Shown: positions 1 to 64,000 of the stretch, in pieces | How positions within the stretch are numbered: the first letter of the stretch is position 1 | How the letters are laid out: each line of letters opens with the position of its first letter | Assembly (NCBI GenBank): GCA_965214565.1 | Contig: OZ243951.1 | Location: 1,017 to 65,016, forward strand | Length of the DNA stretch: 64,000 nucleotides | Direction: 5' to 3' | Origin: Candidatus Aldehydirespiratoraceae bacterium | GTDB taxonomy: Bacteria > Actinomycetota > Acidimicrobiia > Acidimicrobiales > Aldehydirespiratoraceae | The notes under the pieces: generated by a model | Told to the model about the DNA's origin: nothing | The model's database searches: none | What the model saw: the letters and a program-made list of their open reading frames with translations, nothing else | Made by a program: the position numbers and the translations under genes

Positions 1-100
1 TCAGGTGCGCCAGACGCAACCGCCTGCGAGCCGACCGGGCATAGACGACAGATGTCGCCAAGCTGACAACGGCGAGAAGTCCGAGAATGATAGTTGTCAT
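1..100 (-). CDS. partial small hydrophobic ORF running off the window start
   Basis: Reverse-complement ATG at 100-98, with GGAG (rc of 106-109) 5 nt upstream. Translates MTTIILGLLAVVSLATSVVYARSARRRLRLAHL..., one TM-like helix followed by an Arg-rich tail. Too short in-window to appear in the ORF track. Confidence 0.3.
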   Translation of the reverse strand, partial: MTTIILGLLAVVSLATSVVYARSARRRLRLAHL

Positions 101-199
101 CGTGGCTCCGATTGCGTTGAGCCGGTTCCCCTCCAGGAACTCGCCTTAGAGGCCGAGCAGCACAACTATATCCCGGCAAGTGTGCCCATTACGACGATT

Positions 200-1507
200 T
201 CAGTCGCTGCGGCGGCGAACCCGCAGCTTGATTGGGGTCGCACCCAGCCCGAACTCCTCCCGCAGACTACGTTCGATATACCGCATATACGTCTTAGGAA
301 CCTCCCGATTGACGAACAGGACGAACGTCGGCGGATCGGTCGCGCCCTGGGTGGCGTAGAGCACACGGGCGCCGCGGGGTGCGGGTTGCGCGGCCTGAGC
401 GGAACGGATCACCTTGTTGACGTCGCGGGTCGGGATCCTGGTTCGGTACTCGACGACGGCGGTCTGGATCGCGGGCCACAGACGATCCACGCCCTTGCCT
501 GACAGGGCGCTGATTCGCAGAACCGGCGATTCGCCCAGAAATCCGAGTTTTCGTTCCACATCCTCGGCGATCTTGGTGCGTTTGGCCGTGGTGAGCCGGT
601 CCCATTTGTTGAGGAGGATCACGATCGGGCTGCCTGCTCCGTCAACCCGCTCGGCGAGGCGCTGGTCCTGGTGGGTGACCCCGACTGTGGCGTCGACCAC
701 GAGCAGCGCCACATCAGAGCTGTCGACCGCTTTGAGCGCCCGAACCAACGAGTAGTACTCGGTATCTTCGGCGATCCGAGCCTTGCGCCGCATCCCGGCG
801 GTGTCGATGAACCGGATCGGGCCGTGTTCGGTCTCCACGACCGTGTCGATGGCGTCTCTGGTCGTCCCGGGCCGGTCGTGCACGATGGCACGCTCCTCGC
901 CGATCAGCCGGTTGAACAGCGTCGACTTGCCCACATTGGGCCGCCCCACCACCGCCACCGCGAACATGTTGGGATCATCGCTCGCAGCGGGTGAGGGCGT
1001 GTCGCTCGGGTCGTGGGGCAGCAGGCGGACCACCTCGTCGAGAAGGTCGCCGGTTCCTCGGCCGTGCAGGGCGCTGACCGGGAACGGGTCGCCGAGACCC
1101 AGCCCCATCATCTCCCAGATCGAATGCTCGTGGGCTGCATCGTCGACCTTGTTGGCCACCACCAGGACCGGCACCTTGGAACGCCGCAACCGGTCGACCA
1201 CCATCTGGTCTTCGTGGGTGACGCCGACCGTGGAATCGAGCACCAGCAGCACGACATCGCTCTGCGCCATCGCCATCTCGGACTGCCGGGTGACCTTGTC
1301 GTCGAGCACATCACCATCCGCGATCCAGCCGCCGGTGTCGAGCAGCGAGAAATGGTGTCCGAGCCATTCCGCTTCCAGGACCTTGCGGTCCCGGGTGACT
1401 CCAGGACGCGGCTCAACGATCGCCTCGCGGCGGCCGATCAATCGGTTGACCAGGGTCGACTTGCCCACATTCGGACGACCCACGACAGCAACGACAGGCA
1501 GGCTCAT
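200..1507 (-). CDS. der: ribosome-associated GTPase Der/EngA
   Basis: Two tandem GTPase domains, each with a P-loop GRPNVGKST and a DTAG/DTGG motif, plus a KH-like C-terminus. 435 aa. Its start overlaps the upstream stop (ATGA at 1504-1507). Confidence 0.95.
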   Translation of the reverse strand: MSLPVVAVVGRPNVGKSTLVNRLIGRREAIVEPRPGVTRDRKVLEAEWLGHHFSLLDTGGWIADGDVLDDKVTRQSEMAMAQSDVVLLVLDSTVGVTHEDQMVVDRLRRSKVPVLVVANKVDDAAHEHSIWEMMGLGLGDPFPVSALHGRGTGDLLDEVVRLLPHDPSDTPSPAASDDPNMFAVAVVGRPNVGKSTLFNRLIGEERAIVHDRPGTTRDAIDTVVETEHGPIRFIDTAGMRRKARIAEDTEYYSLVRALKAVDSSDVALLVVDATVGVTHQDQRLAERVDGAGSPIVILLNKWDRLTTAKRTKIAEDVERKLGFLGESPVLRISALSGKGVDRLWPAIQTAVVEYRTRIPTRDVNKVIRSAQAAQPAPRGARVLYATQGATDPPTFVLFVNREVPKTYMRYIERSLREEFGLGATPIKLRVRRRSD

Positions 1508-3132
1508 GCTCGGACCTCGATTGCGTCTGGGGCCGTCCGCAGGGTCGCCCCGGGAGGGGGCACGCCCGCTTCCAGAGCCCGGCGCAGCGCCGCACCGTCG
1601 GTCGGGATCACTTCAACTGGCCTGGGCAGATCCGCAGGCACCGTGCCGTCGAGGAACACCCCGCGGCTGAGGCACACGTCGGGCAGCAGATAGCGGTGGC
1701 CTTCAGGTTCGCGGGCCAGCACCCTCGCCAGGTCCTCCCCCACCATCAGTCCCGTCACGCCGATGTTGCCGCCGAAGTACTCGTTGGGCACCTCAATGAC
1801 CCGCACGTCGCGGCGGCCCAGCGAGTTCGTGAGCGACTCGATCACGGGTGCCGACATCGACCCCGTGAGCACTCCGACCGGAGCATTCCTGGGCGCTCCG
1901 AGCGACACCCTCGTCGCCCGCGAAGCGTCGCCCGACTCCTTTGACACCCCAGACACGCCAGGGCCTTCGGTCGCGCCAGACACGCCAGAGCCTTCGGTCA
2001 CGCCAGACACGCCGGGCAGGCCGGGCGGAGGTTCGCCGACGGAGTCGGCCGGGGAGCCCGTCCGGGGGGCGCGGTAGCCGTCGGCAGGCGCCCCGTCGAC
2101 CCAGGAGAAGAACCCGGCTCTGGGGCGGGTCGGCTGCCCGGTCGGTTGGAGGAACTCCGACTCGAGGGTGCGGACCATCCCGATCCCGTCCTCATGCATC
2201 GGGAAACCCTCGTAGCTGTCGGCCTCGGGAAACGGCCTGCGGGCCATCAGGTAGTACTCGTCAGCGGCGAACACCAGCCGTCGGCCCACCGCGCTCAGGA
2301 ACACCTCCTGCCAGTCGCTGACGATATCGACGACCCGGCGCGCCTCAGCGAGCGTGTGGGGCCTCATCCTGGCCTGCTTGTTGAACCGTGAGACCCCCAG
2401 AGGCACCACGCAGATCGTCGCCAACTCCGAGAAACGCTCGAGCACGCCCGCGAGGGTGTCTTCAAGCACGTCTGCGTCGTTGACGCCGGGACACACCACG
2501 ACCTGGCCGTGCACCTCGATTCCATGGTCCAGCAGCGCCCGCAGCCATCGCAGCGACACCGCCCCGCGCCGGTTGCGCAGAATATCGGCACGAATCTGCG
2601 GATCGGTGGCATGGATCGAGACGTTGAGCGGCGACAGACGCTCGGTGATGACACGTTCCATGTCCAGTTCAGAGAAACGGGTCAACGTGGTGAAGTTCCC
2701 GTATAGGAACGAGAGCCTGTAGTCGTCGTCCTTCAGGTACAGCGAGCGTCGCATGCCGCGGGGCAGTTGATGGATGAAGCAGAACTCGCAGTGGTTGTCG
2801 CAGGTCTGCACCTTGTCGAACACCGCCGCATGCACCTCAGCACCGAGTGGCTCGCCGTGGCGCTTCGACACCACCAGATCGAGGCGCTGCGGTTCTTGGG
2901 ACCCACCATGGGGTACTCCCCGCTGCACGAGCAGAGGAACCACCGGATCGTCGGTAAGGATCTGCCATCGAATCACGTCGCGGGGAACCTCACCGTCGAT
3001 CATCAAGATCTCGTCGCCCACCATGAGCCCGGCCTGCTCGGCCGGAGATCCCGGTTCCAAGGCGACTACGCGCGGCGACGACATCCAGACAAGGCTACCG
3101 CTCCCACCAATCACCGGGCCGAGCCGAATCAT
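1504..3132 (-). CDS. PDZ + DUF512 (radical-SAM-like) protein
   Basis: N-terminal PDZ-like segment (SPAEQAGLMVGDEILMIDG). Cys motif CDNHCEFCF followed by LYLKDDDYRLSFLYGNFTTLT, typical of DUF512 proteins found upstream of der. Contains an internal Gly/Ser/Val repeat insert. Confidence 0.8.
   Translation of the reverse strand: MIRLGPVIGGSGSLVWMSSPRVVALEPGSPAEQAGLMVGDEILMIDGEVPRDVIRWQILTDDPVVPLLVQRGVPHGGSQEPQRLDLVVSKRHGEPLGAEVHAAVFDKVQTCDNHCEFCFIHQLPRGMRRSLYLKDDDYRLSFLYGNFTTLTRFSELDMERVITERLSPLNVSIHATDPQIRADILRNRRGAVSLRWLRALLDHGIEVHGQVVVCPGVNDADVLEDTLAGVLERFSELATICVVPLGVSRFNKQARMRPHTLAEARRVVDIVSDWQEVFLSAVGRRLVFAADEYYLMARRPFPEADSYEGFPMHEDGIGMVRTLESEFLQPTGQPTRPRAGFFSWVDGAPADGYRAPRTGSPADSVGEPPPGLPGVSGVTEGSGVSGATEGPGVSGVSKESGDASRATRVSLGAPRNAPVGVLTGSMSAPVIESLTNSLGRRDVRVIEVPNEYFGGNIGVTGLMVGEDLARVLAREPEGHRYLLPDVCLSRGVFLDGTVPADLPRPVEVIPTDGAALRRALEAGVPPPGATLRTAPDAIEVRA
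1949..2017. repeat. 27-bp tandem repeat (about 2.5 copies) inside the DUF512 gene
   Basis: ccagacacgccagggccttcggtcgcg / ccagacacgccagagccttcggtcacg / ccagacacgccgggc... The minus-strand frame encodes GVSGVTEGSGVSGATEGPGVSGVS. Confidence 0.85.
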
Positions 3133-3134
3133 TG

Positions 3135-3162
3135 TTGCAATATATCATTTTTCATGTATTCT
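3135..3162 (+). promoter_or_regulatory. candidate sigma-70-type promoter giving a leaderless or near-leaderless transcript
   Basis: About 40 bp of AT-rich DNA in an otherwise GC-rich region. TTGCAA (3135-3140), a 16-nt spacer, then TATTCT (3157-3162). The ATG at 3171 lies 9 nt after the -10 element and has no SD. Confidence 0.35.
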
Positions 3163-3170
3163 CATTGCTC

Positions 3171-4481
3171 ATGACCGGCATCACAGTAACCCGCAGAAAC
3201 GGGAACCTGTTGGCCTGCAAATCGGCAAGACCCGAGGAGTCGGACCGGATTCGACACGAGGCTCAGCTGCTGAAGCACCTGCAGCACCCTGGGATCGTGC
3301 AGTTCGTCGACTTCGTCGATGGGTCGTCGGTTGAACTGTACCTGGGGTTCGTGGGCCCCGACTCTTGGGCGACTCAGCCGCCCGCCTCCTCTGCCGAGTC
3401 GATCGAGGCGCTCGCCTCCGCGGCGTCGACGGTCGCTGATCTCCACAGGGTCGGGACCGTGCACGGGGCGCTGTGTCCCGAACATGTGCTCGTTGCACCC
3501 GACAAGCGTCCGGTCCTGTGCGGGCTGGCCGACGCTACAACCTCAACTGAGACTGGGCGCGCACGCGACCTCGCCGGGCTCGCCTCGCTGATCGATCTTC
3601 TCGCCGCGGGATGCGAGGAGAGGGAACGGCGTCAGCTCGCTGCCTTGGCCCGGCGCGCTGAGCGGGGTTCGGTGACGGCCGACGACGTCACCGCAGAGTT
3701 GGACCGGCTCCACGGTGGACCCGGTAATTCCACCAAGCGACGCTTGCTGCCGACAATTTCCCGACCGTCGAGACGGGCCTCGCTCGCAGCCGCCGCGGTG
3801 CTCGCGGTCGCGGTGCTGGGCTGGTCGATACTCAAACCGGAGGGCTCCGGTTCCAGCACGCCGGAGCTCAGCACGGCCCTGTCCGACTCTGATCCAGCTG
3901 ACGCAGGACCGGGCGCTGCGGGGCCAACCGATGCAGGCGCAACCGATGCGGGCGCAACCGATGCGGGGTCGGTCGGAGCAGGACTAACGGATGCAGGGTC
4001 GGTCGGTGCAGGACTAACGGATGCGGGGTCGGTCGCTGCAGGACTAACGGATGCGGGGCCAACCGCTGCGGGTGCAACCAGCGCAGGTCCGGACATCCCG
4101 GCGCTCGGAACAAGCAACGCCGCGACCATCACAGCCGCCGATGCGGACTCCTCGGACGGGAGCCACATCCGAGTCGATGATGACGACCGGGTGATCATCG
4201 ATCATCGCGGCCGCCGATACGGAGTCGGCCAACCAGGCGACAAAGCCGTCGTCGGCGACTGGAACTGCGACGGAACCCCCACTCTGGCGCTGCTCCAGCC
4301 AAGTACCGGAGTGATAGCGGTGTTCGCAGGCTGGCCCGCGCCATCACAACGCCTCGAAGCCGACTACGTGACCGTGGTCGACGGCGCTACCGACCTTCGC
4401 AACGACCCCTCCGGCGGTTGCGACCAGCTTCGAGTCACCCACCCCGGCGGAACAACCCTCATAGAAACGGAGCTCTCATGA
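3171..4481 (+). CDS. membrane-anchored Ser/Thr-kinase-like pseudokinase with an extracytoplasmic repeat and FG-GAP-like domain
   Basis: Kinase-like core: LACKSAR (VAIK-like Lys) and EAQLLKHLQHPGIV (alpha-C). LHRVGTVHGALCPEHVLV stands in place of HRDLKPxN, and CGLADA in place of DFG. There is no Gly-rich loop. TM helix LAAAAVLAVAVLGWSIL, then DAG(A/S)(T/V) repeats, then GDWNCDGTPT (FG-GAP-like). Start chosen at ATG 3171; the track ORF begins at 3132. Confidence 0.6.
   Translation: MTGITVTRRNGNLLACKSARPEESDRIRHEAQLLKHLQHPGIVQFVDFVDGSSVELYLGFVGPDSWATQPPASSAESIEALASAASTVADLHRVGTVHGALCPEHVLVAPDKRPVLCGLADATTSTETGRARDLAGLASLIDLLAAGCEERERRQLAALARRAERGSVTADDVTAELDRLHGGPGNSTKRRLLPTISRPSRRASLAAAAVLAVAVLGWSILKPEGSGSSTPELSTALSDSDPADAGPGAAGPTDAGATDAGATDAGSVGAGLTDAGSVGAGLTDAGSVAAGLTDAGPTAAGATSAGPDIPALGTSNAATITAADADSSDGSHIRVDDDDRVIIDHRGRRYGVGQPGDKAVVGDWNCDGTPTLALLQPSTGVIAVFAGWPAPSQRLEADYVTVVDGATDLRNDPSGGCDQLRVTHPGGTTLIETELS
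3926..4060. repeat. in-frame tandem repeats: 3 x 15 bp followed by 3 x 30 bp
   Basis: aaccgatgc(a/g)ggcgc occurs three times (3926-3970). ggtcgg(a/t/c)gcaggactaacggatgc(a/g)gggtc occurs three times (3971-4060). These encode TDAGA... and SVGAGLTDAG units. Confidence 0.85.
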
Positions 4482-5296
4482 CCACCAACCGACCCGACCC
4501 ACTGCGCTGCACCGCCACGGTGCTGCTCTCGTTGACCTGTGCAGCCCTGCTGATCGAGATCGACAGCGCAACACCCTGGCCCGCCACAGATCCGACTGCC
4601 TTCCTCGACTGGTGGGAGGGGCTCGGCACAGCCACCGCCGCGATCACCCTGCTTCGAATCCTCGGCATCGCCCTCGCCGGCTGGGGGATATTCATCGGCA
4701 CCGCCGGTCTGTTGGCGTCGATGCAGCCGAGCGCTCTGCTCCAAGGCGTCTGGTGCCGCATCACGCCGGGGTCGTTCAGGCAGATCCTCGCCGCGGGCGC
4801 CATCACCATCACGCTCGCGGCTCCAGTGGCCGCAGCGGCCGGGACCCAGAGCGTCGACGCACAGATCGTGCTGGAGGACCTCGGGATGATCGAAGACCCG
4901 AGCCAACAGGTTGAAGCGGGAAGGTTCACACCGGTGTTGACCGACATCGGTCCGGCCGCCGTCCAGATGTCCACCGCTCCAGAACCGGCGACGATGATCC
5001 TCCCCAACTCCGACACGACCGCTTCCAGACTCACCGAAGCCACCAGCGCCGCCCCGACAGGCACAGAACCCCCCGGCGCCCCAGATTCCCGACTCTGGAC
5101 AGTCAGCGAGGGCGACCACCTCTGGAAGATCGCAATGAAAACCCTACGCGACCACGGCCACTCGACTGAGCCCGACGCCGTGGTCGGCTACTGGAAACAG
5201 CTCATCGACCTCAACAGCGAGGCACTCAACGGGAACCCGGATCTGATTCATCCGGGGATGGTCCTGACCCTGCCTCCAGTGCCGCCCCGATCCTAG
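4478..5296 (+). CDS. membrane protein with a C-terminal LysM domain
   Basis: ATGA start/stop overlap with the pseudokinase gene (4478-4481). Hydrophobic helices in the N-terminal half. C-terminal WTVSEGDHLWKIA...NPDLIHPGMVLTLP matches the LysM pattern. Confidence 0.75.
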   Translation: MTTNRPDPLRCTATVLLSLTCAALLIEIDSATPWPATDPTAFLDWWEGLGTATAAITLLRILGIALAGWGIFIGTAGLLASMQPSALLQGVWCRITPGSFRQILAAGAITITLAAPVAAAAGTQSVDAQIVLEDLGMIEDPSQQVEAGRFTPVLTDIGPAAVQMSTAPEPATMILPNSDTTASRLTEATSAAPTGTEPPGAPDSRLWTVSEGDHLWKIAMKTLRDHGHSTEPDAVVGYWKQLIDLNSEALNGNPDLIHPGMVLTLPPVPPRS

Positions 5297-5633
5297 CGAC
5301 GACACGACTGAGGATCTGAGCCTCCGAATGCGACAGATCCAGCGACTCCACCAGGTCGCCGAAGCGCAGATCCGTCTGATCCGAGTCGCCGCCGCCAACA
5401 GAATGCTCGGGTTCATCAACCGGAAGAAGTTCCGCCACCGGCACGCCGTAGAAATGCGACAGTCGCCACAGACGAGGAACAGAGACCGCGCGCTCACCAC
5501 GTTCATAGGCTCCCAGCACCGAAGCCTTGAACTCCTGGTTCGACATACCCTCGACTTCCTGCAGCGACAACTTCTTCGCCCGTCTGACGGTGCGAAGCGT
5601 CTCCCCCACCCTCTTGGAGTATTCGGCAATCAC
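5226..5633 (-). CDS. BldD-like XRE-family HTH transcriptional regulator (short form)
   Basis: IAEYSKRVGETLRTVRRAKKLSLQEVEGMSNQEFKASVLGAYERGERAVSVPRLWRLSHFYGVPVAELLP aligns by eye with the Streptomyces BldD N-terminal domain as I recall it (SSEYAKQLGAKLRAIRTQQGLSLHGVEEKSQGRWKAVVVGSYERGDRAVTVQRLAELADFYGVPVQELLP). GTG start forms a GTGA overlap with the dnaJ stop (5630-5633). Confidence 0.75.
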   Translation of the reverse strand: MIAEYSKRVGETLRTVRRAKKLSLQEVEGMSNQEFKASVLGAYERGERAVSVPRLWRLSHFYGVPVAELLPVDEPEHSVGGGDSDQTDLRFGDLVESLDLSHSEAQILSRVVARIGAALEAGSGPSPDESDPGSR

Positions 5634-6733
5634 GTGAAAGCCGACTTGATCCGCGAGAACAAGCCCTGGCCAGGCTCAGCGACCTCCTCGCCGCGAGCCT
5701 CGGCCAAATCGCGCAACAGCGCCTCCTGATGCTCATCGAGTTCATCGGGAACATCAACGACGACCTCAACGCGCAGGTCTCCACGACCCCGGCCGTGAAC
5801 ATGGGGAACTCCCCTGCTGCGGAACCGGAACTCCGTGCCGCTCTCTGTGCCGCGGGGGATCACCAGGCTCTCGACCCCGTCGAGGGTCTCGTACTCCAGT
5901 TCCGCACCCAAGGCGACCTGGGTGAAGGGCACGTACAGGGCATGAACGAGATCGTCGCCGTCACGATGGAAAATCGGATGGGGCCGCACGCGCACGTGCA
6001 CATAGAGGTCCCCGTGGGGGCCGCCGCGCATCCCCGCCGCGCCGCGGCCGCCGAGCCGCAGGGTCGTCCCGTCATCGACTCCCACCGGCACGTCGACCTT
6101 GTAGGTCCGCTGCTCTATGGCTCTGCCGAGGCCTCCGCACTCATCGCACGGCGTCTCGATACGCTCACCCGCACCACCGCAGGCCCGACAGGCCGAGGCA
6201 GTAACCATCTGCCCGAGCACAGACTGGCGTACCCGGCGAACCTGGCCGGATCCACCACACTCGCCGCAGACGACGGGGCGTGTGTCGGGAGCCGCACCGG
6301 AGCCGTCGCAAGGTTCGCAACGCACCGCGGTGCGCACATTGATCTCGCGTTCCCCACCGAACACGACATCTTCAAGGTCAAGGTCCACATGAGCTTCGAT
6401 GTCCTCGCCTCGGGGAGTGCTCGCCCGACCCTGAGCCTGGCCGCCGAAACCTGATCCGCTGCCGAAGAAGGCCTCGAAGATGTCGCCCAACCCCCCACCG
6501 AAAGGATCCGCCGCGCCCGGCGCGTCAGTCCCGAAACGGTCGTAGCGGGCTCTGCGGTCACGGTCGGAGAGCACTTCATAGGCGGATGCAACCTCCTTGA
6601 ACCGCGCCTCGGCCGAGGCGTCTGTCGGGTTCATGTCGGGGTGGTATTGCCGAGCGAGTTTCTTGTAGGCGCGTTTGATCTCCTCGTCGGTGGCGTCGCG
6701 CTCCACTCCCAGCGTCTCATAATGATCGGCCAT
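5630..6733 (-). CDS. dnaJ: molecular chaperone DnaJ
   Basis: J domain (DHYETLGV...YHPD), a G/F-rich linker, and four CxxCxGxG zinc-finger repeats. 367 aa. Confidence 0.95.
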   Translation of the reverse strand: MADHYETLGVERDATDEEIKRAYKKLARQYHPDMNPTDASAEARFKEVASAYEVLSDRDRRARYDRFGTDAPGAADPFGGGLGDIFEAFFGSGSGFGGQAQGRASTPRGEDIEAHVDLDLEDVVFGGEREINVRTAVRCEPCDGSGAAPDTRPVVCGECGGSGQVRRVRQSVLGQMVTASACRACGGAGERIETPCDECGGLGRAIEQRTYKVDVPVGVDDGTTLRLGGRGAAGMRGGPHGDLYVHVRVRPHPIFHRDGDDLVHALYVPFTQVALGAELEYETLDGVESLVIPRGTESGTEFRFRSRGVPHVHGRGRGDLRVEVVVDVPDELDEHQEALLRDLAEARGEEVAEPGQGLFSRIKSAFT

Positions 6734-6734
6734 G

Positions 6735-7742
6735 TCAGTTCTCGCTCAGTACGCGTCCGAGACGCCGGCTGACCACCGCCACAGCGGACAGCGCCTGCTC
6801 GTAGTCCATACGCGTCGGTCCCAGCACACCGATCATCCCTGTCGTCTCCCCCTCGACCGAATACGGCGCAACGACCAGCGAACATTCGGCCAGAGGCTCG
6901 ACGCCGGTCTCCCCGCCGATGGCGACTCGCATGCCGCGGTCGAGCACATCGCGGATCAACGACACGACCACGATCTGCTGTTCGAGGATGGAGAGCACGT
7001 CGCGGATCTGTTCGACCGCCTCGAACGCGGCCGCAACGCGGGAGACCCCGCCGACGACGATCTCTGCGGTGTGGGCCGCGGCCCGCAGCGCCTCGACGGC
7101 CGCGCTCAGCAGCGGATCGTCGTCGAGTGCCTCGGGTGTCATCTCTATCAGGGACTTGCCCACGACTGTCTCGGCCAGTCGCCGGTTGGCGTCTTGCACA
7201 ATCTGTGGGGTGAGCTCGGTGGCGACCTCGATGGTGCGCTTCTCGATCACCCCGTTTGACATGACCGCAACCACCATCACCACATGCGAGGAGAGGTCGA
7301 CCAGCTGTGTCGAGCGCACGCGGGCGATGTCGACATTGGGGCCCACCACCACAGCGGCGCAGTCCGTGAGCGAGATGAGCAGGTCGGAGGTGCGGGCCAG
7401 AACAGATTCGAGTTCACCGTGGGCATCGGCGAAGAACTGGCGGACCATCCCGCGGTCAGCCCCTACCAGCGAGGGTTCACGTCTACGGAGGGTGTCGACG
7501 AAGAATCGGTAGCCCTTGTCGGTCGGTATCCGCCCCGCACTCGTGTGGGGCTGGGTGAGGTACCCCTGCTCTTCGAGCACTGCCATGTCGTGCCGCACCG
7601 TCGCGGGCGACACGGCGACGCCGGGAGCGTTGGATATCCGCCCCGAACCCACCGGTTGTGCCGTTTCGATGTACTGCTGGACAACGGCTGAGAGGATCGC
7701 TGCCTTGCGGTTGTCGAACACCATGCGCAAATCGTCGACCAT
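6735..7742 (-). CDS. hrcA: heat-inducible transcription repressor HrcA
   Basis: N-terminal winged HTH (RKAAILSAVVQQYIETAQPVGS), HrcA-typical length, and a position directly upstream of dnaJ. Confidence 0.92.
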   Translation of the reverse strand: MVDDLRMVFDNRKAAILSAVVQQYIETAQPVGSGRISNAPGVAVSPATVRHDMAVLEEQGYLTQPHTSAGRIPTDKGYRFFVDTLRRREPSLVGADRGMVRQFFADAHGELESVLARTSDLLISLTDCAAVVVGPNVDIARVRSTQLVDLSSHVVMVVAVMSNGVIEKRTIEVATELTPQIVQDANRRLAETVVGKSLIEMTPEALDDDPLLSAAVEALRAAAHTAEIVVGGVSRVAAAFEAVEQIRDVLSILEQQIVVVSLIRDVLDRGMRVAIGGETGVEPLAECSLVVAPYSVEGETTGMIGVLGPTRMDYEQALSAVAVVSRRLGRVLSEN

Positions 7743-7847
7743 TCGAGAATTGTACCGTTATCTGCTAGCGCAGGGTGTTCAGAAGGCAGTTGCGTGGAGG
7801 TTCAGGTTTCGGTTGCGCAGGCGGTGAGGCTCGCCCGGCGGATGCTG

Positions 7848-10800
7848 CTAGTCGTTGTCTTTGATGGTGCCGGTGGCGTAGGTGAAGTTGAAGATGGTGG
7901 TGAAGGTGCTCTCGTAGGCGTACATTCTGATTGTCTCGTCACCTTCAACTGTGTTGTCGTCGATGATCGGCACAACGATCTCGACTTGGGTTTCTCCTGG
8001 GTTGATCGTGAATGTCCGGTAGGGGATGGTGAAGTCTTGGTTGTATTTGGCGGTGATGTCGAACGCGCCGTAGCCGAGTTTGATTTCTTGGTCGCTGGCT
8101 CTTGAGAGCGTCGCGACGAAACGCAGCCCTTGGGGGTCGCCTTCAGAGGCCGAAGCGTCGGCCACGGTCAGGGTTATCGGGCCTGACTGGGCTGGGGCGC
8201 CGTTGGACGTGTCGCCGTCGGATGTGTCGGTGGTGTCGGCGGCTGGGGGATCGTCGTCGTCGGAGATCGTGACCGTGGCGGCACCGTTGTTCGACGACAC
8301 GGTGTAGCCGTTGCCAGAGTTGATGGTGGCGGTGACCGTCCCGTCGGGTTCGTCGGTGCTGTCGTCGTTAGTCGCGATGATGAGGGTGTAGGTGCCTGAG
8401 GTGGGGATGGTGACGGTCTGGGTGCCGGTCGACGCGAAATCACCGCTCTGGGTGATCTTGACGGTCACGTCGAGAGCAGCGGAGGGCGCGGGGTCGGCGG
8501 TGATCGTGAACGTTGCGTCGTCGCCTTCGGTGACGTCAGCGCTGGCAGTGATGCTGATCTCGGGGACGTCGTTGTCGGCGACTGCGACGGTCGCCGTGTT
8601 CTGTGTGGATGACACGGTGTAGCCGGCACCGGTGTTGATGGTGGCGGTGACCGTCCCGTCGGGTTCGTCGGTGCTGTCGTCGCCGGTGGCGACGGTGAGG
8701 GTGTAGGTGCCTGAGGTGGGGATGGTGACGGTCTGGGTGCCGGTGGACGTGAACGCGCCGGTTTGGGTGATCTTGACGGCCACGCTGAGTGCTGTGTGCG
8801 GTGCAGGATCCGCAGTGATCGTGAACGTGGCGTCTTCGCCTTCGGTGACGTCTGCGCCGGCAGTGATGACTATTTCGGGGACATCGTCGTCTGACACGGC
8901 GACGGTCGCCGCGCCCTGTGTGGACGACACCGTGTAGCCGGAACCAATGTTGATGGCGGCAGCAACCGTCCCGTCAGGCTCGTCGACGCTGTCGTCGGTG
9001 GTGGCCACGGTCAGCGTGTAGCTGCCTGTTGTGGGGATGGTGACGGTCTGGGTGCCGGTGGACGTGAACGCGCCGGTTTGGGTGATCTCAATGGTGACGT
9101 CGAGATCGGCTGTGGGTGCGGGGGCAGCGGTGATCGTGTACGTGGCGTCGCCGCCTTCGGTCACATCTGTGCCTGCGGTAATGCTGATTTCGGGTTCGAC
9201 GGGCGGTGGGGCCGGTTTGGCGGTTTGGGCTTGTTCGATGCATTCCAAAGCCTCCCGGAACGGCCGCCATCCCGACCAGCGGGTTTCGCTTTGGCTTGCC
9301 TCGGCCGCGGTGAACGGTTTGAGTTGGGTGTCGGCAATGTCGCCGAACGCGATGAGCACTCGACGCCAGTTCTTGCCGTAGCCCGGAGCGCGGTGCTTGT
9401 TGAGGTCGTAGTATCTGCGGGCGAGTTTCAGCGTGTCGTCAGGAACACATTCGGGTGGCACAGCGGGCGGGTCGCTGCTGGTTTCATCCTCACCGGAGAG
9501 GTCGACGGTCGTGGTGGCGGCGAGGCTATCGAGGTACACGGCGGTTCCGCTGTCGGTGTCATATCCAGGGGTGACAGTGACAGTGACCGTGACGGGTCCG
9601 GCGATGCCGTGATCGAGCGTGTGGCTGGTCGTGGCGATGCCGTCGAACACGCCGGCGGACTGTGCGGTTCCGTCGGCGGCTTCGGCGCTGTAGGCCACGA
9701 GGTACTTGTCAGCGTCCGCTACCGCATCCCAGGAAACGTCGACGCTGGTACCGCCGCCGGTTGCGAGCGTGAGGTTCGCGACGACCGCCGCCGGTTCCGG
9801 CGGCGCCTCGGCGGGCTGTGGGACATCCCGGGACGGGCTATTCTGCGGTGTGTGCTGGTTCGTGTACTGACGGCGCAAAAACGGACAGTCGGAGGGCCAA
9901 TGGAACCGGCCGCTGGAGACGTAATGGGTTTGTAGATTCAAGGTGTCCGCAGTGACGACCGGGGCGTTCGGGTTGCCCCACTCGCGCATATGCCATGTGT
10001 ACGGACCGCCGGGGGTCTGCTTAGAAAAGTACACCAGCCGATAAAACTTGGTGGAATCCAGGTCGCGGTACTGGCCGATCTCGAACTCCTTAGGATAGTG
10101 GCGGAACACCTCGCCGAGGCTGAACGCCCGCATCTTGTCCACCGTCGCCCGCCGGAACCCACCACCAGTCCCGGAATGCACCACGTCCGCGCACTGGGTG
10201 CCCTCAACGTGCAGACTGCGGGTGTTGTGCACCCAGATAACCCGATAACACTTCCACGAAATCCGTGTCTGCGTGTGCCGGTCACCACCGTAGCCACCGT
10301 CCCAACAACCCGCAGCAGTCGGCTCGCCGTCATGGAACGTGAACGTCAACGACTGTTGTGGCGTGCCGTTCCGCGTGAACGAGATCCCCGTGAACGTCAA
10401 CGGGTCATACCCGGCGATCTGAGTCACGTTGATCGTCACCGTCACATCACTCGCAGGTTGTGACGACAGGCGCACGAAATAGTCCAGCACCTCCCCCGGG
10501 GTGATATCAGGCGCAGGACCCAACCCCGGCGTCGACGTCAACGTGTTCGGGCGGAAAATCCCCCACCCGCGATTAGCCCGCTTATGCGCGTTGTACGCAG
10601 CCTCGTCATAGGTACGGCGATACTCGAACACCTCCAACTCCGGCGCGTCGGTCACCAACACCGACACAGTGCCCAGGCTGGAGCTGCTGTAACCGCCGCC
10701 GGACGCGGTCTGCGTCAAATTGAACCTCCGGTTGCGATTATCGCTGGGCTCGTCGACTGCGGTGACGGTAACCTGCTGTGGTTCGGTGTAGTTCGACGCC

Positions 10801-13800
10801 GTGAACGTCAGAGTCGCCGGACTGATCGTCGCCGCCCCCGAACCCACCGACTCGATCACCGTGAACGTCGACGGATCAAACACCGCCCGGCCCGCCGCGG
10901 TGCCGATTGTGACCGTCGTGGAGCCCCCCGACGGGGCGGTGGTCAACCGCACGCAGTAAGTGGTCTTGCCGCCGTTCTCGGTGATCCTGAGACTCGACAC
11001 GCTCAACACGGTGCTCTGCGCCGAGCAGGCCGAGGCGTCGTCGTCGTCGATGGTCAGATCCACCTCCGAGGACGCCGAGACGACCATCGCGCCGCCGCCG
11101 GTCACCACCGTCCCCGAACCCGTGCCCGTCACCACGTTCAACGTCGCGGTGATCTCCTCGTCGGAGGTATCGCCGTCGTCGCCAGCTGCGGTGGCGATCG
11201 GTGTGAGCGTCACCGTCGCGGTCTGCACGGTGTTGGAGTCCGAGCCGGTGAACGTCACCCGCGCCGTCGTCGAAGTCGCGTTGGCGAGCGCCACACCAGT
11301 GCCCGACGCGGTGACCGCGAAGTCCGGGGTGGCGTGGCCGGGCAGCCGGGCGCCGGTGCCCGAAGCCAGCGTGATCGTCGCCACCACCGACTCGCCCGAG
11401 ATCAGCGGGCGGCCCAACGACACCGTCAGCGTCGCGGTGTCAGAAGCGTCCTGCTCGCTCATGGCCGTGTCCGATGCCGTCAGCGTCACCTCGGTTGCCT
11501 CGTCGTCGGTGATCCGCACCTTGTCGGATCCGTTGGTGCCCGAAACGGTGTATGAGTCGGTGCTCGAGCAGCCAGCGGTGCTCGACGGCACCGCGGTGAC
11601 GGTGATGACGCTGTCCAAATCATCCGCAGCGGTGTCGGTCCACGCCACGTCGATCGACCCGGTCTGCACGCCGGCTTGGAAGCTGACGGTTTTGATGCCC
11701 TCGTCGGCTGCGGCGACCCGGTCAGTGTCGCCCGACTCTTCGACGCGCACGCATACCGTCAGAGCGGTCGCGGGCTGGGCGTCCAATGTCAGCGGGAACG
11801 AAACGGTGGCGTCGGCCTCGGACTTTTCGACCTCGTCGTCGTCGTTGCGGTTCTCGCCCTCGCCGGTCATCAGCCGCACTGAAACCTCAGGTCCCGTCGC
11901 GGAGGGGTCGATCTTGAACACCGGCGACATCGCCAACATCCGCAGCTCGGTGGTGTTTACCGTGTTTGCCGTGTGGTCGAGCGGCGTGTTGCCCAACGTA
12001 TCCATGCTTCCGAATCTGGGATTGCTGTCACCGAGTGTGTGGCCGCTCACCTCTACGCCGGCGTCGCTGCTGCCTGTCCAATAGATCGACATTTGCGCCG
12101 TGGCCGCTTCGTTGGTGGCGTGGCTTCTGTTGTTGGTGCCGGTGTCCCAGGAGGCGTCGTAGAAATCGAAATAGTTGTCGGCCACTTTGTCTGTCGACGG
12201 CGCAGCGAGCCAATAGATCTTGGTGCCGCTGTCCGAATCGCTGGTAGATCTATCGGTGTAGCCGCCTGCGTTGGAGTTCAGCGCCGGGTCCCACATGGCG
12301 GTGTTCTCGCGTGCATCCACGGTGGCGGTGCTGGCGATCACCGACACCAGCCCCGAGTAGGGCAACAGGGCGGCGTGGCCGTGCTCGGCGACCACCAGCT
12401 GGGCCCAGTCGTTGTAGGCGTCGATGTCGGTGGAGACGGCGGTGCGTCTCTGCGAAGTGATGAAGATCAGCCGGAACTCGTCGCCCGCGGACAAACCCGA
12501 CGGCGCCAACGCCCAGTCGGCTGCCACCTCAATATCGCCGGTGTCGTCGTCGACGAGTACGACGTTGATCGGGCCGCCGGTCTGCTCACCGACGTTGATG
12601 CCGCCGCTGGCGGTCGCGCCCGACCCGAAATCGACGATCACATACGGTTGGGTGCGGACATCATTATCAACCGGCGTCAACCGCAGCGTCGCCGTCGTCG
12701 CGCCCGCGGTGAACACCACCGCCGGATTCTGCGCCGAGTGCGGCCCCGACGTGTCCAACGCGACGCCGGTCTGCGTCGTCGGTGCCAACCCGAAGGTGTA
12801 ATCGGCAGTGACGGCCGCTCCGGTCACAGTCAAAGGCACCGTAAGCGTCTCAGAGCCGCTCAGCGGCCCGTCCAGCCTGAGGGTGATGGTGCGGTAGCCG
12901 GTGCTGTTGCCGGCGCCCTCCACCGCGTTGCCGTCGGCGTCGCCGTCAGAACCCAACATGGCCACGGCGACCGCCGAGGCGTCGTTATCGTTGACCCGCA
13001 CCTCAGCAGACGCAGCAGACGAGTCGATCCTGTAGTTGTCGCTGTTTTGCAGGGTAATGGTGATCGGCCCCGACGTCTCGACGATGAAATCCTCAACAGT
13101 CGGCACTGTGAACGTGGCCGAGCTCTGCCCCGCGGGCAGGGTGCGGGTGCGGTTCCCCTGCTGGCCCGCAGCAACGAAATCGGCGCCCGACGCGTCGGCG
13201 ATGCCCACGTTGACGGTGAGGTTGCGGTCTGGCGCGGTGCTGGCGGTGACGGTGAACTCTGCCGCGGTGCCCTCGGTGACCGCCGCGCCCGGCGTGATGC
13301 TCAGCGTCACGTCCTCGTCGTCGACGGTCGCCGCGACGCTGCCGGTTACCGACCCGTAATCGGCGCCCGACGACGAATGCGACAAAGTCACCGAATCATC
13401 GGTCAGATCAGTGTCATGCACGCCGCGCACCGTGACCTTGCGGCCGATATACCAGTTCGAAGCATCGAACTGCACCGAAGCCTGGTCGCCGTTCGTGCTG
13501 TCGTCGGCGTCGAGCGTCAACGTCGCCGATGTCTGGCCCGACACCGTCACCGTCACCGTCACCGTGCCCGACGGTTCCGTGGCGAGCCGCAGCCGATACG
13601 CAGCTGTGCCGCCCTCGTCCACCTCAACAGTGGACGGTACGACCAGACCCGGCGCCGTGCGGTCCTGATCCGCGATGTACAGCGTCGTTCGGTCAGGGGT
13701 TGCCGCGGTCGCCCGCGGCGTCTCACTGCTCGCGATCCTCACGACGATCGTCTCATCGGCTTCCTGCATGCTGTCAGCAATAATGGGAATGCTGATGGTG

Positions 13801-16800
13801 TGCGTGCCCGACGCGTTCCCCGAAGGGATCGTCACACTCGTCGACGGGGCGGTGTAGTCGCTGCCGTCAGTGGCGGTCCCCCCAAACGCCAGAGTCAAGT
13901 CGATTTGCTGCTCGGTTTGCTGGTTCAGCGTGAGATTCACATCGAAGGTGCCGCTGTCCTCAAGCACCCAATACTCCGGTTGCTCAAAACCGATCTCGAC
14001 GGCGTCATCGTCGATGATCGTCACAATCGTGACACCACGGGCCCGCAAATAGTCAGGCGAGGCAACGAGACCCACACGAAACGACTCCGAATCCTCGAAC
14101 ACCCCGTCCTCACGGGTCGCTACGTCAAAAGCCACCGACGTCTGCCCCGCGGGGATCATCACCGACGCCTCGCCCGCGGTGAAATCCTGCCCCGCGGTCG
14201 CACCGCCGCCCTCCTCGACGATGTAGGTGAGCGTCAGATCCGCGGTCGGCGCAGGACTGGCCATCAACGTCAACCTGACCGTCTCGCCCTCATTAGCCGA
14301 ACTATTTCCTCTAGTAAAGGCCACCTCCGGCATATCAGCCGACGCCACGGTCTTGACAATCTCCGACACCGCGTAGAACCGGTTCTCGCTGGCGGCCGCC
14401 TCAGTGCCAGACGACAAAGACTGCGACGCGCTGCCGCTGCCGACCCGCGCGCCTGGACCGTAAGCCGGCGTCGCGGTGCCCAGCGGGTTGGAGCTGGTGG
14501 TGCAGTTGTTGTTCATCCCCGTCCACACCTTCGCCCCGTCACCCACACTGCCGTCCTCGTGGCGCAACCGGGTGGCATCCGCAGACGACCACCGGCCGGT
14601 CCACGCCTGATTGCACAACCGCCAATAGCTCGACGACACCTGCTCGCCGCCCGTCCCCAGCCAATACAACACTGTCCCCGAGTCCCTCGCCCTCGTCGTG
14701 CCGTCGGCAAAGCCGCCCGAGCCGCCATTGGCCGACGTGTCCCAGATGCCGACGTGGTTGCGGCCGTCCACGGTCGCAGTCGACACGAACGCCCTGAAGA
14801 AGCCGACATAAGGCAGCAAATCATCCCCGCCGTTGGCGACCGCCGCAGCGCGCACGAAATGGTCGTAATCCGCGATGTCGGTCGACGTCGCCAGCCCGCC
14901 CTCAGACGTCATGAACATCAACCGGTACTCCGCATTGTTTAACACCGCAGGACGGAAAGCCGTGCCCGGCGGCAGCACGATGTCGCCCGTCTCGTCGTCC
15001 ACCAACACCACGCCGATCGGGCCGCCGGTCGGAGTGTCCAAAGTGACACCACCGGAGCCGCTGGGCGTGCCGTAATCGACGATCACATACGGCTGCGTGC
15101 GGTCCGAGTTGTTCACCGGCATCAAACGCAATGTCGCGGTCTGCGCCCCCGCCGCGAACACCACCGCCGGGTTCTGCGCGCTGTTCGAGCCGGATGTGTT
15201 CAGCGACACGCCCGTCTGCGTGCTCGGCTGCAACGCGAACGTGTAATCAGTCGCCACAGTCGCGCCGACGACTGTCAGCGGCACCGTCACCTGTTCCGAG
15301 CCGGTCAACGCCCGGCCCAGAGTGAGCGTGATGGTCCGGTAGCCGGTGGTGCCAGGGCCGCCCTCGACGGCGTTACCGTCGCTGTCGCCGTCAGAAGCAG
15401 ACATCGTGACCGCGACCGGCGGCGTGTCGTCGTCGGTGATCGTCACGGTGGTGGTCGCCGGCATGCCCACCGTGTAGCCGGTGCCGCTCGCCAGTGTCAT
15501 GGTGAAGGTCTCGTCGCCCTCCACCGTGCTGTCGTCGGTGATGTTGACGCTGAAGGTGTGAGACGTCATGGCGGCGGGGAACGTGAACGTTGTCGGCGGC
15601 GCGGTGTAGTCCGACGCCTCCGTCGCGGTCTCCGCCTGCGAGTCGAGGTTCACCGTCAACGCCGACGACGGCGCGCTGCTCGCGTTCACCGTCACATCAA
15701 CGCTGCCGCCGTCCTCCGCTGCGCTGTACGCCGCCGAAGCAAACGTCAGCTCCGGCGTCGCGGCGGCCTCGACTTTGAACACCGGCGACATGGCCAGCAT
15801 CGGCAACGAATCATCCGACATCGCAGATGTGTCAGACAGCGGATTGCCAAGCGAAACACGAGCAACCGACGGCATAGTCGCGCCAAGCCGACGCGTCATA
15901 TTTGGGTCTTTCCTCCCGTCGTGGATGTGGCTGCCAGTCCAGAACCCTGCCGTAACGGTACGCGCAGCACCCGACTCGACAGTGTCGGCGCCGGACTGGT
16001 CCGCGCCGCCGTCCCAGGAACCATCGAAGAAATCGAAATAGTTGTCCGCGACCTTGTCCGACGACGGCTCAGCCAGCCAGTACACCTTCACCCCGCTGCT
16101 CGACGCGTTCGCCGAGCCGTCAGCCCACGCGCTTCCCGTGTGCATGCCAGCATTGACACGGGCATCGACTGTTGTGGTGCTGCCCATCACCCGCACCAGA
16201 CCCGCGTAAGGCTTGAGGCCAGCGTGACCGCCCGCGGCGACCACGCCTTGGGCCCACTCGTTGTACACGTCAATATCGGTCGACTCCGCAGTCCGAGTCT
16301 GCGACGTGATGAACATCAACCGAAACTCATCACCCCCCGACAACCCCGACGGCAACAACGGCCAATCAGCAGCAACCTCAAAATCGCCCGTCTCGTCGTC
16401 CACCAGCACCACACCCACCGGGTCGCCCGACACGGCACCCAGCGCCGCACCCGACGCGCTCGGCGCCCGCGAACCAGTGCCGTAGTCGACGATCACATAC
16501 GGCTGTGTACGGACGTTGTTATCGACCGGCATCAAACGCAAAGTCGCGGTCTGCGCTCCAGATGCGAACACCACCGCCGGGTTCTGCGCGCTGTTCGTGC
16601 CCGATGTGTTTAGCGACACGCCGGTGTTCGAGCCGCTCAGCCCGAAGGTGTAGTCATTGCTCGCGCCGACCGTCGCACCGGTCACAGTCAACGGCACCGT
16701 AACCGACTCACTACCGGTGAGCACCCGACCCAACGTCAAGGTGATGGTCCGATACCCCGTCGCGCCGCTGGCGCCTTCCACAGCGTTGCCGTTGGCATCA

Positions 16801-19800
16801 CCATCAGACCCCGCCATCGACACGGTGACAGGTCCGGGGGCTTTGATCGTGAAATCCGCGGACAGCGACGCTCCGTAAGGAACCGCCTTGGTCGCGGACA
16901 GCGACCGGCGCAACAGCCGACGGCCGACGTTGAGGGTGACTGGGTCATCGGCGGTGATCGCCGACCCCGAATACGACAGCACCACCTCCAAAGAACGATG
17001 CTTGGGCTGGCCGTGTACGTCGCTCATGGCCGCACCGAGCTCGGCACTGTTGACCGTCAACCCTGTCGGCGCCCCGGTGAACGTCAACAACGCCAGACCC
17101 GAAGCCGTCAACGATCCGCCGCTTCGCAGATTCCCGGCGCCTCGGTCGCCGCCTTCGGGTCCTAAGCCGTCGCCGTCGCCGACGCCGAAGAACGTGACAT
17201 GCTCAGGCGTCAAGGTGAGCGTGACAGTGCCGCCGCTGGCGAACGCGGACGACTGCACCTGCGCGGGTGTGACGCCCAGCGTCGGGGTCGTGTCGGTGTC
17301 AGCCACCCGCACCGTCACATTCCCACTCAACGCGTTGAAATCGTTGTCCGACGACGACGTGCTGTGCGAAATCGTCACCATCCGCGCCCCGCCGGTGTTG
17401 ATGGTGTTGTCGTCCACACCCGAAACCGTGACCTCTTGTCCGGTGTCCCAGTTCGTTGTCGTGAACGTCAACGAAGCCGGGTTGACCGCCGCGCCCACTG
17501 CCGCGGTGATCGCCACCGTCACATCCGCCGACGGCGCCTTGTTCAACTTCACCTCGTAGGTGTCGGTGTGGCCCGATTCCTCGCTCACCGCCACCCCCTC
17601 GCCGACGTCGAACACCAAGGCAGCCGACGGCACCACCGTGACATCCACCTGCGGCCCGACCATGTTCACCGGATACCTCGAACTGGCAGTACCCGCCGAG
17701 CTCGACACAGAATGGGTGACACCCCCGGCGCCTCCGCTGCCCCCGTTGATCGTGACGGTTTGTGCAGACATCCAGTTGCCGGCGTTGAACGACACGGTCA
17801 CGGGACTGACAGTCAGACTGCCGGAACTGTTGACAGCAGTGACATGCAACGTCACCGCGCCGCCCGGGTTGCTCGCCAACCGGATCCCGTACTCGGCGGT
17901 GTCGCCCTCATTCACCGACACCGCAACCGGCACAACCACAATCTTGTGACCGGCGTCGACGGTGGTCGCGGTCACGCTGTTGATCGGAATCTGGTGATAC
18001 GGGTTGCCAGCATCCGATACCTCCGCCGCATGGGAGACGGTGACAGTCTCCGCGGCGGAGTCGCCGTCGTTGACGGCGCGCAGCGTCACCGTCTGCGCCG
18101 AGCTCCAGTTCCCGGTATTGCCGTGAGTGAAAGTCAGCATCGACTGGTCGCCGGCCATGTCGCTGTCGGTGTCCACCGCCACCGCCGTCGCGTCGCCCGA
18201 GGACACCGTCACCACCACATTCGCGCCCGGATCAGAGTCGAGCACCACCGTGTAGGACATCTCCGCATCAGTGGCGTGAAGCTCAGTCAAAGTGACAGCA
18301 GACCCAGAAAGCGTCACACCAGCGGTGCCGTCGTCGTCGTCGGTGAGGGTGATCGTGGTCTCGGCGGTGCTGCCTGCCCGGGCGTCGACGGCGAGGGTGC
18401 CGTCGAGCTGCACTTTGAACGTTTCGGTGCTCTCGGCGGTGCCGTCATCCACCAGGTCGATGGTGAGGGTCTTGGTCGTGTCGCCGGTGGCGAATTCGAG
18501 GTAGCCGGACTGGGCGGTGTAGTCGGTCGGGTGGGCTGCGGTGCCATCCGCGGTGGTCCAGTAGATCGACAGGGGCACCGCTGTGGTCCCGGTCTTGGTG
18601 ACGGTGACGCCGATTGTGCCTGCGTCCTCGGCAGCGACGGCCGTCGCCGAGGCGAACGCGACGTTGGGCAGGTCGGCTTTGTCGGTGATGATGCCGATGC
18701 CTGTGCTCTTGCCGGCGGCGAGGCCCGGCGCGTCGGTGCCCGTCGGGGTGCCGAGAGTGACCCGGAAGTAGTGGTCGCCCTCATAGGTGCTGTCGTCGGT
18801 GGTCGCCACGGCGATGGTCGCGGTGGTGGCGCCCTGGGCGATGGTGACGCTGCCGGCGGTGTCGGCGAAATCAGAGGCGTCGGCGACGATGTGAGCGGGG
18901 TCGGTGGCGATGCCAAGGCCGTGGGCGAAGGTGTAGGGCACGGTGATGCCCCCGGTGGGGGCGGCCTCAGACATCGTCACGGTGAAGCTGACCGCGCTGC
19001 CTTCGGCTGCGCGAGAACGCGGCGTGATCTCCACAGCGCCGCCGACCACCTCGAACACAGACGTGGACAGCGCGTACAGCGGGCGCATCTCGGTGGCGGG
19101 CTCTGCGTCGGTGCAGGCCGGCGTCCGGGCGCGTATCGGCCCCAGCGGCGAGAACCTGCTGGAGTCGTTGCCGTCGAGCTTGCCGACGTGCACATTCGGT
19201 TCGCCGACCTGGCCCCGGTTGTGACCGCCAGTGCCGCCGGAGCAGAAGGCGTGGTTCGTTCGGTGGCCCTCCTCGGTACCGCCGGTCCAGTAACCGTCGG
19301 TATCGACAGTCGCGGCGGTGCCGTCGGCGTGGCGCGGCGACTCGCTGTCCCACGTACCGTCGATGAAATCGGGGCTGGCGTTGTCGGCGACCTTGTCGCC
19401 GCCCACCCAGTAGATCGGGTCGTTCGGCTGAACTCCCTCGTCGATCCGGTACATGTTGAACTGCGCCCGGTCACGGGCGCCGTAGGTTCCGGTTCCCCCC
19501 CCGTCGCCGAGGGTCGTGACGAGCCCGAAGAACGACTCGGCGTGCGGGACGAGCTCGGGGACGCCGCCGCCTTTGAGCTGGGCGCCGGTGATCTCGGCGC
19601 GCACGAAATCGTCGTAGACGGACCCTTGACGGCTGGTGGCGGCGGTCTCGCCGTTGGTGACATACAGCAGACGGAACGTGTCACCGACACCGACGCCCGA
19701 CGGCAGCAGCGGCCAGTCGAGGGGCACCTCGACGGTCTCTCCTGTGCTCGGCGGGGCCGCGTCGTCGTCTGCGATGCCGTACCAGGCTTGCGCGTCGGCC

Positions 19801-22508
19801 TGCGCTGCGGTGACGCCTCCGCCGAGGTTCGTTTGGGGGTTGAGATGTCTCTGCGGGGAGAACACTTTGCCGTCGTCGGTATAGTTGCGCACCGACTGGA
19901 GACCGCGGGGGAAGCTGATGTGGAACTCCTCGTCGGAGACGTCGCCGTCGTCGAAACCGTCTCGGGTTTTCAGCACGATCGTCGCGGTCTGGGCGCCGGC
20001 GCCAGCGAACTCCAGCCAGCGGAACCCGACATGCGCGGGCGTGTACCGGTTCACCGCCTCCACCGACACGCCCGTGCCGACAGCGGCCATCTCGAAATCG
20101 TTGTGATGGACCGGCCACGCCACGTTCGCGCTGTAACGCGGCCCACGAACCGAGCTGACCACATCGCACGCCACGTAATCCGCCCACCGCTCCAGCGACT
20201 CATCGCTCCAGTCTTGGAGGTTCAGGTCGCATTTCACATCAGGGTTCTGGCGATGCCCGGTCGCCTCCAGATACAACGGCACCCGCACCCACTCGTTCGC
20301 TGTGAGGGCGCGACCCAAGCTGATCGTCAGAGAACGGTCCACCCGAGTGGCGTCCCCCTCCACCATCACCTCAGAAATCTGGGTGCCCGAGGGGCTGGTA
20401 CGCACCCCTGTCCCGGCCATCGACACCTCGGTCGGGTCGTCGTCCACCAGCGTTAGGGGGTGGCTCACGTCGCCGATGCTGGCGTAGTTGCCGGCGCCGG
20501 TGACGGCGTGCGTGATCGTCAGCCCGATATCAGCCGCATCAGCATCGTTGTCCTCCGCCGACACCGTCACCGTCTGCGGCATGGGCCAATTCGACGGTGT
20601 GAACGTCAAAGAGGCGCCCGTCGTGATCGTCGCTTTGGTGGTGTCGCTGCTCGACACCGCCACGGTCACATTCGAGGTCGGCGCCGCGGAAAGCCGCACC
20701 TCATAGGAGTAGTCGCCGCCTACGGTGACGACCTTCTCCTCGATGTCGTATAACACGATACTGCCTTGCGTCCTCTCGACCACCGGCACGTTCTCGACGA
20801 TGTCTCCCTCCAAAAGCCGACCCCCGCCGTTGTCGATGACCGCGAGGCCTGCCTCCGCCTCGTTGAGCGTGATGCGATACAAGCGCTCAGCGAGACGCAC
20901 CGGCCCACAACCATCGCCAGAGCACACACCACCCGCCAAGTTCGTTGTGATGTGGTTCCCCTTCCACGGATCCGACGTCGGATAAGTCCTGACCACCAGA
21001 TTGTTGGTCGCGGTGTCACCGTCGTCAGTAGCCGCGGTCACCACCACCGTCGCCTCAGCCGCGGACGGTCCCGTGAACCTCAACTCGCCCGTCGCGCCAT
21101 CGGCCGAATCCGCATACGCCACGCCTTGCGGGCTGCCGTCGAGCGACAGCGAGAAATGCGTGCCCAGCGTCGCGCCCTGAAACGCGAGCGGCACCGTCAG
21201 CATCTCCCCCGCTGCCAGCCCACGACCCAACGTCACCCGGAACTTCGCGGTGTCCGTGCTGCTGCCCTCGGTCGCGACCTGGTCCGTCGTCGCGGCGTGA
21301 TGCAACTCGATCTCGGTCACCTCGTCGTCGCCGGTCACCGTCAACGGCACATCCGGCAACACGATGCCCGTGTATTCCGTCGGCACGGTGCTCGTGTTCG
21401 GGCACTTCACCGTCTGGGGTCCCAAGCCGACATCGATGCGGCAGTTGGTCGTGTCGTAGTAGTCCTCGTCGTACTGATAGACCGTGAACACAAGATTGCC
21501 CGACAGCTCCCCGCCAGGAGTGTCCACCGCATTGTTGAACGCCGCAATTGACACCTCGAACTCCGACACCCACTCATCTTGCTCAACCGTGCCGCTTCCG
21601 TCGACGTCGAGTCCGGTGCCGTCGGGGATGTTGACTCCGTCCAGGTTGATCGAGAACGCGTGACGAGGCGTCGTGGGACCCGCCCCCGCGTGCTGGGCGA
21701 AACCGCCCCTGATGTTCGCGATCGGCGTTTCAGTCCCCAGCTTGCCCATCGTCGTCGTATCAACGAGGCCCACCACCACGATGCTCTGAGTCGGACGGCT
21801 CTCATAGGGAATGGTGACCGTGATGGTGTCGGACACGTCGCGGTTGTCGTTGTTGGTGAGCCGCTCCATCATCGTCGTCGAGCCACCGCTCACAGTGATC
21901 GACGCCCCCGTCCCGGTCAGCGTCGTGTCCGACACATCGGTGATCGTCACCGTCCAATCACCCAAAACCGTGCCGCCCTCACAATCAGCGGTCGTACACA
22001 GCTGTACCCCGAACGTCTCATCATCAGAATCGCCGTCGGAATGGGCCTCCACCTCGAAACGCAGACGCTCGCGCAAAGAGTTCACAGACGCCCGGCGCCC
22101 CTCACCCGCCGCGACCTCAACCAGACCATCGCGACGCCAATGAACCTTGAACGTGATATCCGACGGTTCGGCCGTGTACCCCGTCAAAGGCTTGAAAAAC
22201 ACGTAATACGCCGGACGATCCGGCAAATTCGAAATCTCGAACTGGCGAGTCTGACCCTCCTCGATCACCGTGCGATGCAAAAACGCCCGGCTATACGCCG
22301 ACACGCCCGACGAGCCCGCCGACTGCGCCGCAGCCTCAGAAACCCCCAGACCCGCACCCGACAACACCGGAACCGGTGCCACCACCAACAACGACGCCAA
22401 CAGCGCCACCGCCAAGCCGCACACCAACCCCCGACGGCCAACCCGCGACCGAACGAGAAAGGCTAAGCCCCCCCCCCCCCCCCGCAGGAGAAGACCCAAA
22501 CACACCAC
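7848..22508 (-). CDS. giant secreted Calx-beta / beta-sandwich repeat protein (4,886 aa), adhesin- or surface-layer-like
   Basis: One uninterrupted 14,661-nt ORF. The N-terminus has a basic stretch (RSRVGRRG), a hydrophobic core (LAVALLASLLVVAPVPVL) and AAAQ. Many Calx-beta-type motifs are present, for example ITDDSTVEGDETFTMTL, IIDDNTVEGDETIRMYA, LVDDGTAESTETFKVQL and TTDDSTYEGDHYFRVTL. Other beta-sandwich repeats carry an LTFT..NW...QTVTV signature. Composition is acidic and rich in T/A/V/G. I saw no LPXTG, SLH, RTX or C-terminal TM segment. Confidence 0.9.
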   Translation of the reverse strand: MVCLGLLLRGGGGGLAFLVRSRVGRRGLVCGLAVALLASLLVVAPVPVLSGAGLGVSEAAAQSAGSSGVSAYSRAFLHRTVIEEGQTRQFEISNLPDRPAYYVFFKPLTGYTAEPSDITFKVHWRRDGLVEVAAGEGRRASVNSLRERLRFEVEAHSDGDSDDETFGVQLCTTADCEGGTVLGDWTVTITDVSDTTLTGTGASITVSGGSTTMMERLTNNDNRDVSDTITVTIPYESRPTQSIVVVGLVDTTTMGKLGTETPIANIRGGFAQHAGAGPTTPRHAFSINLDGVNIPDGTGLDVDGSGTVEQDEWVSEFEVSIAAFNNAVDTPGGELSGNLVFTVYQYDEDYYDTTNCRIDVGLGPQTVKCPNTSTVPTEYTGIVLPDVPLTVTGDDEVTEIELHHAATTDQVATEGSSTDTAKFRVTLGRGLAAGEMLTVPLAFQGATLGTHFSLSLDGSPQGVAYADSADGATGELRFTGPSAAEATVVVTAATDDGDTATNNLVVRTYPTSDPWKGNHITTNLAGGVCSGDGCGPVRLAERLYRITLNEAEAGLAVIDNGGGRLLEGDIVENVPVVERTQGSIVLYDIEEKVVTVGGDYSYEVRLSAAPTSNVTVAVSSSDTTKATITTGASLTFTPSNWPMPQTVTVSAEDNDADAADIGLTITHAVTGAGNYASIGDVSHPLTLVDDDPTEVSMAGTGVRTSPSGTQISEVMVEGDATRVDRSLTISLGRALTANEWVRVPLYLEATGHRQNPDVKCDLNLQDWSDESLERWADYVACDVVSSVRGPRYSANVAWPVHHNDFEMAAVGTGVSVEAVNRYTPAHVGFRWLEFAGAGAQTATIVLKTRDGFDDGDVSDEEFHISFPRGLQSVRNYTDDGKVFSPQRHLNPQTNLGGGVTAAQADAQAWYGIADDDAAPPSTGETVEVPLDWPLLPSGVGVGDTFRLLYVTNGETAATSRQGSVYDDFVRAEITGAQLKGGGVPELVPHAESFFGLVTTLGDGGGTGTYGARDRAQFNMYRIDEGVQPNDPIYWVGGDKVADNASPDFIDGTWDSESPRHADGTAATVDTDGYWTGGTEEGHRTNHAFCSGGTGGHNRGQVGEPNVHVGKLDGNDSSRFSPLGPIRARTPACTDAEPATEMRPLYALSTSVFEVVGGAVEITPRSRAAEGSAVSFTVTMSEAAPTGGITVPYTFAHGLGIATDPAHIVADASDFADTAGSVTIAQGATTATIAVATTDDSTYEGDHYFRVTLGTPTGTDAPGLAAGKSTGIGIITDKADLPNVAFASATAVAAEDAGTIGVTVTKTGTTAVPLSIYWTTADGTAAHPTDYTAQSGYLEFATGDTTKTLTIDLVDDGTAESTETFKVQLDGTLAVDARAGSTAETTITLTDDDDGTAGVTLSGSAVTLTELHATDAEMSYTVVLDSDPGANVVVTVSSGDATAVAVDTDSDMAGDQSMLTFTHGNTGNWSSAQTVTLRAVNDGDSAAETVTVSHAAEVSDAGNPYHQIPINSVTATTVDAGHKIVVVPVAVSVNEGDTAEYGIRLASNPGGAVTLHVTAVNSSGSLTVSPVTVSFNAGNWMSAQTVTINGGSGGAGGVTHSVSSSAGTASSRYPVNMVGPQVDVTVVPSAALVFDVGEGVAVSEESGHTDTYEVKLNKAPSADVTVAITAAVGAAVNPASLTFTTTNWDTGQEVTVSGVDDNTINTGGARMVTISHSTSSSDNDFNALSGNVTVRVADTDTTPTLGVTPAQVQSSAFASGGTVTLTLTPEHVTFFGVGDGDGLGPEGGDRGAGNLRSGGSLTASGLALLTFTGAPTGLTVNSAELGAAMSDVHGQPKHRSLEVVLSYSGSAITADDPVTLNVGRRLLRRSLSATKAVPYGASLSADFTIKAPGPVTVSMAGSDGDANGNAVEGASGATGYRTITLTLGRVLTGSESVTVPLTVTGATVGASNDYTFGLSGSNTGVSLNTSGTNSAQNPAVVFASGAQTATLRLMPVDNNVRTQPYVIVDYGTGSRAPSASGAALGAVSGDPVGVVLVDDETGDFEVAADWPLLPSGLSGGDEFRLMFITSQTRTAESTDIDVYNEWAQGVVAAGGHAGLKPYAGLVRVMGSTTTVDARVNAGMHTGSAWADGSANASSSGVKVYWLAEPSSDKVADNYFDFFDGSWDGGADQSGADTVESGAARTVTAGFWTGSHIHDGRKDPNMTRRLGATMPSVARVSLGNPLSDTSAMSDDSLPMLAMSPVFKVEAAATPELTFASAAYSAAEDGGSVDVTVNASSAPSSALTVNLDSQAETATEASDYTAPPTTFTFPAAMTSHTFSVNITDDSTVEGDETFTMTLASGTGYTVGMPATTTVTITDDDTPPVAVTMSASDGDSDGNAVEGGPGTTGYRTITLTLGRALTGSEQVTVPLTVVGATVATDYTFALQPSTQTGVSLNTSGSNSAQNPAVVFAAGAQTATLRLMPVNNSDRTQPYVIVDYGTPSGSGGVTLDTPTGGPIGVVLVDDETGDIVLPPGTAFRPAVLNNAEYRLMFMTSEGGLATSTDIADYDHFVRAAAVANGGDDLLPYVGFFRAFVSTATVDGRNHVGIWDTSANGGSGGFADGTTRARDSGTVLYWLGTGGEQVSSSYWRLCNQAWTGRWSSADATRLRHEDGSVGDGAKVWTGMNNNCTTSSNPLGTATPAYGPGARVGSGSASQSLSSGTEAAASENRFYAVSEIVKTVASADMPEVAFTRGNSSANEGETVRLTLMASPAPTADLTLTYIVEEGGGATAGQDFTAGEASVMIPAGQTSVAFDVATREDGVFEDSESFRVGLVASPDYLRARGVTIVTIIDDDAVEIGFEQPEYWVLEDSGTFDVNLTLNQQTEQQIDLTLAFGGTATDGSDYTAPSTSVTIPSGNASGTHTISIPIIADSMQEADETIVVRIASSETPRATAATPDRTTLYIADQDRTAPGLVVPSTVEVDEGGTAAYRLRLATEPSGTVTVTVTVSGQTSATLTLDADDSTNGDQASVQFDASNWYIGRKVTVRGVHDTDLTDDSVTLSHSSSGADYGSVTGSVAATVDDEDVTLSITPGAAVTEGTAAEFTVTASTAPDRNLTVNVGIADASGADFVAAGQQGNRTRTLPAGQSSATFTVPTVEDFIVETSGPITITLQNSDNYRIDSSAASAEVRVNDNDASAVAVAMLGSDGDADGNAVEGAGNSTGYRTITLRLDGPLSGSETLTVPLTVTGAAVTADYTFGLAPTTQTGVALDTSGPHSAQNPAVVFTAGATTATLRLTPVDNDVRTQPYVIVDFGSGATASGGINVGEQTGGPINVVLVDDDTGDIEVAADWALAPSGLSAGDEFRLIFITSQRRTAVSTDIDAYNDWAQLVVAEHGHAALLPYSGLVSVIASTATVDARENTAMWDPALNSNAGGYTDRSTSDSDSGTKIYWLAAPSTDKVADNYFDFYDASWDTGTNNRSHATNEAATAQMSIYWTGSSDAGVEVSGHTLGDSNPRFGSMDTLGNTPLDHTANTVNTTELRMLAMSPVFKIDPSATGPEVSVRLMTGEGENRNDDDEVEKSEADATVSFPLTLDAQPATALTVCVRVEESGDTDRVAAADEGIKTVSFQAGVQTGSIDVAWTDTAADDLDSVITVTAVPSSTAGCSSTDSYTVSGTNGSDKVRITDDEATEVTLTASDTAMSEQDASDTATLTVSLGRPLISGESVVATITLASGTGARLPGHATPDFAVTASGTGVALANATSTTARVTFTGSDSNTVQTATVTLTPIATAAGDDGDTSDEEITATLNVVTGTGSGTVVTGGGAMVVSASSEVDLTIDDDDASACSAQSTVLSVSSLRITENGGKTTYCVRLTTAPSGGSTTVTIGTAAGRAVFDPSTFTVIESVGSGAATISPATLTFTASNYTEPQQVTVTAVDEPSDNRNRRFNLTQTASGGGYSSSSLGTVSVLVTDAPELEVFEYRRTYDEAAYNAHKRANRGWGIFRPNTLTSTPGLGPAPDITPGEVLDYFVRLSSQPASDVTVTINVTQIAGYDPLTFTGISFTRNGTPQQSLTFTFHDGEPTAAGCWDGGYGGDRHTQTRISWKCYRVIWVHNTRSLHVEGTQCADVVHSGTGGGFRRATVDKMRAFSLGEVFRHYPKEFEIGQYRDLDSTKFYRLVYFSKQTPGGPYTWHMREWGNPNAPVVTADTLNLQTHYVSSGRFHWPSDCPFLRRQYTNQHTPQNSPSRDVPQPAEAPPEPAAVVANLTLATGGGTSVDVSWDAVADADKYLVAYSAEAADGTAQSAGVFDGIATTSHTLDHGIAGPVTVTVTVTPGYDTDSGTAVYLDSLAATTTVDLSGEDETSSDPPAVPPECVPDDTLKLARRYYDLNKHRAPGYGKNWRRVLIAFGDIADTQLKPFTAAEASQSETRWSGWRPFREALECIEQAQTAKPAPPPVEPEISITAGTDVTEGGDATYTITAAPAPTADLDVTIEITQTGAFTSTGTQTVTIPTTGSYTLTVATTDDSVDEPDGTVAAAINIGSGYTVSSTQGAATVAVSDDDVPEIVITAGADVTEGEDATFTITADPAPHTALSVAVKITQTGAFTSTGTQTVTIPTSGTYTLTVATGDDSTDEPDGTVTATINTGAGYTVSSTQNTATVAVADNDVPEISITASADVTEGDDATFTITADPAPSAALDVTVKITQSGDFASTGTQTVTIPTSGTYTLIIATNDDSTDEPDGTVTATINSGNGYTVSSNNGAATVTISDDDDPPAADTTDTSDGDTSNGAPAQSGPITLTVADASASEGDPQGLRFVATLSRASDQEIKLGYGAFDITAKYNQDFTIPYRTFTINPGETQVEIVVPIIDDNTVEGDETIRMYAYESTFTTIFNFTYATGTIKDND
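8250..9194 (-). repeat. three tandem 315-bp (105-aa) Calx-beta-like repeats
   Basis: Units span 9194-8880, 8879-8565 and 8564-8250. Each begins PEI(S/V)ITA..DVTEG.DATFTITA.PAP and ends ATV.VSDDDV. The exact 315-nt period is confirmed by the antisense ORFs starting at 8392 and 8707, which are nearly identical; a third antisense ORF at 9031 repeats the same peptide from its fifth residue, 9 nt in from the extrapolated unit position 9022. Confidence 0.9.
11907..12971 (-). repeat. internal module D (355 aa)
   Basis: VAVAMLGSDGDADGNAVEG...YRTITLRLDG...RTQPYVIVDFG...DEFRLIFITS...IYWLAAPSTDKVADNYFDFYDASWD...IYWTGSSD...MLAMSPVFKID. Confidence 0.85.
14352..15416 (-). repeat. internal module C (355 aa)
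   Basis: VAVTMSASDGDSDGNAVEG...YRTITLTLGR...RTQPYVIVDYG...EYRLMFMTS...VLYWLGTGGEQVSSSYW...VWTGMNNN...FYAVSEIVK. Its DNA is very similar to module B over the first half. Confidence 0.85.
15768..16829 (-). repeat. internal module B (354 aa)
   Basis: VTVSMAGSDGDANGNAVEG...YRTITLTLGR...RTQPYVIVDYG...DEFRLMFITS...VYWLAEPSSDKVADNYFDFFDGSWD...FWTGS...MLAMSPVFKVE. Confidence 0.85.
19044..20429 (-). repeat. internal module A (divergent, 462 aa): beta-sandwich plus endostatin/DUF1554-like unit
   Basis: Starts EVSMAGTG. Contains WPLLPSGVGVGDTFRLLYVTN...YWVGGDKVADNASPDFIDGTWD...YWTGGTEEG. Ends LYALSTSVFEVV. Confidence 0.7.
22468..22483 (-). repeat. homopolymeric tract, C16 on the plus strand (G16 in the gene sense)
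   Basis: Counted directly: ggctaag + 16 c + gcaggag. As annotated it lies in codons 9-14 of the giant ORF (R-G-G-G-G-G). Confidence 0.95.
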
Positions 22509-22682
22509 GACAAGCGGAGAAGCTCACACGACCACTCAAACGGCTCAACATCCCAAACTCCTCAACTCCACAGAACCTGCAACGAACGAAGCATTGTAAC
22601 AGCCCGGCAATTCAACGCGACCAGCGGTCCGTACCGCCCGCGACGCAACACGAAGCGACGCAGCCACGACTGCACTCGGCCC

Positions 22683-24467
22683 TCAATCGTGAAGCTGCAA
22701 AGCTGAAATGAACGCTTCTTGGGGGATGTCGACCCGACCAATCGACTTCATCCGCTTCTTGCCACGCTTCTGCTTTGCCAGCAGCTTGTTCTTGCGCGTG
22801 ACGTCACCGCCGTAGAGCTTGGCGGTGACGTCCTTGCGAAACGCCCGCACCGTGCAGCGGGCGATGATCTTCCCACCGATCGCCGCCTGGATCGGCACCT
22901 CGAACTGCTGGCGCGGGATCAACTCCTTGAGCTTCTCCGCCATCTTCTTGCCGTAACTGTAGGCGTTGTCTCTGTGGACGATGGTGCTGAACGCGTCGAC
23001 AGCCTCCCCGTGCAGCAGCACGTCCACACGCACGAGGCTGTTGACCACGTAACCGTCCGGTTCGTAGTCGAGGCTGGCATAACCCTGCGTGCGGCTCTTG
23101 AGCTGGTCGAAAAAGTCGATGACGACCTCCCCGAGCGGCAGCCGGTAGATGATCTCAACACGTTCGGGCGACAAGTACTCCATCTTCACCATCTCGCCGC
23201 GACGACCCTGGCACAAGTCCATGACCGCCCCCGTGTAGTGCGACGGTGTCAACACGCTCACCTTCAGGTACGGCTCGGCGATGGAACTGATCTCACCGGC
23301 CGGCGGAAGATCCGACGGGTTCGACACGACAACGCTGCTGTTGTCGCTGCGGGTGACGCGGTACTCCACGGACGGCGCGGTCGAGATCAGCGACAGGCTG
23401 AACTCCCGCTCGAGGCGTTCACGCACGATCTCCATGTGAAGCAGGCCCAGGAAGCCGCAACGGAACCCGAATCCCAGAGCGCCCGACGTCTCAGGCTCGT
23501 AGGTGAAGCTCGAATCGTTGAGGCGCAGCTTCTCAAGCGCCTCCCGAAGGTCGGTGAACTCGTCGCCCTCGATCGGATACAACCCGGAGAAGACCATCGG
23601 CTTGGGTTCCGCATAACCGTCTAGGGGCTCAGCAGCCGGGTTCTTGTCGGTGGTCACAGTCTCGCCCGAGCGGGCCTCGCCGACGTCCTTGATCCCCGCT
23701 ATCAGATAACCGGTCTCTCCGGGACCGAGTTCATCTACCGGTTGATTGTCTGGAGTGCGCACGCCGATCTCGTCGGGATCATGGGTTGTCCCCGCATGCA
23801 TGAATCGCAGCTTCGACTTCGACGACATGACACCGTTGACCACACGGACCGACGACACGACGCCCCGGTACTGATCGAAGTGAGAGTCGAAGATCAGGGC
23901 CTGCAACGGGTCGGCCGCGCTGCCCCGGGGGCAGGGTGTGGTCGCCACCACCGCGTCCAGAAGCTCCACCACACCCTCACCGGTCTTCGCGGAGATGTGC
24001 AGGACGTCCTCTGCCGGTATGCCGAGCACCTGCTCGATCTCAGCCGCGTACTTGTCGGGCTCCGCAGCGGGGAGGTCGATCTTGTTGAGGCAGGCGACGA
24101 TCTCCATCTCGTTCTCCATCGCCAGATAACAGTTCGCCAGGGTCTGGGCCTCGATCCCCTGTGCAGCGTCGACCACCAGGATCACGCTCTCACACGCCGC
24201 CAGCGAACGGCTGACCTCGTAACCGAAATCAACATGTCCCGGCGTGTCGATGAGGTTGATGATGTGGTCGCCCCACTCGAGTCGGACCGACTGGAGCTTG
24301 ATGGTTATCCCCCGCTCCCGCTCCAATTCCATGGAGTCGAGGTACTGGGCACGCATGTCCCGGAGGTCAACCGCGCCGGTTAGTTCCAACAGACGGTCGG
24401 CGAGTGTCGACTTGCCATGATCAATGTGGGCGATGATCGACGTGTTGCGTATGCGCTCAAGCTCCAT
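22683..24467 (-). CDS. lepA: translation elongation factor 4 (LepA)
   Basis: [23 protein letters not shown]1 motif, [12 protein letters not shown], and the LepA C-terminal domain. Start set at the internal ATG (24467, MELERIRN...) to match normal LepA N-termini; the ORF extends to 24563. Confidence 0.95.
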
Positions 24468-24583
24468 CTGCCACGAAACGATACCCGCCACAGTTCCAAA
24501 CAGACCCGAACGACCGGTGGTGCGATCCGGTGAGCGGGGCCGATACGCTTGTCGGTCGTTCAACCGATCACCAGCAGGTAACC

Positions 24584-24850
24584 GTGGCCAATATCAAGTC
24601 GCAGATCAAGCGCAACCGACAGAATCTGAAACGCCATCAACGCAACCGGGGCGTACGTTCAGAGATCAACACCCGTACCCGGACAGCGCTCGAAGCCATC
24701 GACAACGACACCCCAGACGCTGACGAGGCAGTGCGCCTCGCCGTCAAGCGCATCGACAAGGCCGCCCAGAAGGGCGTGCTCCACAAGAACACCGCGGCAC
24801 GCAACAAGCGCCGCCTAGTTCGCAGGCTCAACGCCCGGGACGAGGGCTGA
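24584..24850 (+). CDS. rpsT: 30S ribosomal protein S20
   Basis: GTG start giving (M)[20 protein letters not shown]..., about 88 aa and basic. Divergent from lepA, as in many Actinobacteria. Confidence 0.9.
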
Positions 24851-24856
24851 CGACCG

Positions 24857-25894
24857 CTAACGGCGGCTGAGGTTGCTCAACCGGGCAACCAACACCTCCA
24901 TCACCAACTCGGGAGGCCAGTCGACGGTGCCCCGAAGCTGCATGTCGGCGGTCGCCAACAAGTCGATGGCACGGGCCAGCCTCTCGGTCTTGAGCTTGCG
25001 GCTCTGCTGCATCGCCTTCTTCGCGGGGAACGTCGATCCCTTCATTCCCAGCAGTTTCGCGGCCTCGGTTTCGTCGCGGACGCCCGCGCCGTCGAGGCGC
25101 AACATGTTGGAGTAGCGCTTGTGGAGCATCGCCAGCAGACGGAACGCCGCATTGTTACGGTCGCTCTGGGTTCCCTCATAGGGGATCAGCCGCGGCAGCA
25201 GCTTCAACGCGGCTGAGATGTTGCCGTTGTCGATGACGTCGTCGAGCGCCCACGGAACCGCTGAGCCGAGGTCGTCTCCGCCGTAGGTCGCCACGTCGTC
25301 AGCGGTCACCGTTGCGCCGGCGCCCACCGCTCCTTGCAGAGTTCGCAAGAGCCCGACGACGCGGCCCCGATCCTCGCCGATGAGCGTCTCCACCGCCGCT
25401 ACCGCACCACGGTCGAACTCGAGGCCCGATTCCGCCAAGTAGTCCCGCAGCCAGAGCGCTGCGCCCTTGCCCCTCGGAACCGTCGTCTGTTGGACGGTCC
25501 CACCGGCAACCTCCACCGCCACCTTCAGCGCCTTGGGAAGCGAGGGCATCCTGTCGACTCTGGGGTCGACGCCGCGCTCCCACACGATCACCAGATCGGT
25601 GGACTCGAGCGGTTCGCCGATCAGGTCGGTGACCGCGCCGAGCTGCTCCTTGCCTGCCCAGCGGCTGGCGTGCCGGCCCACCACGACCCGCTTGTCGGTC
25701 AGGAAGGGCGGGGTTCGTGCAGCGTCGATCAGGCGCGCCGGTTCAAAGGTGTTGTCGTCGGTGCGGTATTCAGCTTCGGTGAGGATCTCGAGCATCAGGG
25801 AGCGGTCACCGTCGCCCACCAACTCGTCGATTGCGGTGCTGACAGACTCTCCGACGAGCACCGGATCATCACCGACGATGAGTCGCAGAGCCAT
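24857..25894 (-). CDS. holA: DNA polymerase III delta subunit
   Basis: 345 aa. N-terminus (LRLIVGDDPVLV...) and C-terminal helical domain follow the HolA pattern. Occupies the conserved position downstream of comEC and next to rpsT. Confidence 0.85.
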   Translation of the reverse strand: MALRLIVGDDPVLVGESVSTAIDELVGDGDRSLMLEILTEAEYRTDDNTFEPARLIDAARTPPFLTDKRVVVGRHASRWAGKEQLGAVTDLIGEPLESTDLVIVWERGVDPRVDRMPSLPKALKVAVEVAGGTVQQTTVPRGKGAALWLRDYLAESGLEFDRGAVAAVETLIGEDRGRVVGLLRTLQGAVGAGATVTADDVATYGGDDLGSAVPWALDDVIDNGNISAALKLLPRLIPYEGTQSDRNNAAFRLLAMLHKRYSNMLRLDGAGVRDETEAAKLLGMKGSTFPAKKAMQQSRKLKTERLARAIDLLATADMQLRGTVDWPPELVMEVLVARLSNLSRR

Positions 25895-25899
25895 CGCGC

Positions 25900-26838
25900 C
25901 TAGCTCCCTGTCCGTTTCGCCTGGCCGGCCAAACCTGCCAGGTCGGCTCGGCCGGTCGCACCGCTCAGGTCAGCCCGCCGGTTCGCCGGCAAGGCGTTCA
26001 GGTCGGCCCGCCGGTTCTCCAGCAAGGCGCTCATCATGTCCGCCACCCGACGGCTGGCGGCCACATCATGGGCGCGCAGCACGCGGCAACCGAGCGCGAT
26101 CCCAAGGGCGTGGGCACCCAGGGTCGCATGCGTCCGGTCATCGACGGTGGTGCCGGTCAACTCGCCGAGAAAACCCTTGTTCGACGCCGACAGGAACACC
26201 GTGAAACCCAACCGGACCAGATCGTCGCTGTGGCGCATCAACTCGGCCGACATGGCTGGAGTCTTCCCCAAGTCGAGCCCCGCGTCGACCATGATCCGGC
26301 AGCGGTCGATACCGGCCGCGAGCGCGGCCTCGGCGCGTGTCCGCAGAAACTCGACCACCTCGGTCCGCACATTGCGGTAGCGGGGCGCAGGGTCAGGAAT
26401 CCGAGGGCCGATCCGCACATGGGTGGCGACAACCGAGGCACCGTGGCGCGCGGCGACGCTGAGGTAGTCTGGGTCGGCGAATCCGCTGATGTCGTTCCCG
26501 ACTACCGCTCCCGCCTTGAGCGACTCCTCCAACACCGATGCACGGAACGTGTCGACCGAGACCGGCAGGTCGAAGCGCTCCCGCAGAGCCTCAACGGCCG
26601 GAACGACACGCTCGATCTCCTCGCTTCGTGTAACTTCAGGCCCGGGACCGGCCTTGACCCCGCCAACGTCGAGGAAGTCCGCTCCCTGGTCGACCAGCAG
26701 CTCCGCCTGGTGCAGGAAACCGTCGAAGTCCCAATACCTGCCCCCGTCATAAAAGGAGTCCGGAGTTCGATTGAGAATGCCCATCACGAGTGCCCGAGTG
26801 GTCACATCGAAACGAGAGTCGCCCAACTCAACGAACAT
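25900..26838 (-). CDS. folP: dihydropteroate synthase with a short C-terminal repeat tail
   Basis: VMGILNRTPDSFYDGG, ADFLDVGGVKAGPG, VSVDT and GNDISG motifs of the pterin-binding DHPS fold. The tail contains RRADL three times. Confidence 0.88.
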   Translation of the reverse strand: MFVELGDSRFDVTTRALVMGILNRTPDSFYDGGRYWDFDGFLHQAELLVDQGADFLDVGGVKAGPGPEVTRSEEIERVVPAVEALRERFDLPVSVDTFRASVLEESLKAGAVVGNDISGFADPDYLSVAARHGASVVATHVRIGPRIPDPAPRYRNVRTEVVEFLRTRAEAALAAGIDRCRIMVDAGLDLGKTPAMSAELMRHSDDLVRLGFTVFLSASNKGFLGELTGTTVDDRTHATLGAHALGIALGCRVLRAHDVAASRRVADMMSALLENRRADLNALPANRRADLSGATGRADLAGLAGQAKRTGS

Positions 26839-26889
26839 CGACCGGACCCTACACGCGCACTACGACACAAGCACCGCCCCCGATACCGC

Positions 26890-28656
26890 TCAGGGCAGGC
26901 GCTCAGGCAGTCCATGCTTCACGCTCAGCTCCAACCGGGGAGCAACCCGCTCGAACCGCAGCAACATGTCGTCGAACTCGACGGTCTGGCCCGCCTGCAC
27001 AGTCCGCCCTCCAGGCACGCGGTGCATCGGCGGAGCAGCCACCGCCAAGGCACCGAACCGCTCGCTGAGCGCCAGCACAGCCTCCGCGTCGGAACGGTCA
27101 CCGTCGAGGGCAACCACCAGATCGGGCCTGCCGCCGCCACTGCGCCTCAGCGACTCGATCAGCCCCCGTGTCGGCGGATTGTCGAGCACCAACACCAGGT
27201 CACCACCCTCAGACACGAACGCCCGCGACTCCCCGACCAAGAGGTGCTCCCCCGGACCCAGACTCGGGGCCGCCATCAATGCGGCCACAGCGACCAACGA
27301 TGCCAACACCCCGGCCACAACCCCAGCAGACCGGATCCTCGACACCGCCAGCAACGCTGCGGACCCGAGCATCAGGATCGACACGACCCCGAGTGTCGCC
27401 TGAGGACCGAGCGCAGCGCCCGAGGCCACACCCCCGATCCACCAGAGCAACACCCTGCTCGGAAGATGCACCAACTCCGCTACGACACCACCGAAGAGAC
27501 CCGCGAACATTCCACCGGTGCAGCCCCAGACCATCACCGCCCCCGACACCGGACCCGCCAACAGATTCGCCGGGAGCGACGCCAGCGGCAACGGCCCGAA
27601 CAACCCCAACAGCACCGGCGACACCGCCAGCTGGGCAGCCGCGGTGGTCGCCATCGGCACCCTCAACCAGGAAGGACCCGCAAACCGTTCTGCCAGCGGG
27701 CCCGACCACCAGACGATGCCCGCAGTGGCAGCAACCGAGAGTTGGAACGCCACAAGACGCACCAGGAACGGATCAATCAGCAACAGTGACGCCACCGCCC
27801 AAGACAGGGCCCGTCTCCCGTCGATCGGAGTCCCCATGACCGACGCGCCGATCCCCGTCCCGGCCATCGCGACCGCACGCATCACCGAGGGCTCAAATCT
27901 GGTGATCACCGCGAACAGCAGAAGGGTCGCGAAGAGCCACAGCGCCCGGAATGCCGGACGGAAACGCCCGGCGAACGGGGCGACCACCGCCAGCACGAAT
28001 GCCACGTTCTGCCCAGAGACAACCAGCAGGTGACCCAGCCCTGCAGCTCGGAAGTCGTCTGCGACCACTGCTGTCTGGCCCCGGTCGTCACCGATCACCA
28101 TCCCCAGAAAGACTGCCTTGTCGCTGCGGCTCATCGATTCCGCCCCGTGCACCAGGGTTCGGCGCACCATGTTGGCGAATCTGAAGACCGGCGATCCCGT
28201 TTCGCGGCCATCGACTGAATCAACCGTAAGCCTGCCCACCACATGACGCCAACGGTCGAAGTCGTCTCCGGCGCCCACCGGAGCGATCCGTCCGCTCAGC
28301 AACAGCCTCTCCCCCGCCAAGGCGTCGTCGAAACGAGCCGCTGCTGCGCCATGGGCCACCGCGCTGACGCGTCTGTCGTCATGACGGACCGTGGCGATCA
28401 CACCGACCGCACCCAGCGGCCGCGGATCGTCAAGCAGAGTCACCCAACCAGAGAACGACCCCGCCTGCGGAGGATCGAGAGCGTCGAACTCTCCCGCCCC
28501 ACGGGTGCCGACAACAACGAAGACCGCCAGCACGATCAACGCTGTACGCCTCTGCCAGCCCGCCAACAAGACCAGGCCGACCAGCACCGGCACCGAGACC
28601 GCCCACATCGACCAAGCCCCCAGCGCCGCTGCCAGAGCCACAAGGTGCGCGGTCAC
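26890..28656 (-). CDS. comEC: ComEC/Rec2 family DNA internalisation channel protein
   Basis: N-terminal OB/DUF4131-like region and a polytopic competence domain with AAGLGHLLVVSGQNVAFV. The short C-terminal region lacks an HxHxDH motif. Confidence 0.85.
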   Translation of the reverse strand: MTAHLVALAAALGAWSMWAVSVPVLVGLVLLAGWQRRTALIVLAVFVVVGTRGAGEFDALDPPQAGSFSGWVTLLDDPRPLGAVGVIATVRHDDRRVSAVAHGAAAARFDDALAGERLLLSGRIAPVGAGDDFDRWRHVVGRLTVDSVDGRETGSPVFRFANMVRRTLVHGAESMSRSDKAVFLGMVIGDDRGQTAVVADDFRAAGLGHLLVVSGQNVAFVLAVVAPFAGRFRPAFRALWLFATLLLFAVITRFEPSVMRAVAMAGTGIGASVMGTPIDGRRALSWAVASLLLIDPFLVRLVAFQLSVAATAGIVWWSGPLAERFAGPSWLRVPMATTAAAQLAVSPVLLGLFGPLPLASLPANLLAGPVSGAVMVWGCTGGMFAGLFGGVVAELVHLPSRVLLWWIGGVASGAALGPQATLGVVSILMLGSAALLAVSRIRSAGVVAGVLASLVAVAALMAAPSLGPGEHLLVGESRAFVSEGGDLVLVLDNPPTRGLIESLRRSGGGRPDLVVALDGDRSDAEAVLALSERFGALAVAAPPMHRVPGGRTVQAGQTVEFDDMLLRFERVAPRLELSVKHGLPERLP

Positions 28657-29453
28657 AGAGACACCAACGAAGCCAACTGCTCCAGCTTGGCCGTACCGAT
28701 CCCCGGGACTTCGAGCAGGCCCTCCACGCGGCTGAACGCCCCGTGCTGCTCACGGTGGCGGATGATCGCAGCAGCGATACTCGGCCCGACACCCGGCAGA
28801 GTCTCCAGGGCCGCGAGGTCAGCGGTGTTGAGGTTTACCTGAACTCCGCTGGAACCGCCCCCGATCCCGCCGCCCGGGTCGCTCGGACCGACCACCGAAG
28901 GCACCGGCTCGCCGACCACAGGCACCCAGACCCGTTGACCGTCAGTGAGTGGAGCGGCCAGGTTCAGCCGCGAACGGTCGGCGTCCACGGTGAGCCCGTT
29001 GGCCGCGTCGATGGCGTCGTGGACCCGTGATCCCTCGGCGAGGTCGTGCACACCGGGAAAAACGACTGCACCCCCTACATGCACAACGATCCGTGCGCCC
29101 GGACCAGTATCGGACTCGACTGCCGCCGGAGCACCCGGTACGGTCGCGACTCGCGGCAGCACCTCCTCCACCGGAGCCACGTCCGGCGACGCTAACGCCC
29201 ACCAGCCCCCCGCCGCGGCAGCGACGATCGCTGCCCCGCCCGCGAGGAGCCCCCAGACCGTCACCCCGAGTCGGTCCGCAACCGAATCGGCCCACCGTTG
29301 AATCGCCTCGGCCCTGCCCGCCACACGCCGTCCTTTGTGAGGTCTTCTGCGGGGGAAGCGCCACGCCGAGGCGTTACCGCACCCTACCCACTCCCACGCC
29401 GACAATGACAGCGCGCAGACCGGTTCGACCGGACCCGCCTCGGCAAGGCCCAT
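28653..29453 (-). CDS. comEA: ComEA family DNA-binding protein (TM + SLBB + helix-hairpin-helix)
   Basis: C-terminal VNLNTADLAALETLPGVGPSIAAAIIRHREQHGAF...PGIGTAKLEQL (HhH x2), an SLBB-like segment VVHVGGAVVFPGV, and one TM helix. The true start may lie downstream of 29453. Confidence 0.82.
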   Translation of the reverse strand: MGLAEAGPVEPVCALSLSAWEWVGCGNASAWRFPRRRPHKGRRVAGRAEAIQRWADSVADRLGVTVWGLLAGGAAIVAAAAGGWWALASPDVAPVEEVLPRVATVPGAPAAVESDTGPGARIVVHVGGAVVFPGVHDLAEGSRVHDAIDAANGLTVDADRSRLNLAAPLTDGQRVWVPVVGEPVPSVVGPSDPGGGIGGGSSGVQVNLNTADLAALETLPGVGPSIAAAIIRHREQHGAFSRVEGLLEVPGIGTAKLEQLASLVSL

Positions 29454-29472
29454 TCGCTCTCGGTCATGTAGT

Positions 29473-29488
29473 GTTGACCCGGGACAAC
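29473..29488. promoter_or_regulatory. near-palindrome upstream of the ABC ATPase gene
   Basis: GTTGACCCGGGACAAC, with 14 of 16 positions self-complementary, lies 16 nt upstream of the ATG at 29504. It shares the GTTGAC half-site with the melA/lacI operator. Confidence 0.3.
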
Positions 29489-29503
29489 CGAACAGAGGAC
29501 TTC

Positions 29504-30583
29504 ATGGCCACAGTCACATTCGATCAAGCCACAAGGGTGTACCGCGACGGAGACCGCCCCGCAGTCGAGCGTCTCGACCTCGAGATCGAAGACGGGGAGT
29601 TCCTCGTGCTCGTCGGCCCGTCGGGGTGCGGAAAGTCGACGACCCTGCGAATGCTCGCCGGTCTCGAACCGGTCGACTACGGAGAGATCTACATAGGCGA
29701 CCGGGACGTCACAGAAGTTCCGCCCAAGGACCGCGATATCGCCATGGTCTTTCAGAACTATGCCCTTTATCCGCACATGACCACCGCAGAGAACATCGGG
29801 TTCCACCTTAAGATCGCCAAGGTCGACCGGGCAGAACGCGCCAAACGGGTCGCAGAAGCCGCGCAGATGCTCGACCTGACCGAATACCTCGACCGTAAAC
29901 CGGCGAAGCTCTCAGGCGGACAACGTCAGCGTGTCGCCATGGGTCGAGCCATCGTCCGACAGCCCCAAGCGTTCCTGATGGACGAGCCCCTCTCCAACCT
30001 CGATGCCAAACTGCGGGTCCAGACCCGCACCCAGATCGCCGCGCTGCAGAGGCGCCTCTCGGTCACCACCGTGTACGTCACCCACGATCAGGTCGAGGCG
30101 ATGACCATGGCGGACCGCGTGGCGGTGCTCAAGGACGGCATTCTGATGCAGTGCGCGACCCCGCGTGAGTTGTTCACCCGCCCGTCAAACCTGTTCGTCG
30201 CCGGTTTCATCGGCTCACCGGCGATGAACCTGCTCGAGGGCACCGTCAGCGACAACGTGGCGCGCACCGGTTCATTGGAGATTCCGCTGACCCCCGAGCA
30301 GTCAAGCGGGATCACCTCGTCGACAGTGACGATCGGAGTGAGGCCGGAGAACTGGACCACCGCGAGCGACGGGGGGCTCGACGCGACCGTAAACCTCGTG
30401 GAAGAACTCGGCTCGGAGTCGTACCTGTACTGCACGACCGACGGCGCAGACCAGCGCGAGGTCGTGGTGCGCACTGAAGGCTTGAGCTCCTCGCAGCGGG
30501 GCGACCAGGTGAGTCTGGTTCCCCAGCCCAAAACGGTCCACCTCTTCGACACCGAGACTGGTGCTCGCCTGGCCGACACCTGA
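29504..30583 (+). CDS. sugar ABC transporter ATP-binding protein (MsiK/UgpC/MalK type)
   Basis: Walker A GPSGCGKST, LSGGQRQRVA signature, Walker B FLMDEPLSNLD, and a C-terminal MalK-type regulatory domain. Start at ATG 29504 (MATVTFDQ...) preceded by AGAGGA; the track ORF begins far upstream at 29027. Confidence 0.9.
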   Translation: MATVTFDQATRVYRDGDRPAVERLDLEIEDGEFLVLVGPSGCGKSTTLRMLAGLEPVDYGEIYIGDRDVTEVPPKDRDIAMVFQNYALYPHMTTAENIGFHLKIAKVDRAERAKRVAEAAQMLDLTEYLDRKPAKLSGGQRQRVAMGRAIVRQPQAFLMDEPLSNLDAKLRVQTRTQIAALQRRLSVTTVYVTHDQVEAMTMADRVAVLKDGILMQCATPRELFTRPSNLFVAGFIGSPAMNLLEGTVSDNVARTGSLEIPLTPEQSSGITSSTVTIGVRPENWTTASDGGLDATVNLVEELGSESYLYCTTDGADQREVVVRTEGLSSSQRGDQVSLVPQPKTVHLFDTETGARLADT

Positions 30584-30595
30584 GTTCGGCCAGGT

Positions 30596-31564
30596 TCAGC
30601 CCTTGCTGGCTCCGAGGGTCAGGCCTGAGATGAACTGCTTCTGCAGGACCAGATAGACGATCAGCGTCGGCAGCGCGATAAGGATCGACGCAGCGGCCAC
30701 CAGGTTGAAGTCGCTCCCGTATTGGCCGTTCAGCACCGCGATCGACGAGGTGATCGGACGTTCGTCACCCTGATTGAGCAGGACCGACCCCCAGAAGAAG
30801 TCGTTGTAGAGCCAGGTGAACTCCAGGGTGCCGAGCGCGGCCAGCGCGGGACGGGTCAGCGGGAGGATCACCTGGAAGAATCCCCGCCAGACACCGGCAC
30901 CGTCGACCGCCGCAGCCTCACTGATCTCCTTGGGGATCGTCTTCATAAAATTCGACAACACGAACGTGCAGAAACCGATCTGGAACGCCACATGGACCAG
31001 GATCACCGCGATCTTGGTGCCCAGGAGGTTGCCCGTGTCGGTGTCGGACAGGAAGTCCGGCCAGGGCATGTACTTGAAGAACTGGAACAGCGGCTGGAAC
31101 AGCACCTGCTGAGGCATCAGATTGCCGGCCGTGAAGAGCACCAGGAAGACGATGTTGAACTTCCAGCTGTAACGGGTACACACGTAGGCGACGACGGCCG
31201 CCAGAAGCAGGGTCAGGAACAGTGCGGGGATGACGATGAACGCGGTGTTGCCGAAGGTCTTAGCCATCTCCCCGACGTTCCAGGCAGCACGGTAGTTGTC
31301 GAGCGTGAGCGCCTCGGGTGCCGCGAAAGGGCCGTTGGGTTGAGTGTCGGTCTGGTAGTCCCGGAACGAGTTGTAGATCGCGGTGCCGATCGGCACGAGC
31401 CAACCGACGGCCATCACCACTAGGAAACCGTGAAGCAGCAGACGCATCGGCTTGACCTTCGAACCCCGCCGCTGCGCACGACGGAGACGGACCTCGTCGA
31501 GTAGCTCGGGGTCGAGACTCGTCGTTGTTGAACCCGAAGGGCCGTCGAGGGTCACGGCGCTCAT
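30596..31564 (-). CDS. carbohydrate ABC transporter permease (MalG-like)
   Basis: Six-TM pattern and an EAA-type loop (EAAAVDGAGVWRGFFQVILPLTRPAL). ATGA overlap with the upstream permease stop at 31561-31564. Confidence 0.85.
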   Translation of the reverse strand: MSAVTLDGPSGSTTTSLDPELLDEVRLRRAQRRGSKVKPMRLLLHGFLVVMAVGWLVPIGTAIYNSFRDYQTDTQPNGPFAAPEALTLDNYRAAWNVGEMAKTFGNTAFIVIPALFLTLLLAAVVAYVCTRYSWKFNIVFLVLFTAGNLMPQQVLFQPLFQFFKYMPWPDFLSDTDTGNLLGTKIAVILVHVAFQIGFCTFVLSNFMKTIPKEISEAAAVDGAGVWRGFFQVILPLTRPALAALGTLEFTWLYNDFFWGSVLLNQGDERPITSSIAVLNGQYGSDFNLVAAASILIALPTLIVYLVLQKQFISGLTLGASKG

Positions 31565-32547
31565 AAGTCCGACTCTCGATAGTGATTCGTCACATACCAG
31601 ATGATGAATCCGAGGCACAGCAGCAGCAGCACGACGCCGTAGGCGGACCCGAACCCGACACGACCGCCGCCCTCGCCCAGCAGGCTCTTGGTCACCAGCG
31701 TGCCCATGACATCGGTGCCACGCGGCTCGTTGAGTGCGGCGATGATGTCATACGCCCGGAGCGCCTCGATCACGGTGATCACAACGACGATGACGTTGAT
31801 CGGCCGAAGGGACGGGAAGACCACCCGCCGGAATGACTGCCACTCGTTGCAACCGTCGATCTGGGCTGCCTCTCGCAGGGAGGGATCCACCGCCTTCAGC
31901 CCTGCCAGGTACATGACCATGATGTAACCGATGTGTCGCCAAGCCATCGCCACAAGCAGAGCCGCGAAATTCTTGGAGAGCCCCAGCGCCGGATCCAGGA
32001 ACGGTACGTCGAACGAGAACAACTTGCTGCCGTCACCCACGAAGTCGACCGGGCCTCCCGGCCAGATCTCGTTGAGCAGGCCGCGGTCGCGCGAGAACAT
32101 AGTCGACTTCCAGATGAACCCGACGACAGCGAGAGACAGGACCACCGGGAAGTAGTAGATGCTCTGGTAGATGGCGCTGCCGCGGATGTTCTTGTCGAGC
32201 AGGTAGGCGAACAGCATCCCGACCGCGGAGCAGACGGTCAGCCAGATGATCAGCAGGAAGTTGTTGAACAGCGCCCCGAAGAGGTCACTTTCGAAGATCG
32301 TGAAGATGATCCAGTAGTTCCTGAAACCAGTCGCGCTGATGTCGCTCAATGGCGCGAGGTTGTCCCATTCGCTGAACGACAGGGCGACGGTCAGCCCCGC
32401 GGGAACCCAGACCAGCGATATGTGCAGGAAAGCCGGTATCCCCACCATAAACCACAGCCACATCCGGTCTCTGCCGGTAAGCGTTGATGAGCGACGGCGG
32501 CGCGCCTTGCGGCCGGGCCTGGAGGTGGACGCCGCCGTCGCTTTCAT
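31561..32547 (-). CDS. carbohydrate ABC transporter permease (MalF-like)
   Basis: EAA loop REAAQIDGCNEWQSFRRVVFPSLRP and a polytopic profile. 328 aa. Confidence 0.85.
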   Translation of the reverse strand: MKATAASTSRPGRKARRRRSSTLTGRDRMWLWFMVGIPAFLHISLVWVPAGLTVALSFSEWDNLAPLSDISATGFRNYWIIFTIFESDLFGALFNNFLLIIWLTVCSAVGMLFAYLLDKNIRGSAIYQSIYYFPVVLSLAVVGFIWKSTMFSRDRGLLNEIWPGGPVDFVGDGSKLFSFDVPFLDPALGLSKNFAALLVAMAWRHIGYIMVMYLAGLKAVDPSLREAAQIDGCNEWQSFRRVVFPSLRPINVIVVVITVIEALRAYDIIAALNEPRGTDVMGTLVTKSLLGEGGGRVGFGSAYGVVLLLLCLGFIIWYVTNHYRESDL

Positions 32548-32566
32548 GGAGGGGACTCTAGTCGCT

Positions 32567-32599
32567 CGTTCGGATCACTCGAGCGTTCGGATCACTCGA
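32567..32599. repeat. 17-bp-period tandem duplication spanning the stop codon of the binding-protein gene
   Basis: cgttcggatcactcga occurs at 32567-32582 and again at 32584-32599. The second copy contains the last codons and the stop (tca at 32592-32594). Confidence 0.8.
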
Positions 32600-33932
32600 A
32601 GTTGTAGGTCTGCTTCTTGGCTTCGACGTCGGCCAGGATCGTATCGATGCTGCCCGGTGAACCCAGGAAGTCGGCAATACCGACGCCGGCCACGTTGGCT
32701 GCGAAGTCAGGGTCGGTGTCGCGGTCGAGGAACTGCGCGATGTACTTCGCGGAGCTCACAGCCTCAGCCGAGCGTTGCTGCAGGGCGTTGTAGCCGCTGG
32801 TGTCTGCGTTGCTGTTGGCGGCAACGACCGAGGGATCGACCGCGATGTAGGCGTCGATGGCAGGGGCCGACCCCATACCGCCGAGCAGTGCCTTGGCAGC
32901 AGTCTCGTTGTCGGGGCTCGCAGCCATCATGAAGCCGTCGATCGGCGCCTCGATAGCGTCCTGGCCGTGCTCCGGGTTGACCTCGGGGAACAGGAAGAAA
33001 TCGATGTCGTCGAGGACTTCCTGCTCGGTGTACTGCGACGTCAGGAAGGTGCCGATCAGGTACATTCCCGTCTCCTTTTCACGCAGGGCGCCGGCGCCGT
33101 CCTCCCAGGTGCGCCCGTTCGCATCAGGCTGGTAGTAGGGAAGGATCTCCGACCAGGCCGAGAAGATGTTCTTGACCTCGGGGCTCTCCCAGCTCTCGTT
33201 GCCGCCCATCAGGCTGACGTGGTAGTCGTAGCCGTTGACGCGCAGGTTGAGCATGTCGAACATGCCCATCTGGGGCCAACGGCCGTCGTTGGCCGCGCTC
33301 AGGGGGGTGATGCCGTCGGACTGCATGGCGTCGCAGAGCGCCTTGAACTCGTCCCAGGTTGTGGGGATCGAGTAGCCGTTGTCGGCGAACAGGCTCTTGC
33401 GGTAGTGGACCGCCCACGGGTAGAAGTAGAACGGCACGAAGTACTGCTTGCCGTCAAGGCCTGATGAAGCGCTGCGGAAGCCGTCGGACATGCCGTTGAG
33501 GCCGCTCCACACGTCGGAGACGTCGCCGAGCACTCCCTTGCCGGCGAAGGCGCGCATGCGGTAGCCGGCGAACCAGGAGACGACGTCGTCCGGCTGCTGG
33601 ATGTAGGTGTTGAAGTTCTCCTGGTAGGTGTTGTGGTCGATGGTGTTGATCATCGTCTCCACGCCAGTGGCGGCAACCGCCGCGGCCAGGGCCTCGCGGT
33701 TCTTCTCACCGGAGTAGTTCGAGCCGAGCGAAGTGCTGCCGGGGCCTGTGTCGGCCGCCGTGGTTGTCGGCGCGGCGGTGGTCGGGGTGGGCTCCGGTGC
33801 CGCGTCGTCGTCATCGCCGCACGCTGCGAGCAGCGCCGCGCCGCCGAGGGCTGCGGTACCTCCGATCATGAAGTCTCGACGGTTCAGCCCAGCACCGCGG
33901 CGCTTCGGTGAACTCTCAGTTGGATTGGTCAT
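32592..33932 (-). CDS. ABC transporter extracellular sugar-binding lipoprotein
   Basis: Twin-arginine-like RRDFMIGG followed by the lipobox LLAAC, then a family-1 solute-binding pattern. 446 aa. Confidence 0.85.
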   Translation of the reverse strand: MTNPTESSPKRRGAGLNRRDFMIGGTAALGGAALLAACGDDDDAAPEPTPTTAAPTTTAADTGPGSTSLGSNYSGEKNREALAAAVAATGVETMINTIDHNTYQENFNTYIQQPDDVVSWFAGYRMRAFAGKGVLGDVSDVWSGLNGMSDGFRSASSGLDGKQYFVPFYFYPWAVHYRKSLFADNGYSIPTTWDEFKALCDAMQSDGITPLSAANDGRWPQMGMFDMLNLRVNGYDYHVSLMGGNESWESPEVKNIFSAWSEILPYYQPDANGRTWEDGAGALREKETGMYLIGTFLTSQYTEQEVLDDIDFFLFPEVNPEHGQDAIEAPIDGFMMAASPDNETAAKALLGGMGSAPAIDAYIAVDPSVVAANSNADTSGYNALQQRSAEAVSSAKYIAQFLDRDTDPDFAANVAGVGIADFLGSPGSIDTILADVEAKKQTYNFE

Positions 33933-33999
33933 TTCCCCTCCTAGGGTTTCTGGTGTTTCCAGGTTTATTGTTGGGTTCTTGGGGAGGTCCTGGCATAGG

Positions 34000-35373
34000 T
34001 CAGGCTGACTCTCCGTGCGTGCGCAGGGACTCGGGGATGAAATCGCCGTGTCCTTCGATCAGTGCGTCCACCAGCGACCAGATCTGTTCGAGATCCAGTT
34101 CCGCCGCGGTGTGCGGGTCGAGCATCGCCGCGTGGTAGATGTGGTCCCGTCGGCCCGTCTTAAGGGCTTCGACGGCAAGTTGCTGCGGCGCGATATTGGT
34201 GCCCATCAGAGCTGCCAGATGCGGAGGCAGTTCTCCAATCACCGCGGGGGTGACGGCCTTTCCGTCGACGGTAGCCGGAACCTCGACAATGCATCCGGTG
34301 GGAAGGTTGTCGATCAGTCCGTGGTTAGCGACGTTTACGTAGACCTCGCGTTCGGTGCCGGTCTCGAGACTGTGAATGATCTGGGGGGCGAACTCGTTGC
34401 TCCTCGGGAGATCCGTGAGTTCCACCCCGGCCTCGAGGCGGGTCCGCAGCTCGTCCCACTCGGCGATCTGGTTCTCGCAGCGGCGCACGTACTCGCGTAC
34501 TGGGACTTCATAGCGTTCGATCAGGTCCGGGCGGCCCTGCTTGAGGAAGTACGGCGTGTACTCGGCGAAGTGTTCGCTTGATTCGGTGACGAAGTAGCCC
34601 AACCGCCGCAGCATCTCGTAGCGGACTGCATCCGGGAGTTGCGAATCGCTCCGCCTGGGCGCGTCAGCCGGGTCGGTGTGGAGTTTCTTGAGTTCGGGGT
34701 AGAGGTCACGGCCCTGGTGCTCCAGCCGCAGGAAGAACGCCATGTGGTTGATTCCGGCAACGGTGTAGTCGAGTTCCTCTGTCGGCAGCCCCAAGTCGCC
34801 TGCCAGTTGCTCTGCGGTGATGGGGACGCTGTGGCAGAGCCCGTAGGCCTCGACTTCGCACAGTTCGGCCAGACCCCACATGTTGATCGCCATCGGGTTC
34901 GCGTAGTTGAGCAGCACTGCATCCGCGCACTGCTCGTTCATGGCTCGGCCGACTTCGACGAGGTGCGGCACAGTTCGCAGACCCCGCATGATGCCCCCGA
35001 TACCGATCGTGTCAGCAATGGTCTGTTGGAGTCCGTACTGCTCCGGCAGGTCGAAGTCCAGAACGGTGGCCGGTTCGAAGCCTCCGATCTGGAACATGGT
35101 GATCACATAGTCGGCACCGTCGAGGGTCTTCTGCAGGTCGGTGTCGGCGATGACCTGCGCCCCGGCACCGCAGCTGGCGACCAGTCTCTGTGCCACGACC
35201 TCTGAGGTGGAGAGGCGCTGCGAATCGATGTCGTGGAGCCGAAACTCGAGGCAGTCGCGAATGTCCTCGTAACCGAGCAGGTCATTGAGGAGGTTCCGAG
35301 CAAATACAGTGCTGCCCGCTCCGATGAATGCGACTCTGGCCAACTTCTCTCCCGTGGTCGGTCGGCTCACCAT
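34000..35373 (-). CDS. melA: GH4 alpha-galactosidase (MelA type, NAD+/Mn2+-dependent)
   Basis: FIGAGSTVFARNLL Rossmann N-terminus, GLCHSV, AGINHMAFF, VTESSEHFAEYTPYF and LIDNLPTGCIVEVPA. Closely parallels E. coli MelA as I recall it. Confidence 0.9.
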   Translation of the reverse strand: MVSRPTTGEKLARVAFIGAGSTVFARNLLNDLLGYEDIRDCLEFRLHDIDSQRLSTSEVVAQRLVASCGAGAQVIADTDLQKTLDGADYVITMFQIGGFEPATVLDFDLPEQYGLQQTIADTIGIGGIMRGLRTVPHLVEVGRAMNEQCADAVLLNYANPMAINMWGLAELCEVEAYGLCHSVPITAEQLAGDLGLPTEELDYTVAGINHMAFFLRLEHQGRDLYPELKKLHTDPADAPRRSDSQLPDAVRYEMLRRLGYFVTESSEHFAEYTPYFLKQGRPDLIERYEVPVREYVRRCENQIAEWDELRTRLEAGVELTDLPRSNEFAPQIIHSLETGTEREVYVNVANHGLIDNLPTGCIVEVPATVDGKAVTPAVIGELPPHLAALMGTNIAPQQLAVEALKTGRRDHIYHAAMLDPHTAAELDLEQIWSLVDALIEGHGDFIPESLRTHGESA

Positions 35374-35388
35374 AGAACAATTCTTGAC

Positions 35389-35420
35389 TTACGTCAACGT
35401 TGACGCCATCGTTGACGTAA
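35389..35420. promoter_or_regulatory. LacI-family operator(s) in the melA/lacI divergent region
   Basis: Perfect 14-bp palindrome CGTCAACGTTGACG (35392-35405), nested in an 11-bp inverted repeat TTACGTCAACG (35389-35399) / CGTTGACGTAA (35410-35420). The AACGTT core is typical of LacI/GalR operators. Confidence 0.6.
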
Positions 35421-35523
35421 CGTGCACTGATCCAGGGTCGCCGACCGGCCGTTGAGTCCACACTCCCGAGAATCCAGAGGCTAGACAGTTAGCATCGCCG
35501 TACACCGAAAGACGCAGAACGAG

Positions 35524-36522
35524 ATGGCAACAGGAGCAACCCTACGAGACGTGGCCGACAGGGTCGGAGTGTCGCCTCGCACGGTATCCAGAGTCGTCAA
35601 CGACGAGGGGGGGTTCTCCAAGGCGACCCGGGCCAGGGTGCTCGAAGCGGTGGAGGATCTCGGATACCAGCCGAACATGTTGGCCCGCGGCTTGATCACC
35701 CGCCGCAGCGGCACGGTTGGACTCGTCGGCGCAGACATGACCGACCCGTTCTTCCCCGCGATGGCCGAGGGTATCCAGAACGAGGCCCGCGAGACCGGTC
35801 GCACAATGTTCTTCGCAAGCAACGACGGCGATCCCCATCGCCAGGCCGAAGTGTTCAGATCGCTGCTGTCGCACGCGGTCGACGGAGTGATCGTTTTCCC
35901 TGCCCCCGGGACGGTCGAACAGTTGGCCGCCTACGCTCGGCGCGGGATGCCTCTGGTGATCGTCGACGACATCGTCGAGTTCCCCAATCTCGCTTCGGTG
36001 TCGTTCGATCTCGAGGACGGTGCCCACCAGGCGGCACAACATCTGCTCGCTACCGGCAGACGCAGGATCGGCATGATCGGCTCGGAGGTCACAGTTCCCC
36101 GAAACCGACGCCGGGAGCGGGGATTCTTGCGAGCGTTCGAGAAGGCACCCACGGGTACTGCCCCCCCGGAACTGGTCCGCGAGCAACCGACGGTGACCGG
36201 AGGATCAGACGGGTTGAAGAAGCTCCTTGAACGCCGACCCGACCTCGACGGGATCTTCGCCTTCAACGACTCAATGGCCGTCGGCGCCATGCGTGCGGCA
36301 CAGTCGGCCGGCTACCGCGTCCCCGACGATCTGGCCATAGTCGGCTGCAACGACATCGAACTGAGTGGACTGGTGAACCCCAGGCTGACCACCATCAGAC
36401 TCGACCGCCGCCGACTGAGCGCGGAAGCGATCCGAGTCCTCCATGATCTGATTGAGGCTCCGGGCGCCAACCCCGCACCCGTGGTGCTGCCCGTGGAACT
36501 CGTGGTGCGGGAATCGACATGA
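35524..36522 (+). CDS. LacI family transcriptional regulator
   Basis: N-terminal HTH ATLRDVADRVGVSPRTVSRVVN and a periplasmic-binding-protein-like effector domain. 332 aa. Confidence 0.9.
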   Translation: MATGATLRDVADRVGVSPRTVSRVVNDEGGFSKATRARVLEAVEDLGYQPNMLARGLITRRSGTVGLVGADMTDPFFPAMAEGIQNEARETGRTMFFASNDGDPHRQAEVFRSLLSHAVDGVIVFPAPGTVEQLAAYARRGMPLVIVDDIVEFPNLASVSFDLEDGAHQAAQHLLATGRRRIGMIGSEVTVPRNRRRERGFLRAFEKAPTGTAPPELVREQPTVTGGSDGLKKLLERRPDLDGIFAFNDSMAVGAMRAAQSAGYRVPDDLAIVGCNDIELSGLVNPRLTTIRLDRRRLSAEAIRVLHDLIEAPGANPAPVVLPVELVVREST

Positions 36523-36527
36523 TCGAG

Positions 36528-36551
36528 GGATTCGGAGCGACTCCCGAATCC
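36528..36551 (+). promoter_or_regulatory. GC-rich stem-loop between lacI and galK
   Basis: GGATTCGG (36528-36535) pairs with CCGAATCC (36544-36551), plus an inner AG/CT pair and a 3-nt loop. It begins 6 nt after the lacI stop and ends 14 nt before the galK ATG. No T-tract follows. Confidence 0.4.
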
Positions 36552-36565
36552 GGCGCGGCGTGAAC

Positions 36566-37753
36566 ATGGTGAGCGCTGACCGCAGCAGCAGCTCGCCTGC
36601 GATGGACCGGGCGATCCTGCGCCATCGGCAGCGCTGGGGCACGCCCGAAGTCGTGGGCCGCGCACCCGGACGGGTCAACCTGATCGGCGAGCACACCGAC
36701 TACAACGACGGATTCGTGCTGCCGATGGCGCTGCCCTTCGACACCGTCGTCGCAGCGCGGCGAGCACCCGAAGGGTCGAGCACCGAGGTCTTCTCAGAGG
36801 ACTTCGGGCACGCTGTGCTGGCGCCGTCGACCGCAGAGATCGACCCGACAGACTGGTCCGTCTACCTGCACGGCGTCCACCGCCTACTTCACGCCGAGGG
36901 TTTCCGCCCCGGGCCGTGGCACGCCACCATCGCCACCGACATACCTGCCGGTGCGGGGCTGTCGTCGTCCGCAGCCCTCGAAGTGGCGGTCGTGTCGACC
37001 ATCCTGCACCTGGCCGGCGGCGAACAATCCGCCGCGCAGATCGCCCGACTTTGCCAACGGGTAGACAACGAATTGGTGGGGATTCCCAGCGGGATCATGG
37101 ATCAGATGATCTCGGCTTCAGCGCTGGCCCGACACGCCTCTTTGATCGACTGCCGCTCTCTGCGCGTTAAGCCCTACCCGCTTCCGGGGGACTCGGTTGT
37201 GGCGGTGATGGACACGAAGACCCGCCGTCAACTCGTCGACTCCGAGTACTCCGACCGCCGCTCGGCATGTGTCCGTGCGGCCGCGGCCATGGGCGTGGAT
37301 TCGCTCCGTGACGCTCGGCTGACCGACCTCGAACGGATCCCGTCCGACCTTGCTGTCGAGCGGCGTCGGGCGCACCATGTGATCACCGAGAACCAGCGCA
37401 CGGTCGACGCCGCGCAGACGATGGCTGTCGGTGACGCCGCGGCCCTCGGCAAGCTGATGGACACCAGTCACGACAGCCTGCGCGACGACTACGAAGTCTC
37501 AGGGCCCGCACTGGATCAGATGGTCGAGATCGCCCGGGAGAGCGCCGGCTGCTTCGGTGCGCGCATGACCGGAGGCGGTTTCGCGGGCTGCGCAGTGGCG
37601 CTGGTGCAAACCGAGGCGGCAACCGAGTTTCAAAAGTGTGTAGCACAGCGCTACCGCGACGAGAGCGGCCTCGACGCCGAGATCTGGCTCTGCGAACCCG
37701 CCGCCGGCGCTTCGGTCACCTCCGTCTCAGGCAACATCGACGCAGCGTTCTAG
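36566..37753 (+). CDS. galK: galactokinase
   Basis: GRVNLIGEHTDYNDGFVLP signature, GHMP motif PAGAGLSSSAA, and C-terminal GARMTGGGFGG-like (GARMTGGGFAGC). Start set at ATG 36566 (alternative 36602); the track ORF begins inside lacI. Confidence 0.92.
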   Translation: MVSADRSSSSPAMDRAILRHRQRWGTPEVVGRAPGRVNLIGEHTDYNDGFVLPMALPFDTVVAARRAPEGSSTEVFSEDFGHAVLAPSTAEIDPTDWSVYLHGVHRLLHAEGFRPGPWHATIATDIPAGAGLSSSAALEVAVVSTILHLAGGEQSAAQIARLCQRVDNELVGIPSGIMDQMISASALARHASLIDCRSLRVKPYPLPGDSVVAVMDTKTRRQLVDSEYSDRRSACVRAAAAMGVDSLRDARLTDLERIPSDLAVERRRAHHVITENQRTVDAAQTMAVGDAAALGKLMDTSHDSLRDDYEVSGPALDQMVEIARESAGCFGARMTGGGFAGCAVALVQTEAATEFQKCVAQRYRDESGLDAEIWLCEPAAGASVTSVSGNIDAAF

Positions 37754-38448
37754 AACAGCGCGGTGCTCAGCTTGCGGCGCCACAGTGCGCTGCGAGGATC
37801 ATCGGGGCCGAGCGCCTCAAGCAGGTCGAGAAACCTCATGCGGGCCTCGTCGTCGGTCTTCACCGTCGCCAACAGTTCAGCGAGGATCTCCCCGACGTCG
37901 TCACCGACTCCGCCGGTGCGGGCCAAAGCTATGATCCGGCGGGTCTCGGCCGATTCTGGGATGCGCTCCAGCAGTTGCAACCCCGAATCCACCTCACCCT
38001 GGGACACCAACAATTCCGCCAACGCCGTGACAGCAGCGGGATTGTCGGGCTCGAGCTTCAACGCCGCGACCAACGACTGCTCGTCGCCGATCGCCACCAA
38101 CCTCTCAACCTCGCTCTGCTCCGGCGCCGGCACGAGGCGCGCCACGAACTCACGCACCTGGGCCTCCCCCTGGGCGCCCATGAAGCCGTCGACAGCCTGC
38201 CCGTCAACCATCGCGTACACGGCAGGAATCGACTGCACTTTGAACGCTTGGGCCACGGCCGGGTTGGCGTCGATGTCGATCTTCGCCAACTCGACCGCTC
38301 CGTTGGTCTCGGCGACGACCTTCTCGAGTATCGGAGTTAGCTGCTTGCATGGTCCGCACCACTGTGCCCAAAGATCCACGACGACTGGTACCGTCTTGGA
38401 GCGCTGCACAACATCGCGGTCGAATGTCGAGTCGGTTACATCGGCCAT
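37750..38448 (-). CDS. thioredoxin-domain plus TPR-like co-chaperone (YbbN/CnoX-like)
   Basis: MADVTDSTFDRDVV...VDLWAQWCGPCK thioredoxin fold followed by a helical TPR-like C-terminus. Start set at the internal ATG 38448; the ORF extends to 38895. Confidence 0.8.
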   Translation of the reverse strand: MADVTDSTFDRDVVQRSKTVPVVVDLWAQWCGPCKQLTPILEKVVAETNGAVELAKIDIDANPAVAQAFKVQSIPAVYAMVDGQAVDGFMGAQGEAQVREFVARLVPAPEQSEVERLVAIGDEQSLVAALKLEPDNPAAVTALAELLVSQGEVDSGLQLLERIPESAETRRIIALARTGGVGDDVGEILAELLATVKTDDEARMRFLDLLEALGPDDPRSALWRRKLSTALF

Positions 38449-38565
38449 AGTGTCGTGCAAGGTAGCGCAACGGCGGTCGATTCCCTTCCCCCACCAGTTT
38501 CGGGCCATCATGTTCGACCGACGAACAACCCCACACTCCCGCCGACCTGGAGGCAACGAAAACCA

Positions 38566-39501
38566 ATGAGTTCTGCCATCGACCCTGAGCAGTTGTATCG
38601 AGTGCTGCGAACCCCTGATGTCGTCGATCCAGTCCTGCTGGTCCATTTCGACGGCTGGGTCGACGCGGGACGGGGTGCCAGAACCGCGATCCGCCATATC
38701 AGCAATGTCACCGGGGCCGAGAAGTTGGCGGAGTTCAACACCGAGTTCCTGCTCGACTATCGGGCGCATCGACCGACGCTGCACATCGTCAACGGCATCA
38801 ACGCCGACATCGACTGGCCCGTCATCGAACTCACTGCAGGGCGTGACAGCGACGACCGCGACGTGCTCATCCTCAGCGGATCCGAACCGGACCACAACTG
38901 GCGATCATTCGTCGAGGCGGTCGTCGTGCTCGGCAAGCGGTTCGGAGTGCGTCGGCTGGTCAGCCTCGGGGCTTACCCGGCGGCCGTCCCCCACACTCGC
39001 AGCACCCGCCTGACCATCACCTCCCCCACTCCTGAGTTGGTGCGCGCCAACCAGACCGGGGCGACCCTCGAAGTGCCCGCCGGCATGGCCGCGGCGATCG
39101 AGGCTGCCTTCACCGCAGCAGGGATCGCCTCGCTGAGCCTCTGGGCGCAGGTCCCCCATTACATTGCTGCGGCCCCCTACCCCGCCGCCGCGCTGTCGCT
39201 CATCGAGGGGCTCGACGACACCGCAGGCATAAGCATCAACAGCGGCGACCTCTCCGAACACGCCCTGACGATCCGCAACCAACTCGACGCGCTCATCGCT
39301 GAAGACGAGGACCACGCCCAGACCATCGCCCAACTCGAACGCCATCACGACGAGTTCAACCCGGGCGGGATCAGCGCGGAAGGCACACTCGCCATCTCTG
39401 AAGAACTCGGCGCCCAGTTCGAACGGTTCCTGCGCGACCAGGACGACGCTGCCACACCAGACACCAGCGAGGGAGACGTCGTCGACGGGGACCCCGAATG
39501 A
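38566..39501 (+). CDS. PAC2 (proteasome assembly chaperone 2-like) family protein
   Basis: LLVHFDGWVDAGRG and LILSGSEPDHNWRSFVEAV motifs, with the acidic C-terminus typical of actinobacterial PAC2 proteins. Start set at ATG 38566. Confidence 0.72.
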   Translation: MSSAIDPEQLYRVLRTPDVVDPVLLVHFDGWVDAGRGARTAIRHISNVTGAEKLAEFNTEFLLDYRAHRPTLHIVNGINADIDWPVIELTAGRDSDDRDVLILSGSEPDHNWRSFVEAVVVLGKRFGVRRLVSLGAYPAAVPHTRSTRLTITSPTPELVRANQTGATLEVPAGMAAAIEAAFTAAGIASLSLWAQVPHYIAAAPYPAAALSLIEGLDDTAGISINSGDLSEHALTIRNQLDALIAEDEDHAQTIAQLERHHDEFNPGGISAEGTLAISEELGAQFERFLRDQDDAATPDTSEGDVVDGDPE

Positions 39502-39575
39502 AGCTCGATGCCGCGCTCATGGGCCCGCTCGACAGCATCGCTCAGACAGCAGCCGAGATGGAGGCGTTGGGGCTA

Positions 39576-41252
39576 TCAGGGCAGGGCCCAGAGCTTCCCT
39601 TGGCCCACATCTCCAACCAACTGCGCGCCTGGGGGTGCGGTTGCGTCCGCACGTAGCAGCAGATGGGACGTCTCTGGGCTGATCTTGTCCGGGGCGACCT
39701 CGACTGAGGTGTCGTCGAACCCGACTTCCCAGGCGACCGCACCCGTCAGGTTTACAGACAACCCAGGCGTGTCGACGGCGATCTGGGATATCTCGACATC
39801 CTCCAGCGCCTCTTGAACAGAGCTCAAAGCGGCTGTAGCGAACAGTTGGTCGAGCGCTTCGAGGTCCGAGGCGGTTCCGAGGCACAGCGCGGCCAACGCC
39901 AGACAACATCCCAGCCAGGGCTGCGACAACCTGAACGCCATGAGCAGCACGACGCCGACCAGCACCGCCACCAACGCGGCCGCGCCCGGTTCAAAGACGT
40001 CATTGCCGAACGGCGCGCCGCCGGCCTCGACGCCGAGCATCATGACCGGAGACCGGGAGTTGCCCCAGTTGTCACCTGCACCGGCCCATGCACCCCACAC
40101 TCCCGAAGCGACGATGGCAGCGGTCATGGCGAGGCCCGCCCGAGCAGCACGCATCCTCGTTGAACCGATGATCCCCAACGCAACGAGGGTGGGTGCCAAG
40201 ACCTCGATATAGCGCCCGTGGAGGTATGCGTCGGCACGTCCCACACCGGTGAGGAACCATCCAGCAACGACGACCACGGCGAGTCCGGCAACAAATACCC
40301 ACGGCCCGACCGGCGGCGACCGGAGCAGCAGCACCAACCCGATGGCAGCAAACCCCGCGGTGGCGAGCACCAGATAGGCGACCGTCCCGGTGCCTCGCAG
40401 TAGCATCTCGGGGGCTTCGGCCAGGCCCCGACGGCCAGCCAGATCAACCACGTCGTAGGTGCCGCTGCTGGCGAACGCCGCGCTCGCAACGGTGCGGCGC
40501 ACTCCTTCGACTGCGGCCAAGCCCAGCAAACCGCCTCCTCCGACGACGAGCGTGGCAGCCCCGGAGAGGGCCGGCTCGCTTCGGCTGGCGGCAGGATCGG
40601 GCGGCGCGGCGAAGCTGCTGCGGATCCGCCAGCGTCTGACCAGGCGGTCGAACCGGGCGATACAGGGGACAGCCAGAACGACCACCAGCGCGGCCGCACC
40701 CATCCGCGGGTGGCCCGCGAACAGCGCTGCCGCCCCCCCGACGACCGCGATCGCCCGGCGGTATGACTGACGTTCCACGAACCGGATCAGGAACAGGACG
40801 CTCAGCGCCACCAGCAGAGGCAGCAGTCGCTCGGTCCAGACGATAGAGGCGGTCGACATCTGAGCCGGCAGCGAGGCTCCGACCACCGCGGCGACCAGCG
40901 ACCACCGCGGCGAGGCTCCGGTGAGCCGCCTCACAACCGCATAGAGAACTGGCACCAGCGCGGCGCCGAGCAGCCCGTTGAGAACCCGAGCCCAGATCAG
41001 CATCGACGACTCGTCGAACCCGAGGGCCCAACCGGGCGCCAGCAGCACGGGATATAGCACCCCGTAAGGAGGTTGATCCGCGAGCGGCGCCGCTCCCTGA
41101 CCCGCCAGTGTCCGGGCCATCCCCAGGTAGGCGAGATCGTCGGAAACGAGCAGCGGGCCCGGCGTGAGCATGGCAACCCAACTTCCGACAACGGCATGCA
41201 ACGCGGTCACTGCTGCCAAAGTCCTGCGTTCGTTCACAGTGGGCACTGCCAC
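39576..41252 (-). CDS. polytopic membrane protein, putative GT-C fold glycosyltransferase (ArnT/PMT-like)
   Basis: More than 10 predicted hydrophobic helices, an early acidic loop motif (VSDDLAYLGMA), and a C-terminal soluble domain of about 120 aa. Assigned from architecture only. Confidence 0.45.
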   Translation of the reverse strand: MAVPTVNERRTLAAVTALHAVVGSWVAMLTPGPLLVSDDLAYLGMARTLAGQGAAPLADQPPYGVLYPVLLAPGWALGFDESSMLIWARVLNGLLGAALVPVLYAVVRRLTGASPRWSLVAAVVGASLPAQMSTASIVWTERLLPLLVALSVLFLIRFVERQSYRRAIAVVGGAAALFAGHPRMGAAALVVVLAVPCIARFDRLVRRWRIRSSFAAPPDPAASRSEPALSGAATLVVGGGGLLGLAAVEGVRRTVASAAFASSGTYDVVDLAGRRGLAEAPEMLLRGTGTVAYLVLATAGFAAIGLVLLLRSPPVGPWVFVAGLAVVVVAGWFLTGVGRADAYLHGRYIEVLAPTLVALGIIGSTRMRAARAGLAMTAAIVASGVWGAWAGAGDNWGNSRSPVMMLGVEAGGAPFGNDVFEPGAAALVAVLVGVVLLMAFRLSQPWLGCCLALAALCLGTASDLEALDQLFATAALSSVQEALEDVEISQIAVDTPGLSVNLTGAVAWEVGFDDTSVEVAPDKISPETSHLLLRADATAPPGAQLVGDVGQGKLWALP

Positions 41253-41325
41253 GACGTTACGCGCCCCACGCTATCTGTAGTGGGAGGGGCTGGTGCGACT
41301 GCTACGCTCCTGTGCTGGAGAACAC

Positions 41326-41398
41326 GGGGCTATAGCTCAGTTGGTAGAGCGCTTCCATGGCATGGAAGAGGTCAGGGGTTCAATTCCCCTTAGCTCCA
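41326..41398 (+). tRNA. tRNA-Ala (anticodon GGC)
   Basis: GGGGCTATAGCTCAGTTGGTAGAGCGCTTCCATGGCATGGAAGAGGTCAGGGGTTCAATTCCCCTTAGCTCCA. Cloverleaf with the G3:U70 Ala identity pair, anticodon loop AT-GGC-AT, and T-loop GGTTCAATTCC. CCA is not encoded. Confidence 0.93.
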
Positions 41399-41423
41399 CC
41401 CGGTTGCCACCGCGCCCCTAGCC

Positions 41424-42446
41424 TCATCGACGTAGCGCGCCGCGGACGATCGTGGCGCAGAGCTGCGCGATAGCGAGGTGCGTCGCCGGTTCGATGCCAT
41501 CGACATGGTCGTCGATGATGCCGTGTGTCGAGTTGATCAGCCCTTCAGCAGTCATGACGTCGAGCAGGCGGCGCTCTGCCTCGGGGGTGTGAAGAACGCT
41601 GCGATCGCCGGTGCGGGCCGCCATCGCTGCCACGATCGCCGTGCAGCCCCAGTTCGAGACCGCAGCGGTGACGAGCACATCAGCCGTCGAGACCGCGCCG
41701 ATCCCGCCCCCGCAGGGACAGCTGCCGTCGCCGCCGAACGGGATATGGGCCTGCACCTGGTCGGCGACATTGCCCATGCCGATCTCGTTGCCACCGTCGC
41801 CGATCGCCAACACCGGGATGCCACGATCACGGGCAGCGTCGAAAAGGTCGTCGATCCGGGCTCGGCCCATGCCGTAGTCGCGGCCGCGCATGTTGTAGTA
41901 GATCCCGTTGCGATTGCGTCCGACTCGTTCGGTCGAGACCAGCAGATCAGGCTGGAGCTCGTCGAGCATTGCCGTTGCGGCGGCAGGACCCTCTTCGTCG
42001 GTGAGGGGGAACGACCGTGTCGTCATCACAACGAGGCTGGCCTCATCGTTGGCGAGCCGGGCTTGCTCAAAGTCGACCAATGCAAGACCTCCGGCCTGAC
42101 AGACCCGGCCGATGGGACCCAGCAACGCCTCCTCGGCAACCAGGGCCACGGTCGCCCGGCGAGTCAATACGATGGCGCGGGCGAGCGCGGCGGCGCCAGC
42201 CGGTCCGTCATTCTCGCCGATGGCCGCGGAGATCCACGCCCGGGAGACCGAGCCTGTGGTGAGGATCACGGTGCCGCCTTCGGGCACCGAGAGCAGGGCA
42301 TCGGCAGCCGCGCCGATCAGCGATCTGCCTTGCTGTTCACGGGCGGCGCGGAAGAGTGGTTCTATTCCTCGGTTGCCGACGTCGAGGTTGACCAGCCGAT
42401 CGAGTCGATCGTCCAACTCGGCGAGGCGGGCGGCATCCATGGTCAT
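41424..42446 (-). CDS. DUF4392 / D-glutamate-cyclase-like protein
   Basis: GENDGPAGAAALA (compare the ETDGPPGA motif), STERVGRN..GIYYNMRG and IGDGGNEIGMGNV. Start set at ATG 42446, which forms an ATGA overlap with the upstream stop. Confidence 0.62.
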   Translation of the reverse strand: MTMDAARLAELDDRLDRLVNLDVGNRGIEPLFRAAREQQGRSLIGAAADALLSVPEGGTVILTTGSVSRAWISAAIGENDGPAGAAALARAIVLTRRATVALVAEEALLGPIGRVCQAGGLALVDFEQARLANDEASLVVMTTRSFPLTDEEGPAAATAMLDELQPDLLVSTERVGRNRNGIYYNMRGRDYGMGRARIDDLFDAARDRGIPVLAIGDGGNEIGMGNVADQVQAHIPFGGDGSCPCGGGIGAVSTADVLVTAAVSNWGCTAIVAAMAARTGDRSVLHTPEAERRLLDVMTAEGLINSTHGIIDDHVDGIEPATHLAIAQLCATIVRGALRR

Positions 42447-43708
42447 AATCCTTCCGTACCGAATAGCGTCGTCGCCACCCAAGCAGTGTCAGACCCCTGT
42501 GCGGCCACGGTCGACAACACGCTGTCGAACGCTCCGGCCAGGACGGTTGGCCCTCCAACACGTGCGACCGCGCCCTCGGTGGGCTTGAGGCGGATCGAGA
42601 CTCGACCCCCGGGCTGGCCGTGGGTGTTCACGGTTAGCACCCCGTGTTTGCGCAACAAGACCATCCCCGCAACAGCGGTGATCTCGCACGGGACCAGCGT
42701 GACTGCTTGGCCGCCGGGTCGGGCGTGGACGAGCCGCGTAACCGCTTCCTCTGAGAGGGTCGGACCCAACTCGGAGCGAACGACCGCGTCCTGGCCGAGC
42801 ACCTTGATCAGGGCATCGGCGACCGCTCGACCGTCTTCGACCTCTCGGCGGAGGATCTCGGGATCGAATGCCTCGAGTGAGCGCAGTGCACCCAGCGCGA
42901 TCGGGGCCCGCGCCTCGATGCCAAGCTCGCTGGCTTTAGCCAGCACTGCGACCACGACGTCTTCTCGCCCAACCATGACGCCACTGCGGGGGCCGCTCAA
43001 CCCGGCCTTATCGGTGTTGGTGATGGCCGCATCGGCGCCGAGTTCGAGGCTTTTGGCTCCACCGTGCAGAACCGGGCGCAGCCGCGCGCCGTAGGCCTCG
43101 TCCATGAAGACGATGGCACCGGCATCGTGCGCCGCGCTCACGGCCGAGCGGGTGATGTGGTCGTCGAGGCGGGCCAGGGTGCTCGTTACGGTGGTCACCA
43201 CCACCAGCGTTGGCGCCATGTCGTCGATTGCCGCTGCGATCGCGTCCGGATCGTCGATCTCCACCAGTTCGGCACCGGCGAGCGCGCATCCCCGGATCAC
43301 CGAGGCGTGGCTTCGGTCGCCAGCGGGCACAACCGACACGACGGGGCGATCGCCCGATAGGGCGACCATCGCGGCGACGATGCCTCCGGACGTGCGGTTG
43401 ACGACAGCGAAAGCGTCGTCGAATCGGCCGCCGAGATGATCGATCGCGACGTCGCGAAACCGCTCGGCGAAACGTCCGGGCCCGACCCACTCTTCGGCGA
43501 GGTCAAGATCGCCGGGGGTGAGCGGGAACGCCCGGGAGTTTCCGGTGAAGATCCCGATCGAGTCGATGCCTCGCTCCGCGACTACGTCGGCCGCGACCTG
43601 TTGGGCGTGCCGAAGTCGGCGCACTTCGGCTGCGCTCGTGTCGAGGAAGGCACCGCGTGCGTAACCCACTGTCGGATCGATCGGGTTGCCGAAGGCGTCG
43701 TCCGTCAT
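42443..43708 (-). CDS. fold-type-I PLP-dependent enzyme, SelA-like family
   Basis: FMDEAYGA (pyridine-N Asp) and ITNTDKAGLSGPRSG (Schiff-base Lys in a SelA-like GDKLLGGPQ context). 421 aa. The assignment is tentative. Confidence 0.5.
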   Translation of the reverse strand: MTDDAFGNPIDPTVGYARGAFLDTSAAEVRRLRHAQQVAADVVAERGIDSIGIFTGNSRAFPLTPGDLDLAEEWVGPGRFAERFRDVAIDHLGGRFDDAFAVVNRTSGGIVAAMVALSGDRPVVSVVPAGDRSHASVIRGCALAGAELVEIDDPDAIAAAIDDMAPTLVVVTTVTSTLARLDDHITRSAVSAAHDAGAIVFMDEAYGARLRPVLHGGAKSLELGADAAITNTDKAGLSGPRSGVMVGREDVVVAVLAKASELGIEARAPIALGALRSLEAFDPEILRREVEDGRAVADALIKVLGQDAVVRSELGPTLSEEAVTRLVHARPGGQAVTLVPCEITAVAGMVLLRKHGVLTVNTHGQPGGRVSIRLKPTEGAVARVGGPTVLAGAFDSVLSTVAAQGSDTAWVATTLFGTEGL

Positions 43709-43718
43709 CGGCCCGGCC

Positions 43719-45203
43719 TCATCCGCGCAATCGCATCGTGACCGACTTGCGGGTGGTGTATGCCTCGAGGGCGCCCTCGATCGAGTATTCGCGGCCCACG
43801 CCGCTTTGCTTCACTCCGCCGTAGGACATACCGGGGATCTGACCGCCACCGTCGTTGACCCAGATCCAGCCCGCCTCCAACGCTGAGCTGACCCGCATGA
43901 CGGTGTCGACGTTGTGGCTGAAGATGAAGGCCGCGAGGCCGTAGTGCGTGTCGTTCGCCATGTCGATCACGTCGGTCTCGTCGTCCCACGGGATGGCGAC
44001 CATCACCGGGCCGAACACCTCTTCGCGGCTGATCCTCCACGAGTTGTCGACGCCGACGATCACGGTCGGCACGGGTTGGAATGCGGGCGCCTCATCGACC
44101 GGGGCGGGAGTTGCTCCCGTCAGAAACTCTGCCCCGGCCTGCTCCGCCTCGGCGAGGTAAGCACGGACCTCGGCGTAGCGCTCGGCGTTGATGATTGCGC
44201 CCATGTCGGCTGCCTCGTCGAGGGCGTCGCCCACCACCATCGCTTCTGCGATCTCGACGACCGCGGTCATCACCGGCTCCCACACATCGCGATGGACGAA
44301 CAAGCGTGATCCGGCTGTGCACGACTGGCCCTGCCGGGCGAATCGCATCGCGTTGACGATCGCCTGCGCGGTCGTGCGCAACCGGTCGGGCGAGGCCGCA
44401 TCGGGGAACACGATGCAGGGGCTCTTCCCGCCGAGCTCGAGCGTCGCGTGTGCGAGGCGATCTGCGGCCTGACGGGCGACCGCGAAGCCGACTTCCGACG
44501 ATCCGGTGAATGACAGCTTGTCGACGCCGGGATGGGCAGCCAGCGCTACACCGGCTTCCTCGCCGACGCCGGTGACGACGTTGAACACCCCGGGCGGAAA
44601 GATGTCGGCGGCCAACTCGGTGAGTCGCAGGACTGCGAGCGGAGCGTCCTCGGCCGGTTTGAGCACCAGTGCGTTGCCGGTGGCGAGCGCCATCGAGATC
44701 TTGCCGCAGCCGAGCTGCAGGGGAGAGTTCCACGGGATGATTGAGCCGACGACACCGATCGGCTCCCGGGTCGAGTACGAGAAGAGGTCGGAGCCGAATG
44801 GGAGCACCTCTCCTTTCTGTTCGACGGCCACTCCGGAGAAGTAGCGAAGCACGCCCGCGGCACCCCCGGTCTCGCCTCGAGACTGGGTGCGAATGACATT
44901 GCCGGTCTCTGCCGCGAGGACCCGAGCGACCTCCTCGTGATGCTCATCGAGTCGGCGGGCGAGCTCCCCGAGCATCACTCCCCGCTCGGCCGCGGGAACG
45001 GCTCGCCATCCGGGCAGGGCGCGTCGAGCAGCGGTGACGGCGGCATCGATCTCCTGCGCGCCTCCGCGACCGACCTCGGTAATGATCTCTCGACGCGATG
45101 GGTTCTCGACCTCGAGGCTCCCTTCCGGGGTGATCCACTCACCGTCGATGAAGCAACCGGCGAGACCCTCGGTCGGCAAAGTGATGGGCAAAAGGTTGGT
45201 CAT
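43719..45203 (-). CDS. NAD(P)+-dependent aldehyde dehydrogenase
   Basis: FTGS, ELGGKSP and the catalytic Cys context (QGQSCTAGSR), with the PWN motif (IPWNSPL). 494 aa. Confidence 0.9.
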   Translation of the reverse strand: MTNLLPITLPTEGLAGCFIDGEWITPEGSLEVENPSRREIITEVGRGGAQEIDAAVTAARRALPGWRAVPAAERGVMLGELARRLDEHHEEVARVLAAETGNVIRTQSRGETGGAAGVLRYFSGVAVEQKGEVLPFGSDLFSYSTREPIGVVGSIIPWNSPLQLGCGKISMALATGNALVLKPAEDAPLAVLRLTELAADIFPPGVFNVVTGVGEEAGVALAAHPGVDKLSFTGSSEVGFAVARQAADRLAHATLELGGKSPCIVFPDAASPDRLRTTAQAIVNAMRFARQGQSCTAGSRLFVHRDVWEPVMTAVVEIAEAMVVGDALDEAADMGAIINAERYAEVRAYLAEAEQAGAEFLTGATPAPVDEAPAFQPVPTVIVGVDNSWRISREEVFGPVMVAIPWDDETDVIDMANDTHYGLAAFIFSHNVDTVMRVSSALEAGWIWVNDGGGQIPGMSYGGVKQSGVGREYSIEGALEAYTTRKSVTMRLRG

Positions 45204-45334
45204 GCGGATTCTCCTGAACGCAGGGTGAGGTAGAGGGCGGAGTAGTCCGTGGCCACGAGATTGACTCCCGCGTCGAGCGGCGTGGACGCCATCGCAAGAC
45301 CCATCGCGCCGAGTCCGAACTGCACGACGCGCAT
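45200..45334 (-). pseudogene. 44-codon relic of a beta-hydroxyacid (HIBADH/6PGDH-type) dehydrogenase N-terminus
   Basis: Hand translation gives MRVVQFGLGAMGLAMASTPLDAGVNLVATDYSALYLTLRSGESA*. This is a GxGxxG Rossmann N-terminus like MKIGFIGLGNMGxPMAxNLxKAG, which then degenerates. Its TGA overlaps the ALDH ATG (ATGA at 45200-45203). Confidence 0.45.
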
Positions 45335-45340
45335 TGTGTC

Positions 45341-47806
45341 CTACCCCCGTGGCCGTGCGTGGTCGGGGTCATAGACCCCGTGTTGGTGGCGGACCGCGGG
45401 CAGGTGGGCGCCGTAGCCGTCGATCGTGAACCCGTCGATGGTGTGGGCGTGGCGGCCTTCGACGTAGCCGAGACAGATCCGCTCGCCGGTGCGGAAGCCC
45501 ATCGACGCCGAGGTTACGAACCCGACCGCCTCGCCAGCGACCCGGATCGGGGCCGAAGGCTGCGGATTGCCCTCGGGCGCGGGCATCGTGGAGGTGTCGA
45601 CGGTCCACACGCCGTAGCTCCAGTCGATCGGCCTATTGGCCATTGCTTTGACTGATTCGCAGCCGATGAAGTCGGGCTTGTCCAGATCGAGGAATCGGTC
45701 GAGGCCGACATCGAAGGGCGTGTACTCCACGCCGAACTCACTCCCCCACCCGTGGTAGCCCTTCTCGACGCGCATGGCGTTGAGGGCGTAGGAGCCGAAG
45801 TCGCGCAGCCCGAGATCGGCGCCTTCAGCATGGAGGGCTTGATAGAGCTTGACAAGGTCGGCGTCGTCGACGTGGAGTTCCCAGCCGAGCTCGCCGACGA
45901 AACTGACCCGCAGGGCGGTGGCCATTACGCCGGCGATCTCGATCTCGCGCAGCGACATCCACGGTGCCGCTGCCTTCGAGAGGTCGGCGTCGGTCAGCCG
46001 GGACAGAAGCTCACGAGAGTTCGGCCCCATCACCATCAAGGTCGAGGTGCGCTCGGTGCCAAATTTGACTTCAACCGAGCCGTCGGCGGGTAGGTGGCGC
46101 TGGAGCCAGTCGAGATCGCGCTCACGAGCCGCGGTCGGACCGAGCCAGAGGAATTGGTCGTCGGCGAATCGTCCGATCGTGGCCTCGCTCCACACCGTGC
46201 CGTTCGGGCGCAGCAAATAGGACAGCCGTACCCGACCCAGCGCGGGTAGCCGGGTACAGACCATGCGGTCGAGGAAGCCCGCCGCACCAGGGCCGGAGAT
46301 CTCGTAGCGGGTGAAGCCGCCGTGATCCATGATGCCAACGTGATCGCGCACCGCCCGGCACTCCTCGGCAACTGCGTCGTGCCAGTGCTCGTCGCGGTAG
46401 CTCAGCGTGTCATGGGAGTACTCCTGCGCGCCGAACCAGAACGCCCGCTCCCAGCCGGCGATCTGGCCCATCCGGGCACCCTTGGCGGCGAGCGTGTCGT
46501 AGAGCGCAGTCTTTTGGACCGGCCGAGCCGAGGTCCACATTCGGTGCGGGAAGGGGGCGCCGTATTGGTGCTCGAACATCTCGCGCGCGCGGGTGTTGGC
46601 GTAGGAACCGCGTCCCGAGCCGGTGAGCGCCCAGTCGCCGAAGCGGCGGGGATCCCAGGGCCACACGTCCCACTCGGTGTCGCCGCCGGTGATCATCTCG
46701 GTGAGGACCTTGCCGACCGCGGCGGCGTGGGTGATGCCGATCTGCACTCCGACCGCTTGGTAGAAGCCATCGACACCGGGAGCGGGGCCGATCATCGGGT
46801 TCATGTCGGGCGTATAGGTGATCGGGCCGTTGACGAACTCGGCGATGCCGACCTCGCCGAGCAGCGGCACATGGGCCATCGCCAGCTCGGCGATCTCGGC
46901 GATGCCCTCGTCGTCGGGAGCGAAGAGCGAGGCGTCGAATACGTCGGGCTTGACGTCCTCCCACACGGTGCGGCCCTCATGGCCGTAGTTGCCGAACAGC
47001 AGCCGGTCGTTCTCGCGCCGGAGGTAGAACATGATCTCCGGGTCGCGCACGAGCGGAAACACGTCGGTGTTAGCGACCAGCTCCGGCACGGTACCGGTGA
47101 CGAGGTACTGGTGTTCGAGCACGGCGAGCGGCACCTCCATGCCGGCCATCGCCGAGATCTCGGCGCCGTAGAACCCGGCTGCGTTGATGACGATGTCGCA
47201 CTCGATCGCGTAGTTCTCGTCCTCGCGCTCGACGTGGACCCGCCAACGGGCGTCGGTACCATCGAGCCGGTCGATGGCGACCACGCGCGAGTGCCGTCGT
47301 ACCTCGGCGCCCATGGCGCGGGAGCGGCGGGCGAGGGACTGAGTCAGACCGCTCGGATCGATATCGCCCTCGTAGGGATCGAGCAGGCCGGCGATCACAG
47401 TGCCGTCGTCTGACCAGTATGGGTGCATCGCCTCCATCTCGGCGGGCGATACGATTTCGAGGTCGAAGCCGAGTCCGGTGGCGATCGCGACGAGATGGTG
47501 GAAGTGATCGATCCGACTGTCGGTATGGCCCGGCCAGAACGCCTTGGTGTGGCGATAAGTGATCGGGTCGCTGGGGTCCTTGGCCAGCTCCGAGTAGACC
47601 CGCCACGCATAGTTGCCGGCTCGCTGACCGAGCCAGCTGTTGGAGAACGTGGGAACGTTGCCCGCGGCGTGCCACGTCGACCCGGCCGTCAGCTCGTGCT
47701 TCTCGATCAGCACCGAGTCGGTGCGGTCAGCCTGGGCGAGATGCCACTGAATTGAGGTCCCGACGGCACCGCCACCGATGACGGCGATCTCGAAACGATC
47801 GGTCAT
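45341..47806 (-). CDS. FAD-dependent oxidoreductase fused to a GcvT-type folate-binding domain (dimethylglycine/sarcosine dehydrogenase family)
   Basis: N-terminal IAVIGGGAVGTS dinucleotide fold (DAO type) and a C-terminal aminomethyltransferase-like half. 821 aa. ATGA overlap with the mttB-like stop (47803-47806). Confidence 0.85.
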   Translation of the reverse strand: MTDRFEIAVIGGGAVGTSIQWHLAQADRTDSVLIEKHELTAGSTWHAAGNVPTFSNSWLGQRAGNYAWRVYSELAKDPSDPITYRHTKAFWPGHTDSRIDHFHHLVAIATGLGFDLEIVSPAEMEAMHPYWSDDGTVIAGLLDPYEGDIDPSGLTQSLARRSRAMGAEVRRHSRVVAIDRLDGTDARWRVHVEREDENYAIECDIVINAAGFYGAEISAMAGMEVPLAVLEHQYLVTGTVPELVANTDVFPLVRDPEIMFYLRRENDRLLFGNYGHEGRTVWEDVKPDVFDASLFAPDDEGIAEIAELAMAHVPLLGEVGIAEFVNGPITYTPDMNPMIGPAPGVDGFYQAVGVQIGITHAAAVGKVLTEMITGGDTEWDVWPWDPRRFGDWALTGSGRGSYANTRAREMFEHQYGAPFPHRMWTSARPVQKTALYDTLAAKGARMGQIAGWERAFWFGAQEYSHDTLSYRDEHWHDAVAEECRAVRDHVGIMDHGGFTRYEISGPGAAGFLDRMVCTRLPALGRVRLSYLLRPNGTVWSEATIGRFADDQFLWLGPTAARERDLDWLQRHLPADGSVEVKFGTERTSTLMVMGPNSRELLSRLTDADLSKAAAPWMSLREIEIAGVMATALRVSFVGELGWELHVDDADLVKLYQALHAEGADLGLRDFGSYALNAMRVEKGYHGWGSEFGVEYTPFDVGLDRFLDLDKPDFIGCESVKAMANRPIDWSYGVWTVDTSTMPAPEGNPQPSAPIRVAGEAVGFVTSASMGFRTGERICLGYVEGRHAHTIDGFTIDGYGAHLPAVRHQHGVYDPDHARPRG

Positions 47807-49308
47807 GGACGCTCCGGGAGATGGATCGGGAAGGCCGATCGAATCGCGGCCTCGTTCGTAGGACCGAGATGGTCGGGGCGGCCAGCGGCCAGAATCTGCG
47901 CAACCTGCTCACCCGCTCGGTCCCACAAACTCGGCTCACCCGCCGACACCCACTCGTCAACAGATCGACGATCGCCGAGTTCGGGATAGACGTACTCGCT
48001 GCGCATCAGCTCGAGAGTATGCGAGCTCCCCAGGTAGTGGCCCTCACCGCCGACGACTTCTTCGATGATCGCGAGGTCGAGATAGGCCGGATCGACCTCA
48101 ACCCCGCGGACCGAACGCAAGATGGCACCGCACATGTCGCTGTCGATCACCAAGCTCTCGGGGCTGGCGACCATGATCGATCCGAGCATGCCGACTGACA
48201 GCTGCACCATGTCGGCGCCGGCGTGCGCCGCGAGCGAGACGGTGTAGCCCTTCTCGTACCCTGCCTGGTTGTCGGCCGCCTTCGACTCAGTAATGCCAGC
48301 CGATACCGCGTGCGGAATGTCGAGATCACGCAGCAGCTGCGCTGCGGCAGCCGAGACGACCGCTGCCTCGCCGCTGCCACCCGTCATAGCTCCGGTGCGG
48401 AGGTCGGAAATGAACGGCATGAAGGCATGGATGCACGGATGGCCGGGCCTGATGGCATCGGCGAGCGCCACGCCAGCGAGGATTTCGGCCAGCCCCTGGG
48501 CCAGCGAGCCCGCGAGCGACGGCGGCGATGTGGCGCCGGCCTGGCCGGCCGAGCACGTCTGCACGATCATCCCGCGTTCGATCGCCCGCTCCATGATCTC
48601 GCAACCCTCCGGCGAGAATCGCAGCGGCGGGACGACATGCACGACAACCGCCATCGAGAACGGCTGCGCAGCGAAACGTCCGGGACTGCCAAGCGCCATG
48701 TCGAACAGGTCGACTACCGGATCGACGGTGGCCGCTGAGGTAAAGCTCAGGCCGGTCGGTTTGGCAGTGGCGGCGGTGACGGCGAAGGCGGTGTTGAGAT
48801 CGAGTTCGAGCGGATCGAGGACGTCGCGGGCGATGAGGGGTCGAAGCCCATAATGGATGTTCGGCATCTCGTCGACGACGCGCATCATGGTCCACACATC
48901 GCTGAGCTGCGACTCGCGGTAGGTGCCGGACCTAGCGTCGAGTACCTGCACCGCGGCGCCACCGGTCCCGATGTGCACTCTGCCGCCCCCGATCGACACG
49001 CCGAGCTCCTCGGTAAAGCCCGGGAGCGACACGGTCGACGGGGCCCGGTCGAGCGCAGCTTCGACCATGGTCCGAGAAAGGAGGAGCCGCCCGTCGTCGC
49101 GGCGACGGGCCCCGGTTGACAGCAGCAAGTCGGCGTACGGTCCGGGAGCATCGGCCATCCCGACCGTTTCAAGCATCTCGAAGGCATGTTCGACGATCCG
49201 ATCACGGTCCGGATCGTCGAGCGGACGGTATGCACCACCGGCGGGCGCCGGTGTGACTCGGTGGCTCGGAGGCTGAGCCGACGGCGTGCGGTTGCGTCGC
49301 CGTGCCAT
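47803..49308 (-). CDS. MttB-superfamily (non-pyrrolysine) methyltransferase
   Basis: YRPLDDPDRDRIVEHAFEMLETVG, HIGTGGAAVQVLD and YRESQLSD...NIHYGLRPLIARD parallel the trimethylamine methyltransferase family proteins of aerobic bacteria. There is no in-frame stop that could be read as Pyl. Confidence 0.82.
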   Translation of the reverse strand: MARRRNRTPSAQPPSHRVTPAPAGGAYRPLDDPDRDRIVEHAFEMLETVGMADAPGPYADLLLSTGARRRDDGRLLLSRTMVEAALDRAPSTVSLPGFTEELGVSIGGGRVHIGTGGAAVQVLDARSGTYRESQLSDVWTMMRVVDEMPNIHYGLRPLIARDVLDPLELDLNTAFAVTAATAKPTGLSFTSAATVDPVVDLFDMALGSPGRFAAQPFSMAVVVHVVPPLRFSPEGCEIMERAIERGMIVQTCSAGQAGATSPPSLAGSLAQGLAEILAGVALADAIRPGHPCIHAFMPFISDLRTGAMTGGSGEAAVVSAAAAQLLRDLDIPHAVSAGITESKAADNQAGYEKGYTVSLAAHAGADMVQLSVGMLGSIMVASPESLVIDSDMCGAILRSVRGVEVDPAYLDLAIIEEVVGGEGHYLGSSHTLELMRSEYVYPELGDRRSVDEWVSAGEPSLWDRAGEQVAQILAAGRPDHLGPTNEAAIRSAFPIHLPERP

Positions 49309-49433
49309 CAGGATCCAGCGAGTCGGGTAACGGTCGCCAACATCTGTTCGATCTCGGCGCGCGTGTTGTAGTGACTGGCGGACACCCGCACGCAGTTCTC
49401 GAGCCCAGCGAGGAGATCGGGATCGAAGGTCAC
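49308..49433 (-). pseudogene. relic of the C-terminus of a class-V (fold-type-I) aminotransferase-like gene
   Basis: Hand translation in the frame ending TGA at 49310-49308 gives (V)TFDPDLLAGLENCVRVSASHYNTRAEIEQMLATVTRLAGS*. The VRxSxxxYNTxxEI motif is the characteristic C-terminal motif of class-V enzymes. The frame is closed by a TGA at 49457-49455. Its stop abuts the mttB-like ATG (TGATG). Confidence 0.45.
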
Positions 49434-50836
49434 GTGCGGACAGCTTTCAGGGTGTCATCGAGTGCGCCGGCAAGGCGCCTTGTGGCCTCCTCGATCTCGT
49501 CCGTTTCGATGATCAGCGGAGGCATGAAGCTGATGCGATCAGGGGCGATCGTACGGAGGTAGAGACCGCGGTCGTGGGCGTGATCCTGCACCTGTTGTCC
49601 AACCTTCAACCGAGGATCGAAGAGCGTGCGGGTTGCCTTGTCCGCGACCAGCTGGATGCCGCAGAACAGCCCGACCCCTCGGACGTCCCCGACCAGCGGA
49701 TGATCAAGGAGTGCCTCACATCCGGCGAGAAAACCAGGTGACACCAAGCGAACGTGACCGATAATGTCGATGTCGTCATAGATGCTCAGCGTCTCCAGAG
49801 CGATGGCGGCACCGACCGGGTGGCCGGAGTACGTATAGCCGTGGCCCAGTACCCCCACCTCGTCCGCATTGGACTGCAGGTCCTCGTAGAGCTCCTCCTT
49901 GAACAGCAGCGCGGACATCGGGAAGAACCCTGCGGTGAGGGCCTTGGCGCACGACACGGTGTCGGGTTCGAGGTCCCACGTCTCGCTTCCCCAGCGATTT
50001 CCGGTTCGGCCAAAGCCACACACAACTTCATCAACATGGAAGTGGATGCCGTACTTCTTCAGAATCGCCTGCATTCGCGGCCAGTAACCCTCGGGGGGCT
50101 TAATGGCGCCACCCCCCGACTGCATGGGCTCGGCTGCGAACGCGGCAACCGAAGCCGGCCCGGCGTCGAGGATCACGCGCTCGAGGTCGCCGGCCATGCG
50201 TTCCGAGAATTCCTCTTCTGTCTCTCCATCGTGATGGGCGAGGTAGTAGTTCGGCGTCTCGGTCTTGACGAAACCGTCGAGGGGAAGGCCGAACTTCGCG
50301 TGCATGTGGGGCTGCCCCGACAAACTCACCGACGCCACGGTGTTGCCGTAGTAGCCGCGCCAGCGCGAGATGAACACTCGGCGGTCAGACTCGCCCCTCG
50401 CCGTGTTGCGGGCCCATAGGAACTTAATCAGCGTGTCGGTCGCCTCTGAGCCGCTGCACTGAAAGATGACGCGCGACATGTCCCCGGGGGCAAGACCCAC
50501 TAGGCGGTCCGCGAGCTCGGCGACTTTGGGGTGGGTGCGCCCGTAGAACGTCGGCGCGTACGGCAGTGTGGAGAGTTGCCGATGTGCCGCGATGGCGATG
50601 CGTTCATTGTCGTATCCCAGTGAGGTGCAACCAAGACCCGAGAAGCCATCGATCACATGTCGCCCGTCGTCCGTTGTGATCCAAACGCCATTGCCTTCCA
50701 CGACCATGGCCGTTGGGCCCTGCTCGGTGTGCTGACGAAGGTCGGTCTGGCCGTGAACGTGTCGACACGCATCAACAGATCGGAGGTCGATAGCACTCGG
50801 CATTGCCCCATTGTCGCGGGAGGACAGTTGAGCCAC
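49430..50836 (-). CDS. class-III (omega) aminotransferase
   Basis: GFSGLGCTSLGY, FICSGSEA-like (FQCSGSEATD), HVDEVVCGFGRTG and SCAKALT (PLP Lys). 468 aa from a GTG start; an ATG at 50803 is an alternative start. Confidence 0.9.
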   Translation of the reverse strand: MAQLSSRDNGAMPSAIDLRSVDACRHVHGQTDLRQHTEQGPTAMVVEGNGVWITTDDGRHVIDGFSGLGCTSLGYDNERIAIAAHRQLSTLPYAPTFYGRTHPKVAELADRLVGLAPGDMSRVIFQCSGSEATDTLIKFLWARNTARGESDRRVFISRWRGYYGNTVASVSLSGQPHMHAKFGLPLDGFVKTETPNYYLAHHDGETEEEFSERMAGDLERVILDAGPASVAAFAAEPMQSGGGAIKPPEGYWPRMQAILKKYGIHFHVDEVVCGFGRTGNRWGSETWDLEPDTVSCAKALTAGFFPMSALLFKEELYEDLQSNADEVGVLGHGYTYSGHPVGAAIALETLSIYDDIDIIGHVRLVSPGFLAGCEALLDHPLVGDVRGVGLFCGIQLVADKATRTLFDPRLKVGQQVQDHAHDRGLYLRTIAPDRISFMPPLIIETDEIEEATRRLAGALDDTLKAVRT

Positions 50837-50905
50837 AATCGAAACTTATGCCATTATCGATGAGCTATGCTCAACTAATGTCCAGTCCGATATTGGATAT
50901 TTCGC

Positions 50906-50966
50906 GGATTTTGCGAGCGTCGCGGCGGACTGACGACCTAACGCCCCCAGAGCCTGCGCAAAATCC
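50906..50966. promoter_or_regulatory. 10-bp perfect inverted repeat in the rsfS/aminotransferase intergenic region
   Basis: GGATTTTGCG (50906-50915) and CGCAAAATCC (50957-50966) are separated by 41 nt. An AT-rich tract with AATATC-c-AATATC direct repeats (minus sense) follows toward the operon start. Confidence 0.35.
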
Positions 50967-51006
50967 AGAGTGAATCAGTGTGACGCATCGGGAACTCACC
51001 CGCGGT

Positions 51007-51387
51007 TCAGGAAGGATCGGCGGGTTGCGCGGTCCAGTCGAGGCGGGCACGGTCGCCCCAGAGACGTTCGAGCTGATAGAAGTCGCGCTGCTCAGAACCG
51101 AACACATGCACCACGAACGCGCCGTAGTCCATAAGCACCCACTCCCGCTCCTCCTTTCCCTCGACACGCAGCGGAGAAGGCCCTCCGGCAAGTTTCACCT
51201 CGTGCTCGATCGCATCCACAACCGCATTCACCTGACGAGGATTGGCAGCGCTGGTGATCACGAAGTGGTCGGTAACCGCAAGCACATCGCCCACATCGAT
51301 GATCAGCGTGTCGATAGCCTTGCGGTCGTCGGCAACGACCGCGGCCAACCTTGCCCATCTGAGATGGTCCTCGTTGCTCCGGCTCAC
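51007..51387 (-). CDS. rsfS: ribosome silencing factor RsfS
   Basis: DHFVITSAANPRQVNAVVDAI...WVLMDYGAFVVHVF...FYQLERLW matches the iojap/RsfS pattern. 126 aa. Confidence 0.9.
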   Translation of the reverse strand: MSRSNEDHLRWARLAAVVADDRKAIDTLIIDVGDVLAVTDHFVITSAANPRQVNAVVDAIEHEVKLAGGPSPLRVEGKEEREWVLMDYGAFVVHVFGSEQRDFYQLERLWGDRARLDWTAQPADPS

Positions 51388-52658
51388 GAACCGACCCAGT
51401 CCAAGCCTACGGTGACGGTGAGGTCAACCGGCCGGTTCAAGTCCTCGACGAATACCGCGGAGGCTCCTATCGCCTCCGCCAAAGCTATTGCCGCATGCTG
51501 GTGGTCGGCGAGGTGATAGGCGACCGTCGTAGTTGCCACCCCGAAAGCTGGAGCATTGCCGAGCACGGTGACTTCCGCGCCTGCATCAACAAGGCGCGGC
51601 AGCATCTGGTCTCCCACCCCGGCGCCGGTGCCGTCGAGCAGGCTCACCGAGGGGCGCGCACCGAGGTGCGAACCGATCGGCAGTGGCACCATCTGACGCG
51701 CCAGGCTCTCCAACTGCGCCTTCTGCTCGTCGTTCTGGACATAGAACGGAGGATCGTCGCCCCCGAACGACACTGCCACCAGAGGCAGAACCTCCAAACG
51801 TCGAGAGCCGGCACCCAACGAACGCAGGTACGTCGACAATCCGTCCTCGAACGGCAGTGTGGCACCGGCAAGGTCATCAGCGCCGCCGACAAGAGAAAGC
51901 CACACCTCCCACAATTCGACCTGACGCTGCGTGCGGTTCGAGTCGAATTCGCCGTCGTTGAGCCACCCGTAGACCTCCGCGGCCTGCGTCCCGCTCAAAT
52001 GGTGGACCCCAGATCGATACGCGGTCTCCACGAACCCCTGGGCATCGACTGATACGAGGTCGTCATCAAGCACCACCGGAAGCGGCTCAACCAAGCGCAA
52101 CCAACCGCCCAACTCTGAGGTGGTGATCTCCATCGTCTCTCTGAAGCCGAACCCGAAGAGGTCGCCCACCACCCTGCTCAGGCCGGCGATCCCCGATGCC
52201 TCATAGACTTCACGAACGAACACCGCGTCGGCAGGATCGTCGGTCGGCTCGAGGAGGGACTCGGCGCTGATCAACACCGCGGTGCCGCCCTGGTCCAGCA
52301 CAGTCTGAGCCAGAACCGTGATTCCCACCAGATCGCCGTCATCGCTGAGATGAGCGATCAGCATCGTCGGAGTGGGATCGACGAACGCTTGGTAACCCGG
52401 CGCCGTCGGGTCAGTGATGGTCTCGATCCGCTCACCGTCATTGGAGTCGAGCACGAGTCTGGTTCCGTCGCTCCACACTGCGAACACCAGCGCCGCGGCG
52501 GCAACGACCAGGATAGGAAACACCAGACCCCAGAAGGGGTGCGGACTCGGCGCGGGCCGCTTGCCGCTGGTGCGGACTGTGGGGGTTGGATCCGGTTGTT
52601 CGATCGTCGTTTCGCGCAGCCGCGGTTCTGGGTCCGCTGTCTGGGTGGCCGAGTTCAC
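51384..52658 (-). CDS. membrane protein with a LytR_C (LytR/CpsA/Psr C-terminal) domain
   Basis: One TM helix (FWGLVFPILVVAAAALVFAV). C-terminal VSLLDGTGAGVGDQMLPRLVDAGAEVTVLGNA...TTVAYH matches the LytR_C pattern. Conserved position between nadD and rsfS. Start set at GTG 52658 (GTGA overlap with the nadD stop); the ORF extends to 52808. Confidence 0.6.
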   Translation of the reverse strand: MNSATQTADPEPRLRETTIEQPDPTPTVRTSGKRPAPSPHPFWGLVFPILVVAAAALVFAVWSDGTRLVLDSNDGERIETITDPTAPGYQAFVDPTPTMLIAHLSDDGDLVGITVLAQTVLDQGGTAVLISAESLLEPTDDPADAVFVREVYEASGIAGLSRVVGDLFGFGFRETMEITTSELGGWLRLVEPLPVVLDDDLVSVDAQGFVETAYRSGVHHLSGTQAAEVYGWLNDGEFDSNRTQRQVELWEVWLSLVGGADDLAGATLPFEDGLSTYLRSLGAGSRRLEVLPLVAVSFGGDDPPFYVQNDEQKAQLESLARQMVPLPIGSHLGARPSVSLLDGTGAGVGDQMLPRLVDAGAEVTVLGNAPAFGVATTTVAYHLADHQHAAIALAEAIGASAVFVEDLNRPVDLTVTVGLDWVGS

Positions 52659-53311
52659 CGAGCGCTCCCGTAGAGACCATTCGACATCACGTAGTCGATC
52701 ACCCCGGGTGGGACGAGCGCCTGGACCGGCCGCCCGTTGCGCAAGCGGTTGCGAATGTCGGTGGAGGATATCTCCAGGGCAGGCACCTCCACCACGAGGT
52801 GCTCCCAACCCTCAGGGGGTCGGCCCCCGGTATTTCCGCCGCGTTCTGCGACAACCGTCGTCGCCAGCCGCTGAACGTCTTCGGGACGCTCCCAGGTGTC
52901 GAGACTCGCAGCAATGTCAGAACCCACGACAACAAACAACTCAGCAGCGCCGGTCTCCGAGTCTGTCCCAGAGGCCAGGGCGGCGAGCGTGTCGGCGGTG
53001 TAGGTCTCTCCACCACGCTGTATCTCTTGATCGCCGGCTTCGAGCACAACCGCGCCGACTGTCTCGTTCGCCGCCGACACCGCCACCTGGACCATCTCCA
53101 AACGGAACCGCGCAGGCGTCACGGAGTTGAACACAGTCTTCTGCCAAGGATCATTGGCGACGACCAGCAGCATCCGGTCGAGTTCGAGTTGATGCCGCAC
53201 CTCCAAGGCGATCGCCAGATGACCGAAATGAATCGGGTCGAACGTCCCACCAAAGACACCGATTCGCTGCGGTGTATCCTGCTCCACGGCCCAGAGTCTA
53301 GGGTTGTGCAC
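52655..53311 (-). CDS. nadD: nicotinate-nucleotide adenylyltransferase
   Basis: GVFGGTFDPIHFGHL (H/TxGH motif) and a C-terminal ISSTDIR motif. 218 aa. Confidence 0.9.
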   Translation of the reverse strand: MHNPRLWAVEQDTPQRIGVFGGTFDPIHFGHLAIALEVRHQLELDRMLLVVANDPWQKTVFNSVTPARFRLEMVQVAVSAANETVGAVVLEAGDQEIQRGGETYTADTLAALASGTDSETGAAELFVVVGSDIAASLDTWERPEDVQRLATTVVAERGGNTGGRPPEGWEHLVVEVPALEISSTDIRNRLRNGRPVQALVPPGVIDYVMSNGLYGSAR

Positions 53312-53558
53312 CCGCGGACCGTAGTCGGGTCACCAAACTGCGCTCCATAGCCGACGTGACAGAAGTCATATCAGTACCTCGTGACATCTCGGCCTGAATG
53401 GTGTCTAATAGCATACGGCTAGGCCGGAAAGCGGCGCGGATTCAACAAGATCGCGAGCAGACGGTACCTCAGCCCGCCCCAATACGACCCCCAGGCCCCC
53501 AGCCTGAACTACCGGGAAGAGCGCGTGCGCCGATCCCACCGAGTGAGATTCAAGATTC

Positions 53559-54398
53559 ATGAGTGATTCCGTAGGACAATATCTGAACGAGATAGGCGCA
53601 GTCGGTCTGCTGAACGCGCAAGAGGAGCGCCAACTTTCGCAGATCATCGAAAAAGGCACCGAAGCCCAAGCCCGCAAGGAGGCCGGCGAGACCGGCGTAG
53701 AACTCGACAGGGCCATCCGCAAGGCAGCAGCTGCCAAAGACCGCTTCATCCGGGCGAACCTCCGTCTCGTCGTAAGCGTCGCCCGACGCTATCCGCTGCC
53801 CCCCGGCATGGAGTTGCTCGACCTGATCCAGGAGGGAAACCTCGGCCTCGAGCACGCAGTCGACAAGTTCGACTGGCGCAAGGGCTTCAAGTTCTCGACA
53901 TACGCCACCTTCTGGATCCGTCAGGCGATCGGCCGGGCGCTCGACCAGAAGGCCAGCCTGGTCCGCCTCCCCGGCGACCGCTCCGCAAGTCTGCGCGCTG
54001 CGCTGCGGGCAGTCTCCGGCGACGGCGATGAACTCGACGACGAGCACGCCCGCCTGCATCGGCTGACCACCCCAACCAGCCTCGATCGCACCATCGGCGA
54101 CGATGACTCCAACGAGCTCGTCGATCTGCTCCCCGACTCGAATCCCGGCCCCGAGGTCGAGGTCATGGCCAAGGCCGAAGAGGAGATGGTCACCGGCCTG
54201 CTCGACATTCTCGATGAACGGGCAAAGTACGCAGTCGAGCAGCGATTCGGCCTCGGCGATGGACGCAAGCGCTCGTACCGCGAGGTCGGTGAGGATCTCG
54301 GCGTCACCGCTGAAGCTGCGCGCCGCCTCGTCAAACGAGCGATCAACTCCGTTCGGGAACACGCCGCGAATAGTGTGGACGCGGTGGGTGTGGCGTAG
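53559..54398 (+). CDS. RNA polymerase sigma-70 family factor (group 2-like, lacks region 1.1)
   Basis: Region 2 (LRLVVSVARRY, LDLIQEGNLGLEHAVDKFDWRKGFKFSTYATFWIRQAI), region 3, and region 4 (SYREVGEDLGVTAEAARRLVKRA). Confidence 0.9.
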   Translation: MSDSVGQYLNEIGAVGLLNAQEERQLSQIIEKGTEAQARKEAGETGVELDRAIRKAAAAKDRFIRANLRLVVSVARRYPLPPGMELLDLIQEGNLGLEHAVDKFDWRKGFKFSTYATFWIRQAIGRALDQKASLVRLPGDRSASLRAALRAVSGDGDELDDEHARLHRLTTPTSLDRTIGDDDSNELVDLLPDSNPGPEVEVMAKAEEEMVTGLLDILDERAKYAVEQRFGLGDGRKRSYREVGEDLGVTAEAARRLVKRAINSVREHAANSVDAVGVA

Positions 54399-54418
54399 TA
54401 TCCTGTCCGTACAACCCA

Positions 54419-54468
54419 ACAACCCACTGGGGCTCTCGCCGATCGGCGGGGGTCCCGGTTGTCGTTTT
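54419..54468 (+). terminator. candidate intrinsic terminator downstream of the sigma factor gene
   Basis: ACAACC (54419-54424) pairs with GGTTGT (54457-54462), enclosing GGGGCTCTCGCC-GATC-GGCGGGGGTCCC (12 bp including G:U pairs), then CGTTTT. Confidence 0.45.
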
Positions 54469-54536
54469 GGACGGATATTGCCGGCGTTGTGCGAAATTGG
54501 GTTGAACCTTCGGGTCGACCACAGCAGACTTGTCAG

Positions 54537-55901
54537 GTGAGTAACGACTGGAACCCAAACAGTTGGCGTAACTTCCCCGCCAAGCATCAGCCTTCATGGC
54601 CTGACGACGCCGAACTCGAACAAGTCCAAAAGATCCTCGGCGACCAGCCACCCCTAGTTTTTGCAGGCGAGGCCCGCAACCTCATGGGCCAGATGGCCAA
54701 GGTCGCCGAGGGTAACGCCTTCCTGCTCCAGGCCGGAGACTGCGCCGAGTCTTTCGACAGCTCAACCGACTCGATCAGGGACAGGCTCAGGGTCATCCTG
54801 CAGATGGCCATCGTACTCACCTACTCCGGCGGAACTCCCCTGGTGAAGGTCGGCCGCATCGCGGGGCAGTTCGCCAAACCCCGCTCCAACCCGACCGAGA
54901 CTCAGGGAGACACCGAGCTGCCCTCGTTCCTCGGCCAGATCGTCAACGATGTGGGGTTCACCTCAGGCGACCGGCGTCCGGACCCCCAACGCCTCCTCAC
55001 CGCCTACCACCGGGCCGCCTCCACCCTGAACCTCCTGCGTGCCTTCACACGCGGCGGATACGCAGACCTGCAGCAGGTGTCGAGTTGGAATCGAGACTTC
55101 GTAGCCTCCTCCCCCGCAGGCGAGCGCTACGCCAGAATGGCCGACGAGATCGACCGCGCGCTGCGCTTCATGGCCGCCTGCGGGCTCGACTCCACCACCG
55201 TTCCAGCCCTTCACGAAGTCGACTTCTACACCAGCCATGAAGCCCTGCTGCTCAGCTACGAGGAAGCTCTGACCAGACGCGACTCCCTCACCGGCGACTG
55301 GTACGACTGCTCCGCGCACATGCTCTGGGTCGGCGAGAGAACCCGCGAACTCGACGGCGCGCATGTGGAGTTCCTGCGCGGCGTCGGCAATCCACTGGGA
55401 TGCAAGATCGGGCCCACGGCCACAACCGACGAAGTGCTCGGGATCTGCGAGGCTCTGAACCCCGACCGCGTGCCCGGCAAGCTCACCCTGATCAGCCGCA
55501 TGGGAGCGGACAAGATCGCGGACGGCCTACCCGCGCTGCTCGCCGCGGTGCGCGACTCAGGTCAAGTGGTCGTCTGGGCCTGCGACCCGATGCACGGCAA
55601 CACCTACACCTCCGAGGGCGGACGCAAGACCCGCCATTTCGACGATGTGCTCAGCGAGATCGGCAGCTTCTTCGCGGCTCACAGGTCCGAGGGAACCCAT
55701 CCCGGAGGAGTCCACGTCGAGTTGACCGGCGACCCGGTCACCGAGTGTCTCGGCGGATCCGACGACCTCGTCGACCAGGACCTTGACCGGGCCTACGAGA
55801 CAATGTGCGACCCCCGGCTGAACGGCCGCCAATCGATCGATCTAGCGTTCCGAGTGGCCGAACTGCTGCAATCCGACGTCACCCCGGGTCTGGGACGCTG
55901 A
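54537..55901 (+). CDS. aroG: class II 3-deoxy-7-phosphoheptulonate (DAHP) synthase
   Basis: WRNFPAKHQPSWPD...PPLVFAGEARNL...AFLLQAGDCAESF matches the class II DAHPS N-terminal pattern, with a C-terminal DPMHGNT. GTG 54537 is preferred as the start because the track start (TTG 54459) lies inside the upstream hairpin; GTG 54489 is also possible. Confidence 0.88.
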   Translation: MSNDWNPNSWRNFPAKHQPSWPDDAELEQVQKILGDQPPLVFAGEARNLMGQMAKVAEGNAFLLQAGDCAESFDSSTDSIRDRLRVILQMAIVLTYSGGTPLVKVGRIAGQFAKPRSNPTETQGDTELPSFLGQIVNDVGFTSGDRRPDPQRLLTAYHRAASTLNLLRAFTRGGYADLQQVSSWNRDFVASSPAGERYARMADEIDRALRFMAACGLDSTTVPALHEVDFYTSHEALLLSYEEALTRRDSLTGDWYDCSAHMLWVGERTRELDGAHVEFLRGVGNPLGCKIGPTATTDEVLGICEALNPDRVPGKLTLISRMGADKIADGLPALLAAVRDSGQVVVWACDPMHGNTYTSEGGRKTRHFDDVLSEIGSFFAAHRSEGTHPGGVHVELTGDPVTECLGGSDDLVDQDLDRAYETMCDPRLNGRQSIDLAFRVAELLQSDVTPGLGR

Positions 55902-55904
55902 ATG

Positions 55905-55953
55905 TCCCGCTCTAGTTCGCTGCGCTTCACTTCCCGCTCTAGTTCGCTGCGCT
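55905..55953 (+). repeat. 22-bp perfect direct repeat (27-bp period) in the aroG/VWA convergent spacer
   Basis: tcccgctctagttcgctgcgct occurs at 55905-55926 and at 55932-55953. It is followed by ggccgctcgg-type repeats up to 55990. Confidence 0.85.
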
Positions 55954-55991
55954 CACGGGGCCGCTCGGGCCACGGGCGGGCCGCTCGGCCT

Positions 55992-57488
55992 CTAGACTAG
56001 GTTCTCCACGAAACCCTCCAGCTGGCGGAGGTTCCTCACCTCGAAGGCGCCGTCACAGTGTTGGGAATACTCACTGACGATCGAGTCGCCGGTGTCCCAG
56101 TAGCTGCGCGGCTCCGGATTCAACCAGTAGACGTGACGGGCCTTGTCCTGCATTTCCTTGACGATCCAACTCTCCGCGGCGTGGTAGTTGTTCCGGGCAT
56201 CGCCGAGGATCATTATCGACGTGCGCGGCCCGATGTCTGATCCGTACTTCTGCCAGAACACGCCGAACGCGTGACCGTAGTCGGAATGTCCGTCGACCCA
56301 AACCACGTCGGCTTCGGTGTTGACACGGTGAACCGCCTCGTTGATGTCCTCAACCCCTTCGAAGTACGAGGTCACCTCGTCGAGCCCGTCGATGAACACG
56401 AATGAGCGGACCTTGGAGAACTGCCCGGAGATGGCGTAGACGAGGTGCAGCGTGAAACGGGCGAACGCGGCAACCGAGCCGGAGATGTCGGCGACGACGA
56501 AGATCTCGGGCTTGTGCGGATTCGGGTTGCGGAACTTCGGTTCGACCGGAACCCCGCCGTAGCTCAACGAAGCACGGACCGTGCGCCGGAAATCGAGGGG
56601 ACCCCTGCGTCCGTGTCGGCGCTTGCGCTGCAGACGAGCCGCCAACTTACGCGTCAGCGGGTAGATCGCTTTGCGCAGGTTCGCCATCTCCTCGCGAGAG
56701 GCGTGCATAAAATCGACGTCCTCGGGCAGGGGCTTGCGGAGCGTCTTGGCCATCGCCTCAACACCACGATCGGCCACCAACCGCCTCCTGATCTCCGCCT
56801 CTATCTCCTTTTGAAGCCGGTCGATCCGCTGCTGGTACTCGTCGCGCCAGAGCCGCTGGTCGAACTCTGAGAACTCCCCCTGAGTCTCTTGGGCCTGCTG
56901 TAGCAGACGCTGGAGCACGCCGTCGAGATCAAGGTTGCGCAGCGTCCGGTAGAGATAGTAGGTGCCCCCGACCGGCCGGCCGGGCTCCATCCCCGCGAAC
57001 CGACGAACCGCCTGGCGCGCGACCCCCTTCATCATCTGGGCATCACCGCGCATCAACGACTGGAACAGCATCTCCGCAAGTTCCTCGGGACTCAGGTTCT
57101 CGCCTGCACCACCACCACCCTGCTGGTCTCCGAGTTGAGCCTCGTCAAGTTCGTCGTCGTCTAGGTCACCGAAGTCGTCGTGGGAGCCAATGGCGTACTC
57201 CTTGCCCCGCAGGGAGAAATACACCTCGAACACCGTCTCAAAGGCCCTCCAGTGGTTGTAGTGCTTGACCAGCGTGGCGCCGAGCGCGTACTTGAAGGAC
57301 TCGCGGTCACCGATCGGCACATGCTTCACCGCTTCGAGTGCGTCGAGGTTCTCGGTGAGGCTCACCGGCAGGCCGGCGGCGCGCAGCTCAATGATGAACC
57401 CGTTGAGCAGCTCCAGGATGGCGTCACCCAACTCCAGAGGAACGGTCTGAGTTGCGCCGTTTCCCTCAGAGGCGCTGATCGCGGTCAT
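55992..57488 (-). CDS. VWA domain protein, CoxE-like
   Basis: The C-terminal VWA domain has a MIDAS-like VVADISGSV. The N-terminal helical region and the pairing with a MoxR ATPase are typical of the CoxE/COG3552 family. Confidence 0.8.
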   Translation of the reverse strand: MTAISASEGNGATQTVPLELGDAILELLNGFIIELRAAGLPVSLTENLDALEAVKHVPIGDRESFKYALGATLVKHYNHWRAFETVFEVYFSLRGKEYAIGSHDDFGDLDDDELDEAQLGDQQGGGGAGENLSPEELAEMLFQSLMRGDAQMMKGVARQAVRRFAGMEPGRPVGGTYYLYRTLRNLDLDGVLQRLLQQAQETQGEFSEFDQRLWRDEYQQRIDRLQKEIEAEIRRRLVADRGVEAMAKTLRKPLPEDVDFMHASREEMANLRKAIYPLTRKLAARLQRKRRHGRRGPLDFRRTVRASLSYGGVPVEPKFRNPNPHKPEIFVVADISGSVAAFARFTLHLVYAISGQFSKVRSFVFIDGLDEVTSYFEGVEDINEAVHRVNTEADVVWVDGHSDYGHAFGVFWQKYGSDIGPRTSIMILGDARNNYHAAESWIVKEMQDKARHVYWLNPEPRSYWDTGDSIVSEYSQHCDGAFEVRNLRQLEGFVENLV

Positions 57489-57495
57489 CGCAGAA

Positions 57496-58377
57496 TCAGA
57501 CGCTCACACCGTCGGCAGTCACCAGCTCCTTTGCGACCTTCTTTATGTCGCTCTGGTACTTCAACAAGATGTTGAGCGTGTCGCTAGCAGTCTGCTCCTC
57601 GATCTTCTCGACCCCGAGCAGCACCAGCGTGCGGGCCCAGTCGATCGTCTCAGACACCGACGGCGCCTTCTTCAACTCGATCTGACGTATCGAACGCACG
57701 ACCCGGGCGACCTGATCGGCCAGATTCTCGGTGATCTCAGGGACCTTCGTGAGCACGATCTCCTTCTCGCGCTCCAAGTCGGGATAATCGACGTGAAGGT
57801 ACAGACAACGCCGCTTCAAAGCCTCAGAAAGCTCACGGGTGTTGTTGGAGGTTAAGAACACCAGCGGAATCTGGGAGGCCTCGATGGTGCCGAGTTCCGG
57901 GATCGAGACCTGATAGTCCGAGAGGATCTCAAGCAGCAGAGCCTCGGTCTCGACCTCGACACGGTCGACCTCGTCGATCAGCAGCACGACGGGATCGGTC
58001 GCGCTGATCGCCTCGAGTAGCGGCCTTGTCAGCAGGAACTCGTCGGAGAAGATGTCGTCTGACAGGCCGTCCCAGTCATGGCCGCCACTTCCGTCGCTCT
58101 GAATCCTCAGGAGCTGCTTCTTGTAGTTCCACTCGTACAGGGCCTTGGCTTCGTCGAGCCCTTCGTAACACTGCAAACGGATCAACCGGGCGCCAAGCAC
58201 CTCCGAAACGCTCTTTGCCAGCTGCGTCTTGCCGGTACCTGCAGGTCCCTCCACCATGACCGGTTTCTGCAACCGGTCCGCAAGGTAGACCACACCGGCA
58301 ATGCCCTCGTCGGACAGATAGTCGACCTGCTGCAGGCCTTCCTTGAGAGAGGCGACGTCCTTGAAACGAAATGACAT
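57496..58377 (-). CDS. MoxR-family AAA+ ATPase (CoxD-like)
   Basis: Walker A GPAGTGKT and Walker B LLIDEVDR. The length (293 aa) and motifs are typical of MoxR/CoxD. Confidence 0.88.
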   Translation of the reverse strand: MSFRFKDVASLKEGLQQVDYLSDEGIAGVVYLADRLQKPVMVEGPAGTGKTQLAKSVSEVLGARLIRLQCYEGLDEAKALYEWNYKKQLLRIQSDGSGGHDWDGLSDDIFSDEFLLTRPLLEAISATDPVVLLIDEVDRVEVETEALLLEILSDYQVSIPELGTIEASQIPLVFLTSNNTRELSEALKRRCLYLHVDYPDLEREKEIVLTKVPEITENLADQVARVVRSIRQIELKKAPSVSETIDWARTLVLLGVEKIEEQTASDTLNILLKYQSDIKKVAKELVTADGVSV

Positions 58378-58426
58378 AGAGGATCAAGGTTAGCGGCCGT
58401 TAACCCCGGTACCCGTATCGCTGTCA

Positions 58427-58464
58427 CCCGCTCTTGTTAGCTACGCTCACCGGCCGCCGGGCCC
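58427..58464 (+). repeat. third copy of the 55.9-kb spacer repeat, between proA and the MoxR gene
   Basis: cccgctcttgttagctacgctcaccggccgccgggcc compared with cccgctctagttcgctgcgctcacggggccgctcgggcc (55933-55971). Same orientation; about 34 of 39 positions match by eye, allowing two small gaps. Confidence 0.6.
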
Positions 58465-58470
58465 GGTCTG

Positions 58471-59748
58471 TCAAGGCCGGACGTGGCCCTCGCCGCGGAC
58501 CACGTACTTGCAGGTGGTGAGCTGCTCTAGCCCCATTGGGCCGCGAGCATGGAGCTTCTGGGTCGAAATCCCGATCTCGGCACCGAATCCAAACTCCTCA
58601 CCGTCGACGAAGCGGGTCGATGCGTTGACCAGAACCGCCGCCGCGTCGACCTCGCGGGTGAAACGGTCCGCGGCGCGGACATCGTTGGTGACAATCGCTT
58701 CGCTGTGCCCAGTCGAAGTCTCAGACACATGGGCGATCGCCTCGTCGAGATCGCCGACCACCTTGACGCTCATCTTCATGTCGAGGTATTCGGTCTCGAA
58801 GTCCGCCGGCCCGGCGGCAGCGATCGACGGAGAGATCCGGCACGATTCCTCGTCACCCACCAACTCGACCCCCTCGAGCGCGACCACCATCCTCGTAAGG
58901 AACTCCGCAGCGACATCGCGGTGAACGACAAGGGACTCCGCGGCGTTGCAAACCCCGGTTCGCTGGGTCTTGGCGTTGACGAGGATCTCGATAGCCATGT
59001 CGAGATCGGCCGCAGCGTCAACATAGATATGGCAGTTGCCGGCCCCGTCGATGACATAGGGAACCGTGGCGTTGTCGAGGATCGACTGGATCAACGACGG
59101 ACCCCCGCGGGGGATCAGACAGTCGACGTAATCGTTCTGCTGCATGAACTCCACAGCGGCCTCACGACGCGTGTCGTCGACCACCACCAGGGCGTCGGCA
59201 GGAAGCCCCGCCTTGGTGAGTGCCTTACGCAACACGGCCGACACCGCCAGATTCGAATTGATCGCAGACGACGATCCACGCAGGAACGCGGCGTTTCCAG
59301 ACTTGAGACAGAGACCGAAGGCGTCGCTGGTTACGTTGGGACGGCTCTCGTAGATGATCGCCACAACACCGAGCGGCACATGCACCCGTTCAATGCGCAG
59401 CCCGTTGGGGCGCACCCAGCCGTCGCTGATCCGGAAAACAGGATCAGCTAGAGACGCAACCTTCCGAAGGCCGTTGGCCATCGCTTCAATGCGCGAATGA
59501 TCAAGCCGCAGCCGATCGACAAGCGGCTCTGCCATCCCCGCGCTGATCGCCTCTGCCACATCCACAGCGTTGGCCTCCAACACCGACTCCGCATTCGCCA
59601 TTAGCAGGTCGGCCCCGGCATGCAGGACGGCGTCCTTCTCTTCGGTGCTGGCAACGGCCACCGCGCGTGATGCGATCTTGGCGCGCGCCGCGAGCTGTGG
59701 TATGGGAGTGCTTCGACCGGCCACGGTCTCAGCGTACCGGGTCGGCAC
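58471..59748 (-). CDS. proA: glutamate-5-semialdehyde dehydrogenase (gamma-glutamyl phosphate reductase)
   Basis: ALDH-like fold with IYESRPNV, the CNAAESLVVH catalytic Cys context and VNASTRF. 425 aa. Confidence 0.93.
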   Translation of the reverse strand: MPTRYAETVAGRSTPIPQLAARAKIASRAVAVASTEEKDAVLHAGADLLMANAESVLEANAVDVAEAISAGMAEPLVDRLRLDHSRIEAMANGLRKVASLADPVFRISDGWVRPNGLRIERVHVPLGVVAIIYESRPNVTSDAFGLCLKSGNAAFLRGSSSAINSNLAVSAVLRKALTKAGLPADALVVVDDTRREAAVEFMQQNDYVDCLIPRGGPSLIQSILDNATVPYVIDGAGNCHIYVDAAADLDMAIEILVNAKTQRTGVCNAAESLVVHRDVAAEFLTRMVVALEGVELVGDEESCRISPSIAAAGPADFETEYLDMKMSVKVVGDLDEAIAHVSETSTGHSEAIVTNDVRAADRFTREVDAAAVLVNASTRFVDGEEFGFGAEIGISTQKLHARGPMGLEQLTTCKYVVRGEGHVRP

Positions 59749-59801
59749 AGTAGTCTTGACCGAAGTCGAGGCAGTTCAATCGGTGAAAGGGACCAACGGG
59801 A

Positions 59802-61445
59802 GTGTCGGCACCGAAACGAAACGGGTCTGTACTAGTCGCTCTGGGGATCGGCATTTCACGGGCGTCGGGCCTGCTACGCGAACTGGTCGCGAGCCGGGTG
59901 TTCGGCCTCGGACTCGCCGCCGACGCCTTCTCGGCCGCTTCGCAGATCCCCAACCTGCTGCAGAACCTGCTCGGAGAGGGCGTCCTATCGGCATCGTTCG
60001 TGCCCGTCTACAGCAAGCTCCTCGACGACGAGGATCCCAAGGAGTCCAGCCGTGTCGCAGGGGCGGTCGGGGCGCTGCTTCTGGCGATTACAGGCATCTG
60101 CGTGGGGATCTTCGTCCTTGCTGCCCGGCCGATTACATCGGTGCTGGCATTCGGTCTCAGCGGCGAGAAGTTCGAAATCGTCGTCGACCTGGTCCAGATC
60201 ATGGCCCTGGGCACGGGCTTCCTAGTCATGTCGGCATGGTGCCTCGGCGTGCTCAACAGCCATCGTCGCTTCTTTCTCCCCTATGCTGCGCCGGTCATCT
60301 GGAATGCCAGCCAGATCGTCGCCCTCTACCTGATGTGGGCCCGGGACTGGGACCTCGTCGATGCCGCGAGGGGCCTGGCACTGGCGGTCACCATCGGTGG
60401 ACTGCTGCAACTTCTGATCCAATTGCCGACCGTCCTGCGCCTGGCCTCCGGCATCAGGTTTCGACCCGACCGGCGAGACCCGTCCGTGCTGGAGATTCGA
60501 CGACGCTTCGTGCCTGCGCTGCTCGGGCGCGGTGTCGTGCAGTTGTCGGCATACCTGGACCTTATGCTGGCCACCCTGCTGGCGACCGGCGCGATCGCCG
60601 CGTTGATCAAGGCGCAACTGTTGTACACGCTGCCCGTGAGCCTCTTCGCGATGAGTGTGGCTGCAGCGGAACTCCCGGAACTGTCACGATTAGTCGGGGA
60701 CCCGCTGAGACTGGCCTCCCGCTCCGAGCGGGGGCTCCGACGGATCGCCTTCTGGATGCTCATGGCATCGATGGTGTCGATAGTGGCCGGTGACCTGATT
60801 ATCCGGGTTCTGTTCGAAGGTGGCGAATTCAGCGAGACCGACGCGGTCCTGGTATGGCTCGTGCTCGGTGCCTACGCAATAGGACTGCCCGCAATCGGTG
60901 CCAGCCGACTACTCCAGAACACCTGCTACGCCGTTGGCGACACCCGGGGGCCAGCTCGTATTGCAGGGCTTCGAGTGGCCGTCTCAGCGGCCGTTGCGCT
61001 GCTCATCATGTTCTCGTTGGACCGCGTGATCGTCACAACAGGCGGATTGACAACGAACGGTGACTGGATCTCCTCGGGCCCCTTGGCCGAGAGTCTGCGT
61101 GCGGTAGAAGGTCCCGTCCGCCTCGGCGCAGTCGGCCTGTCCGCCGCTTCTGCGGTCGGTGCCTGGGTCGAACTGCTGTTTCTGTCGGTTCGGTCCCGCC
61201 GCCATCTGCCCCGCATGACCAGCCCAGTGCGAACACTCGGCCGGCCAGCAGCAGCCGCGGCCGGAGCCTTCGTGCTCGCAGGCACGACCAGGCTGGTGCT
61301 CCCGGACCTTCCGCTGCTGATCACCGCTGCGGTGGTCGTCGGCGTGGCGGGGGTCGGCTACGTGGCCGTCGCCTCCCGCATCGGCGTGGAAGAAACCCAG
61401 CAGCTGTTGGGCCCGGTCCAAAAGGCGTTCTCGCGCTCACGCTGA
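59802..61445 (+). CDS. murJ: lipid II flippase MurJ (MviN)
   Basis: SRASGLLRELVASRVFG, ADAFSAASQIPNLLQNLLGEGVLSASFVPV, and about 14 TM segments. GTG start preceded by GGGAG. Confidence 0.88.
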   Translation: MSAPKRNGSVLVALGIGISRASGLLRELVASRVFGLGLAADAFSAASQIPNLLQNLLGEGVLSASFVPVYSKLLDDEDPKESSRVAGAVGALLLAITGICVGIFVLAARPITSVLAFGLSGEKFEIVVDLVQIMALGTGFLVMSAWCLGVLNSHRRFFLPYAAPVIWNASQIVALYLMWARDWDLVDAARGLALAVTIGGLLQLLIQLPTVLRLASGIRFRPDRRDPSVLEIRRRFVPALLGRGVVQLSAYLDLMLATLLATGAIAALIKAQLLYTLPVSLFAMSVAAAELPELSRLVGDPLRLASRSERGLRRIAFWMLMASMVSIVAGDLIIRVLFEGGEFSETDAVLVWLVLGAYAIGLPAIGASRLLQNTCYAVGDTRGPARIAGLRVAVSAAVALLIMFSLDRVIVTTGGLTTNGDWISSGPLAESLRAVEGPVRLGAVGLSAASAVGAWVELLFLSVRSRRHLPRMTSPVRTLGRPAAAAAGAFVLAGTTRLVLPDLPLLITAAVVVGVAGVGYVAVASRIGVEETQQLLGPVQKAFSRSR

Positions 61446-61477
61446 CTAGTGGCACCGCCAACCACTACGATTGAACC

Positions 61478-62254
61478 ATGCTCCAGTACCTGAAGAAGCG
61501 TTGGAACTACTTCATCGCCAGATCGAACCAGAATTTCGAGGAGTCCGCCGACCCTAAAGTCCAGCTGGAACAGGCCATCAACGAGGCCAAAGACCAGCAC
61601 AATCGGCTCCGCGGGCAAGCGGCCAACGTCATCGCCAACCAGAAGCAGACCGAGCTTCGACTCAACCGCGCCATCGAGGAACTCGAGCGCTACAGCGGCA
61701 ACGCCCGACAGGCCGTCAAGATGGCCGACGAAGCCACCCGCTCCGGACACGCCGAGAACCTGGAGCGCTACACAGACGCGGCCGAACACTTCGCCAACCG
61801 GATCGTGATCCTCGAAGAAGAGATCGAGAGCCTCAAGGGCCTCTACTTCCAAGCCTCAGACGCAGCTGACCAGGCCAAGGCTGCCGTCGAGCAGAACGCC
61901 GGACTGCTCCAGAAGAAGCTCGGGCAGCGCCAAGCACTGTTGAGCCAACTCGACCAGGCCAAGATGCAGGAGACCGTCAACGCCGCCATGAGCACCCTGT
62001 CAGAGGCGGTCGGGGAGGACGTCCCTACCTTCGACCAGGTACGCGACAAGATCGAGGCCCGCTACGCACGGGCCAAGGCGACAGCAGAACTCACCGAGAG
62101 CCATGTCGAGACACAGGTCTACGAGGTCGAGAAGGCCGCTCGCAAGATCGAGGCCCAGTCACGGCTCGAGATGATCCGCTCCAACCTCGGAATCGACACC
62201 CCCGGAACCGCAGAGGCAATCACCGAGACCAGCGGCGATCCAGGCACTCCCTAA
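61478..62254 (+). CDS. pspA: PspA/IM30 family protein
   Basis: DPKVQLEQAINEAKDQHNRLRGQAANVIANQK and a long coiled-coil profile. 258 aa. Confidence 0.82.
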   Translation: MLQYLKKRWNYFIARSNQNFEESADPKVQLEQAINEAKDQHNRLRGQAANVIANQKQTELRLNRAIEELERYSGNARQAVKMADEATRSGHAENLERYTDAAEHFANRIVILEEEIESLKGLYFQASDAADQAKAAVEQNAGLLQKKLGQRQALLSQLDQAKMQETVNAAMSTLSEAVGEDVPTFDQVRDKIEARYARAKATAELTESHVETQVYEVEKAARKIEAQSRLEMIRSNLGIDTPGTAEAITETSGDPGTP

Positions 62255-62264
62255 CCGACACCAG

Positions 62265-63371
62265 TCAGGCAGGGACCGTCACAAGGTCGTCTGCGTGGAT
62301 GACCAGATGCAGCGCCCCCGCAGGCAGATCCTCACTCCGGCGACCCGCAACCGCGCGCAGATCGTCAGAACCATGACGAGTCAACCCCTTGGCGAAGACC
62401 ACCGCACCGTCGTCGACCACCTCAACCGGAGCACCCGCAGCAAACGAACCGTCGACCCCGCGCACACCCGCCGCCAGCAGCGACTTGCCCCGTTCCAGCG
62501 CCCTGCGAGCCCCAGCGTCGACGGCGACAGTTCCCTGCGCGCCGACAGCGAAGGCGATCCAAAGTTTCCTCGCGGGCAGGCGGCTCTCGCGGGCGTGCAC
62601 CATAGTGCCGCTACCGGCCACACCGTTCACTGCGTCGCGCAACACCGAATCACGGTCCGCGTCCGCGATCACCGAAGACACGCCCGACCAGGCTGCGATC
62701 TTGGCCGCATTTAGCTTCGAGGCCATACCACCGCTACCCCGGGCGGAACCGGCACCACCGACAACGGCCTCGGTCTGATGGTCGATGCCCACGATCTCTG
62801 AGATCAGCGAAGCTTCAGAGTCGATGCGCGGATCCGCCGTGAGCACACCGGCCGTGTCTGTCAGCAGCACCAGGCGGACGGCGTCGACCAGGTTGGCGAC
62901 CAGAGCCGCTATCCGGTCGTTGTCGCCGAACCGGATCTCGTCATCGGCAATGGCGTCGTTCTCATTCACCACCGGGACCACACCGAGTTCGAGCAGGCGC
63001 TCAAGAGTCTGACGGGCATGCAGGTACTGGGAGCGCACGATGAAGTCGAGCGGTATCAACAGAACCTGGCCGGCTATTAGACCGTGCGCGGCGAACTCCT
63101 CGCGGTAGACAGCCATCAGCGCACTCTGTCCAACCGTGGCCACCGCCTGCAGCGTGCGGATGTCCCTGGGTCGCTTACCGCCACCCAAACCCAGCTCGGG
63201 CAGGCCTGCGGCAATAGCTCCCGAGGTCACCACGACCACCTGGTATCCGTCAGCGCGCAGCTCAGCGACTTCGGCGCACAGCTTGGCGATACGCGACCGC
63301 TGCACGACCCCGTCGTTGTCGGTGATAGACGATGTCCCGATCTTCACCACGACCGTTCTGTTGGTGCTCAT
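62265..63371 (-). CDS. proB: glutamate 5-kinase
   Basis: VVVKIGTSSITD N-terminus, an AAK fold, and a C-terminal PUA domain. Start set at ATG 63371; a TTG at 63410 would overlap obg. Confidence 0.92.
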   Translation of the reverse strand: MSTNRTVVVKIGTSSITDNDGVVQRSRIAKLCAEVAELRADGYQVVVVTSGAIAAGLPELGLGGGKRPRDIRTLQAVATVGQSALMAVYREEFAAHGLIAGQVLLIPLDFIVRSQYLHARQTLERLLELGVVPVVNENDAIADDEIRFGDNDRIAALVANLVDAVRLVLLTDTAGVLTADPRIDSEASLISEIVGIDHQTEAVVGGAGSARGSGGMASKLNAAKIAAWSGVSSVIADADRDSVLRDAVNGVAGSGTMVHARESRLPARKLWIAFAVGAQGTVAVDAGARRALERGKSLLAAGVRGVDGSFAAGAPVEVVDDGAVVFAKGLTRHGSDDLRAVAGRRSEDLPAGALHLVIHADDLVTVPA

Positions 63372-63387
63372 GTGTCTGTGTTGGCGC

Positions 63388-64000
63388 TCATTTGTCCTCT
63401 TCGTACTCAAAACTAAACTCTCCGATGCGGACCTCGTCGCCAGTTTTCAGTCCGGCCCGCGCCAACGCCGTGTTGACCCCGAGCTGCTGCAGCCGTTCGG
63501 TCGCAAATGCCAGCGCCTGGTCGTCAGTCAGATCACTGAGCGCGACCGCACGCCGGGCGGCACGACCAAGCACCTCCCACGACCCGTCGTCATGACGCCG
63601 AAGCTGAATCTCCGCCGACACCGGACGATGGATCACCGACGAGACCGACTCGGCCTGCTGCTCGCGGCTCTCGCCGACCAGTCGCACCAACTCCCCGATC
63701 AACTCGCCGATCCCCTCACCCGTGACCGAGGAGACCGCCCCGCCCTCGAAGGAGTGCCCCGGAGCCATGTCGGCGCGGCTCCCGACCACCAGACGCGGCC
63801 GGTCCAACAGGTCAGCCTCATAGGAGCCGAGTTCGTTGAGCAGCACCTGCAACTGCTCGTGCGGCGCAACGCCGTCCCACGGCGCCAGATCAAGCAGCAC
63901 CAGCAGCACCTGCGCCCGCTCGACATGGCGGAGGAACTGGTGCCCCAGGCCCCTGCCCCGGCTCGCACCTTCGATCAACCCCGGGATGTCGGCCACGACC
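63388..64000 (-). CDS. obg: GTPase Obg/CgtA (C-terminal part; the gene continues beyond the window)
   Basis: ADIPGLIEGASRGRGLGHQFLRHVER (switch region), the G4/G5 region, and a C-terminal OCT-like domain ending EFSFEYEEDK. Confidence 0.92.
   Translation of the reverse strand, partial: VVADIPGLIEGASRGRGLGHQFLRHVERAQVLLVLLDLAPWDGVAPHEQLQVLLNELGSYEADLLDRPRLVVGSRADMAPGHSFEGGAVSSVTGEGIGELIGELVRLVGESREQQAESVSSVIHRPVSAEIQLRRHDDGSWEVLGRAARRAVALSDLTDDQALAFATERLQQLGVNTALARAGLKTGDEVRIGEFSFEYEEDK

Follow-up and report, generated by a model that had tools for sequence, protein, structure and literature searches.

The 4,886-aa protein encoded on the minus strand of the analysed window (the whole stretch of 64,000 nt studied here) carries four copies of a unit of about 210 aa, the predicted structure of which resembles endostatin. 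Taken as a whole, the results make it reasonably probable that this is a secreted or surface-exposed fibrillar protein, in which a Calx-beta stalk presents four ligand-binding heads of endostatin fold.

The giant protein is acidic (pI 4.2). Its translation starts with a signal-peptide-like segment, in which an Arg-rich n-region is followed by a hydrophobic stretch of about 22 residues and then by SEAAAQS, and the protein would be exported via this putative signal. The C-terminus, likewise read from the translation, is a Calx-beta-like domain without an LPXTG-type tail. Searches of the whole protein against Pfam and NCBIfam yielded no RTX or T1SS signal and no family beyond Calx-beta. The only NCBIfam match was of the Calx type, and Pfam returned Calx-beta and noise only, whether it was applied to the whole protein, to the four units, to 43 members of the family, to ten related proteins or to the family consensus. 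P0010, a collinear ortholog of the giant protein, shares 73% identity with it, and DNA of a Ca. Poriferisodalis sp. (L001) is 88.5% identical to the giant ORF over 6.3 kb.

An earlier note on this DNA had described four paralogous modules, each pairing a beta-sandwich with a unit of about 200 aa. Exactly four modules were found, all in frame with the one ORF (Table 1); each begins with a divergent Calx-beta-like sandwich and continues with a unit of about 210 aa. When aligned, all four copies contain the motifs quoted in that note in collinear order: FRL(M/I/L)(F/Y)(I/V/M)T, STDI..YN, ST.TVDAR, YWL...KVADNY.DF.DGSW and WTG. A search of the six-frame translation of the whole window with the family HMM recovered exactly these copies (domain E values of 1e-41 to 9e-59) and no further copy below E 0.25. 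Such a pattern of four copies lies far outside what chance would produce. Relative to unit B, the second-half units show identities of 57% (D), 34% (A) and 31% (C). Each unit is nearer to its orthologous copy in P0010 (92%, 72% and 65%) than to its own paralogs (31–57%), a sequence relationship that speaks for a stable architecture.

The start of the second-half unit was refined to about 20 residues upstream of FRL (VP.DW.L.PSGL..GD) and its end to the strand (L/Y)A(L/M/V)S.VFKV, which gives the unit boundaries listed in Table 1. The pI values of the four units range from 4.3 to 4.9. Disulfide cysteines, reported as missing in the earlier note, are indeed absent from units B and D (no Cys), but units A and C contain two Cys each, those of unit C representing the minor Cys-pair type of the family.

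Table 1 Features of the giant ORF in the analysed window
Feature	Residues (aa)	Position	Strand	Evidence
Giant ORF carrying all features	4,886 aa	7848..22508	minus	ORF translation
Signal-peptide-like segment, N-terminal	about 1-65	22314..22508	minus	read from translation
Extra first-half-type sandwich, no endostatin-fold unit behind	408-540	20889..21287	minus	internal profile E 3.1e-47
Module A	694-1155	19044-20429	minus	
Module A first half, sandwich with large insertion	694-924	19737..20429	minus	internal profile, hhalign
Unit A, predicted endostatin fold	925-1160	19029..19736	minus	family HMM domain E 2.6e-48, alignment
Best Pfam Calx-beta stretch	1276-1392	18333..18683	minus	PF03160
Module B	1894-2247	15768-16829	minus	
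Module B first half, divergent Calx-beta-like sandwich	1894-2039	16392..16829	minus	internal profile, hhalign
Unit B, predicted endostatin fold (modelled unit)	2040-2250	15759..16391	minus	AF2, Foldseek, HMM E 1e-56
Module C	2365-2719	14352-15416	minus	
Module C first half, divergent Calx-beta-like sandwich	2365-2504	14997..15416	minus	internal profile, hhalign
Unit C, predicted endostatin fold	2505-2722	14343..14996	minus	family HMM E 2.5e-41
Module D	3180-3534	11907-12971	minus	
Module D first half, divergent Calx-beta-like sandwich	3180-3322	12543..12971	minus	internal profile, hhalign
Unit D, predicted endostatin fold	3323-3537	11898..12542	minus	family HMM E 9.1e-59
Extra first-half-type sandwich, no endostatin-fold unit behind	3679-3823	11040..11474	minus	internal profile E 2.6e-38
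Four C-terminal Calx-beta-like domains	4441-4886	7851..9188	minus	internal profile, DNA repeats

Calx-beta (PF03160) matches the whole protein with an E value of 2.1e-64 and six stretches above threshold, and an internal iterated profile located about 19 Calx-beta-like spacer domains along the chain. Pfam found nothing above threshold in the module first halves; comparison of the first-half family with the Calx-like copies by hhalign gave a probability of 96.6% (E 6.6e-10). In the first half of module A, the internal profile matches residues 711–774 and 785–875. Three of the four C-terminal Calx-beta-like domains correspond to 315-nt tandem DNA repeats (family D1), which are 74–76% identical. 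Heads spaced by Calx-beta rods had been proposed before, and this layout proved right by Pfam, the internal profile map and hhalign.

The earlier assignment of the second halves to the endostatin/C-type-lectin-like fold is supported by a structure prediction of unit B. The AF2 model was obtained template-free from a family alignment of 43 sequences and reached a pLDDT of 90.7 and a pTM of 0.89, with the five models spanning pLDDT values of 87.9–90.7; a previous prediction from 5 sequences (pLDDT 39.9) was set aside. In a Foldseek search against the PDB, ranks 1–5 were all occupied by the endostatin domains of collagens XVIII and XV (1dy1, 1koe, 1dy2, 1dy0 and 1bnl), which were the only significant matches (E 7.6e-5 to 8.9e-3, probability 1.00, TMq 0.53–0.60, TMt 0.63–0.71, 193–207 aligned columns). 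From rank 6 onward, C-type lectins with E values of at least 2.7 and TM scores of at most 0.26 followed, which are not significant. The viral structure library BFVD yielded no significant match, its weak ones being C-type-lectin-like domains, and beyond endostatin the two libraries returned C-type-lectin-like structures only (E of at least 2.4). Sequence and profile searches of the PDB gave nothing meaningful (one match to an antibody chain, E 0.51).

The motif-by-motif register with endostatin, also claimed in the earlier note, was reproduced by hhalign, albeit weakly (pairwise E 0.0025, probability 12%). Against a profile of 113 endostatin sequences, FRA..ST was aligned with FRAFLSS, PIYWL with PIVNL and WTGS..G with WHGS..G, and the alpha-1 helix was in register. 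The E values were 0.0019 with a single endostatin sequence, 0.054 with the endostatin profile and 0.0025 with a wider query alignment; at probabilities of 1–14%, the register is consistent, but not significant on its own. Since the sequence-only links to endostatin fall below significance, the fold assignment depends on one predicted model, that of unit B. On the basis of this model, the heads very probably have the endostatin fold. Endostatin is a compact recognised member of the C-type-lectin-like fold without the long-loop Ca/sugar site, and it is through endostatin that the model places the units in this fold superfamily.

Are the units then true Ca2+-dependent carbohydrate-binding C-type lectins? 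The weak Foldseek matches following endostatin are all C-type lectins (langerin, mincle, NKp80), and the WTGS motif of the units parallels the WIGL motif, a feature of C-type lectin domains. However, the lectin matches stay at the non-significant values given above, PF00059 has no match in the four units, the 43 members or the family consensus, and the Ca2+/carbohydrate motif (EPN or QPD together with WND) is absent from the consensus of 516 instances. The specific match is to endostatin, which makes a lectin in this strict sense very improbable. Variable proteins of diversity-generating retroelements (DGR) and formylglycine-generating enzymes (FGE) also share the fold superfamily, and the units could in principle be DGR variable domains or FGE-like enzymes on that ground. 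We regard this as extremely improbable, with neither FGE nor DGR structures among the Foldseek matches, no match to the FGE-sulfatase Pfam model and no conserved catalytic Cys pair. The DGR hypothesis was rejected because a search of the window for direct repeats of at least 60 nt revealed no near-identical pair of template and variable repeats; all direct repeats in it are paralogous segments, in frame and with 72–86% identity.

A further alternative is that the units are divergent members of an already catalogued domain, DUF1554/Len (PF07588). Their motif order resembles the DUF1554 pattern as described in the earlier note, some fish endostatins match both PF06482 and PF07588 in Pfam, the heads are predicted to have the endostatin fold, and a link between DUF1554 and endostatin has been drawn in the literature (PMC2387172). 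Against this, the PF07588 search that the earlier note had suggested was negative: at E ≤ 10, the model matched neither the whole protein nor any of the four units, nor 43 diverse members, nor the consensus, although it is active in annotation, as fish endostatins match it. The Foldseek matches in the PDB included no DUF1554 structure. The cysteines ascribed to endostatin and DUF1554 in that note are missing as well; 58% of the family members have no Cys, while 35% have one pair, mostly in profile columns 70/138. We consider DUF1554 membership quite unlikely; set apart by HMM search, the units are instead a separate sequence family within the predicted fold.

The endostatin model PF06482, for which vertebrate endostatins served as positive control, likewise found no match at E ≤ 1 in the whole protein and at E ≤ 10 in the four units, the 43 members and the family consensus. 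According to the Cys counts, the two disulfides of endostatin are absent from the units. Endostatin is a basic protein that binds heparin and has N-terminal Zn-binding histidines. No conserved His was observed in the N-terminal segment of the consensus, and the median pI of the family is 4.6; given this acidity, the heads are unlikely to bind heparin in the manner of endostatin.

With an exhaustive profile search, 5,189 representative clusters were obtained at E ≤ 1e-3; at E ≤ 1e-10, the number was 2,831. This type of search was needed to obtain the family, since a word-index homolog search with one unit returned a single protein. In the local analysis, the best 150 proteins hold 516 full-length instances, with up to 14 head copies per protein. 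Judged by these profiles, the domain defines a large bacterial family that is absent from Pfam and NCBIfam. Its consensus from the 516 instances has a conserved core and indel-rich loops. Distant members have a single domain, preceded by a signal peptide and followed by a PEP-CTERM tail scoring above the curated cut-offs, which argues for a location at the cell surface.

When the four window units were used as query in a genome scan, matches were obtained in MAGs named Ca. Poriferisodalis, Spongiisociaceae, Poriferisocius and Aldehydirespirator as well as in Dehalococcoidia. The combination of heads and Calx-beta rods, which the earlier note did not know from actinobacteria, is in fact common in sponge-symbiont-type MAGs of Acidimicrobiia and Dehalococcoidia. 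Poriferisodalaceae have been described as symbionts of sponges in which Calx-beta, cadherin and fn3 proteins are enriched (PMC11706023, PMC12988363). The MAG names and these two papers suggest that the close relatives are sponge-associated, and the source organism is probably a sponge-symbiont actinobacterium. Sponge specificity of the whole family is not supported, as distant PEP-CTERM members occur in many other metagenome contigs.

Based on these results, we propose that a Ca. Poriferisodalis-like bacterium (Acidimicrobiia) produces a giant acidic fibrillar protein, either secreted or surface-exposed, in which a chain of about 19 Calx-beta-type beta-sandwiches would form the stalk and bear a head of about 210 aa and endostatin fold at four positions. 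Since the N- and C-terminal strands of C-type-lectin-like domains pair with each other, the heads would be expected to project sideways from the stalk instead of forming part of its axis. The conserved core of the head would display variable loops as a ligand-binding, adhesive surface, namely the one following DARDNT, the one from W-D to WTG, and the one that separates WTGS..DG from the last strand. Extracellular contexts of the domain recur: giant proteins carry the heads in arrays (up to 14), and other proteins have one head flanked by a signal peptide and a PEP-CTERM anchor. The heads would probably fix the cell to the matrix of its sponge host or to other surfaces, comparable to the binding of laminin and fibronectin by the endostatin-like Len proteins of Leptospira. 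Resting on this analogy, an adhesive, ligand-binding function of the heads is an evenly balanced proposition.

The units may also be structural or Ca2+-binding elements of the stalk that lack a specific ligand and stiffen or space the Calx-beta chain. They are strongly acidic and sit among Calx-beta domains of the Ca2+-binding type, tandem EEEEEEEE arrays occur, and Asp-rich motifs (DARDNT, ADDY.DFYDG.WD) are found in nearly all members. Many acidic or polar residues in DARDNT and KVADDY.DFYDG.WD are strongly conserved across nearly all of them and could be metal-binding or structural instead of serving ligand recognition. On the other hand, in small PEP-CTERM surface proteins, which do not need a stalk, the domain is the sole globular part, and its loops vary in length and sequence around a fixed core. 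Typically, domains with a C-type-lectin-like fold serve in binding, which is a further point against a pure stalk element. We regard such a role as unlikely and keep the interpretation of the units as ligand-binding heads.

A more specific version of the latter is that the heads mimic or engage the host matrix, with sponge symbionts of multiple phyla binding basement-membrane-type proteins or integrin-like receptors by means of a horizontally spread cassette. The purpose would be lodging in the mesohyl or escape from phagocytosis. A Dehalococcoidia MAG shows 68.7% DNA identity to the window gene of an acidimicrobial bacterium over 3.4 kb, which supports cassette transfer among symbionts. Nevertheless, we consider this version improbable. 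Recent transfer from the host is not supported, given an identity to endostatin of 14–16% and the lack of HMM-level similarity.

To our knowledge, discussion of the endostatin fold has to date covered the animal collagens XV and XVIII and, by modelling, the Len/DUF1554 adhesins of Leptospira. The predicted structure indicates a far larger bacterial branch of this fold, comprising thousands of sequence clusters. Current Pfam and NCBIfam models miss the family, which is why its members carry no annotation other than 'hypothetical protein'. With a family model, a fold could be assigned to much unannotated sequence, both in giant surface proteins of sponge symbionts and in PEP-CTERM proteins. Comparative genomics ties Calx-beta-rich 'eukaryote-like' proteins to sponge symbiosis (PMC11706023), and the heads are candidates for the adhesive part of such proteins. 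If they do engage the host matrix, an unrecognised class of 'eukaryote-like' domains would join ankyrin, cadherin, fn3 and Calx-beta as a hallmark of sponge symbiosis.

Compared to endostatin (PF06482), the units are alike in the predicted fold across the whole domain (TM 0.53–0.71, about 200 columns) and in a collinear core, which comprises the hhhVTS / LHLVALNS strand, the alpha-1 helix, FRA..S(T/S), P-I-(Y/V)-x-L, WTGS / WHGS..G and the last hydrophobic strand. However, only 14–16% of the residues are identical, and the Pfam HMM gives no match. Endostatin is basic and heparin-binding, whereas the pI of the units is in the acidic range (about 4.6). Both disulfides of endostatin are missing from the units, which are extended by about 20 aa at the N-terminus and by about 15–20 aa in the loop after DARDNT. 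Endostatin is a single C-terminal domain released from collagen, whereas the units are internal repeats in bacterial giant proteins. With C-type lectin-like domains (PF00059; Link module; Legionella Lcl C-terminal domain/DUF1566), the units share the fold superfamily, but not the Ca/sugar motif, the canonical disulfides or an HMM match.

Giant repeat adhesins, e.g. of the RTX type, combine stalk domains with interspersed binding domains. The protein resembles such giant fibrillar adhesins in its Ig-like or Calx-beta chain with few globular non-stalk domains, its acidic composition and its putative N-terminal signal, but differs from them in that Pfam and NCBIfam showed no RTX/T1SS signal and the C-terminus has no LPXTG-type tail. 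We know of no endostatin-type head domain described for giant repeat adhesins. Leptospira Len proteins are small lipoproteins, whereas the domain described here occurs in arrays in proteins of 1,000–7,600 aa or in PEP-CTERM proteins. Compared to Len/DUF1554, the head family is also Cys-poor, undetected by PF07588 and found in other taxa (Acidimicrobiia, Dehalococcoidia and others). Both are, however, bacterial, extracellular, endostatin-like, multi-paralog and prone to intragenic duplication, and the Len proteins, which bind laminin, fibronectin and factor H (PMC2063517, PMC2387172), provide the best functional analogy for the heads.

The entire region lies within a single ORF of 4,886 aa on the minus strand (window 7848-22508). 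The encoded giant protein is strongly acidic (pI 4.2) and its N-terminus, as read from the translation, looks like a signal peptide. Calx-beta (PF03160) was the sole Pfam family recognised in the whole protein (E 2.1e-64, six stretches), and NCBIfam yielded one Calx-type match and nothing else. The approximately 340 aa following the signal-like segment (aa 60-407, window 21288-22331) gave no Pfam match. Residues 3956-4440 (about 480 aa, window 9189-10643), which contain a part rich in Trp and Cys and the sequence CVPDDTLKLARRYYDLNKHRAPGYGKNWRR, are without family assignment apart from a weak fn3-like match (E 0.11). The gene is flanked by hrcA-dnaJ and lepA (window 5630-7742 and 22683-24563), a housekeeping neighbourhood, with holA, folP, comEC and comEA farther along the window; no adjoining secretion or sorting genes were seen. 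Two plus-strand ORFs inside the gene (window 11973-14942, 989 aa, and 17199-20456, 1,085 aa) are taken to be shadow ORFs of a coding region with 65% GC, not genes.

The four paralogous modules described in the earlier note, each a beta-sandwich followed by a unit (head) of about 210 aa, were recovered in frame, and the motifs quoted for them were present and collinear in all four. With the whole window translated in six frames, a family HMM detected exactly four copies of the unit (domain E 1e-41 to 9e-59) and no further match below E 0.25. Identity to unit B is 57% for unit D, 34% for unit A and 31% for unit C. The unit boundaries were set slightly wider than before, because the family alignment features a conserved N-terminal segment (VP.DW.L.PSGL..GD) upstream of FRLxF(V/I)TS as well as a conserved last strand (YALSPVF.V).

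Positions of the modules and of their second-half units in the giant protein
Feature	Residues (aa)	Strand	Remark
Module A	694-1155	minus	interval of the earlier note, in frame with the giant ORF
Module B	1894-2247	minus	interval of the earlier note, in frame with the giant ORF
Module C	2365-2719	minus	interval of the earlier note, in frame with the giant ORF
Module D	3180-3534	minus	interval of the earlier note, in frame with the giant ORF
Unit A	925-1160		revised boundaries
Unit B	2040-2250		revised boundaries
Unit C	2505-2722		revised boundaries
Unit D	3323-3537		revised boundaries

Profiles iterated on the protein itself revealed about 19 Calx-beta-like domains along the chain and a second sandwich type, which forms the first half of each module and occurs in two extra copies without a following head (aa 408-540 and 3679-3823). 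With deeper alignments from related proteins, hhalign matched this type to the Calx-like copies with a probability of 96.6% (E 6.6e-10). This homology suggests that the beta-sandwich is, more specifically, a divergent Calx-beta-like domain. Three tandem 315-nt repeats (window 8212-9141, 74-76% identical) code for three of the four C-terminal Calx-beta-like domains.

For the heads, an endostatin/DUF1554 (C-type-lectin) fold had been proposed from motif order. Searches with the four units found no Pfam family at E ≤ 10 and no match among PDB sequences, and AF2 reached a pLDDT of only 39.9 from a 5-sequence alignment. Family members for a better alignment came from an exhaustive profile search over 1.84 billion representative proteins, the best 150 of which contributed 516 full-length domain instances and, from these, a diverse alignment of 43 sequences. 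With this alignment and without templates, unit B was modelled with a pLDDT of 90.7 (87.9-90.7 across five models) and a pTM of 0.89. In the Foldseek comparison against the PDB, ranks 1-5 are all endostatin (1dy1, 1koe, 1dy0 and 1bnl of collagen XVIII, 1dy2 of collagen XV), with E values of 7.6e-5 to 8.9e-3, probability 1.00, TMq 0.53-0.60, TMt 0.63-0.71 and 14-16% identity over 193-207 aligned columns. A gap to E ≥ 2.7 follows, after which nearly all matches are C-type lectins. A viral structure library gave non-significant matches only, to DUF1566 and poxvirus C-type-lectin-like proteins among others. In the model, strand 22-28 is followed by helices 40-54 and 60-65, two strands (102-105, 113-115), helix 118-123 and two final strands (198-201, 205-207), a succession collinear with that of the endostatin motifs. 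The model and the Foldseek check named in the earlier note support the proposal, and the heads very probably have an endostatin-like fold. A propeller blade or a jelly roll, named there as alternatives, are excluded by the same result.

At the sequence level, the link to endostatin is weak and alone would not establish homology. The family profile aligned to human endostatin (sequence checked against 1BNL) with E 0.0019 and to a 113-sequence vertebrate endostatin profile with E 0.054; a wider family alignment gave E 0.0025 with 12% probability. The proposed motif register was reproduced in the hhalign alignment, though the score is weak, and spans the whole domain in a permissive alignment. 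The models for Endostatin (PF06482), DUF1554 (PF07588) and C-type lectin (PF00059) found no match in the whole protein, the four units, the 43 aligned members or the family consensus. Therefore, the family lies outside all three as defined, and the PF07588 search suggested in the earlier note argues against plain DUF1554 members. True C-type lectins, another conceivable identity, are disfavoured by the absence of lectin motifs. The link between endostatin and DUF1554 drawn in the earlier note was itself confirmed at HMM level by fish collagens XV/XVIII (P0263, P0268, P0285, P0286, P0302, P0316), whose endostatins carry precomputed matches to both PF06482 and PF07588. Against a DGR target or an FGE-like enzyme speak the lack of a repeat pair in the window, the lack of catalytic cysteines in the heads and the lack of such structures among the Foldseek matches.

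The family comprises 5,189 of the representative proteins at E ≤ 1e-3 and 2,831 at E ≤ 1e-10. Among the best 150, the domain (E) occurs in Calx-like-alternating (EcEcEc..., up to 14 copies), pure tandem (EEEEEEEE) and mixed arrangements. The first-half-type sandwich precedes just 51 of 504 instances; the layout seen in the modules of the window is thus one of several. In ten related proteins, 476-750 aa long, the sole Pfam match was a sub-threshold one to Calx-beta, and source names of family members read 'hypothetical protein' only. A JGI metagenome scan added more distant members. Several of these (on contigs L031, L032, L039, L046 and others) are small, with a single domain between a signal peptide and a PEP-CTERM exosortase sorting tail. 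The tail scored above the NCBIfam cut-off in all four PEP-CTERM proteins scanned and above the Pfam cut-off in three, while their globular part matched no Pfam or NCBIfam model. This form is independent evidence for a domain working outside the cell, and its occurrence in JGI contigs makes clear that the family extends beyond sponge symbionts.

In the species-representative genome set, close relatives were found in MAGs only, assigned to Ca. Poriferisodalis, Ca. Spongiisociaceae, Ca. Poriferisocius, Ca. Aldehydirespirator, other Acidimicrobiia and Dehalococcoidia. A Ca. Poriferisodalis sp. genome (L001) shares 96% identity in unit B and 88.5% DNA identity over 6.3 kb with the window. One family member lies on a contig labelled ROBB21-1_SAMN13943213_METAG, a label that probably belongs to a published data set on sponge microbiomes. 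Poriferisodalaceae and Aldehydirespiratoraceae include sponge-symbiotic lineages rich in Calx-beta, cadherin and fn3 proteins (PMC11706023, PMC12988363). In P0010, a collinear ortholog of the giant protein (73% identical), the counterparts of units B, C and D resemble these units more closely (92%, 72% and 65% identical) than their paralogs do (31-57%), which indicates that the four heads are older than the split of the two lineages and kept their positions. A Dehalococcoidia (Chloroflexota) MAG (L006) shows 68.7% DNA identity to window 12136-15434 over 3.4 kb. So high a value is unusual between different phyla and suggests either a binning error or horizontal transfer between co-resident symbionts.

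Four conserved heads of predicted endostatin-like fold thus sit on a Calx-beta chain, and their family consistently occurs in exported-protein contexts. Domains of the C-type-lectin-like fold superfamily are typically binding modules, and in this family the core is highly conserved, with most insertions and deletions in three loop regions. Among endostatin-like proteins of bacteria, only the Leptospira Len/DUF1554 lipoproteins have been characterised, and these bind laminin, fibronectin and factor H (PMC2063517, PMC2387172). On these grounds the heads would bind ligands; an adhesive role is plausible, evenly balanced in our judgement. The acidity of the units (pI 4.3-4.9) speaks against endostatin-type binding to heparin. 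Conserved acidic residues are numerous and may reflect a mechanism that depends on metal or a role that is chiefly structural. Heads acting as a structural or Ca-binding element are a possible alternative to ligand binding.

Compared to endostatin, the model of unit B has a longer loop following DARDNT and one additional strand at the N-terminus. The endostatin disulfides are missing from the heads. No Cys occurs in units B and D; 58% of the family lack it and 35% have one pair at non-endostatin positions. In 112 of 516 members (about a fifth), a pair at profile columns 70/138 replaces the S of 'gST' and the S of 'WTGS', probably as an optional disulfide distinct from both endostatin disulfides, and unit C uses another pair (columns 110/142). 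The copies of Pfam and NCBIfam that were searched contain no entry for the head family, and a literature search found no paper describing it. Neither the endostatin fold nor the notion of endostatin-like adhesins in bacteria is new; uncatalogued are the size of the family, its Cys-poor acidic character, its PEP-CTERM single-domain form and its arrays of several heads within giant Calx-beta proteins from sponge-symbiont MAGs.

Follow-up and report, generated by a model that had tools for sequence, protein, structure and literature searches.

A length-variable G tract as a candidate slippage switch at the 5' end of a giant Calx-beta gene in a sponge-symbiont actinobacterium

Introduction

Does a run of 16 identical nucleotides at the 5' end of a giant gene serve to switch that gene, or is it an accident of sequence or of assembly? 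The question arises in the 64,000-nt stretch of DNA analysed here (the window), for which a sequence-only reading had proposed a slipped-strand on/off switch acting on a surface-protein gene. We examined the tract in its own locus and in related loci, and weighed switching against other accounts of how such a tract might come to lie where it does.

Results

The giant gene is flanked by lepA upstream and by hrcA-dnaJ downstream (Pfam HrcA and DnaJ), and in the GTG-22508 frame its product begins VVCLGLLLRGGGGGLAFLVRSRVGRRGLVCGLAVALLASLLVVAPVPVL (Table 1). Calx-beta was matched in six stretches of the giant protein (Pfam, E=2.1e-64), the NCBIfam match is confined to the Calx-beta part of NCX, a PDB sequence search with the protein gave no match, and its AF2 model is all-beta with a pLDDT of 57.8. 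Signal peptides equivalent to that of the window open the homologues P0001-P0007. The host is a sponge-symbiont actinobacterium and the gene encodes a surface protein.

Table 1. Coordinates of the features discussed, in positions of the window
Feature	Positions	Strand	Basis or remark
lepA, upstream gene	22683..24563	-	Pfam GTP_EFTU and LepA_C
-10-like hexamer TACAAT (TAnnnT)	22593..22598	-	by eye; about 42 nt upstream of ATG 22551; a weak part, with no good -35
Shine-Dalgarno-like GAGGAG	22558..22563	-	6 nt upstream of ATG 22551; inferred from consensus
Leader reading frame from ATG 22551 into the tract (MLSRLSGRVSFSACRGVFGSSPA)	22484..22551	-	translation and alignment to the L001 leader
GTG GTG, only start codons upstream of the tract in the giant-ORF frame at G16	22503..22508	-	no purine-rich Shine-Dalgarno before them
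G16 homopolymer, candidate slippage tract	22468..22483	-	direct count; L001, L019 and L003 have G tracts of different length in this place
Signal-peptide-like region: basic n-region RSRVGRR, hydrophobic core LVCGLAVALLASLLVVAPVPVL, then GVSEAAAQ	22326..22451	-	translation
TTG GTG, possible internal starts past the tract (L28-V29 in the GTG-22508 frame)	22422..22427	-	GTG kept in L001, L019 and L003
TGA closing the ATG-22551 frame at G16	22336..22338	-	translation; 71-codon ORF, out-of-frame overlap with the signal-peptide region
Giant ORF, 4886 aa, 14,661 nt, uninterrupted	7848..22508	-	starts GTG 22508; Calx-beta repeats; N-terminal region all-beta and uncharacterised

Direct counting bore out the earlier claim of 16 consecutive C: exactly 16 occupy 22468-22483 of the plus strand and read as G16 along the sense strand of the giant ORF. 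This is far above the chance expectation for a G/C run of at least 16 in the window (0.0016, iid), and the second-longest homopolymer in the 64 kb is a C8 at 19495-19502. Homopolymers are otherwise avoided here, since two runs of at least 8 were observed against about 11 expected.

The earlier placement of the tract at codons 9-14 is correct as a translation, with R at codon 9, G at codons 10-14 and then the basic n-region and hydrophobic core in the GTG-22508 frame, but the start assignment behind it is doubtful, as this GTG has no Shine-Dalgarno and competes with a better-signalled ATG at 22551. That ATG is the best-signalled start in the window; it lies upstream of the tract, in a frame different from that of the giant ORF, and its frame, a conserved leader, reads into the tract. 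The sequence-only reading had missed it, together with its GAGGAG. At G16 the ATG and the giant ORF are in different frames, G15 or G18 would join them, and with this start the in-frame lengths become 15 plus or minus 3n in place of the 16 plus or minus 3n given before. A scan of the window against the sigma-70 consensus found no full promoter. The leader from ATG 22551 appears to be translated, because its peptide aligns to that of L001 in the ATG frame only (score 28 versus 11-23 in other frame pairs, 28 being reached by 29 of 2000 shuffles), six of eight leader differences (L001/L019/L003) fall at third codon positions, and aligned residues show synonymous codon differences (Cys TGT/TGC, Gly GGT/GGC).

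The closest relatives bear a G tract at the same position with lengths that differ (G13 in L001, GGA plus G12 in L019, G11 in L003), and L002 carries G9 plus C10. Of 12 leaders that contain a tract, only 4 share the frame of the body, yet every body ORF contained in full within its locus remains unbroken over more than 7 kb; a poly-Gly coding tract of the ordinary constitutive sort is incompatible with this combination. In the window's own subgroup the leader ATG is out of frame in all four members, a pattern that would also arise if leader and body were never fused.

We extended the comparison to 39 related loci from sponge-type MAGs with a homologous N-terminal domain. A G/C run of 9-23 nt lies within 400 nt of the gene 5' end (-400..+40 of the start) at 35 of these loci, and tracts are about 164-fold denser at 5' ends (46 in 17.2 kb) than elsewhere (7 in 460 kb). 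The enrichment is seen both in contigs named in the style of MEGAHIT/SPAdes (Illumina) and in chromosome-scale contigs of long-read style. Lengths were compared across species or across paralogues. Among five sequences sharing about 95% identity over 280 nt, nearly all length differences lie in two tracts, which measure 15/15/19/13/12 and 12/10/10/14/7; the one exception is a single T beside tract 1. A cassette of some 500 nt occurs twice in the L020 genome, its copies being 100% identical apart from G15 versus G19. In four relatives the tract is itself the promoter spacer of TTGAC(T/G)...GATAAT (TTGACT-17-GATAAT, TTGACG-18-GATAAT, TTGACT-16-GATAAT), and two other tract-bearing promoter copies have spacers of 22 and 15 nt. 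On the sense strand poly-C and poly-G are interchangeable among relatives, and gammaproteobacterial members instead carry (AGCCG)n at the same 5' position, in the 5' UTR, at 17.8-35.8 copies (18-36), which makes three kinds of repeat solution across three phyla.

The G16 tract is real, and is neither an isolated oddity nor an assembly artefact. Its exact length is less secure: the nearest assemblies have the appearance of long-read MAGs, where the count of a 16-nt homopolymer may be off by one, and giant genes are split in low-coverage relatives, so that the ON/OFF state called for the window is fragile.

Discussion

A slippage-driven expression switch is the most likely role of the tract, because nearly all relatives bear a comparable length-variable repeat at the 5' end. 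We give a probability of about 0.6 to the reading, drawn from sequence comparison, that the tract is a hypermutable simple-sequence repeat, a slipped-strand contingency locus that would switch the giant secreted Calx-beta protein heritably but reversibly. The earlier proposal of such a switch is supported in part: the conserved position with varied lengths, the 5'-end enrichment, the tract-confined indels and the promoter-spacer tracts give its core idea strong but indirect backing, and its start assignment is doubtful. In the wiring judged most likely, G would be gained or lost by slipped-strand mispairing at replication; transcription would begin upstream of the GAGGAG, and ribosomes would start on ATG 22551 and read through a 23-codon leader into the tract, whose length would set the exit frame. 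G15, G18 or G12 would join the leader to signal peptide and 4886-aa body in one frame (ON). At the assembled G16, and likewise at G13 or G19, translation would run out of frame through the signal-peptide region to the TGA at 22336-22338, leaving the gene OFF or cut to the output of the GTG at 22508, and with G17 or G14 it would stop at a TAG directly after the tract. Three of these elements are inferred: that ATG 22551 is used, that the tract slips within living populations, and that its length affects how much protein is made.

An unlikely alternative is a tract located in a 5' untranslated or leader region, with the giant protein starting at TTG 22427 or GTG 22424 and the frame of ATG 22551 forming an upstream ORF of its own. 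Tract length would then adjust expression by moving the point at which that ORF ends (just short of the real start, overlapping or fused), and the giant ORF would not be frameshifted. A good start codon lies 3' of the tract in many relatives (L002, L003, L005, L024, L026, L030/39/42), which counts against the switch reading above. The GTG at the 22424 position is kept in L001, L019 and L003, and L019 has zero in-frame starts upstream of its tract. In L003 the leader-frame TGA overlaps an in-frame ATG (cTTGATGg), a classic layout for stop/start coupling, the GTG found beyond the second tract in group-B relatives of L026 is an ATG at exactly that place in L026, and 4 of 12 in-frame leaders is the chance level. 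However, these starts in the window have no properly spaced Shine-Dalgarno and would forfeit the whole basic n-region, a stretch of conserved protein sequence between tract and hydrophobic core, and in L010 and L046 a leader with Shine-Dalgarno and ATG is in frame with the body despite G9 versus G19 and further indels, which suggests that fusion of leader and body is selected there.

Long homopolymers cause transcriptional slippage in bacteria. RNA polymerase slipping on the 16-nt tract would yield mRNAs with varied G counts, so that all three frames were always present and DNA length was nearly irrelevant, the tract being a programmed site for low constant output or alternative N-termini. We consider this improbable, although it would account for genes staying intact over >7-14 kb even though 8 of 12 assemblies have them out of frame, and the Bifidobacterium breve study names transcriptional slippage beside replication slippage (PMC9187656). 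It leaves unexplained the promoter-spacer tracts, the poly-C/poly-G interchange and the pentanucleotide arrays in gammaproteobacterial 5' UTRs, and it can coexist with switching at the DNA level. Slightly less probable still is a tract with no switching role. It would then be an artefact of sequencing or assembly, a neutral consequence of mutation or recombination where a mobile gene cassette joins at its 5' end, or a fixed DNA structure (G-quadruplex or i-motif) in which length plays no part. Quadruplex formation by G16 is chemically conceivable. The cassette at the 5' end has a modular make-up, being duplicated in L020 and present as tandemly duplicated units in L008, L030 and L036, the genomic contexts of L001 and L019 differ from that of the window, and homopolymer lengths are error-prone across all sequencing technologies (PMC9187656). 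Against this, independent assemblies from two kinds of assembler agree in having a tract at this position, 5'-end enrichment contrasts with homopolymer depletion elsewhere, and three phyla have three repeat solutions. Lengths down to G9-G13 and use of either strand are unfit for one fixed G4 structure, and the tract region folded as RNA no better than shuffles (z = 0.05) and matched no family in an Rfam search.

A switch of this sort would be a device of a known kind. The sequence-only reading knew of no such switch in high-GC actinobacteria and was mistaken there: pilus genes of B. breve have a G-tract switch, an experimental precedent with the same layout in another high-GC actinobacterium (PMC9187656), and Cutibacterium acnes has 54 variable G/C tracts, some at adhesin genes (PMC4746626). 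Variation of the C. acnes tracts is reported as slow and clade-wise and not active, which counts against reading the present tract as actively switching (PMC4746626). In the literature searched, we did not find such a switch described for sponge symbionts. Across the family, the presence of a different repeat at the same 5' position in Gammaproteobacteria points to selection for mutability itself, as judged from the sequences compared here.

Results

A G16 tract at the 5' end of a giant Calx-beta gene

Direct counting bears out the 16-nt poly-G tract that the sequence-only reading had noted near the 5' end of the giant gene: sixteen consecutive C on the plus strand (22468-22483) form a G16 run in the sense of an open reading frame that starts at GTG 22508 and continues for 4886 codons without interruption. 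Translated from this GTG, as that reading had described, the tract codes for R9-G10..G14, with the basic residues RSRVGRR and the hydrophobic core LVCGLAVALLASLLVVAPVPVL coming after it. Runs of 16 or more are expected 0.0016 times per window under an independent-base model, and the G16 run is not a chance event. The next longest run in the window is only 8 nt, and runs of at least 8 are in fact rarer than the same model predicts (2 observed versus ~11 expected). That second longest homopolymer, a C8 on the plus strand and hence G8 in the sense of the gene, also lies within the giant coding sequence, ~3 kb from its start and in frame as assembled.

Calx-beta (Pfam PF03160) matches the giant protein in six stretches with E=2.1e-64 and 215 bits against a cut-off of 27, and searches of Pfam, NCBIfam and PDB sequences recognised no domain beyond it. 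For the N-terminal region, the sole NCBIfam match was to the Calx-beta portion of a Na/Ca exchanger model and scored far under the cut-off, and the PDB gave no sequence match; an AlphaFold model of this region from an 8-sequence alignment was all-beta at low confidence (pLDDT 57.8), too poor for a fold search. The signal-peptide-like N-terminus, the Calx-beta repeats, the all-beta model and the enrichment of Calx-beta proteins in sponge-symbiotic Acidimicrobiia together suggest a surface-exposed or host-interaction product. The gene is inserted between lepA and hrcA-dnaJ, the genes upstream of its orthologues L001 and L019 are unrelated, and the homology of the window with these two loci begins ~20 nt ahead of the leader ATG, the leader being the frame that opens at ATG 22551 or its equivalent.

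The tract keeps its position in relatives and varies in length

A profile scan of one genome per species yielded 44 related loci, all in MAGs of uncultured bacteria with names suggestive of sponge symbionts: Acidimicrobiia (Ca. Poriferisodalis, Poriferisocius, Spongiisociaceae and Aldehydirespirator), Chloroflexota (Dehalococcoidia, Tepidiformaceae) and Gammaproteobacteria (Pseudohongiella, Pseudomonadales). The closest by amino-acid identity are L001 (90%), L019 (80%) and L002 (75%). At the aligned position L001 has G13, L019 has GGA followed by G12, and L003, the paralogue of L019 in the same genome (OZ220472.1), has G11, giving tract lengths of 16/13/12/11 within the window's own subgroup. 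L002 carries G9 and, 24 nt further on, C10; the two stand just upstream of a good ATG start (MRVVWGVSFVL...) and could form a 9-bp G:C hairpin at the DNA or RNA level.

Setting aside four loci with the homologous domain inside a longer ORF and another that a contig end truncates, 35 of the remaining 39 have at least one homopolymer of G or C, 9-23 nt long, in the zone from -400 to +40 around the match start. Such tracts number 46 in 17.2 kb of 5' zones versus 7 in 460 kb of flanks, a ~164-fold difference. The seven outliers do not weaken this association, two of them being the second copy of the same cassette in L020 and three being orthologous G10/G11/G10 tracts beside IS-derived ORFs. The latter tracts lie ~1.5 kb upstream of the family gene, and by eye the adjoining ORFs resemble IS-derived transposase fragments. 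Four further loci from the protein collection (L045-L048) carry C22, G13+G19, C8 and C23, and L028 is the sole family member showing nothing of the slippage-prone repeat kind.

Judged by contig names, the tracts come from MEGAHIT, SPAdes and chromosome-scale long-read assemblies and are therefore not an artefact of a single technology. We likewise rejected the poly-G artefact of two-colour Illumina chemistry, as the tracts lie in unique sequence at a conserved position, occur as poly-C too, and are also found in long-read-style assemblies. A 30-mer common to the window, L001, L019 and L002 had no exact match in JGI metagenome contigs, and a protein-profile scan of the JGI metagenome collection found no relative. 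The protein collection held 7 distant homologues only (37-48% identity), the window's species not among them, and L045-L048 formed no same-strain pair with other loci (L009 and L045 are only 92.7% identical).

Within a modular 5' cassette, length differences fall almost wholly in the tracts

Our comparisons of tract length are between species or paralogues. L017, both copies in L020, L025 and L027 are ~95% identical over 280 nt. Listed as L017, L020, second L020 copy, L025 and L027, their length differences fall in two tracts (15/15/19/13/12 and 12/10/10/14/7), plus a single T by the first tract. The two L020 cassettes are 100% identical over ~500 nt except for G15 versus G19, and other groups vary in the same way (C12/C13, G9/G11/G14 and C21/C22). 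The duplicated L020 cassette comprises promoter, leader, second tract and signal peptide; its upstream copy heads a truncated 261-aa fragment, after which comes a 504-aa ORF that by eye resembles HipA.

In the paralogue pair L019/L003 the 5' leader and signal region are 72-84% identical in DNA and the sequence further upstream is unrelated, with proteins only ~52% identical to the query (L019 is listed as 80%). This similarity suggests that a modular 5' cassette is either exchanged or strongly conserved. At several loci the tract and its adjoining 40-100 nt are tandemly duplicated, placing two tracts in series; the adjoining segment follows the tract in L008 and group D and precedes it in L030 and L036. 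The L036 copies lie on either side of a stretch of N and may be an assembly problem. Giant genes are split in L045, L046 and L048 (for example into 414 + 66 + 95 + 2186 aa), all on low-coverage, long-read-style ENA contigs (ctg..._14x, _8x), which cautions that records of this type often contain erroneous single-base indels or genuine frameshifts.

A probably translated leader precedes the tract

Upstream of the tract, ATG 22551 stands 6 nt behind a Shine-Dalgarno-like GAGGAG, itself preceded by a -10-like TACAAT that we noted by eye; a sigma-70 consensus scan found no promoter in the window. The frame opened by this ATG reads MLSRLSGRVSFSACRGVFGSSPA and meets the tract shifted by one base relative to the giant ORF. 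At G16 its frame continues for 71 codons to a TGA at 22336-22338, at G15 or G18 it would be fused to the giant ORF, and at G17 or G14 it would be halted by a TAG directly behind the tract. The tract stands between the signal peptide and either of the candidate starts upstream (ATG 22551 and GTG 22508), and a one-base change in it shifts the frame.

An equivalent leader, MWFRGR(D/E)VSSG..GDVGSRLN, is present in L001, L019 and L003, where it begins 8 nt past a TAnnnT hexamer, a spacing suggestive of an mRNA that is leaderless or almost so. Third codon positions account for 6 of the 8 substitutions among these three leaders (p ~0.02 by our own binomial estimate). The window leader aligns with them only in the ATG frame (score 28 versus 11-23, with 29 of 2000 shuffles reaching 28), and the aligned residues show synonymous codon differences (Cys TGT/TGC, Gly GGT/GGC). 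The third-position bias, the frame-specific alignment and the synonymous differences together suggest that the leader is translated. The GTG 22508 start assumed in the sequence-only reading is doubtful: it is without a Shine-Dalgarno sequence and would fall inside this putatively translated leader. The likely start codon and frame logic differ from those first proposed.

We rejected a structured cis-regulatory RNA of the riboswitch or leader-family kind: Rfam gave no match at an E of 1 or better in 22250-22750, and the fold of 22400-22590 was no more stable than shuffles (z = 0.05). A pyrimidine motif, CTTCTCC, occurs twice in the leader and is complementary to the GAGGAG and, through G-U pairs, to the G tract; in the minimum-energy fold, unremarkable against shuffles, one copy pairs with the Shine-Dalgarno sequence and the other with the tract.

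Positions of features in the window and in homologous loci (L numbers) of relatives' MAGs
Feature	Sequence	Position	Strand	Remark
Housekeeping neighbourhood of giant gene	window	5630-7742 and 22683-25894		holA-like, lepA / giant gene / hrcA, dnaJ
Giant ORF	window	7848-22508	-	
C8	window	19495-19502	+	G8 in gene sense
GAGGAG, Shine-Dalgarno-like	window	22563-22558	-	
TACAAT, -10-like hexamer	window	upstream of GAGGAG	-	
CTTCTCC	window	22486-22492 and 22521-22527	-	
G9 and C10	L002	6000-6042		
Leader stop/body start overlap	L003	about 6017-6025		cTTGATGg
Similar 5' region	L019/L003	about 5920-6300		
Duplicated 5' cassette	L020	about 3010-3520; about 5890-6400		G19; G15
Tandem tract duplication	L008	about 5950-6050		
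Tandem tract duplication	L030	about 5780-5985		
Tandem tract duplication	L036	about 5600-5850		
Tandem tract duplication	L022/L029/L033/L043	about 5790-5900		
G10 by IS-derived ORF	L022	4315-4324		
G11 by IS-derived ORF	L029	4302-4312		
G10 by IS-derived ORF	L043	4269-4278		
(AGCCG)n array	L034	5732-5910		35.8 copies
(AGCCG)n array	L035	5825-5913		17.8 copies
(AGCCG)n array	L041	4903-4996		18.8 copies
(AGCCG)n array	L032	1-136		at least 27 copies

Repeat geometry differs across the family

In L017, L020 and L025 the first tract is the entire spacer of a promoter-like site (TTGACT-17-GATAAT, TTGACG-18-GATAAT and TTGACT-16-GATAAT, respectively), each scoring 10/12 where shuffles give an expectation of 0.0-0.2. 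The spacers of the G19 copy of L020 and of L027, at 22 and 15 nt, do not fit the usual working range. Other members have poly-C 4-200 nt upstream of a well-defined start codon, and the gammaproteobacterial members have no homopolymer and carry instead a perfect (AGCCG)n array between a promoter-like TTGACG..CACAAT and the ATG of the signal peptide, with two different copy numbers in the one genome that holds L034 and L035. That three kinds of slippage-prone repeat occupy the same end of one gene family in three phyla argues that mutability itself has been selected.

Discussion

Taken together, the family-wide, cross-phylum comparison indicates that the tract very probably serves as a regulatory repeat prone to slippage. 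The slipped-strand switch put forward in the sequence-only reading is thereby partly supported, its start codon and frame logic being the parts that we revise. Contingency loci are recognised by a homopolymer of about 8 nt or more, which G16 clearly exceeds; by a placement where length change alters expression, here 5' coding sequence in the window and the -35/-10 spacer in relatives; by length polymorphism with conserved flanks, seen here between species or paralogues; and by a surface or host-interaction product, which the giant protein probably is. From this we infer that tract length also switches within one population.

Only 4 of 12 loci (L025, L010, L046 and L002), about chance level, have their leader ATG in the same frame as the giant ORF, or body; it is out of frame in the window, L001, L019, L003, L017, both L020 copies and L027. 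Wherever a locus contains the whole body ORF, this ORF nevertheless continues without a stop for more than 7 kb. Out-of-frame leaders combined with intact bodies exclude an ordinary, constitutively read poly-Gly coding tract and leave two possibilities. One is that the genes are phase-variable and mostly caught OFF, as the pilus genes of Bifidobacterium breve are in its reference genome. In the main rival, which has real support, the leader forms an upstream ORF of its own and translation of the body begins beyond the tract. In L003 the TGA of the leader frame overlaps an in-frame ATG right after G11, a stop/start coupling arrangement, L019 has no in-frame start upstream of its tract, and an ATG stands in L026 at the point where its relatives carry GTG; at the place equivalent to that of L003 the window reads CTTAGCC, with a TAG stop in one frame and no ATG. 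Under an upstream ORF the tract length would still be a regulator, through where that ORF ends. A programmed transcriptional slippage site we consider only as a further rival. Homopolymers of such length are miscounted by every platform (PMC9187656), and with the split giant genes in low-coverage relatives this means that the window's OFF state at G16 could be one base wrong.

Repeats of each of these kinds have counterparts among known switches. In work by Jonsson et al. (EMBO J, 1991), Neisseria pilC is said to carry poly-G in its signal-peptide-coding region and to be switched ON/OFF by frameshift. It resembles the present gene in that a run of G sits where the signal peptide of a surface or adhesion protein is encoded, and differs in belonging to a Gram-negative pathogen with canonical mismatch repair, in its ordinary gene size and in having no separate conserved leader peptide. 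Promoter-spacer homopolymers switch Neisseria porA and opc and, as poly-C, Bordetella fim; similarly, in L017, L020, L025 and L027 a G12-G19 tract is the whole TTGAC(T/G)-GATAAT spacer, with lengths of 15-22 nt that straddle the functional 16-18. However, this geometry is seen in relatives only, and the tract of the window is downstream of a start codon with no flanking promoter consensus. Multi-nucleotide repeats such as (CTCTT)n of Neisseria opa and (AGAT)n in the 5'-UTR of Moraxella uspA2 are paralleled by the (AGCCG)n of L032, L034, L035 and L041, where 18 to 36 copies separate the ATG from a promoter-like site, although the repeat unit and organisms are different and the window has no pentanucleotide repeat.

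Actinobacterial precedents exist as well, and the suggestion in the sequence-only reading that high-GC actinobacteria lack a known switch of this type is incorrect. The sortase-dependent pilus genes bbr_0113 and bbr_1889 of B. breve UCC2003 are switched ON/OFF by replication slippage in a G tract, as was demonstrated by maximum-depth sequencing and in mice (PMC9187656). There too the organism is a high-GC actinobacterium of an animal host, and a tract in a surface-structure gene parts the start codon and Sec signal from the body; G10-G12 early in the first gene decides by its length whether translation continues, and reference genomes are annotated out of frame (PMC9187656). In contrast, the tract of the window is longer (16) and lies before rather than after the signal-peptide hydrophobic core, and its gene encodes not a pilin but a predicted 4886-aa Calx-beta protein. 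In Cutibacterium (Propionibacterium) acnes, G/C tracts make up 96% of 54 variable tracts, some of them at dermatan-sulphate adhesin genes (PMC4746626). In this actinobacterium of about 60% GC, as here, genes for putative surface adhesins have such tracts in the 5' UTR or early in the coding sequence, with lengths that differ by lineage; the variation follows clades and was interpreted as slow accumulation (PMC4746626). Unlike in C. acnes, the tracts described here are on nearly every member of one gene family across phyla, and a 100% identical duplicate within one genome (L020) already differs in tract length.

We give slightly less than even odds, roughly 0.45, to the broader reading that giant Calx-beta proteins of sponge symbionts form a holobiont-wide contingency system of which the window tract is one instance. 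On this reading Acidimicrobiia, Chloroflexota and Gammaproteobacteria would equip their giant Calx-beta genes with modular, hypermutable 5' cassettes, built on a homopolymer as promoter spacer and/or in the translated leader, or on pentanucleotide arrays, and each symbiont population would continuously yield cells with different sets of host-facing proteins switched on.

Phase variation through simple sequence repeats is textbook knowledge for pathogens and a few commensals, and what appears to be new is the sponge-symbiont setting, for which our literature search on phase variation, contingency loci or homopolymers returned nothing relevant. Calx-beta proteins are enriched in sponge-symbiotic Acidimicrobiia, and the papers on these symbionts mention neither homopolymers nor phase variation (PMC11706023). 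The sponge aggregation factor, the cell-recognition complex of the host, is itself built from Calx-beta domains, which makes a variable display of Calx-beta proteins by symbionts biologically suggestive. If the broader reading is true, sponge symbionts would have their first described contingency-locus system, with a switch architecture that is convergent or horizontally spread over three phyla. Stochastic switching would bear on the annotation in MAGs of many apparently frameshifted or oddly started giant genes, and on functional heterogeneity hidden by consensus assemblies. Moreover, if the giant proteins are stochastically switched, symbiont populations in one sponge would be mosaics of surface types, which bears on how symbionts evade both phagocytosis and recognition by the host.

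Follow-up and report, generated by a model that had tools for sequence, protein, structure and literature searches.

A partly eroded gene cluster around a coupled MttB–DMGDH-like pair in an Acidimicrobiia bacterium, probably for catabolism of an N-methylated amine

A minus-strand operon of a Candidatus Aldehydirespiratoraceae bacterium (GCA_965214565.1, contig OZ243951.1) is, judged from comparison with related sequences, a partly eroded copy of an ancestral cluster of eight enzyme genes and a LysR regulator. The probable role of the locus is catabolism of an N-methylated amine, most likely a quaternary one, which would be degraded by stepwise demethylation and backbone oxidation, with methyl harvesting as the core. 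The window analyzed here comprises 64 kb of this contig (positions 1,017–65,016 of the forward strand).

Gene content of the operon

Profile searches identified six intact minus-strand ORFs at 41424–50836, each with a full-length match to a named family (Table 1). The MttB/DMGDH and PLP/DUF4392 junctions are ATGA overlaps (47803–47806 and 42443–42446, respectively), and 10 bp separate the ALDH gene from the PLP gene; ORFs, families and all reported junctions agree with the preliminary description of a six-gene operon with tight spacing. Purifying selection acts on all six genes, whose dN/dS values against a close relative, locus L090, are 0.07–0.24 (AT3, 0.07; MttB, 0.10; ALDH, 0.11; PLP enzyme, 0.24). 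No riboswitch was found. As had been stated, the cluster is not flanked by any intact gene for a transporter or regulator, LysR being present as remnants only, and no transporter is linked to it in any locus examined.

Table 1. Features of the cluster and its boundaries (window coordinates)
Feature	Position	Strand	Status and profile evidence
Omega-aminotransferase AT3 (class III, pyruvate-type)	49430–50836	−	Intact; Aminotran_3, 253 bits
Non-Pyl MttB-superfamily methyltransferase	47803–49308	−	Intact; MTTB/PF06253, 302 bits
DMGDH/SARDH-type flavoprotein with THF-binding aminomethyltransferase domain	45341–47806	−	Intact; DAO+FAO_M+GCV_T+GCV_T_C
NAD(P)-dependent aldehyde dehydrogenase (ALDH)	43719–45203	−	Intact; Aldedh, 471 bits
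Fold-type-I PLP enzyme, MJ0158/TIGR03576 kind	42443–43708	−	Intact; TIGR03576, 197 bits (cutoff 304)
DUF4392 (GLUCM-like_C) protein, TON_0340-like fold	41424–42446	−	Intact; PF14336, 230 bits
AT5 stub (class-V PLP gene)	49308–49433	−	Gene deleted; 41 codons, in frame
HIBADH-like (NAD_binding_2) dehydrogenase stub	45200–45334	−	Gene deleted; 44 codons, in frame
Divergent LysR regulator remnants	50860–50941	+	N- and C-terminal stubs
tRNA-Ala(GGC)	41326–41400	+	Downstream cluster boundary; same tRNA follows the L006 remnant cluster

Remnants of deleted genes

The two apparent intergenic gaps, of 121 bp and 137 bp, are no spacers but in-frame remnants of two deleted genes, AT5 and a HIBADH-like gene, respectively. 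The AT5 stub runs from the AT3 stop (GTGA) to the MttB start (TGATG); over 32 C-terminal residues it shares 78% identity with AT5 of locus L001 (E = 5e-12), a cysteine-desulfurase-like enzyme of TIGR01976 type. The HIBADH-like stub ends on the ALDH start (ATGA) and retains 30 N-terminal residues that are 70% identical to L001 HIBADH (E = 1e-5), plus 14 C-terminal residues. Judged on its L001 orthologue, the deleted dehydrogenase scores 282 bits against TIGR01692, with a cutoff of 292. The exact deletion joints were read against L090, in which all eight enzyme genes and LysR are intact, giving deletions of 1126 bp (AT5) and 748 bp (HIBADH-like).

The region upstream of AT3 aligns with the LysR–AT3 intergenic region of L001, L009 and L016–L019 (TTGAGCA..CTCATCGATA..TTCGATTGT.GCTCAACTG). 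The conserved promoter/operator region spans 50837–51006 and contains an N-terminal LysR stub (MSYAQLMSSPILD..., from 50860) and a C-terminal one (...FCERRGGLTT and stop, ending at 50941). These correspond to the termini of L001 LysR (MRTAQPLQGPTLD and FCESRGGLMM); each match taken singly is weak (tblastn E = 4.6), but position and orientation fit. Considering the stubs and the intact L090 locus, what had been taken for a six-gene set is a decayed form of eight enzymes plus LysR.

Because both deletions are in frame, stop/start translational coupling is kept, and the combination of in-frame deletions with stop/start overlaps suggests selection for downstream expression. Locus L006, which is derived from the six-gene form seen in the window, keeps MttB–DMGDH at 96.6% nucleotide identity, while its four other genes are reduced to pieces of 172–210 bp or lost outright. 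The cluster is shrinking in this lineage, with the regulator and two enzymes already deleted here. Since a near-identical copy keeps only MttB–DMGDH, the selected core function would be methyl-group harvesting, and the erosion from eight to six to two genes records how this Acidimicrobiia lineage moved towards harvesting methyl groups alone.

Given these losses, the backbone branch may no longer be working in this bacterium. The reading in which it is dead, with only MttB–DMGDH functional and the other four genes being lost, overlaps with the preferred one and is unlikely; the deletion of LysR, AT5 and HIBADH in the window, together with the loss of the remaining four genes from the same six-gene form in L006, speaks for it, whereas those four genes are full length here with dN/dS within the range given above, and both deletions preserve frame and stop/start overlaps. 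A 98%-identical DUF4392 protein (P0121) is encoded on an 11,883-bp contig, and near-identical MttB, DMGDH and PLP proteins are also found on an 11,883-bp contig, suggesting that another genome may carry the six-gene form, which likewise argues against a dead branch.

Conservation of the gene set

The full gene set was found in at least six Acidimicrobiia loci and, in different order, in Nioella (L093), Ruegeria sp. HKCCA4008 (L088), L089 and L092. Recurrence of the eight enzymes and LysR in Acidimicrobiia and Rhodobacteraceae with altered gene order indicates one functional unit, so the earlier proposal that the genes work together is borne out by gene-neighbourhood comparison across genomes; the association of the same set, shuffled, in two phyla is far beyond chance. 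The MttB–DMGDH pair occurs by itself in ~30 loci and is the only part retained everywhere among related loci. An in-frame DMGDH start with a 4-nt overlap was detected by script at 24 of 48 orthologous MttB junctions, and MttB stops within [A/G/T]TGA in ~44 of the 48 by our own reading of the printed junction sequences. In alphaproteobacterial variants, MttB and DMGDH are separated by two other genes. A separate DMGDH–DMGDH–MttB paralogue cluster is present in Acidimicrobiia.

The Nioella sp., Ruegeria sp. HKCCA4008 and Shimia abyssi records carrying the cluster come from what appear to be cultured isolates; if the Rhodobacteraceae carriers are indeed cultured, the substrate could be approached by growth, induction and LysR-ligand assays. 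A literature search returned no published description of the cluster, which, to that extent, appears to be previously undescribed.

Methyltransferase, substrate and methyl acceptor

The MttB homologue matches PF06253 over profile positions 6–489 of 500. Its ORF of 501 codons is uninterrupted and without in-frame UAG (pyrrolysine), and the enzyme is therefore non-Pyl; it scores 270, below the trimeth_pyl equivalog cutoff of 525, and 165 bits against MtgB of D. hafniense. In the latter, glycine betaine is bound by Y97, R312, H348 and F356 (PMC13080624). HMMER and MAFFT alignments place G117, A334, L370 and I378 of the window MttB at these positions, a comparison based on the D. hafniense enzyme that may not apply to the aerobic MtgB binding site. 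The clade has G, A or T, L and I in common at these positions; a StcD-adjacent MttB paralogue retains the Arg and His, and the likely glycine-betaine-type DMGDH–DMGDH–MttB paralogue group of Acidimicrobiia also lacks the MtgB contact residues.

No third demethylase (sarcosine oxidase/dehydrogenase) was found, there being one DAO/GCV_T gene in the cluster and none among the other scanned window ORFs. With none of the four MtgB residues conserved and no third demethylase, the set does not fit the canonical glycine betaine route, as had been pointed out, and probably acts on something other than glycine betaine. An ordinary route of this kind, in which MttB would act as MtgB to yield dimethylglycine, the DMGDH-like enzyme would produce sarcosine and the other four genes would belong to another pathway, is quite improbable. 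It could draw on the similarity of the DMGDH-like enzyme to mammalian DMGDH, its closest counterpart (465 bits to human DMGDH), on the loci with MttB–DMGDH alone and on the frequent proximity of mtgB and dimethylglycine demethylase genes in marine bacteria (PMC12478193), but the accessory genes accompany MttB–DMGDH in two phyla, in reshuffled order and with one LysR, all four contact residues are replaced, and Acidimicrobiia possess the separate paralogue cluster.

Consistent with the earlier statement that no corrinoid-binding protein or RamA-type activase lies in or next to the operon, the 64-kb window contains no B12-binding ORF and no corrinoid protein, MT2 or RamA genes; its only pterin-binding ORF, at 25900–26859, is FolP. 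Only one of 85 related loci has a B12-binding ORF within 10 kb, and the other 84 have no corrinoid gene within that distance and no MT2 or RamA gene. Of the best 120 matches to an Acidimicrobiales corrinoid protein used as query, none lay on a contig matching this genome's in size. This absence had been presented as a puzzle over the methyl acceptor, yet it is normal in aerobic marine bacteria, in which MtgC (corrinoid protein) and MtgD (methyl-THF methyltransferase) are encoded away from mtgB, as in R. pomeroyi and P. inhibens, two studied Rhodobacteraceae, and are shared with a split methionine synthase; of the mtgC reads from the ocean, 5% were assigned to Actinomycetota (PMC12478193).

Alternatively, the MttB methyl might pass to THF directly on the GCV_T domain of the DMGDH-like enzyme, or to free cobalamin/MetH, with no dedicated corrinoid protein. 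Such corrinoid-independent demethylation, implicit in the preliminary description, is very unlikely: translational coupling of MttB and DMGDH in most orthologous loci, the lack of corrinoid genes in the window and near 84 of the 85 related loci, and the search that recovered no corrinoid protein for this genome among its best 120 matches are compatible with it, but all characterized MttB-family enzymes use a Co(I) corrinoid as methyl acceptor (PMC13080624, PMC12155760, PMC8604678), the cluster is also present in Rhodobacteraceae, the family of the two species with unlinked MtgC/MtgD, two genes intervene in the alphaproteobacterial variants, and adjacency is already accounted for by consecutive pathway steps. 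It is also highly doubtful that MttB–DMGDH forms a self-sufficient two-step demethylase without a dedicated corrinoid protein, acting on a quaternary amine devoid of the anionic group that all known family members recognize.

The preferred acceptor would be a corrinoid protein from another part of the genome, as in the aerobic MtgB–MtgC–MtgD system of Ruegeria pomeroyi and other marine bacteria, which shares with the cluster a non-Pyl pfam06253 methyltransferase in an aerobe, the lack of a corrinoid or THF-methyltransferase gene beside the methyltransferase gene, and later demethylase genes nearby, often adjoining the mtg genes in marine bacteria (PMC12478193). Unlike that system, the window cluster lacks both the glycine-betaine-contact residues and, within the window, MtgC/MtgD, and adds an omega-aminotransferase, ALDH, HIBADH-like dehydrogenase, two more PLP enzymes and DUF4392. 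Several orphan pfam06253 paralogues per genome, up to seven, were noted in the 2025 MtgBCD study and suggested to serve other methylated compounds (PMC12478193); the cluster places one of them in a defined, conserved context of eight enzymes and a LysR sensor. MtgB, MtcB, MtyB, MtpB and MthB of anaerobes belong to the same superfamily and TIM-barrel fold family (PMC13080624, PMC8604678, PMC12155760). The genes for these quaternary-amine:corrinoid methyltransferases lie with those for a cognate corrinoid protein and an MT2, and the enzymes conserve Arg312 for anionic-group binding, whereas the window MttB, from an aerobe-type Acidimicrobiia bacterium, has no linked partners and carries Ala at this position (Ala or Thr in relatives).

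Other enzymes and predicted pathway

The DMGDH-like protein contains all four domains above cutoffs. It shares this architecture, including the THF-dependent aminomethyl-transfer domain, with the DMGDH/SARDH family but differs in its translational coupling to an MttB homologue and in having no second such enzyme for the last methyl. AT3 scores 533 bits against NCBIfam PRK06105 (cutoff 517), and among solved structures it is nearest to omega-, GABA- and putrescine-type transaminases (394 bits). ALDH reaches no NCBIfam equivalog cutoff, scoring highest with StyD (408 bits) and BADH (400 bits). In DoeD/DoeC (ectoine breakdown) and GABA transaminase/SSADH, a class-III aminotransferase and an ALDH together turn a terminal amine into a carboxylate. 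The cluster contains a pair of this type; unlike in those modules, no equivalog model is matched here, and the amine would have to be demethylated first.

The PLP enzyme, previously called SelA-like, matched no SelA model; it has a weak Aminotran_1_2 match, remains below the TIGR03576 cutoff (Table 1) and is structurally nearest to MJ0158 (PDB 2aeu, E = 1.7e-40). The DUF4392 protein is 63–65% identical to its Rhodobacteraceae homologues, and in a Foldseek comparison of its AF2 model (pLDDT 87.7) with the PDB, chains of TON_0340 alone matched significantly (E ≤ 0.001; TMt 0.80–0.88). Its designation as D-glutamate-cyclase-like holds for the shared PF14336 family and fold of the cyclase C-terminal domain (PMC5132392, PMC5339696), not for the whole protein, which is TON_0340-like throughout and cannot be assigned as a full D-glutamate cyclase (DGLUCY), as PF14336 occurs alone without the DUF1445 N-terminal domain. 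It also differs from the cyclase in always being paired with an MJ0158-like PLP enzyme. With this cluster, bacterial DUF4392/TON_0340-like proteins and MJ0158-like PLP enzymes would gain a physiological setting for the first time.

In the pathway we favor, the non-Pyl MttB would transfer the first methyl to the unlinked corrinoid protein, and the translationally coupled DMGDH-like flavoprotein, judged from its domains, would oxidatively strip the next methyl or methyls onto tetrahydrofolate. The primary amine so released would then become an aldehyde through the pyruvate-type omega-aminotransferase, and ALDH would oxidize this aldehyde to an acid. Backbone breakdown may be completed by the MJ0158-like PLP enzyme together with the DUF4392 protein; the two enzymes lost here, the HIBADH-like dehydrogenase and the class-V PLP enzyme, may also have taken part in this last stage in the ancestral cluster. 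A three-methyl substrate would require one DMGDH-like enzyme to remove two methyls, which counts against this pathway.

Among named taxa, the sponge-associated genus Candidatus Poriferisodalis is the nearest relative of this lineage at this locus.

Results and discussion

The six minus-strand genes that the preliminary description had claimed were all recovered intact by ORF listing and profile searches, and its junctions proved correct: MttB and DMGDH overlap by ATGA, as do PLP and DUF4392, and 10 bp separate ALDH from PLP. Comparison with L001 (88% identical) and the closer L090, two related loci that carry eight enzyme genes in the order AT3-AT5-MttB-DMGDH-HIBADH-ALDH-PLP-DUF4392, revealed stubs of the two further genes in the gaps of the window cluster. 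AT5 is by family assignment a class-V, cysteine-desulfurase-like PLP enzyme; HIBADH is a 3-hydroxyisobutyrate-dehydrogenase-like enzyme scoring 282 bits against TIGR01692 (cutoff, 292). Blastn against L090 placed a deletion of 1126 bp inside AT5 (window 49410 joins L090 1149|2276) and one of 748 bp inside HIBADH (window 45246/7 joins L090 6445|7194). Over its final 32 residues the AT5 stub shares 78% identity with the C-terminus of AT5 (E=5e-12). Both deletions kept the reading frame and the stop/start overlaps, indicating that selection still acted on expression of the downstream genes.

Genes and gene stubs of the proposed methylated-amine cluster in the window
Feature	Position	Strand	Basis or remarks
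AT3, class-III omega-aminotransferase	49430-50836	-	ORF listing and profile search; intact
AT5 stub	49308-49433	-	41 in-frame codons; begins on AT3 stop, finishes on MttB start
MttB, non-Pyl MttB homologue	47803-49308	-	ORF listing and profile search; intact
DMGDH-like flavoprotein (DAO+FAO_M+GCV_T+GCV_T_C)	45341-47806	-	ORF listing and profile search; intact
HIBADH stub	45200-45334	-	44 in-frame codons; Rossmann N-terminus of HIBADH; finishes on ALDH start
ALDH	43719-45203	-	ORF listing and profile search; intact
PLP, MJ0158/TIGR03576-like PLP enzyme	42443-43708	-	ORF listing and profile search; intact
DUF4392 (GLUCM-like_C) protein	41424-42446	-	ORF listing and profile search; intact

In L001, and likewise in several further loci from Acidimicrobiia, a divergent LysR gene precedes AT3; in L090, whose sequence starts within AT3, this region lies outside the view. 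The sequence upstream of AT3 in the window aligns with the relatives' LysR-AT3 control region and contains putative N- and C-terminal LysR stubs, which are weaker evidence than the enzyme stubs but agree in position and orientation. No intact regulator or transporter gene was found adjoining the cluster, and neither a cobalamin nor any other riboswitch in the window, where promoter and terminator scans gave no signal above background. The six intact genes all show dN/dS of 0.07-0.24 against L090. Their dS is uneven, at 0.58-1.0 for AT3-MttB-DMGDH and ~0.24 for ALDH-PLP-DUF4392; this break, which falls at the HIBADH stub, marks the history of the cluster as mosaic and recombinant. Upstream lie rsfS, a gene for a LytR_C protein and nadD; downstream, tRNA-Ala(GGC) (41326-41400) is followed directly by a 558-aa ORF (39576-41252, minus strand) with coding-like GC3 and 0 Pfam/NCBIfam matches.

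Erosion has gone further in L006, a locus of Candidatus Poriferisodalis sp. whose MttB-DMGDH segment is 96.6% identical to the window in nucleotides. The other four genes survive there only as three short pieces: 198 bp with the AT3 3' end and the AT5 stub, 172 bp with the HIBADH stub and the ALDH 5' end, and 210 bp of PLP; DUF4392 is gone altogether from L006. The deletion joints of the window are present in L006, which thus derives from the six-gene form. The resulting series of eight, six and two genes shows that this lineage can do without the backbone branch while it keeps methyl removal. The same tRNA-Ala as in the window directly follows the remnant cluster. The MttB-DMGDH segment (L006 9577-14592) contrasts with its surroundings: the syntenic comEA, comEC and holA, a few kb away, reach only 35-50% protein identity to the window, the left flank is unrelated to the window, and the flanks yielded no mobile-element genes. 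This contrast suggests a recent lateral transfer or replacement of the segment beside tRNA-Ala.

We compared the loci retrieved with the window MttB protein and with the DUF4392 protein. All nine genes are present together in six Acidimicrobiia loci, and near-complete sets in several more are cut off by contig ends. Nioella sp. carries all eight enzyme genes, with LysR at the locus edge, in the order LysR | AT3 | DMGDH<-MttB | HIBADH-ALDH-PLP-DUF4392-AT5; Ruegeria sp. HKCCA4008 shares this core, as do two further contigs from Alphaproteobacteria. Gene-neighbourhood comparison thus bears out the earlier view of the genes as one unit: the set recurs in Acidimicrobiia and Rhodobacteraceae in differing order, and this recurrence marks it as a genuine functional unit. 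MttB-DMGDH is its invariant core, standing on its own in about 30 loci. A 4-nt stop/start overlap joins the pair at 24 of 48 junctions as scored by script, and MttB stops within [A/G/T]TGA at about 44 of 48 as read from the printed junction sequences.

Variants of the set were also recovered. One retains LysR, AT3 and HIBADH and has SRPBCC and Amdase/Asp-Glu-racemase-type proteins between MttB and DMGDH in place of PLP, DUF4392 and ALDH. Another, in Shimia abyssi (L091, 1-12298), lacks MttB and combines AT3-ALDH-PLP-DUF4392-AT5 and LysR with a sulfatase and two DMGDH-like genes, a hint that the substrate may have a sulfated or non-quaternary form. In the related locus L092, gene calling splits PLP into two short ORFs (8740-10004; 184 and 176 aa), possibly a pseudogene, and the three 5-oxoprolinase subunit genes of PxpABC type (16774-19155) adjoin the cluster, perhaps a sign of a lactam intermediate. 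The FA_hydroxylase, PanB-like, 3HCDH, aldolase and PhyH genes flanking L001 were rejected as extra pathway members, not being conserved with the cluster.

The reported absence of a corrinoid-binding gene in or beside the cluster holds for the whole 64-kb window, where a phmmer search of six-frame ORFs with the E. coli MetH B12 domain returned no B12-binding ORF. By the same query and method, a corrinoid protein lies within 10 kb in one of 85 related loci, the Acidimicrobiales MAG locus L038. There, at 9-1585, a URO-D-family (MtaA/MtbA-like) methyltransferase adjoins a 214-aa stand-alone corrinoid protein, 8 kb from the locus's own MttB-DMGDH pair. A database search with this protein returned none from the window's genome among the best 120 matches. 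The only pterin-binding ORF (Pterin_bind) in the window was rejected as a candidate MtgD, being FolP.

This absence had been read as a puzzle over the methyl acceptor, which largely dissolves because MtgC and MtgD of aerobic marine bacteria are unlinked to mtgB: the partners of the glycine betaine methyltransferase MtgB (pfam06253) are MtgC, a corrinoid protein, and MtgD, a methyl-THF methyltransferase, which are encoded elsewhere and shared with a split methionine synthase (PMC12478193). A single genome may carry as many as seven orphan pfam06253 paralogues, and later demethylase genes often lie beside mtg genes (PMC12478193). We infer that the window MttB would likewise use an unlinked corrinoid partner. 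Corrinoid-free demethylation by MttB and DMGDH is conceivable, and a window devoid of B12-binding ORFs would accommodate it, but we consider it unlikely beside the unlinked aerobic systems. MtgC and MtgD have been studied in two organisms, both Rhodobacteraceae, and of the mtgC reads in the ocean, 5% were attributed to Actinomycetota (PMC12478193); the cluster also occurs in Rhodobacteraceae.

Glycine betaine is held in Desulfitobacterium hafniense MtgB by Y97, R312, H348 and F356 (PMC13080624). The corresponding residues throughout the clade of the window MttB, whether from Acidimicrobiia or from Alphaproteobacteria, are G, A/T, L and I; the Arg and His are retained in a StcD-adjacent paralogue. 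These replacements suggest that the substrate is not glycine betaine and may have no anionic group near the nitrogen, with the proviso that the D. hafniense reference site may not hold for aerobic MtgB. Counting against this reading, a paralogous group with the arrangement DMGDH-like/DMGDH-like/MttB, found in 32 Acidimicrobiia loci (L054-L085), also lacks the contact residues: its MttB, 46-48% identical to that of the window, has Gly and Glu at the R312 and H348 positions. This paralogous cluster might provide the lineage with its route for glycine betaine, or might act on yet another substrate.

AT3 is similar to pyruvate-dependent transaminases of the omega, GABA and putrescine types. ALDH falls below every equivalog cutoff and matches no solved structure at E <= 1e-100; the DUF4392 model shares its fold with TON_0340, its sole PDB match by Foldseek and a putative metal-dependent phosphatase. 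These likenesses are compatible with demethylation, transamination and oxidation of a terminal methylated amine, without singling out a compound. No transporter is linked to the cluster in any locus examined, and the substrate is therefore not identifiable from neighbouring genes. Our guesses are gamma-butyrobetaine, beta-alanine betaine, carnitine, choline or choline-O-sulfate, taurobetaine and trimethyl-lysine, together with the head groups of two betaine lipids, DGTS and DGTA.

Pathways in which MttB-family demethylation leads on to a DMGDH-type enzyme are of a kind already known. Searches of the literature on DUF4392, MJ0158, Poriferisodalis and MttB + DMGDH + aminotransferase yielded no published account of the cluster, and we found no description of its conserved downstream module of AT3, ALDH, HIBADH-like enzyme, two PLP enzymes and DUF4392 under one LysR. 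The cluster provides a testable context for one orphan aerobic MttB paralogue, in apparently cultured Rhodobacteraceae.

Elsewhere in the window, a sugar-utilisation block (28994-37753: ABC ATPase, two permeases, solute-binding protein, GH4 glycosidase, LacI regulator and galactokinase) is unconnected with the six-gene cluster. A single 4,891-codon ORF (7848-22523, minus strand), with six Calx-beta domains (215 bits) as its sole Pfam match, probably encodes a giant surface or adhesion protein.
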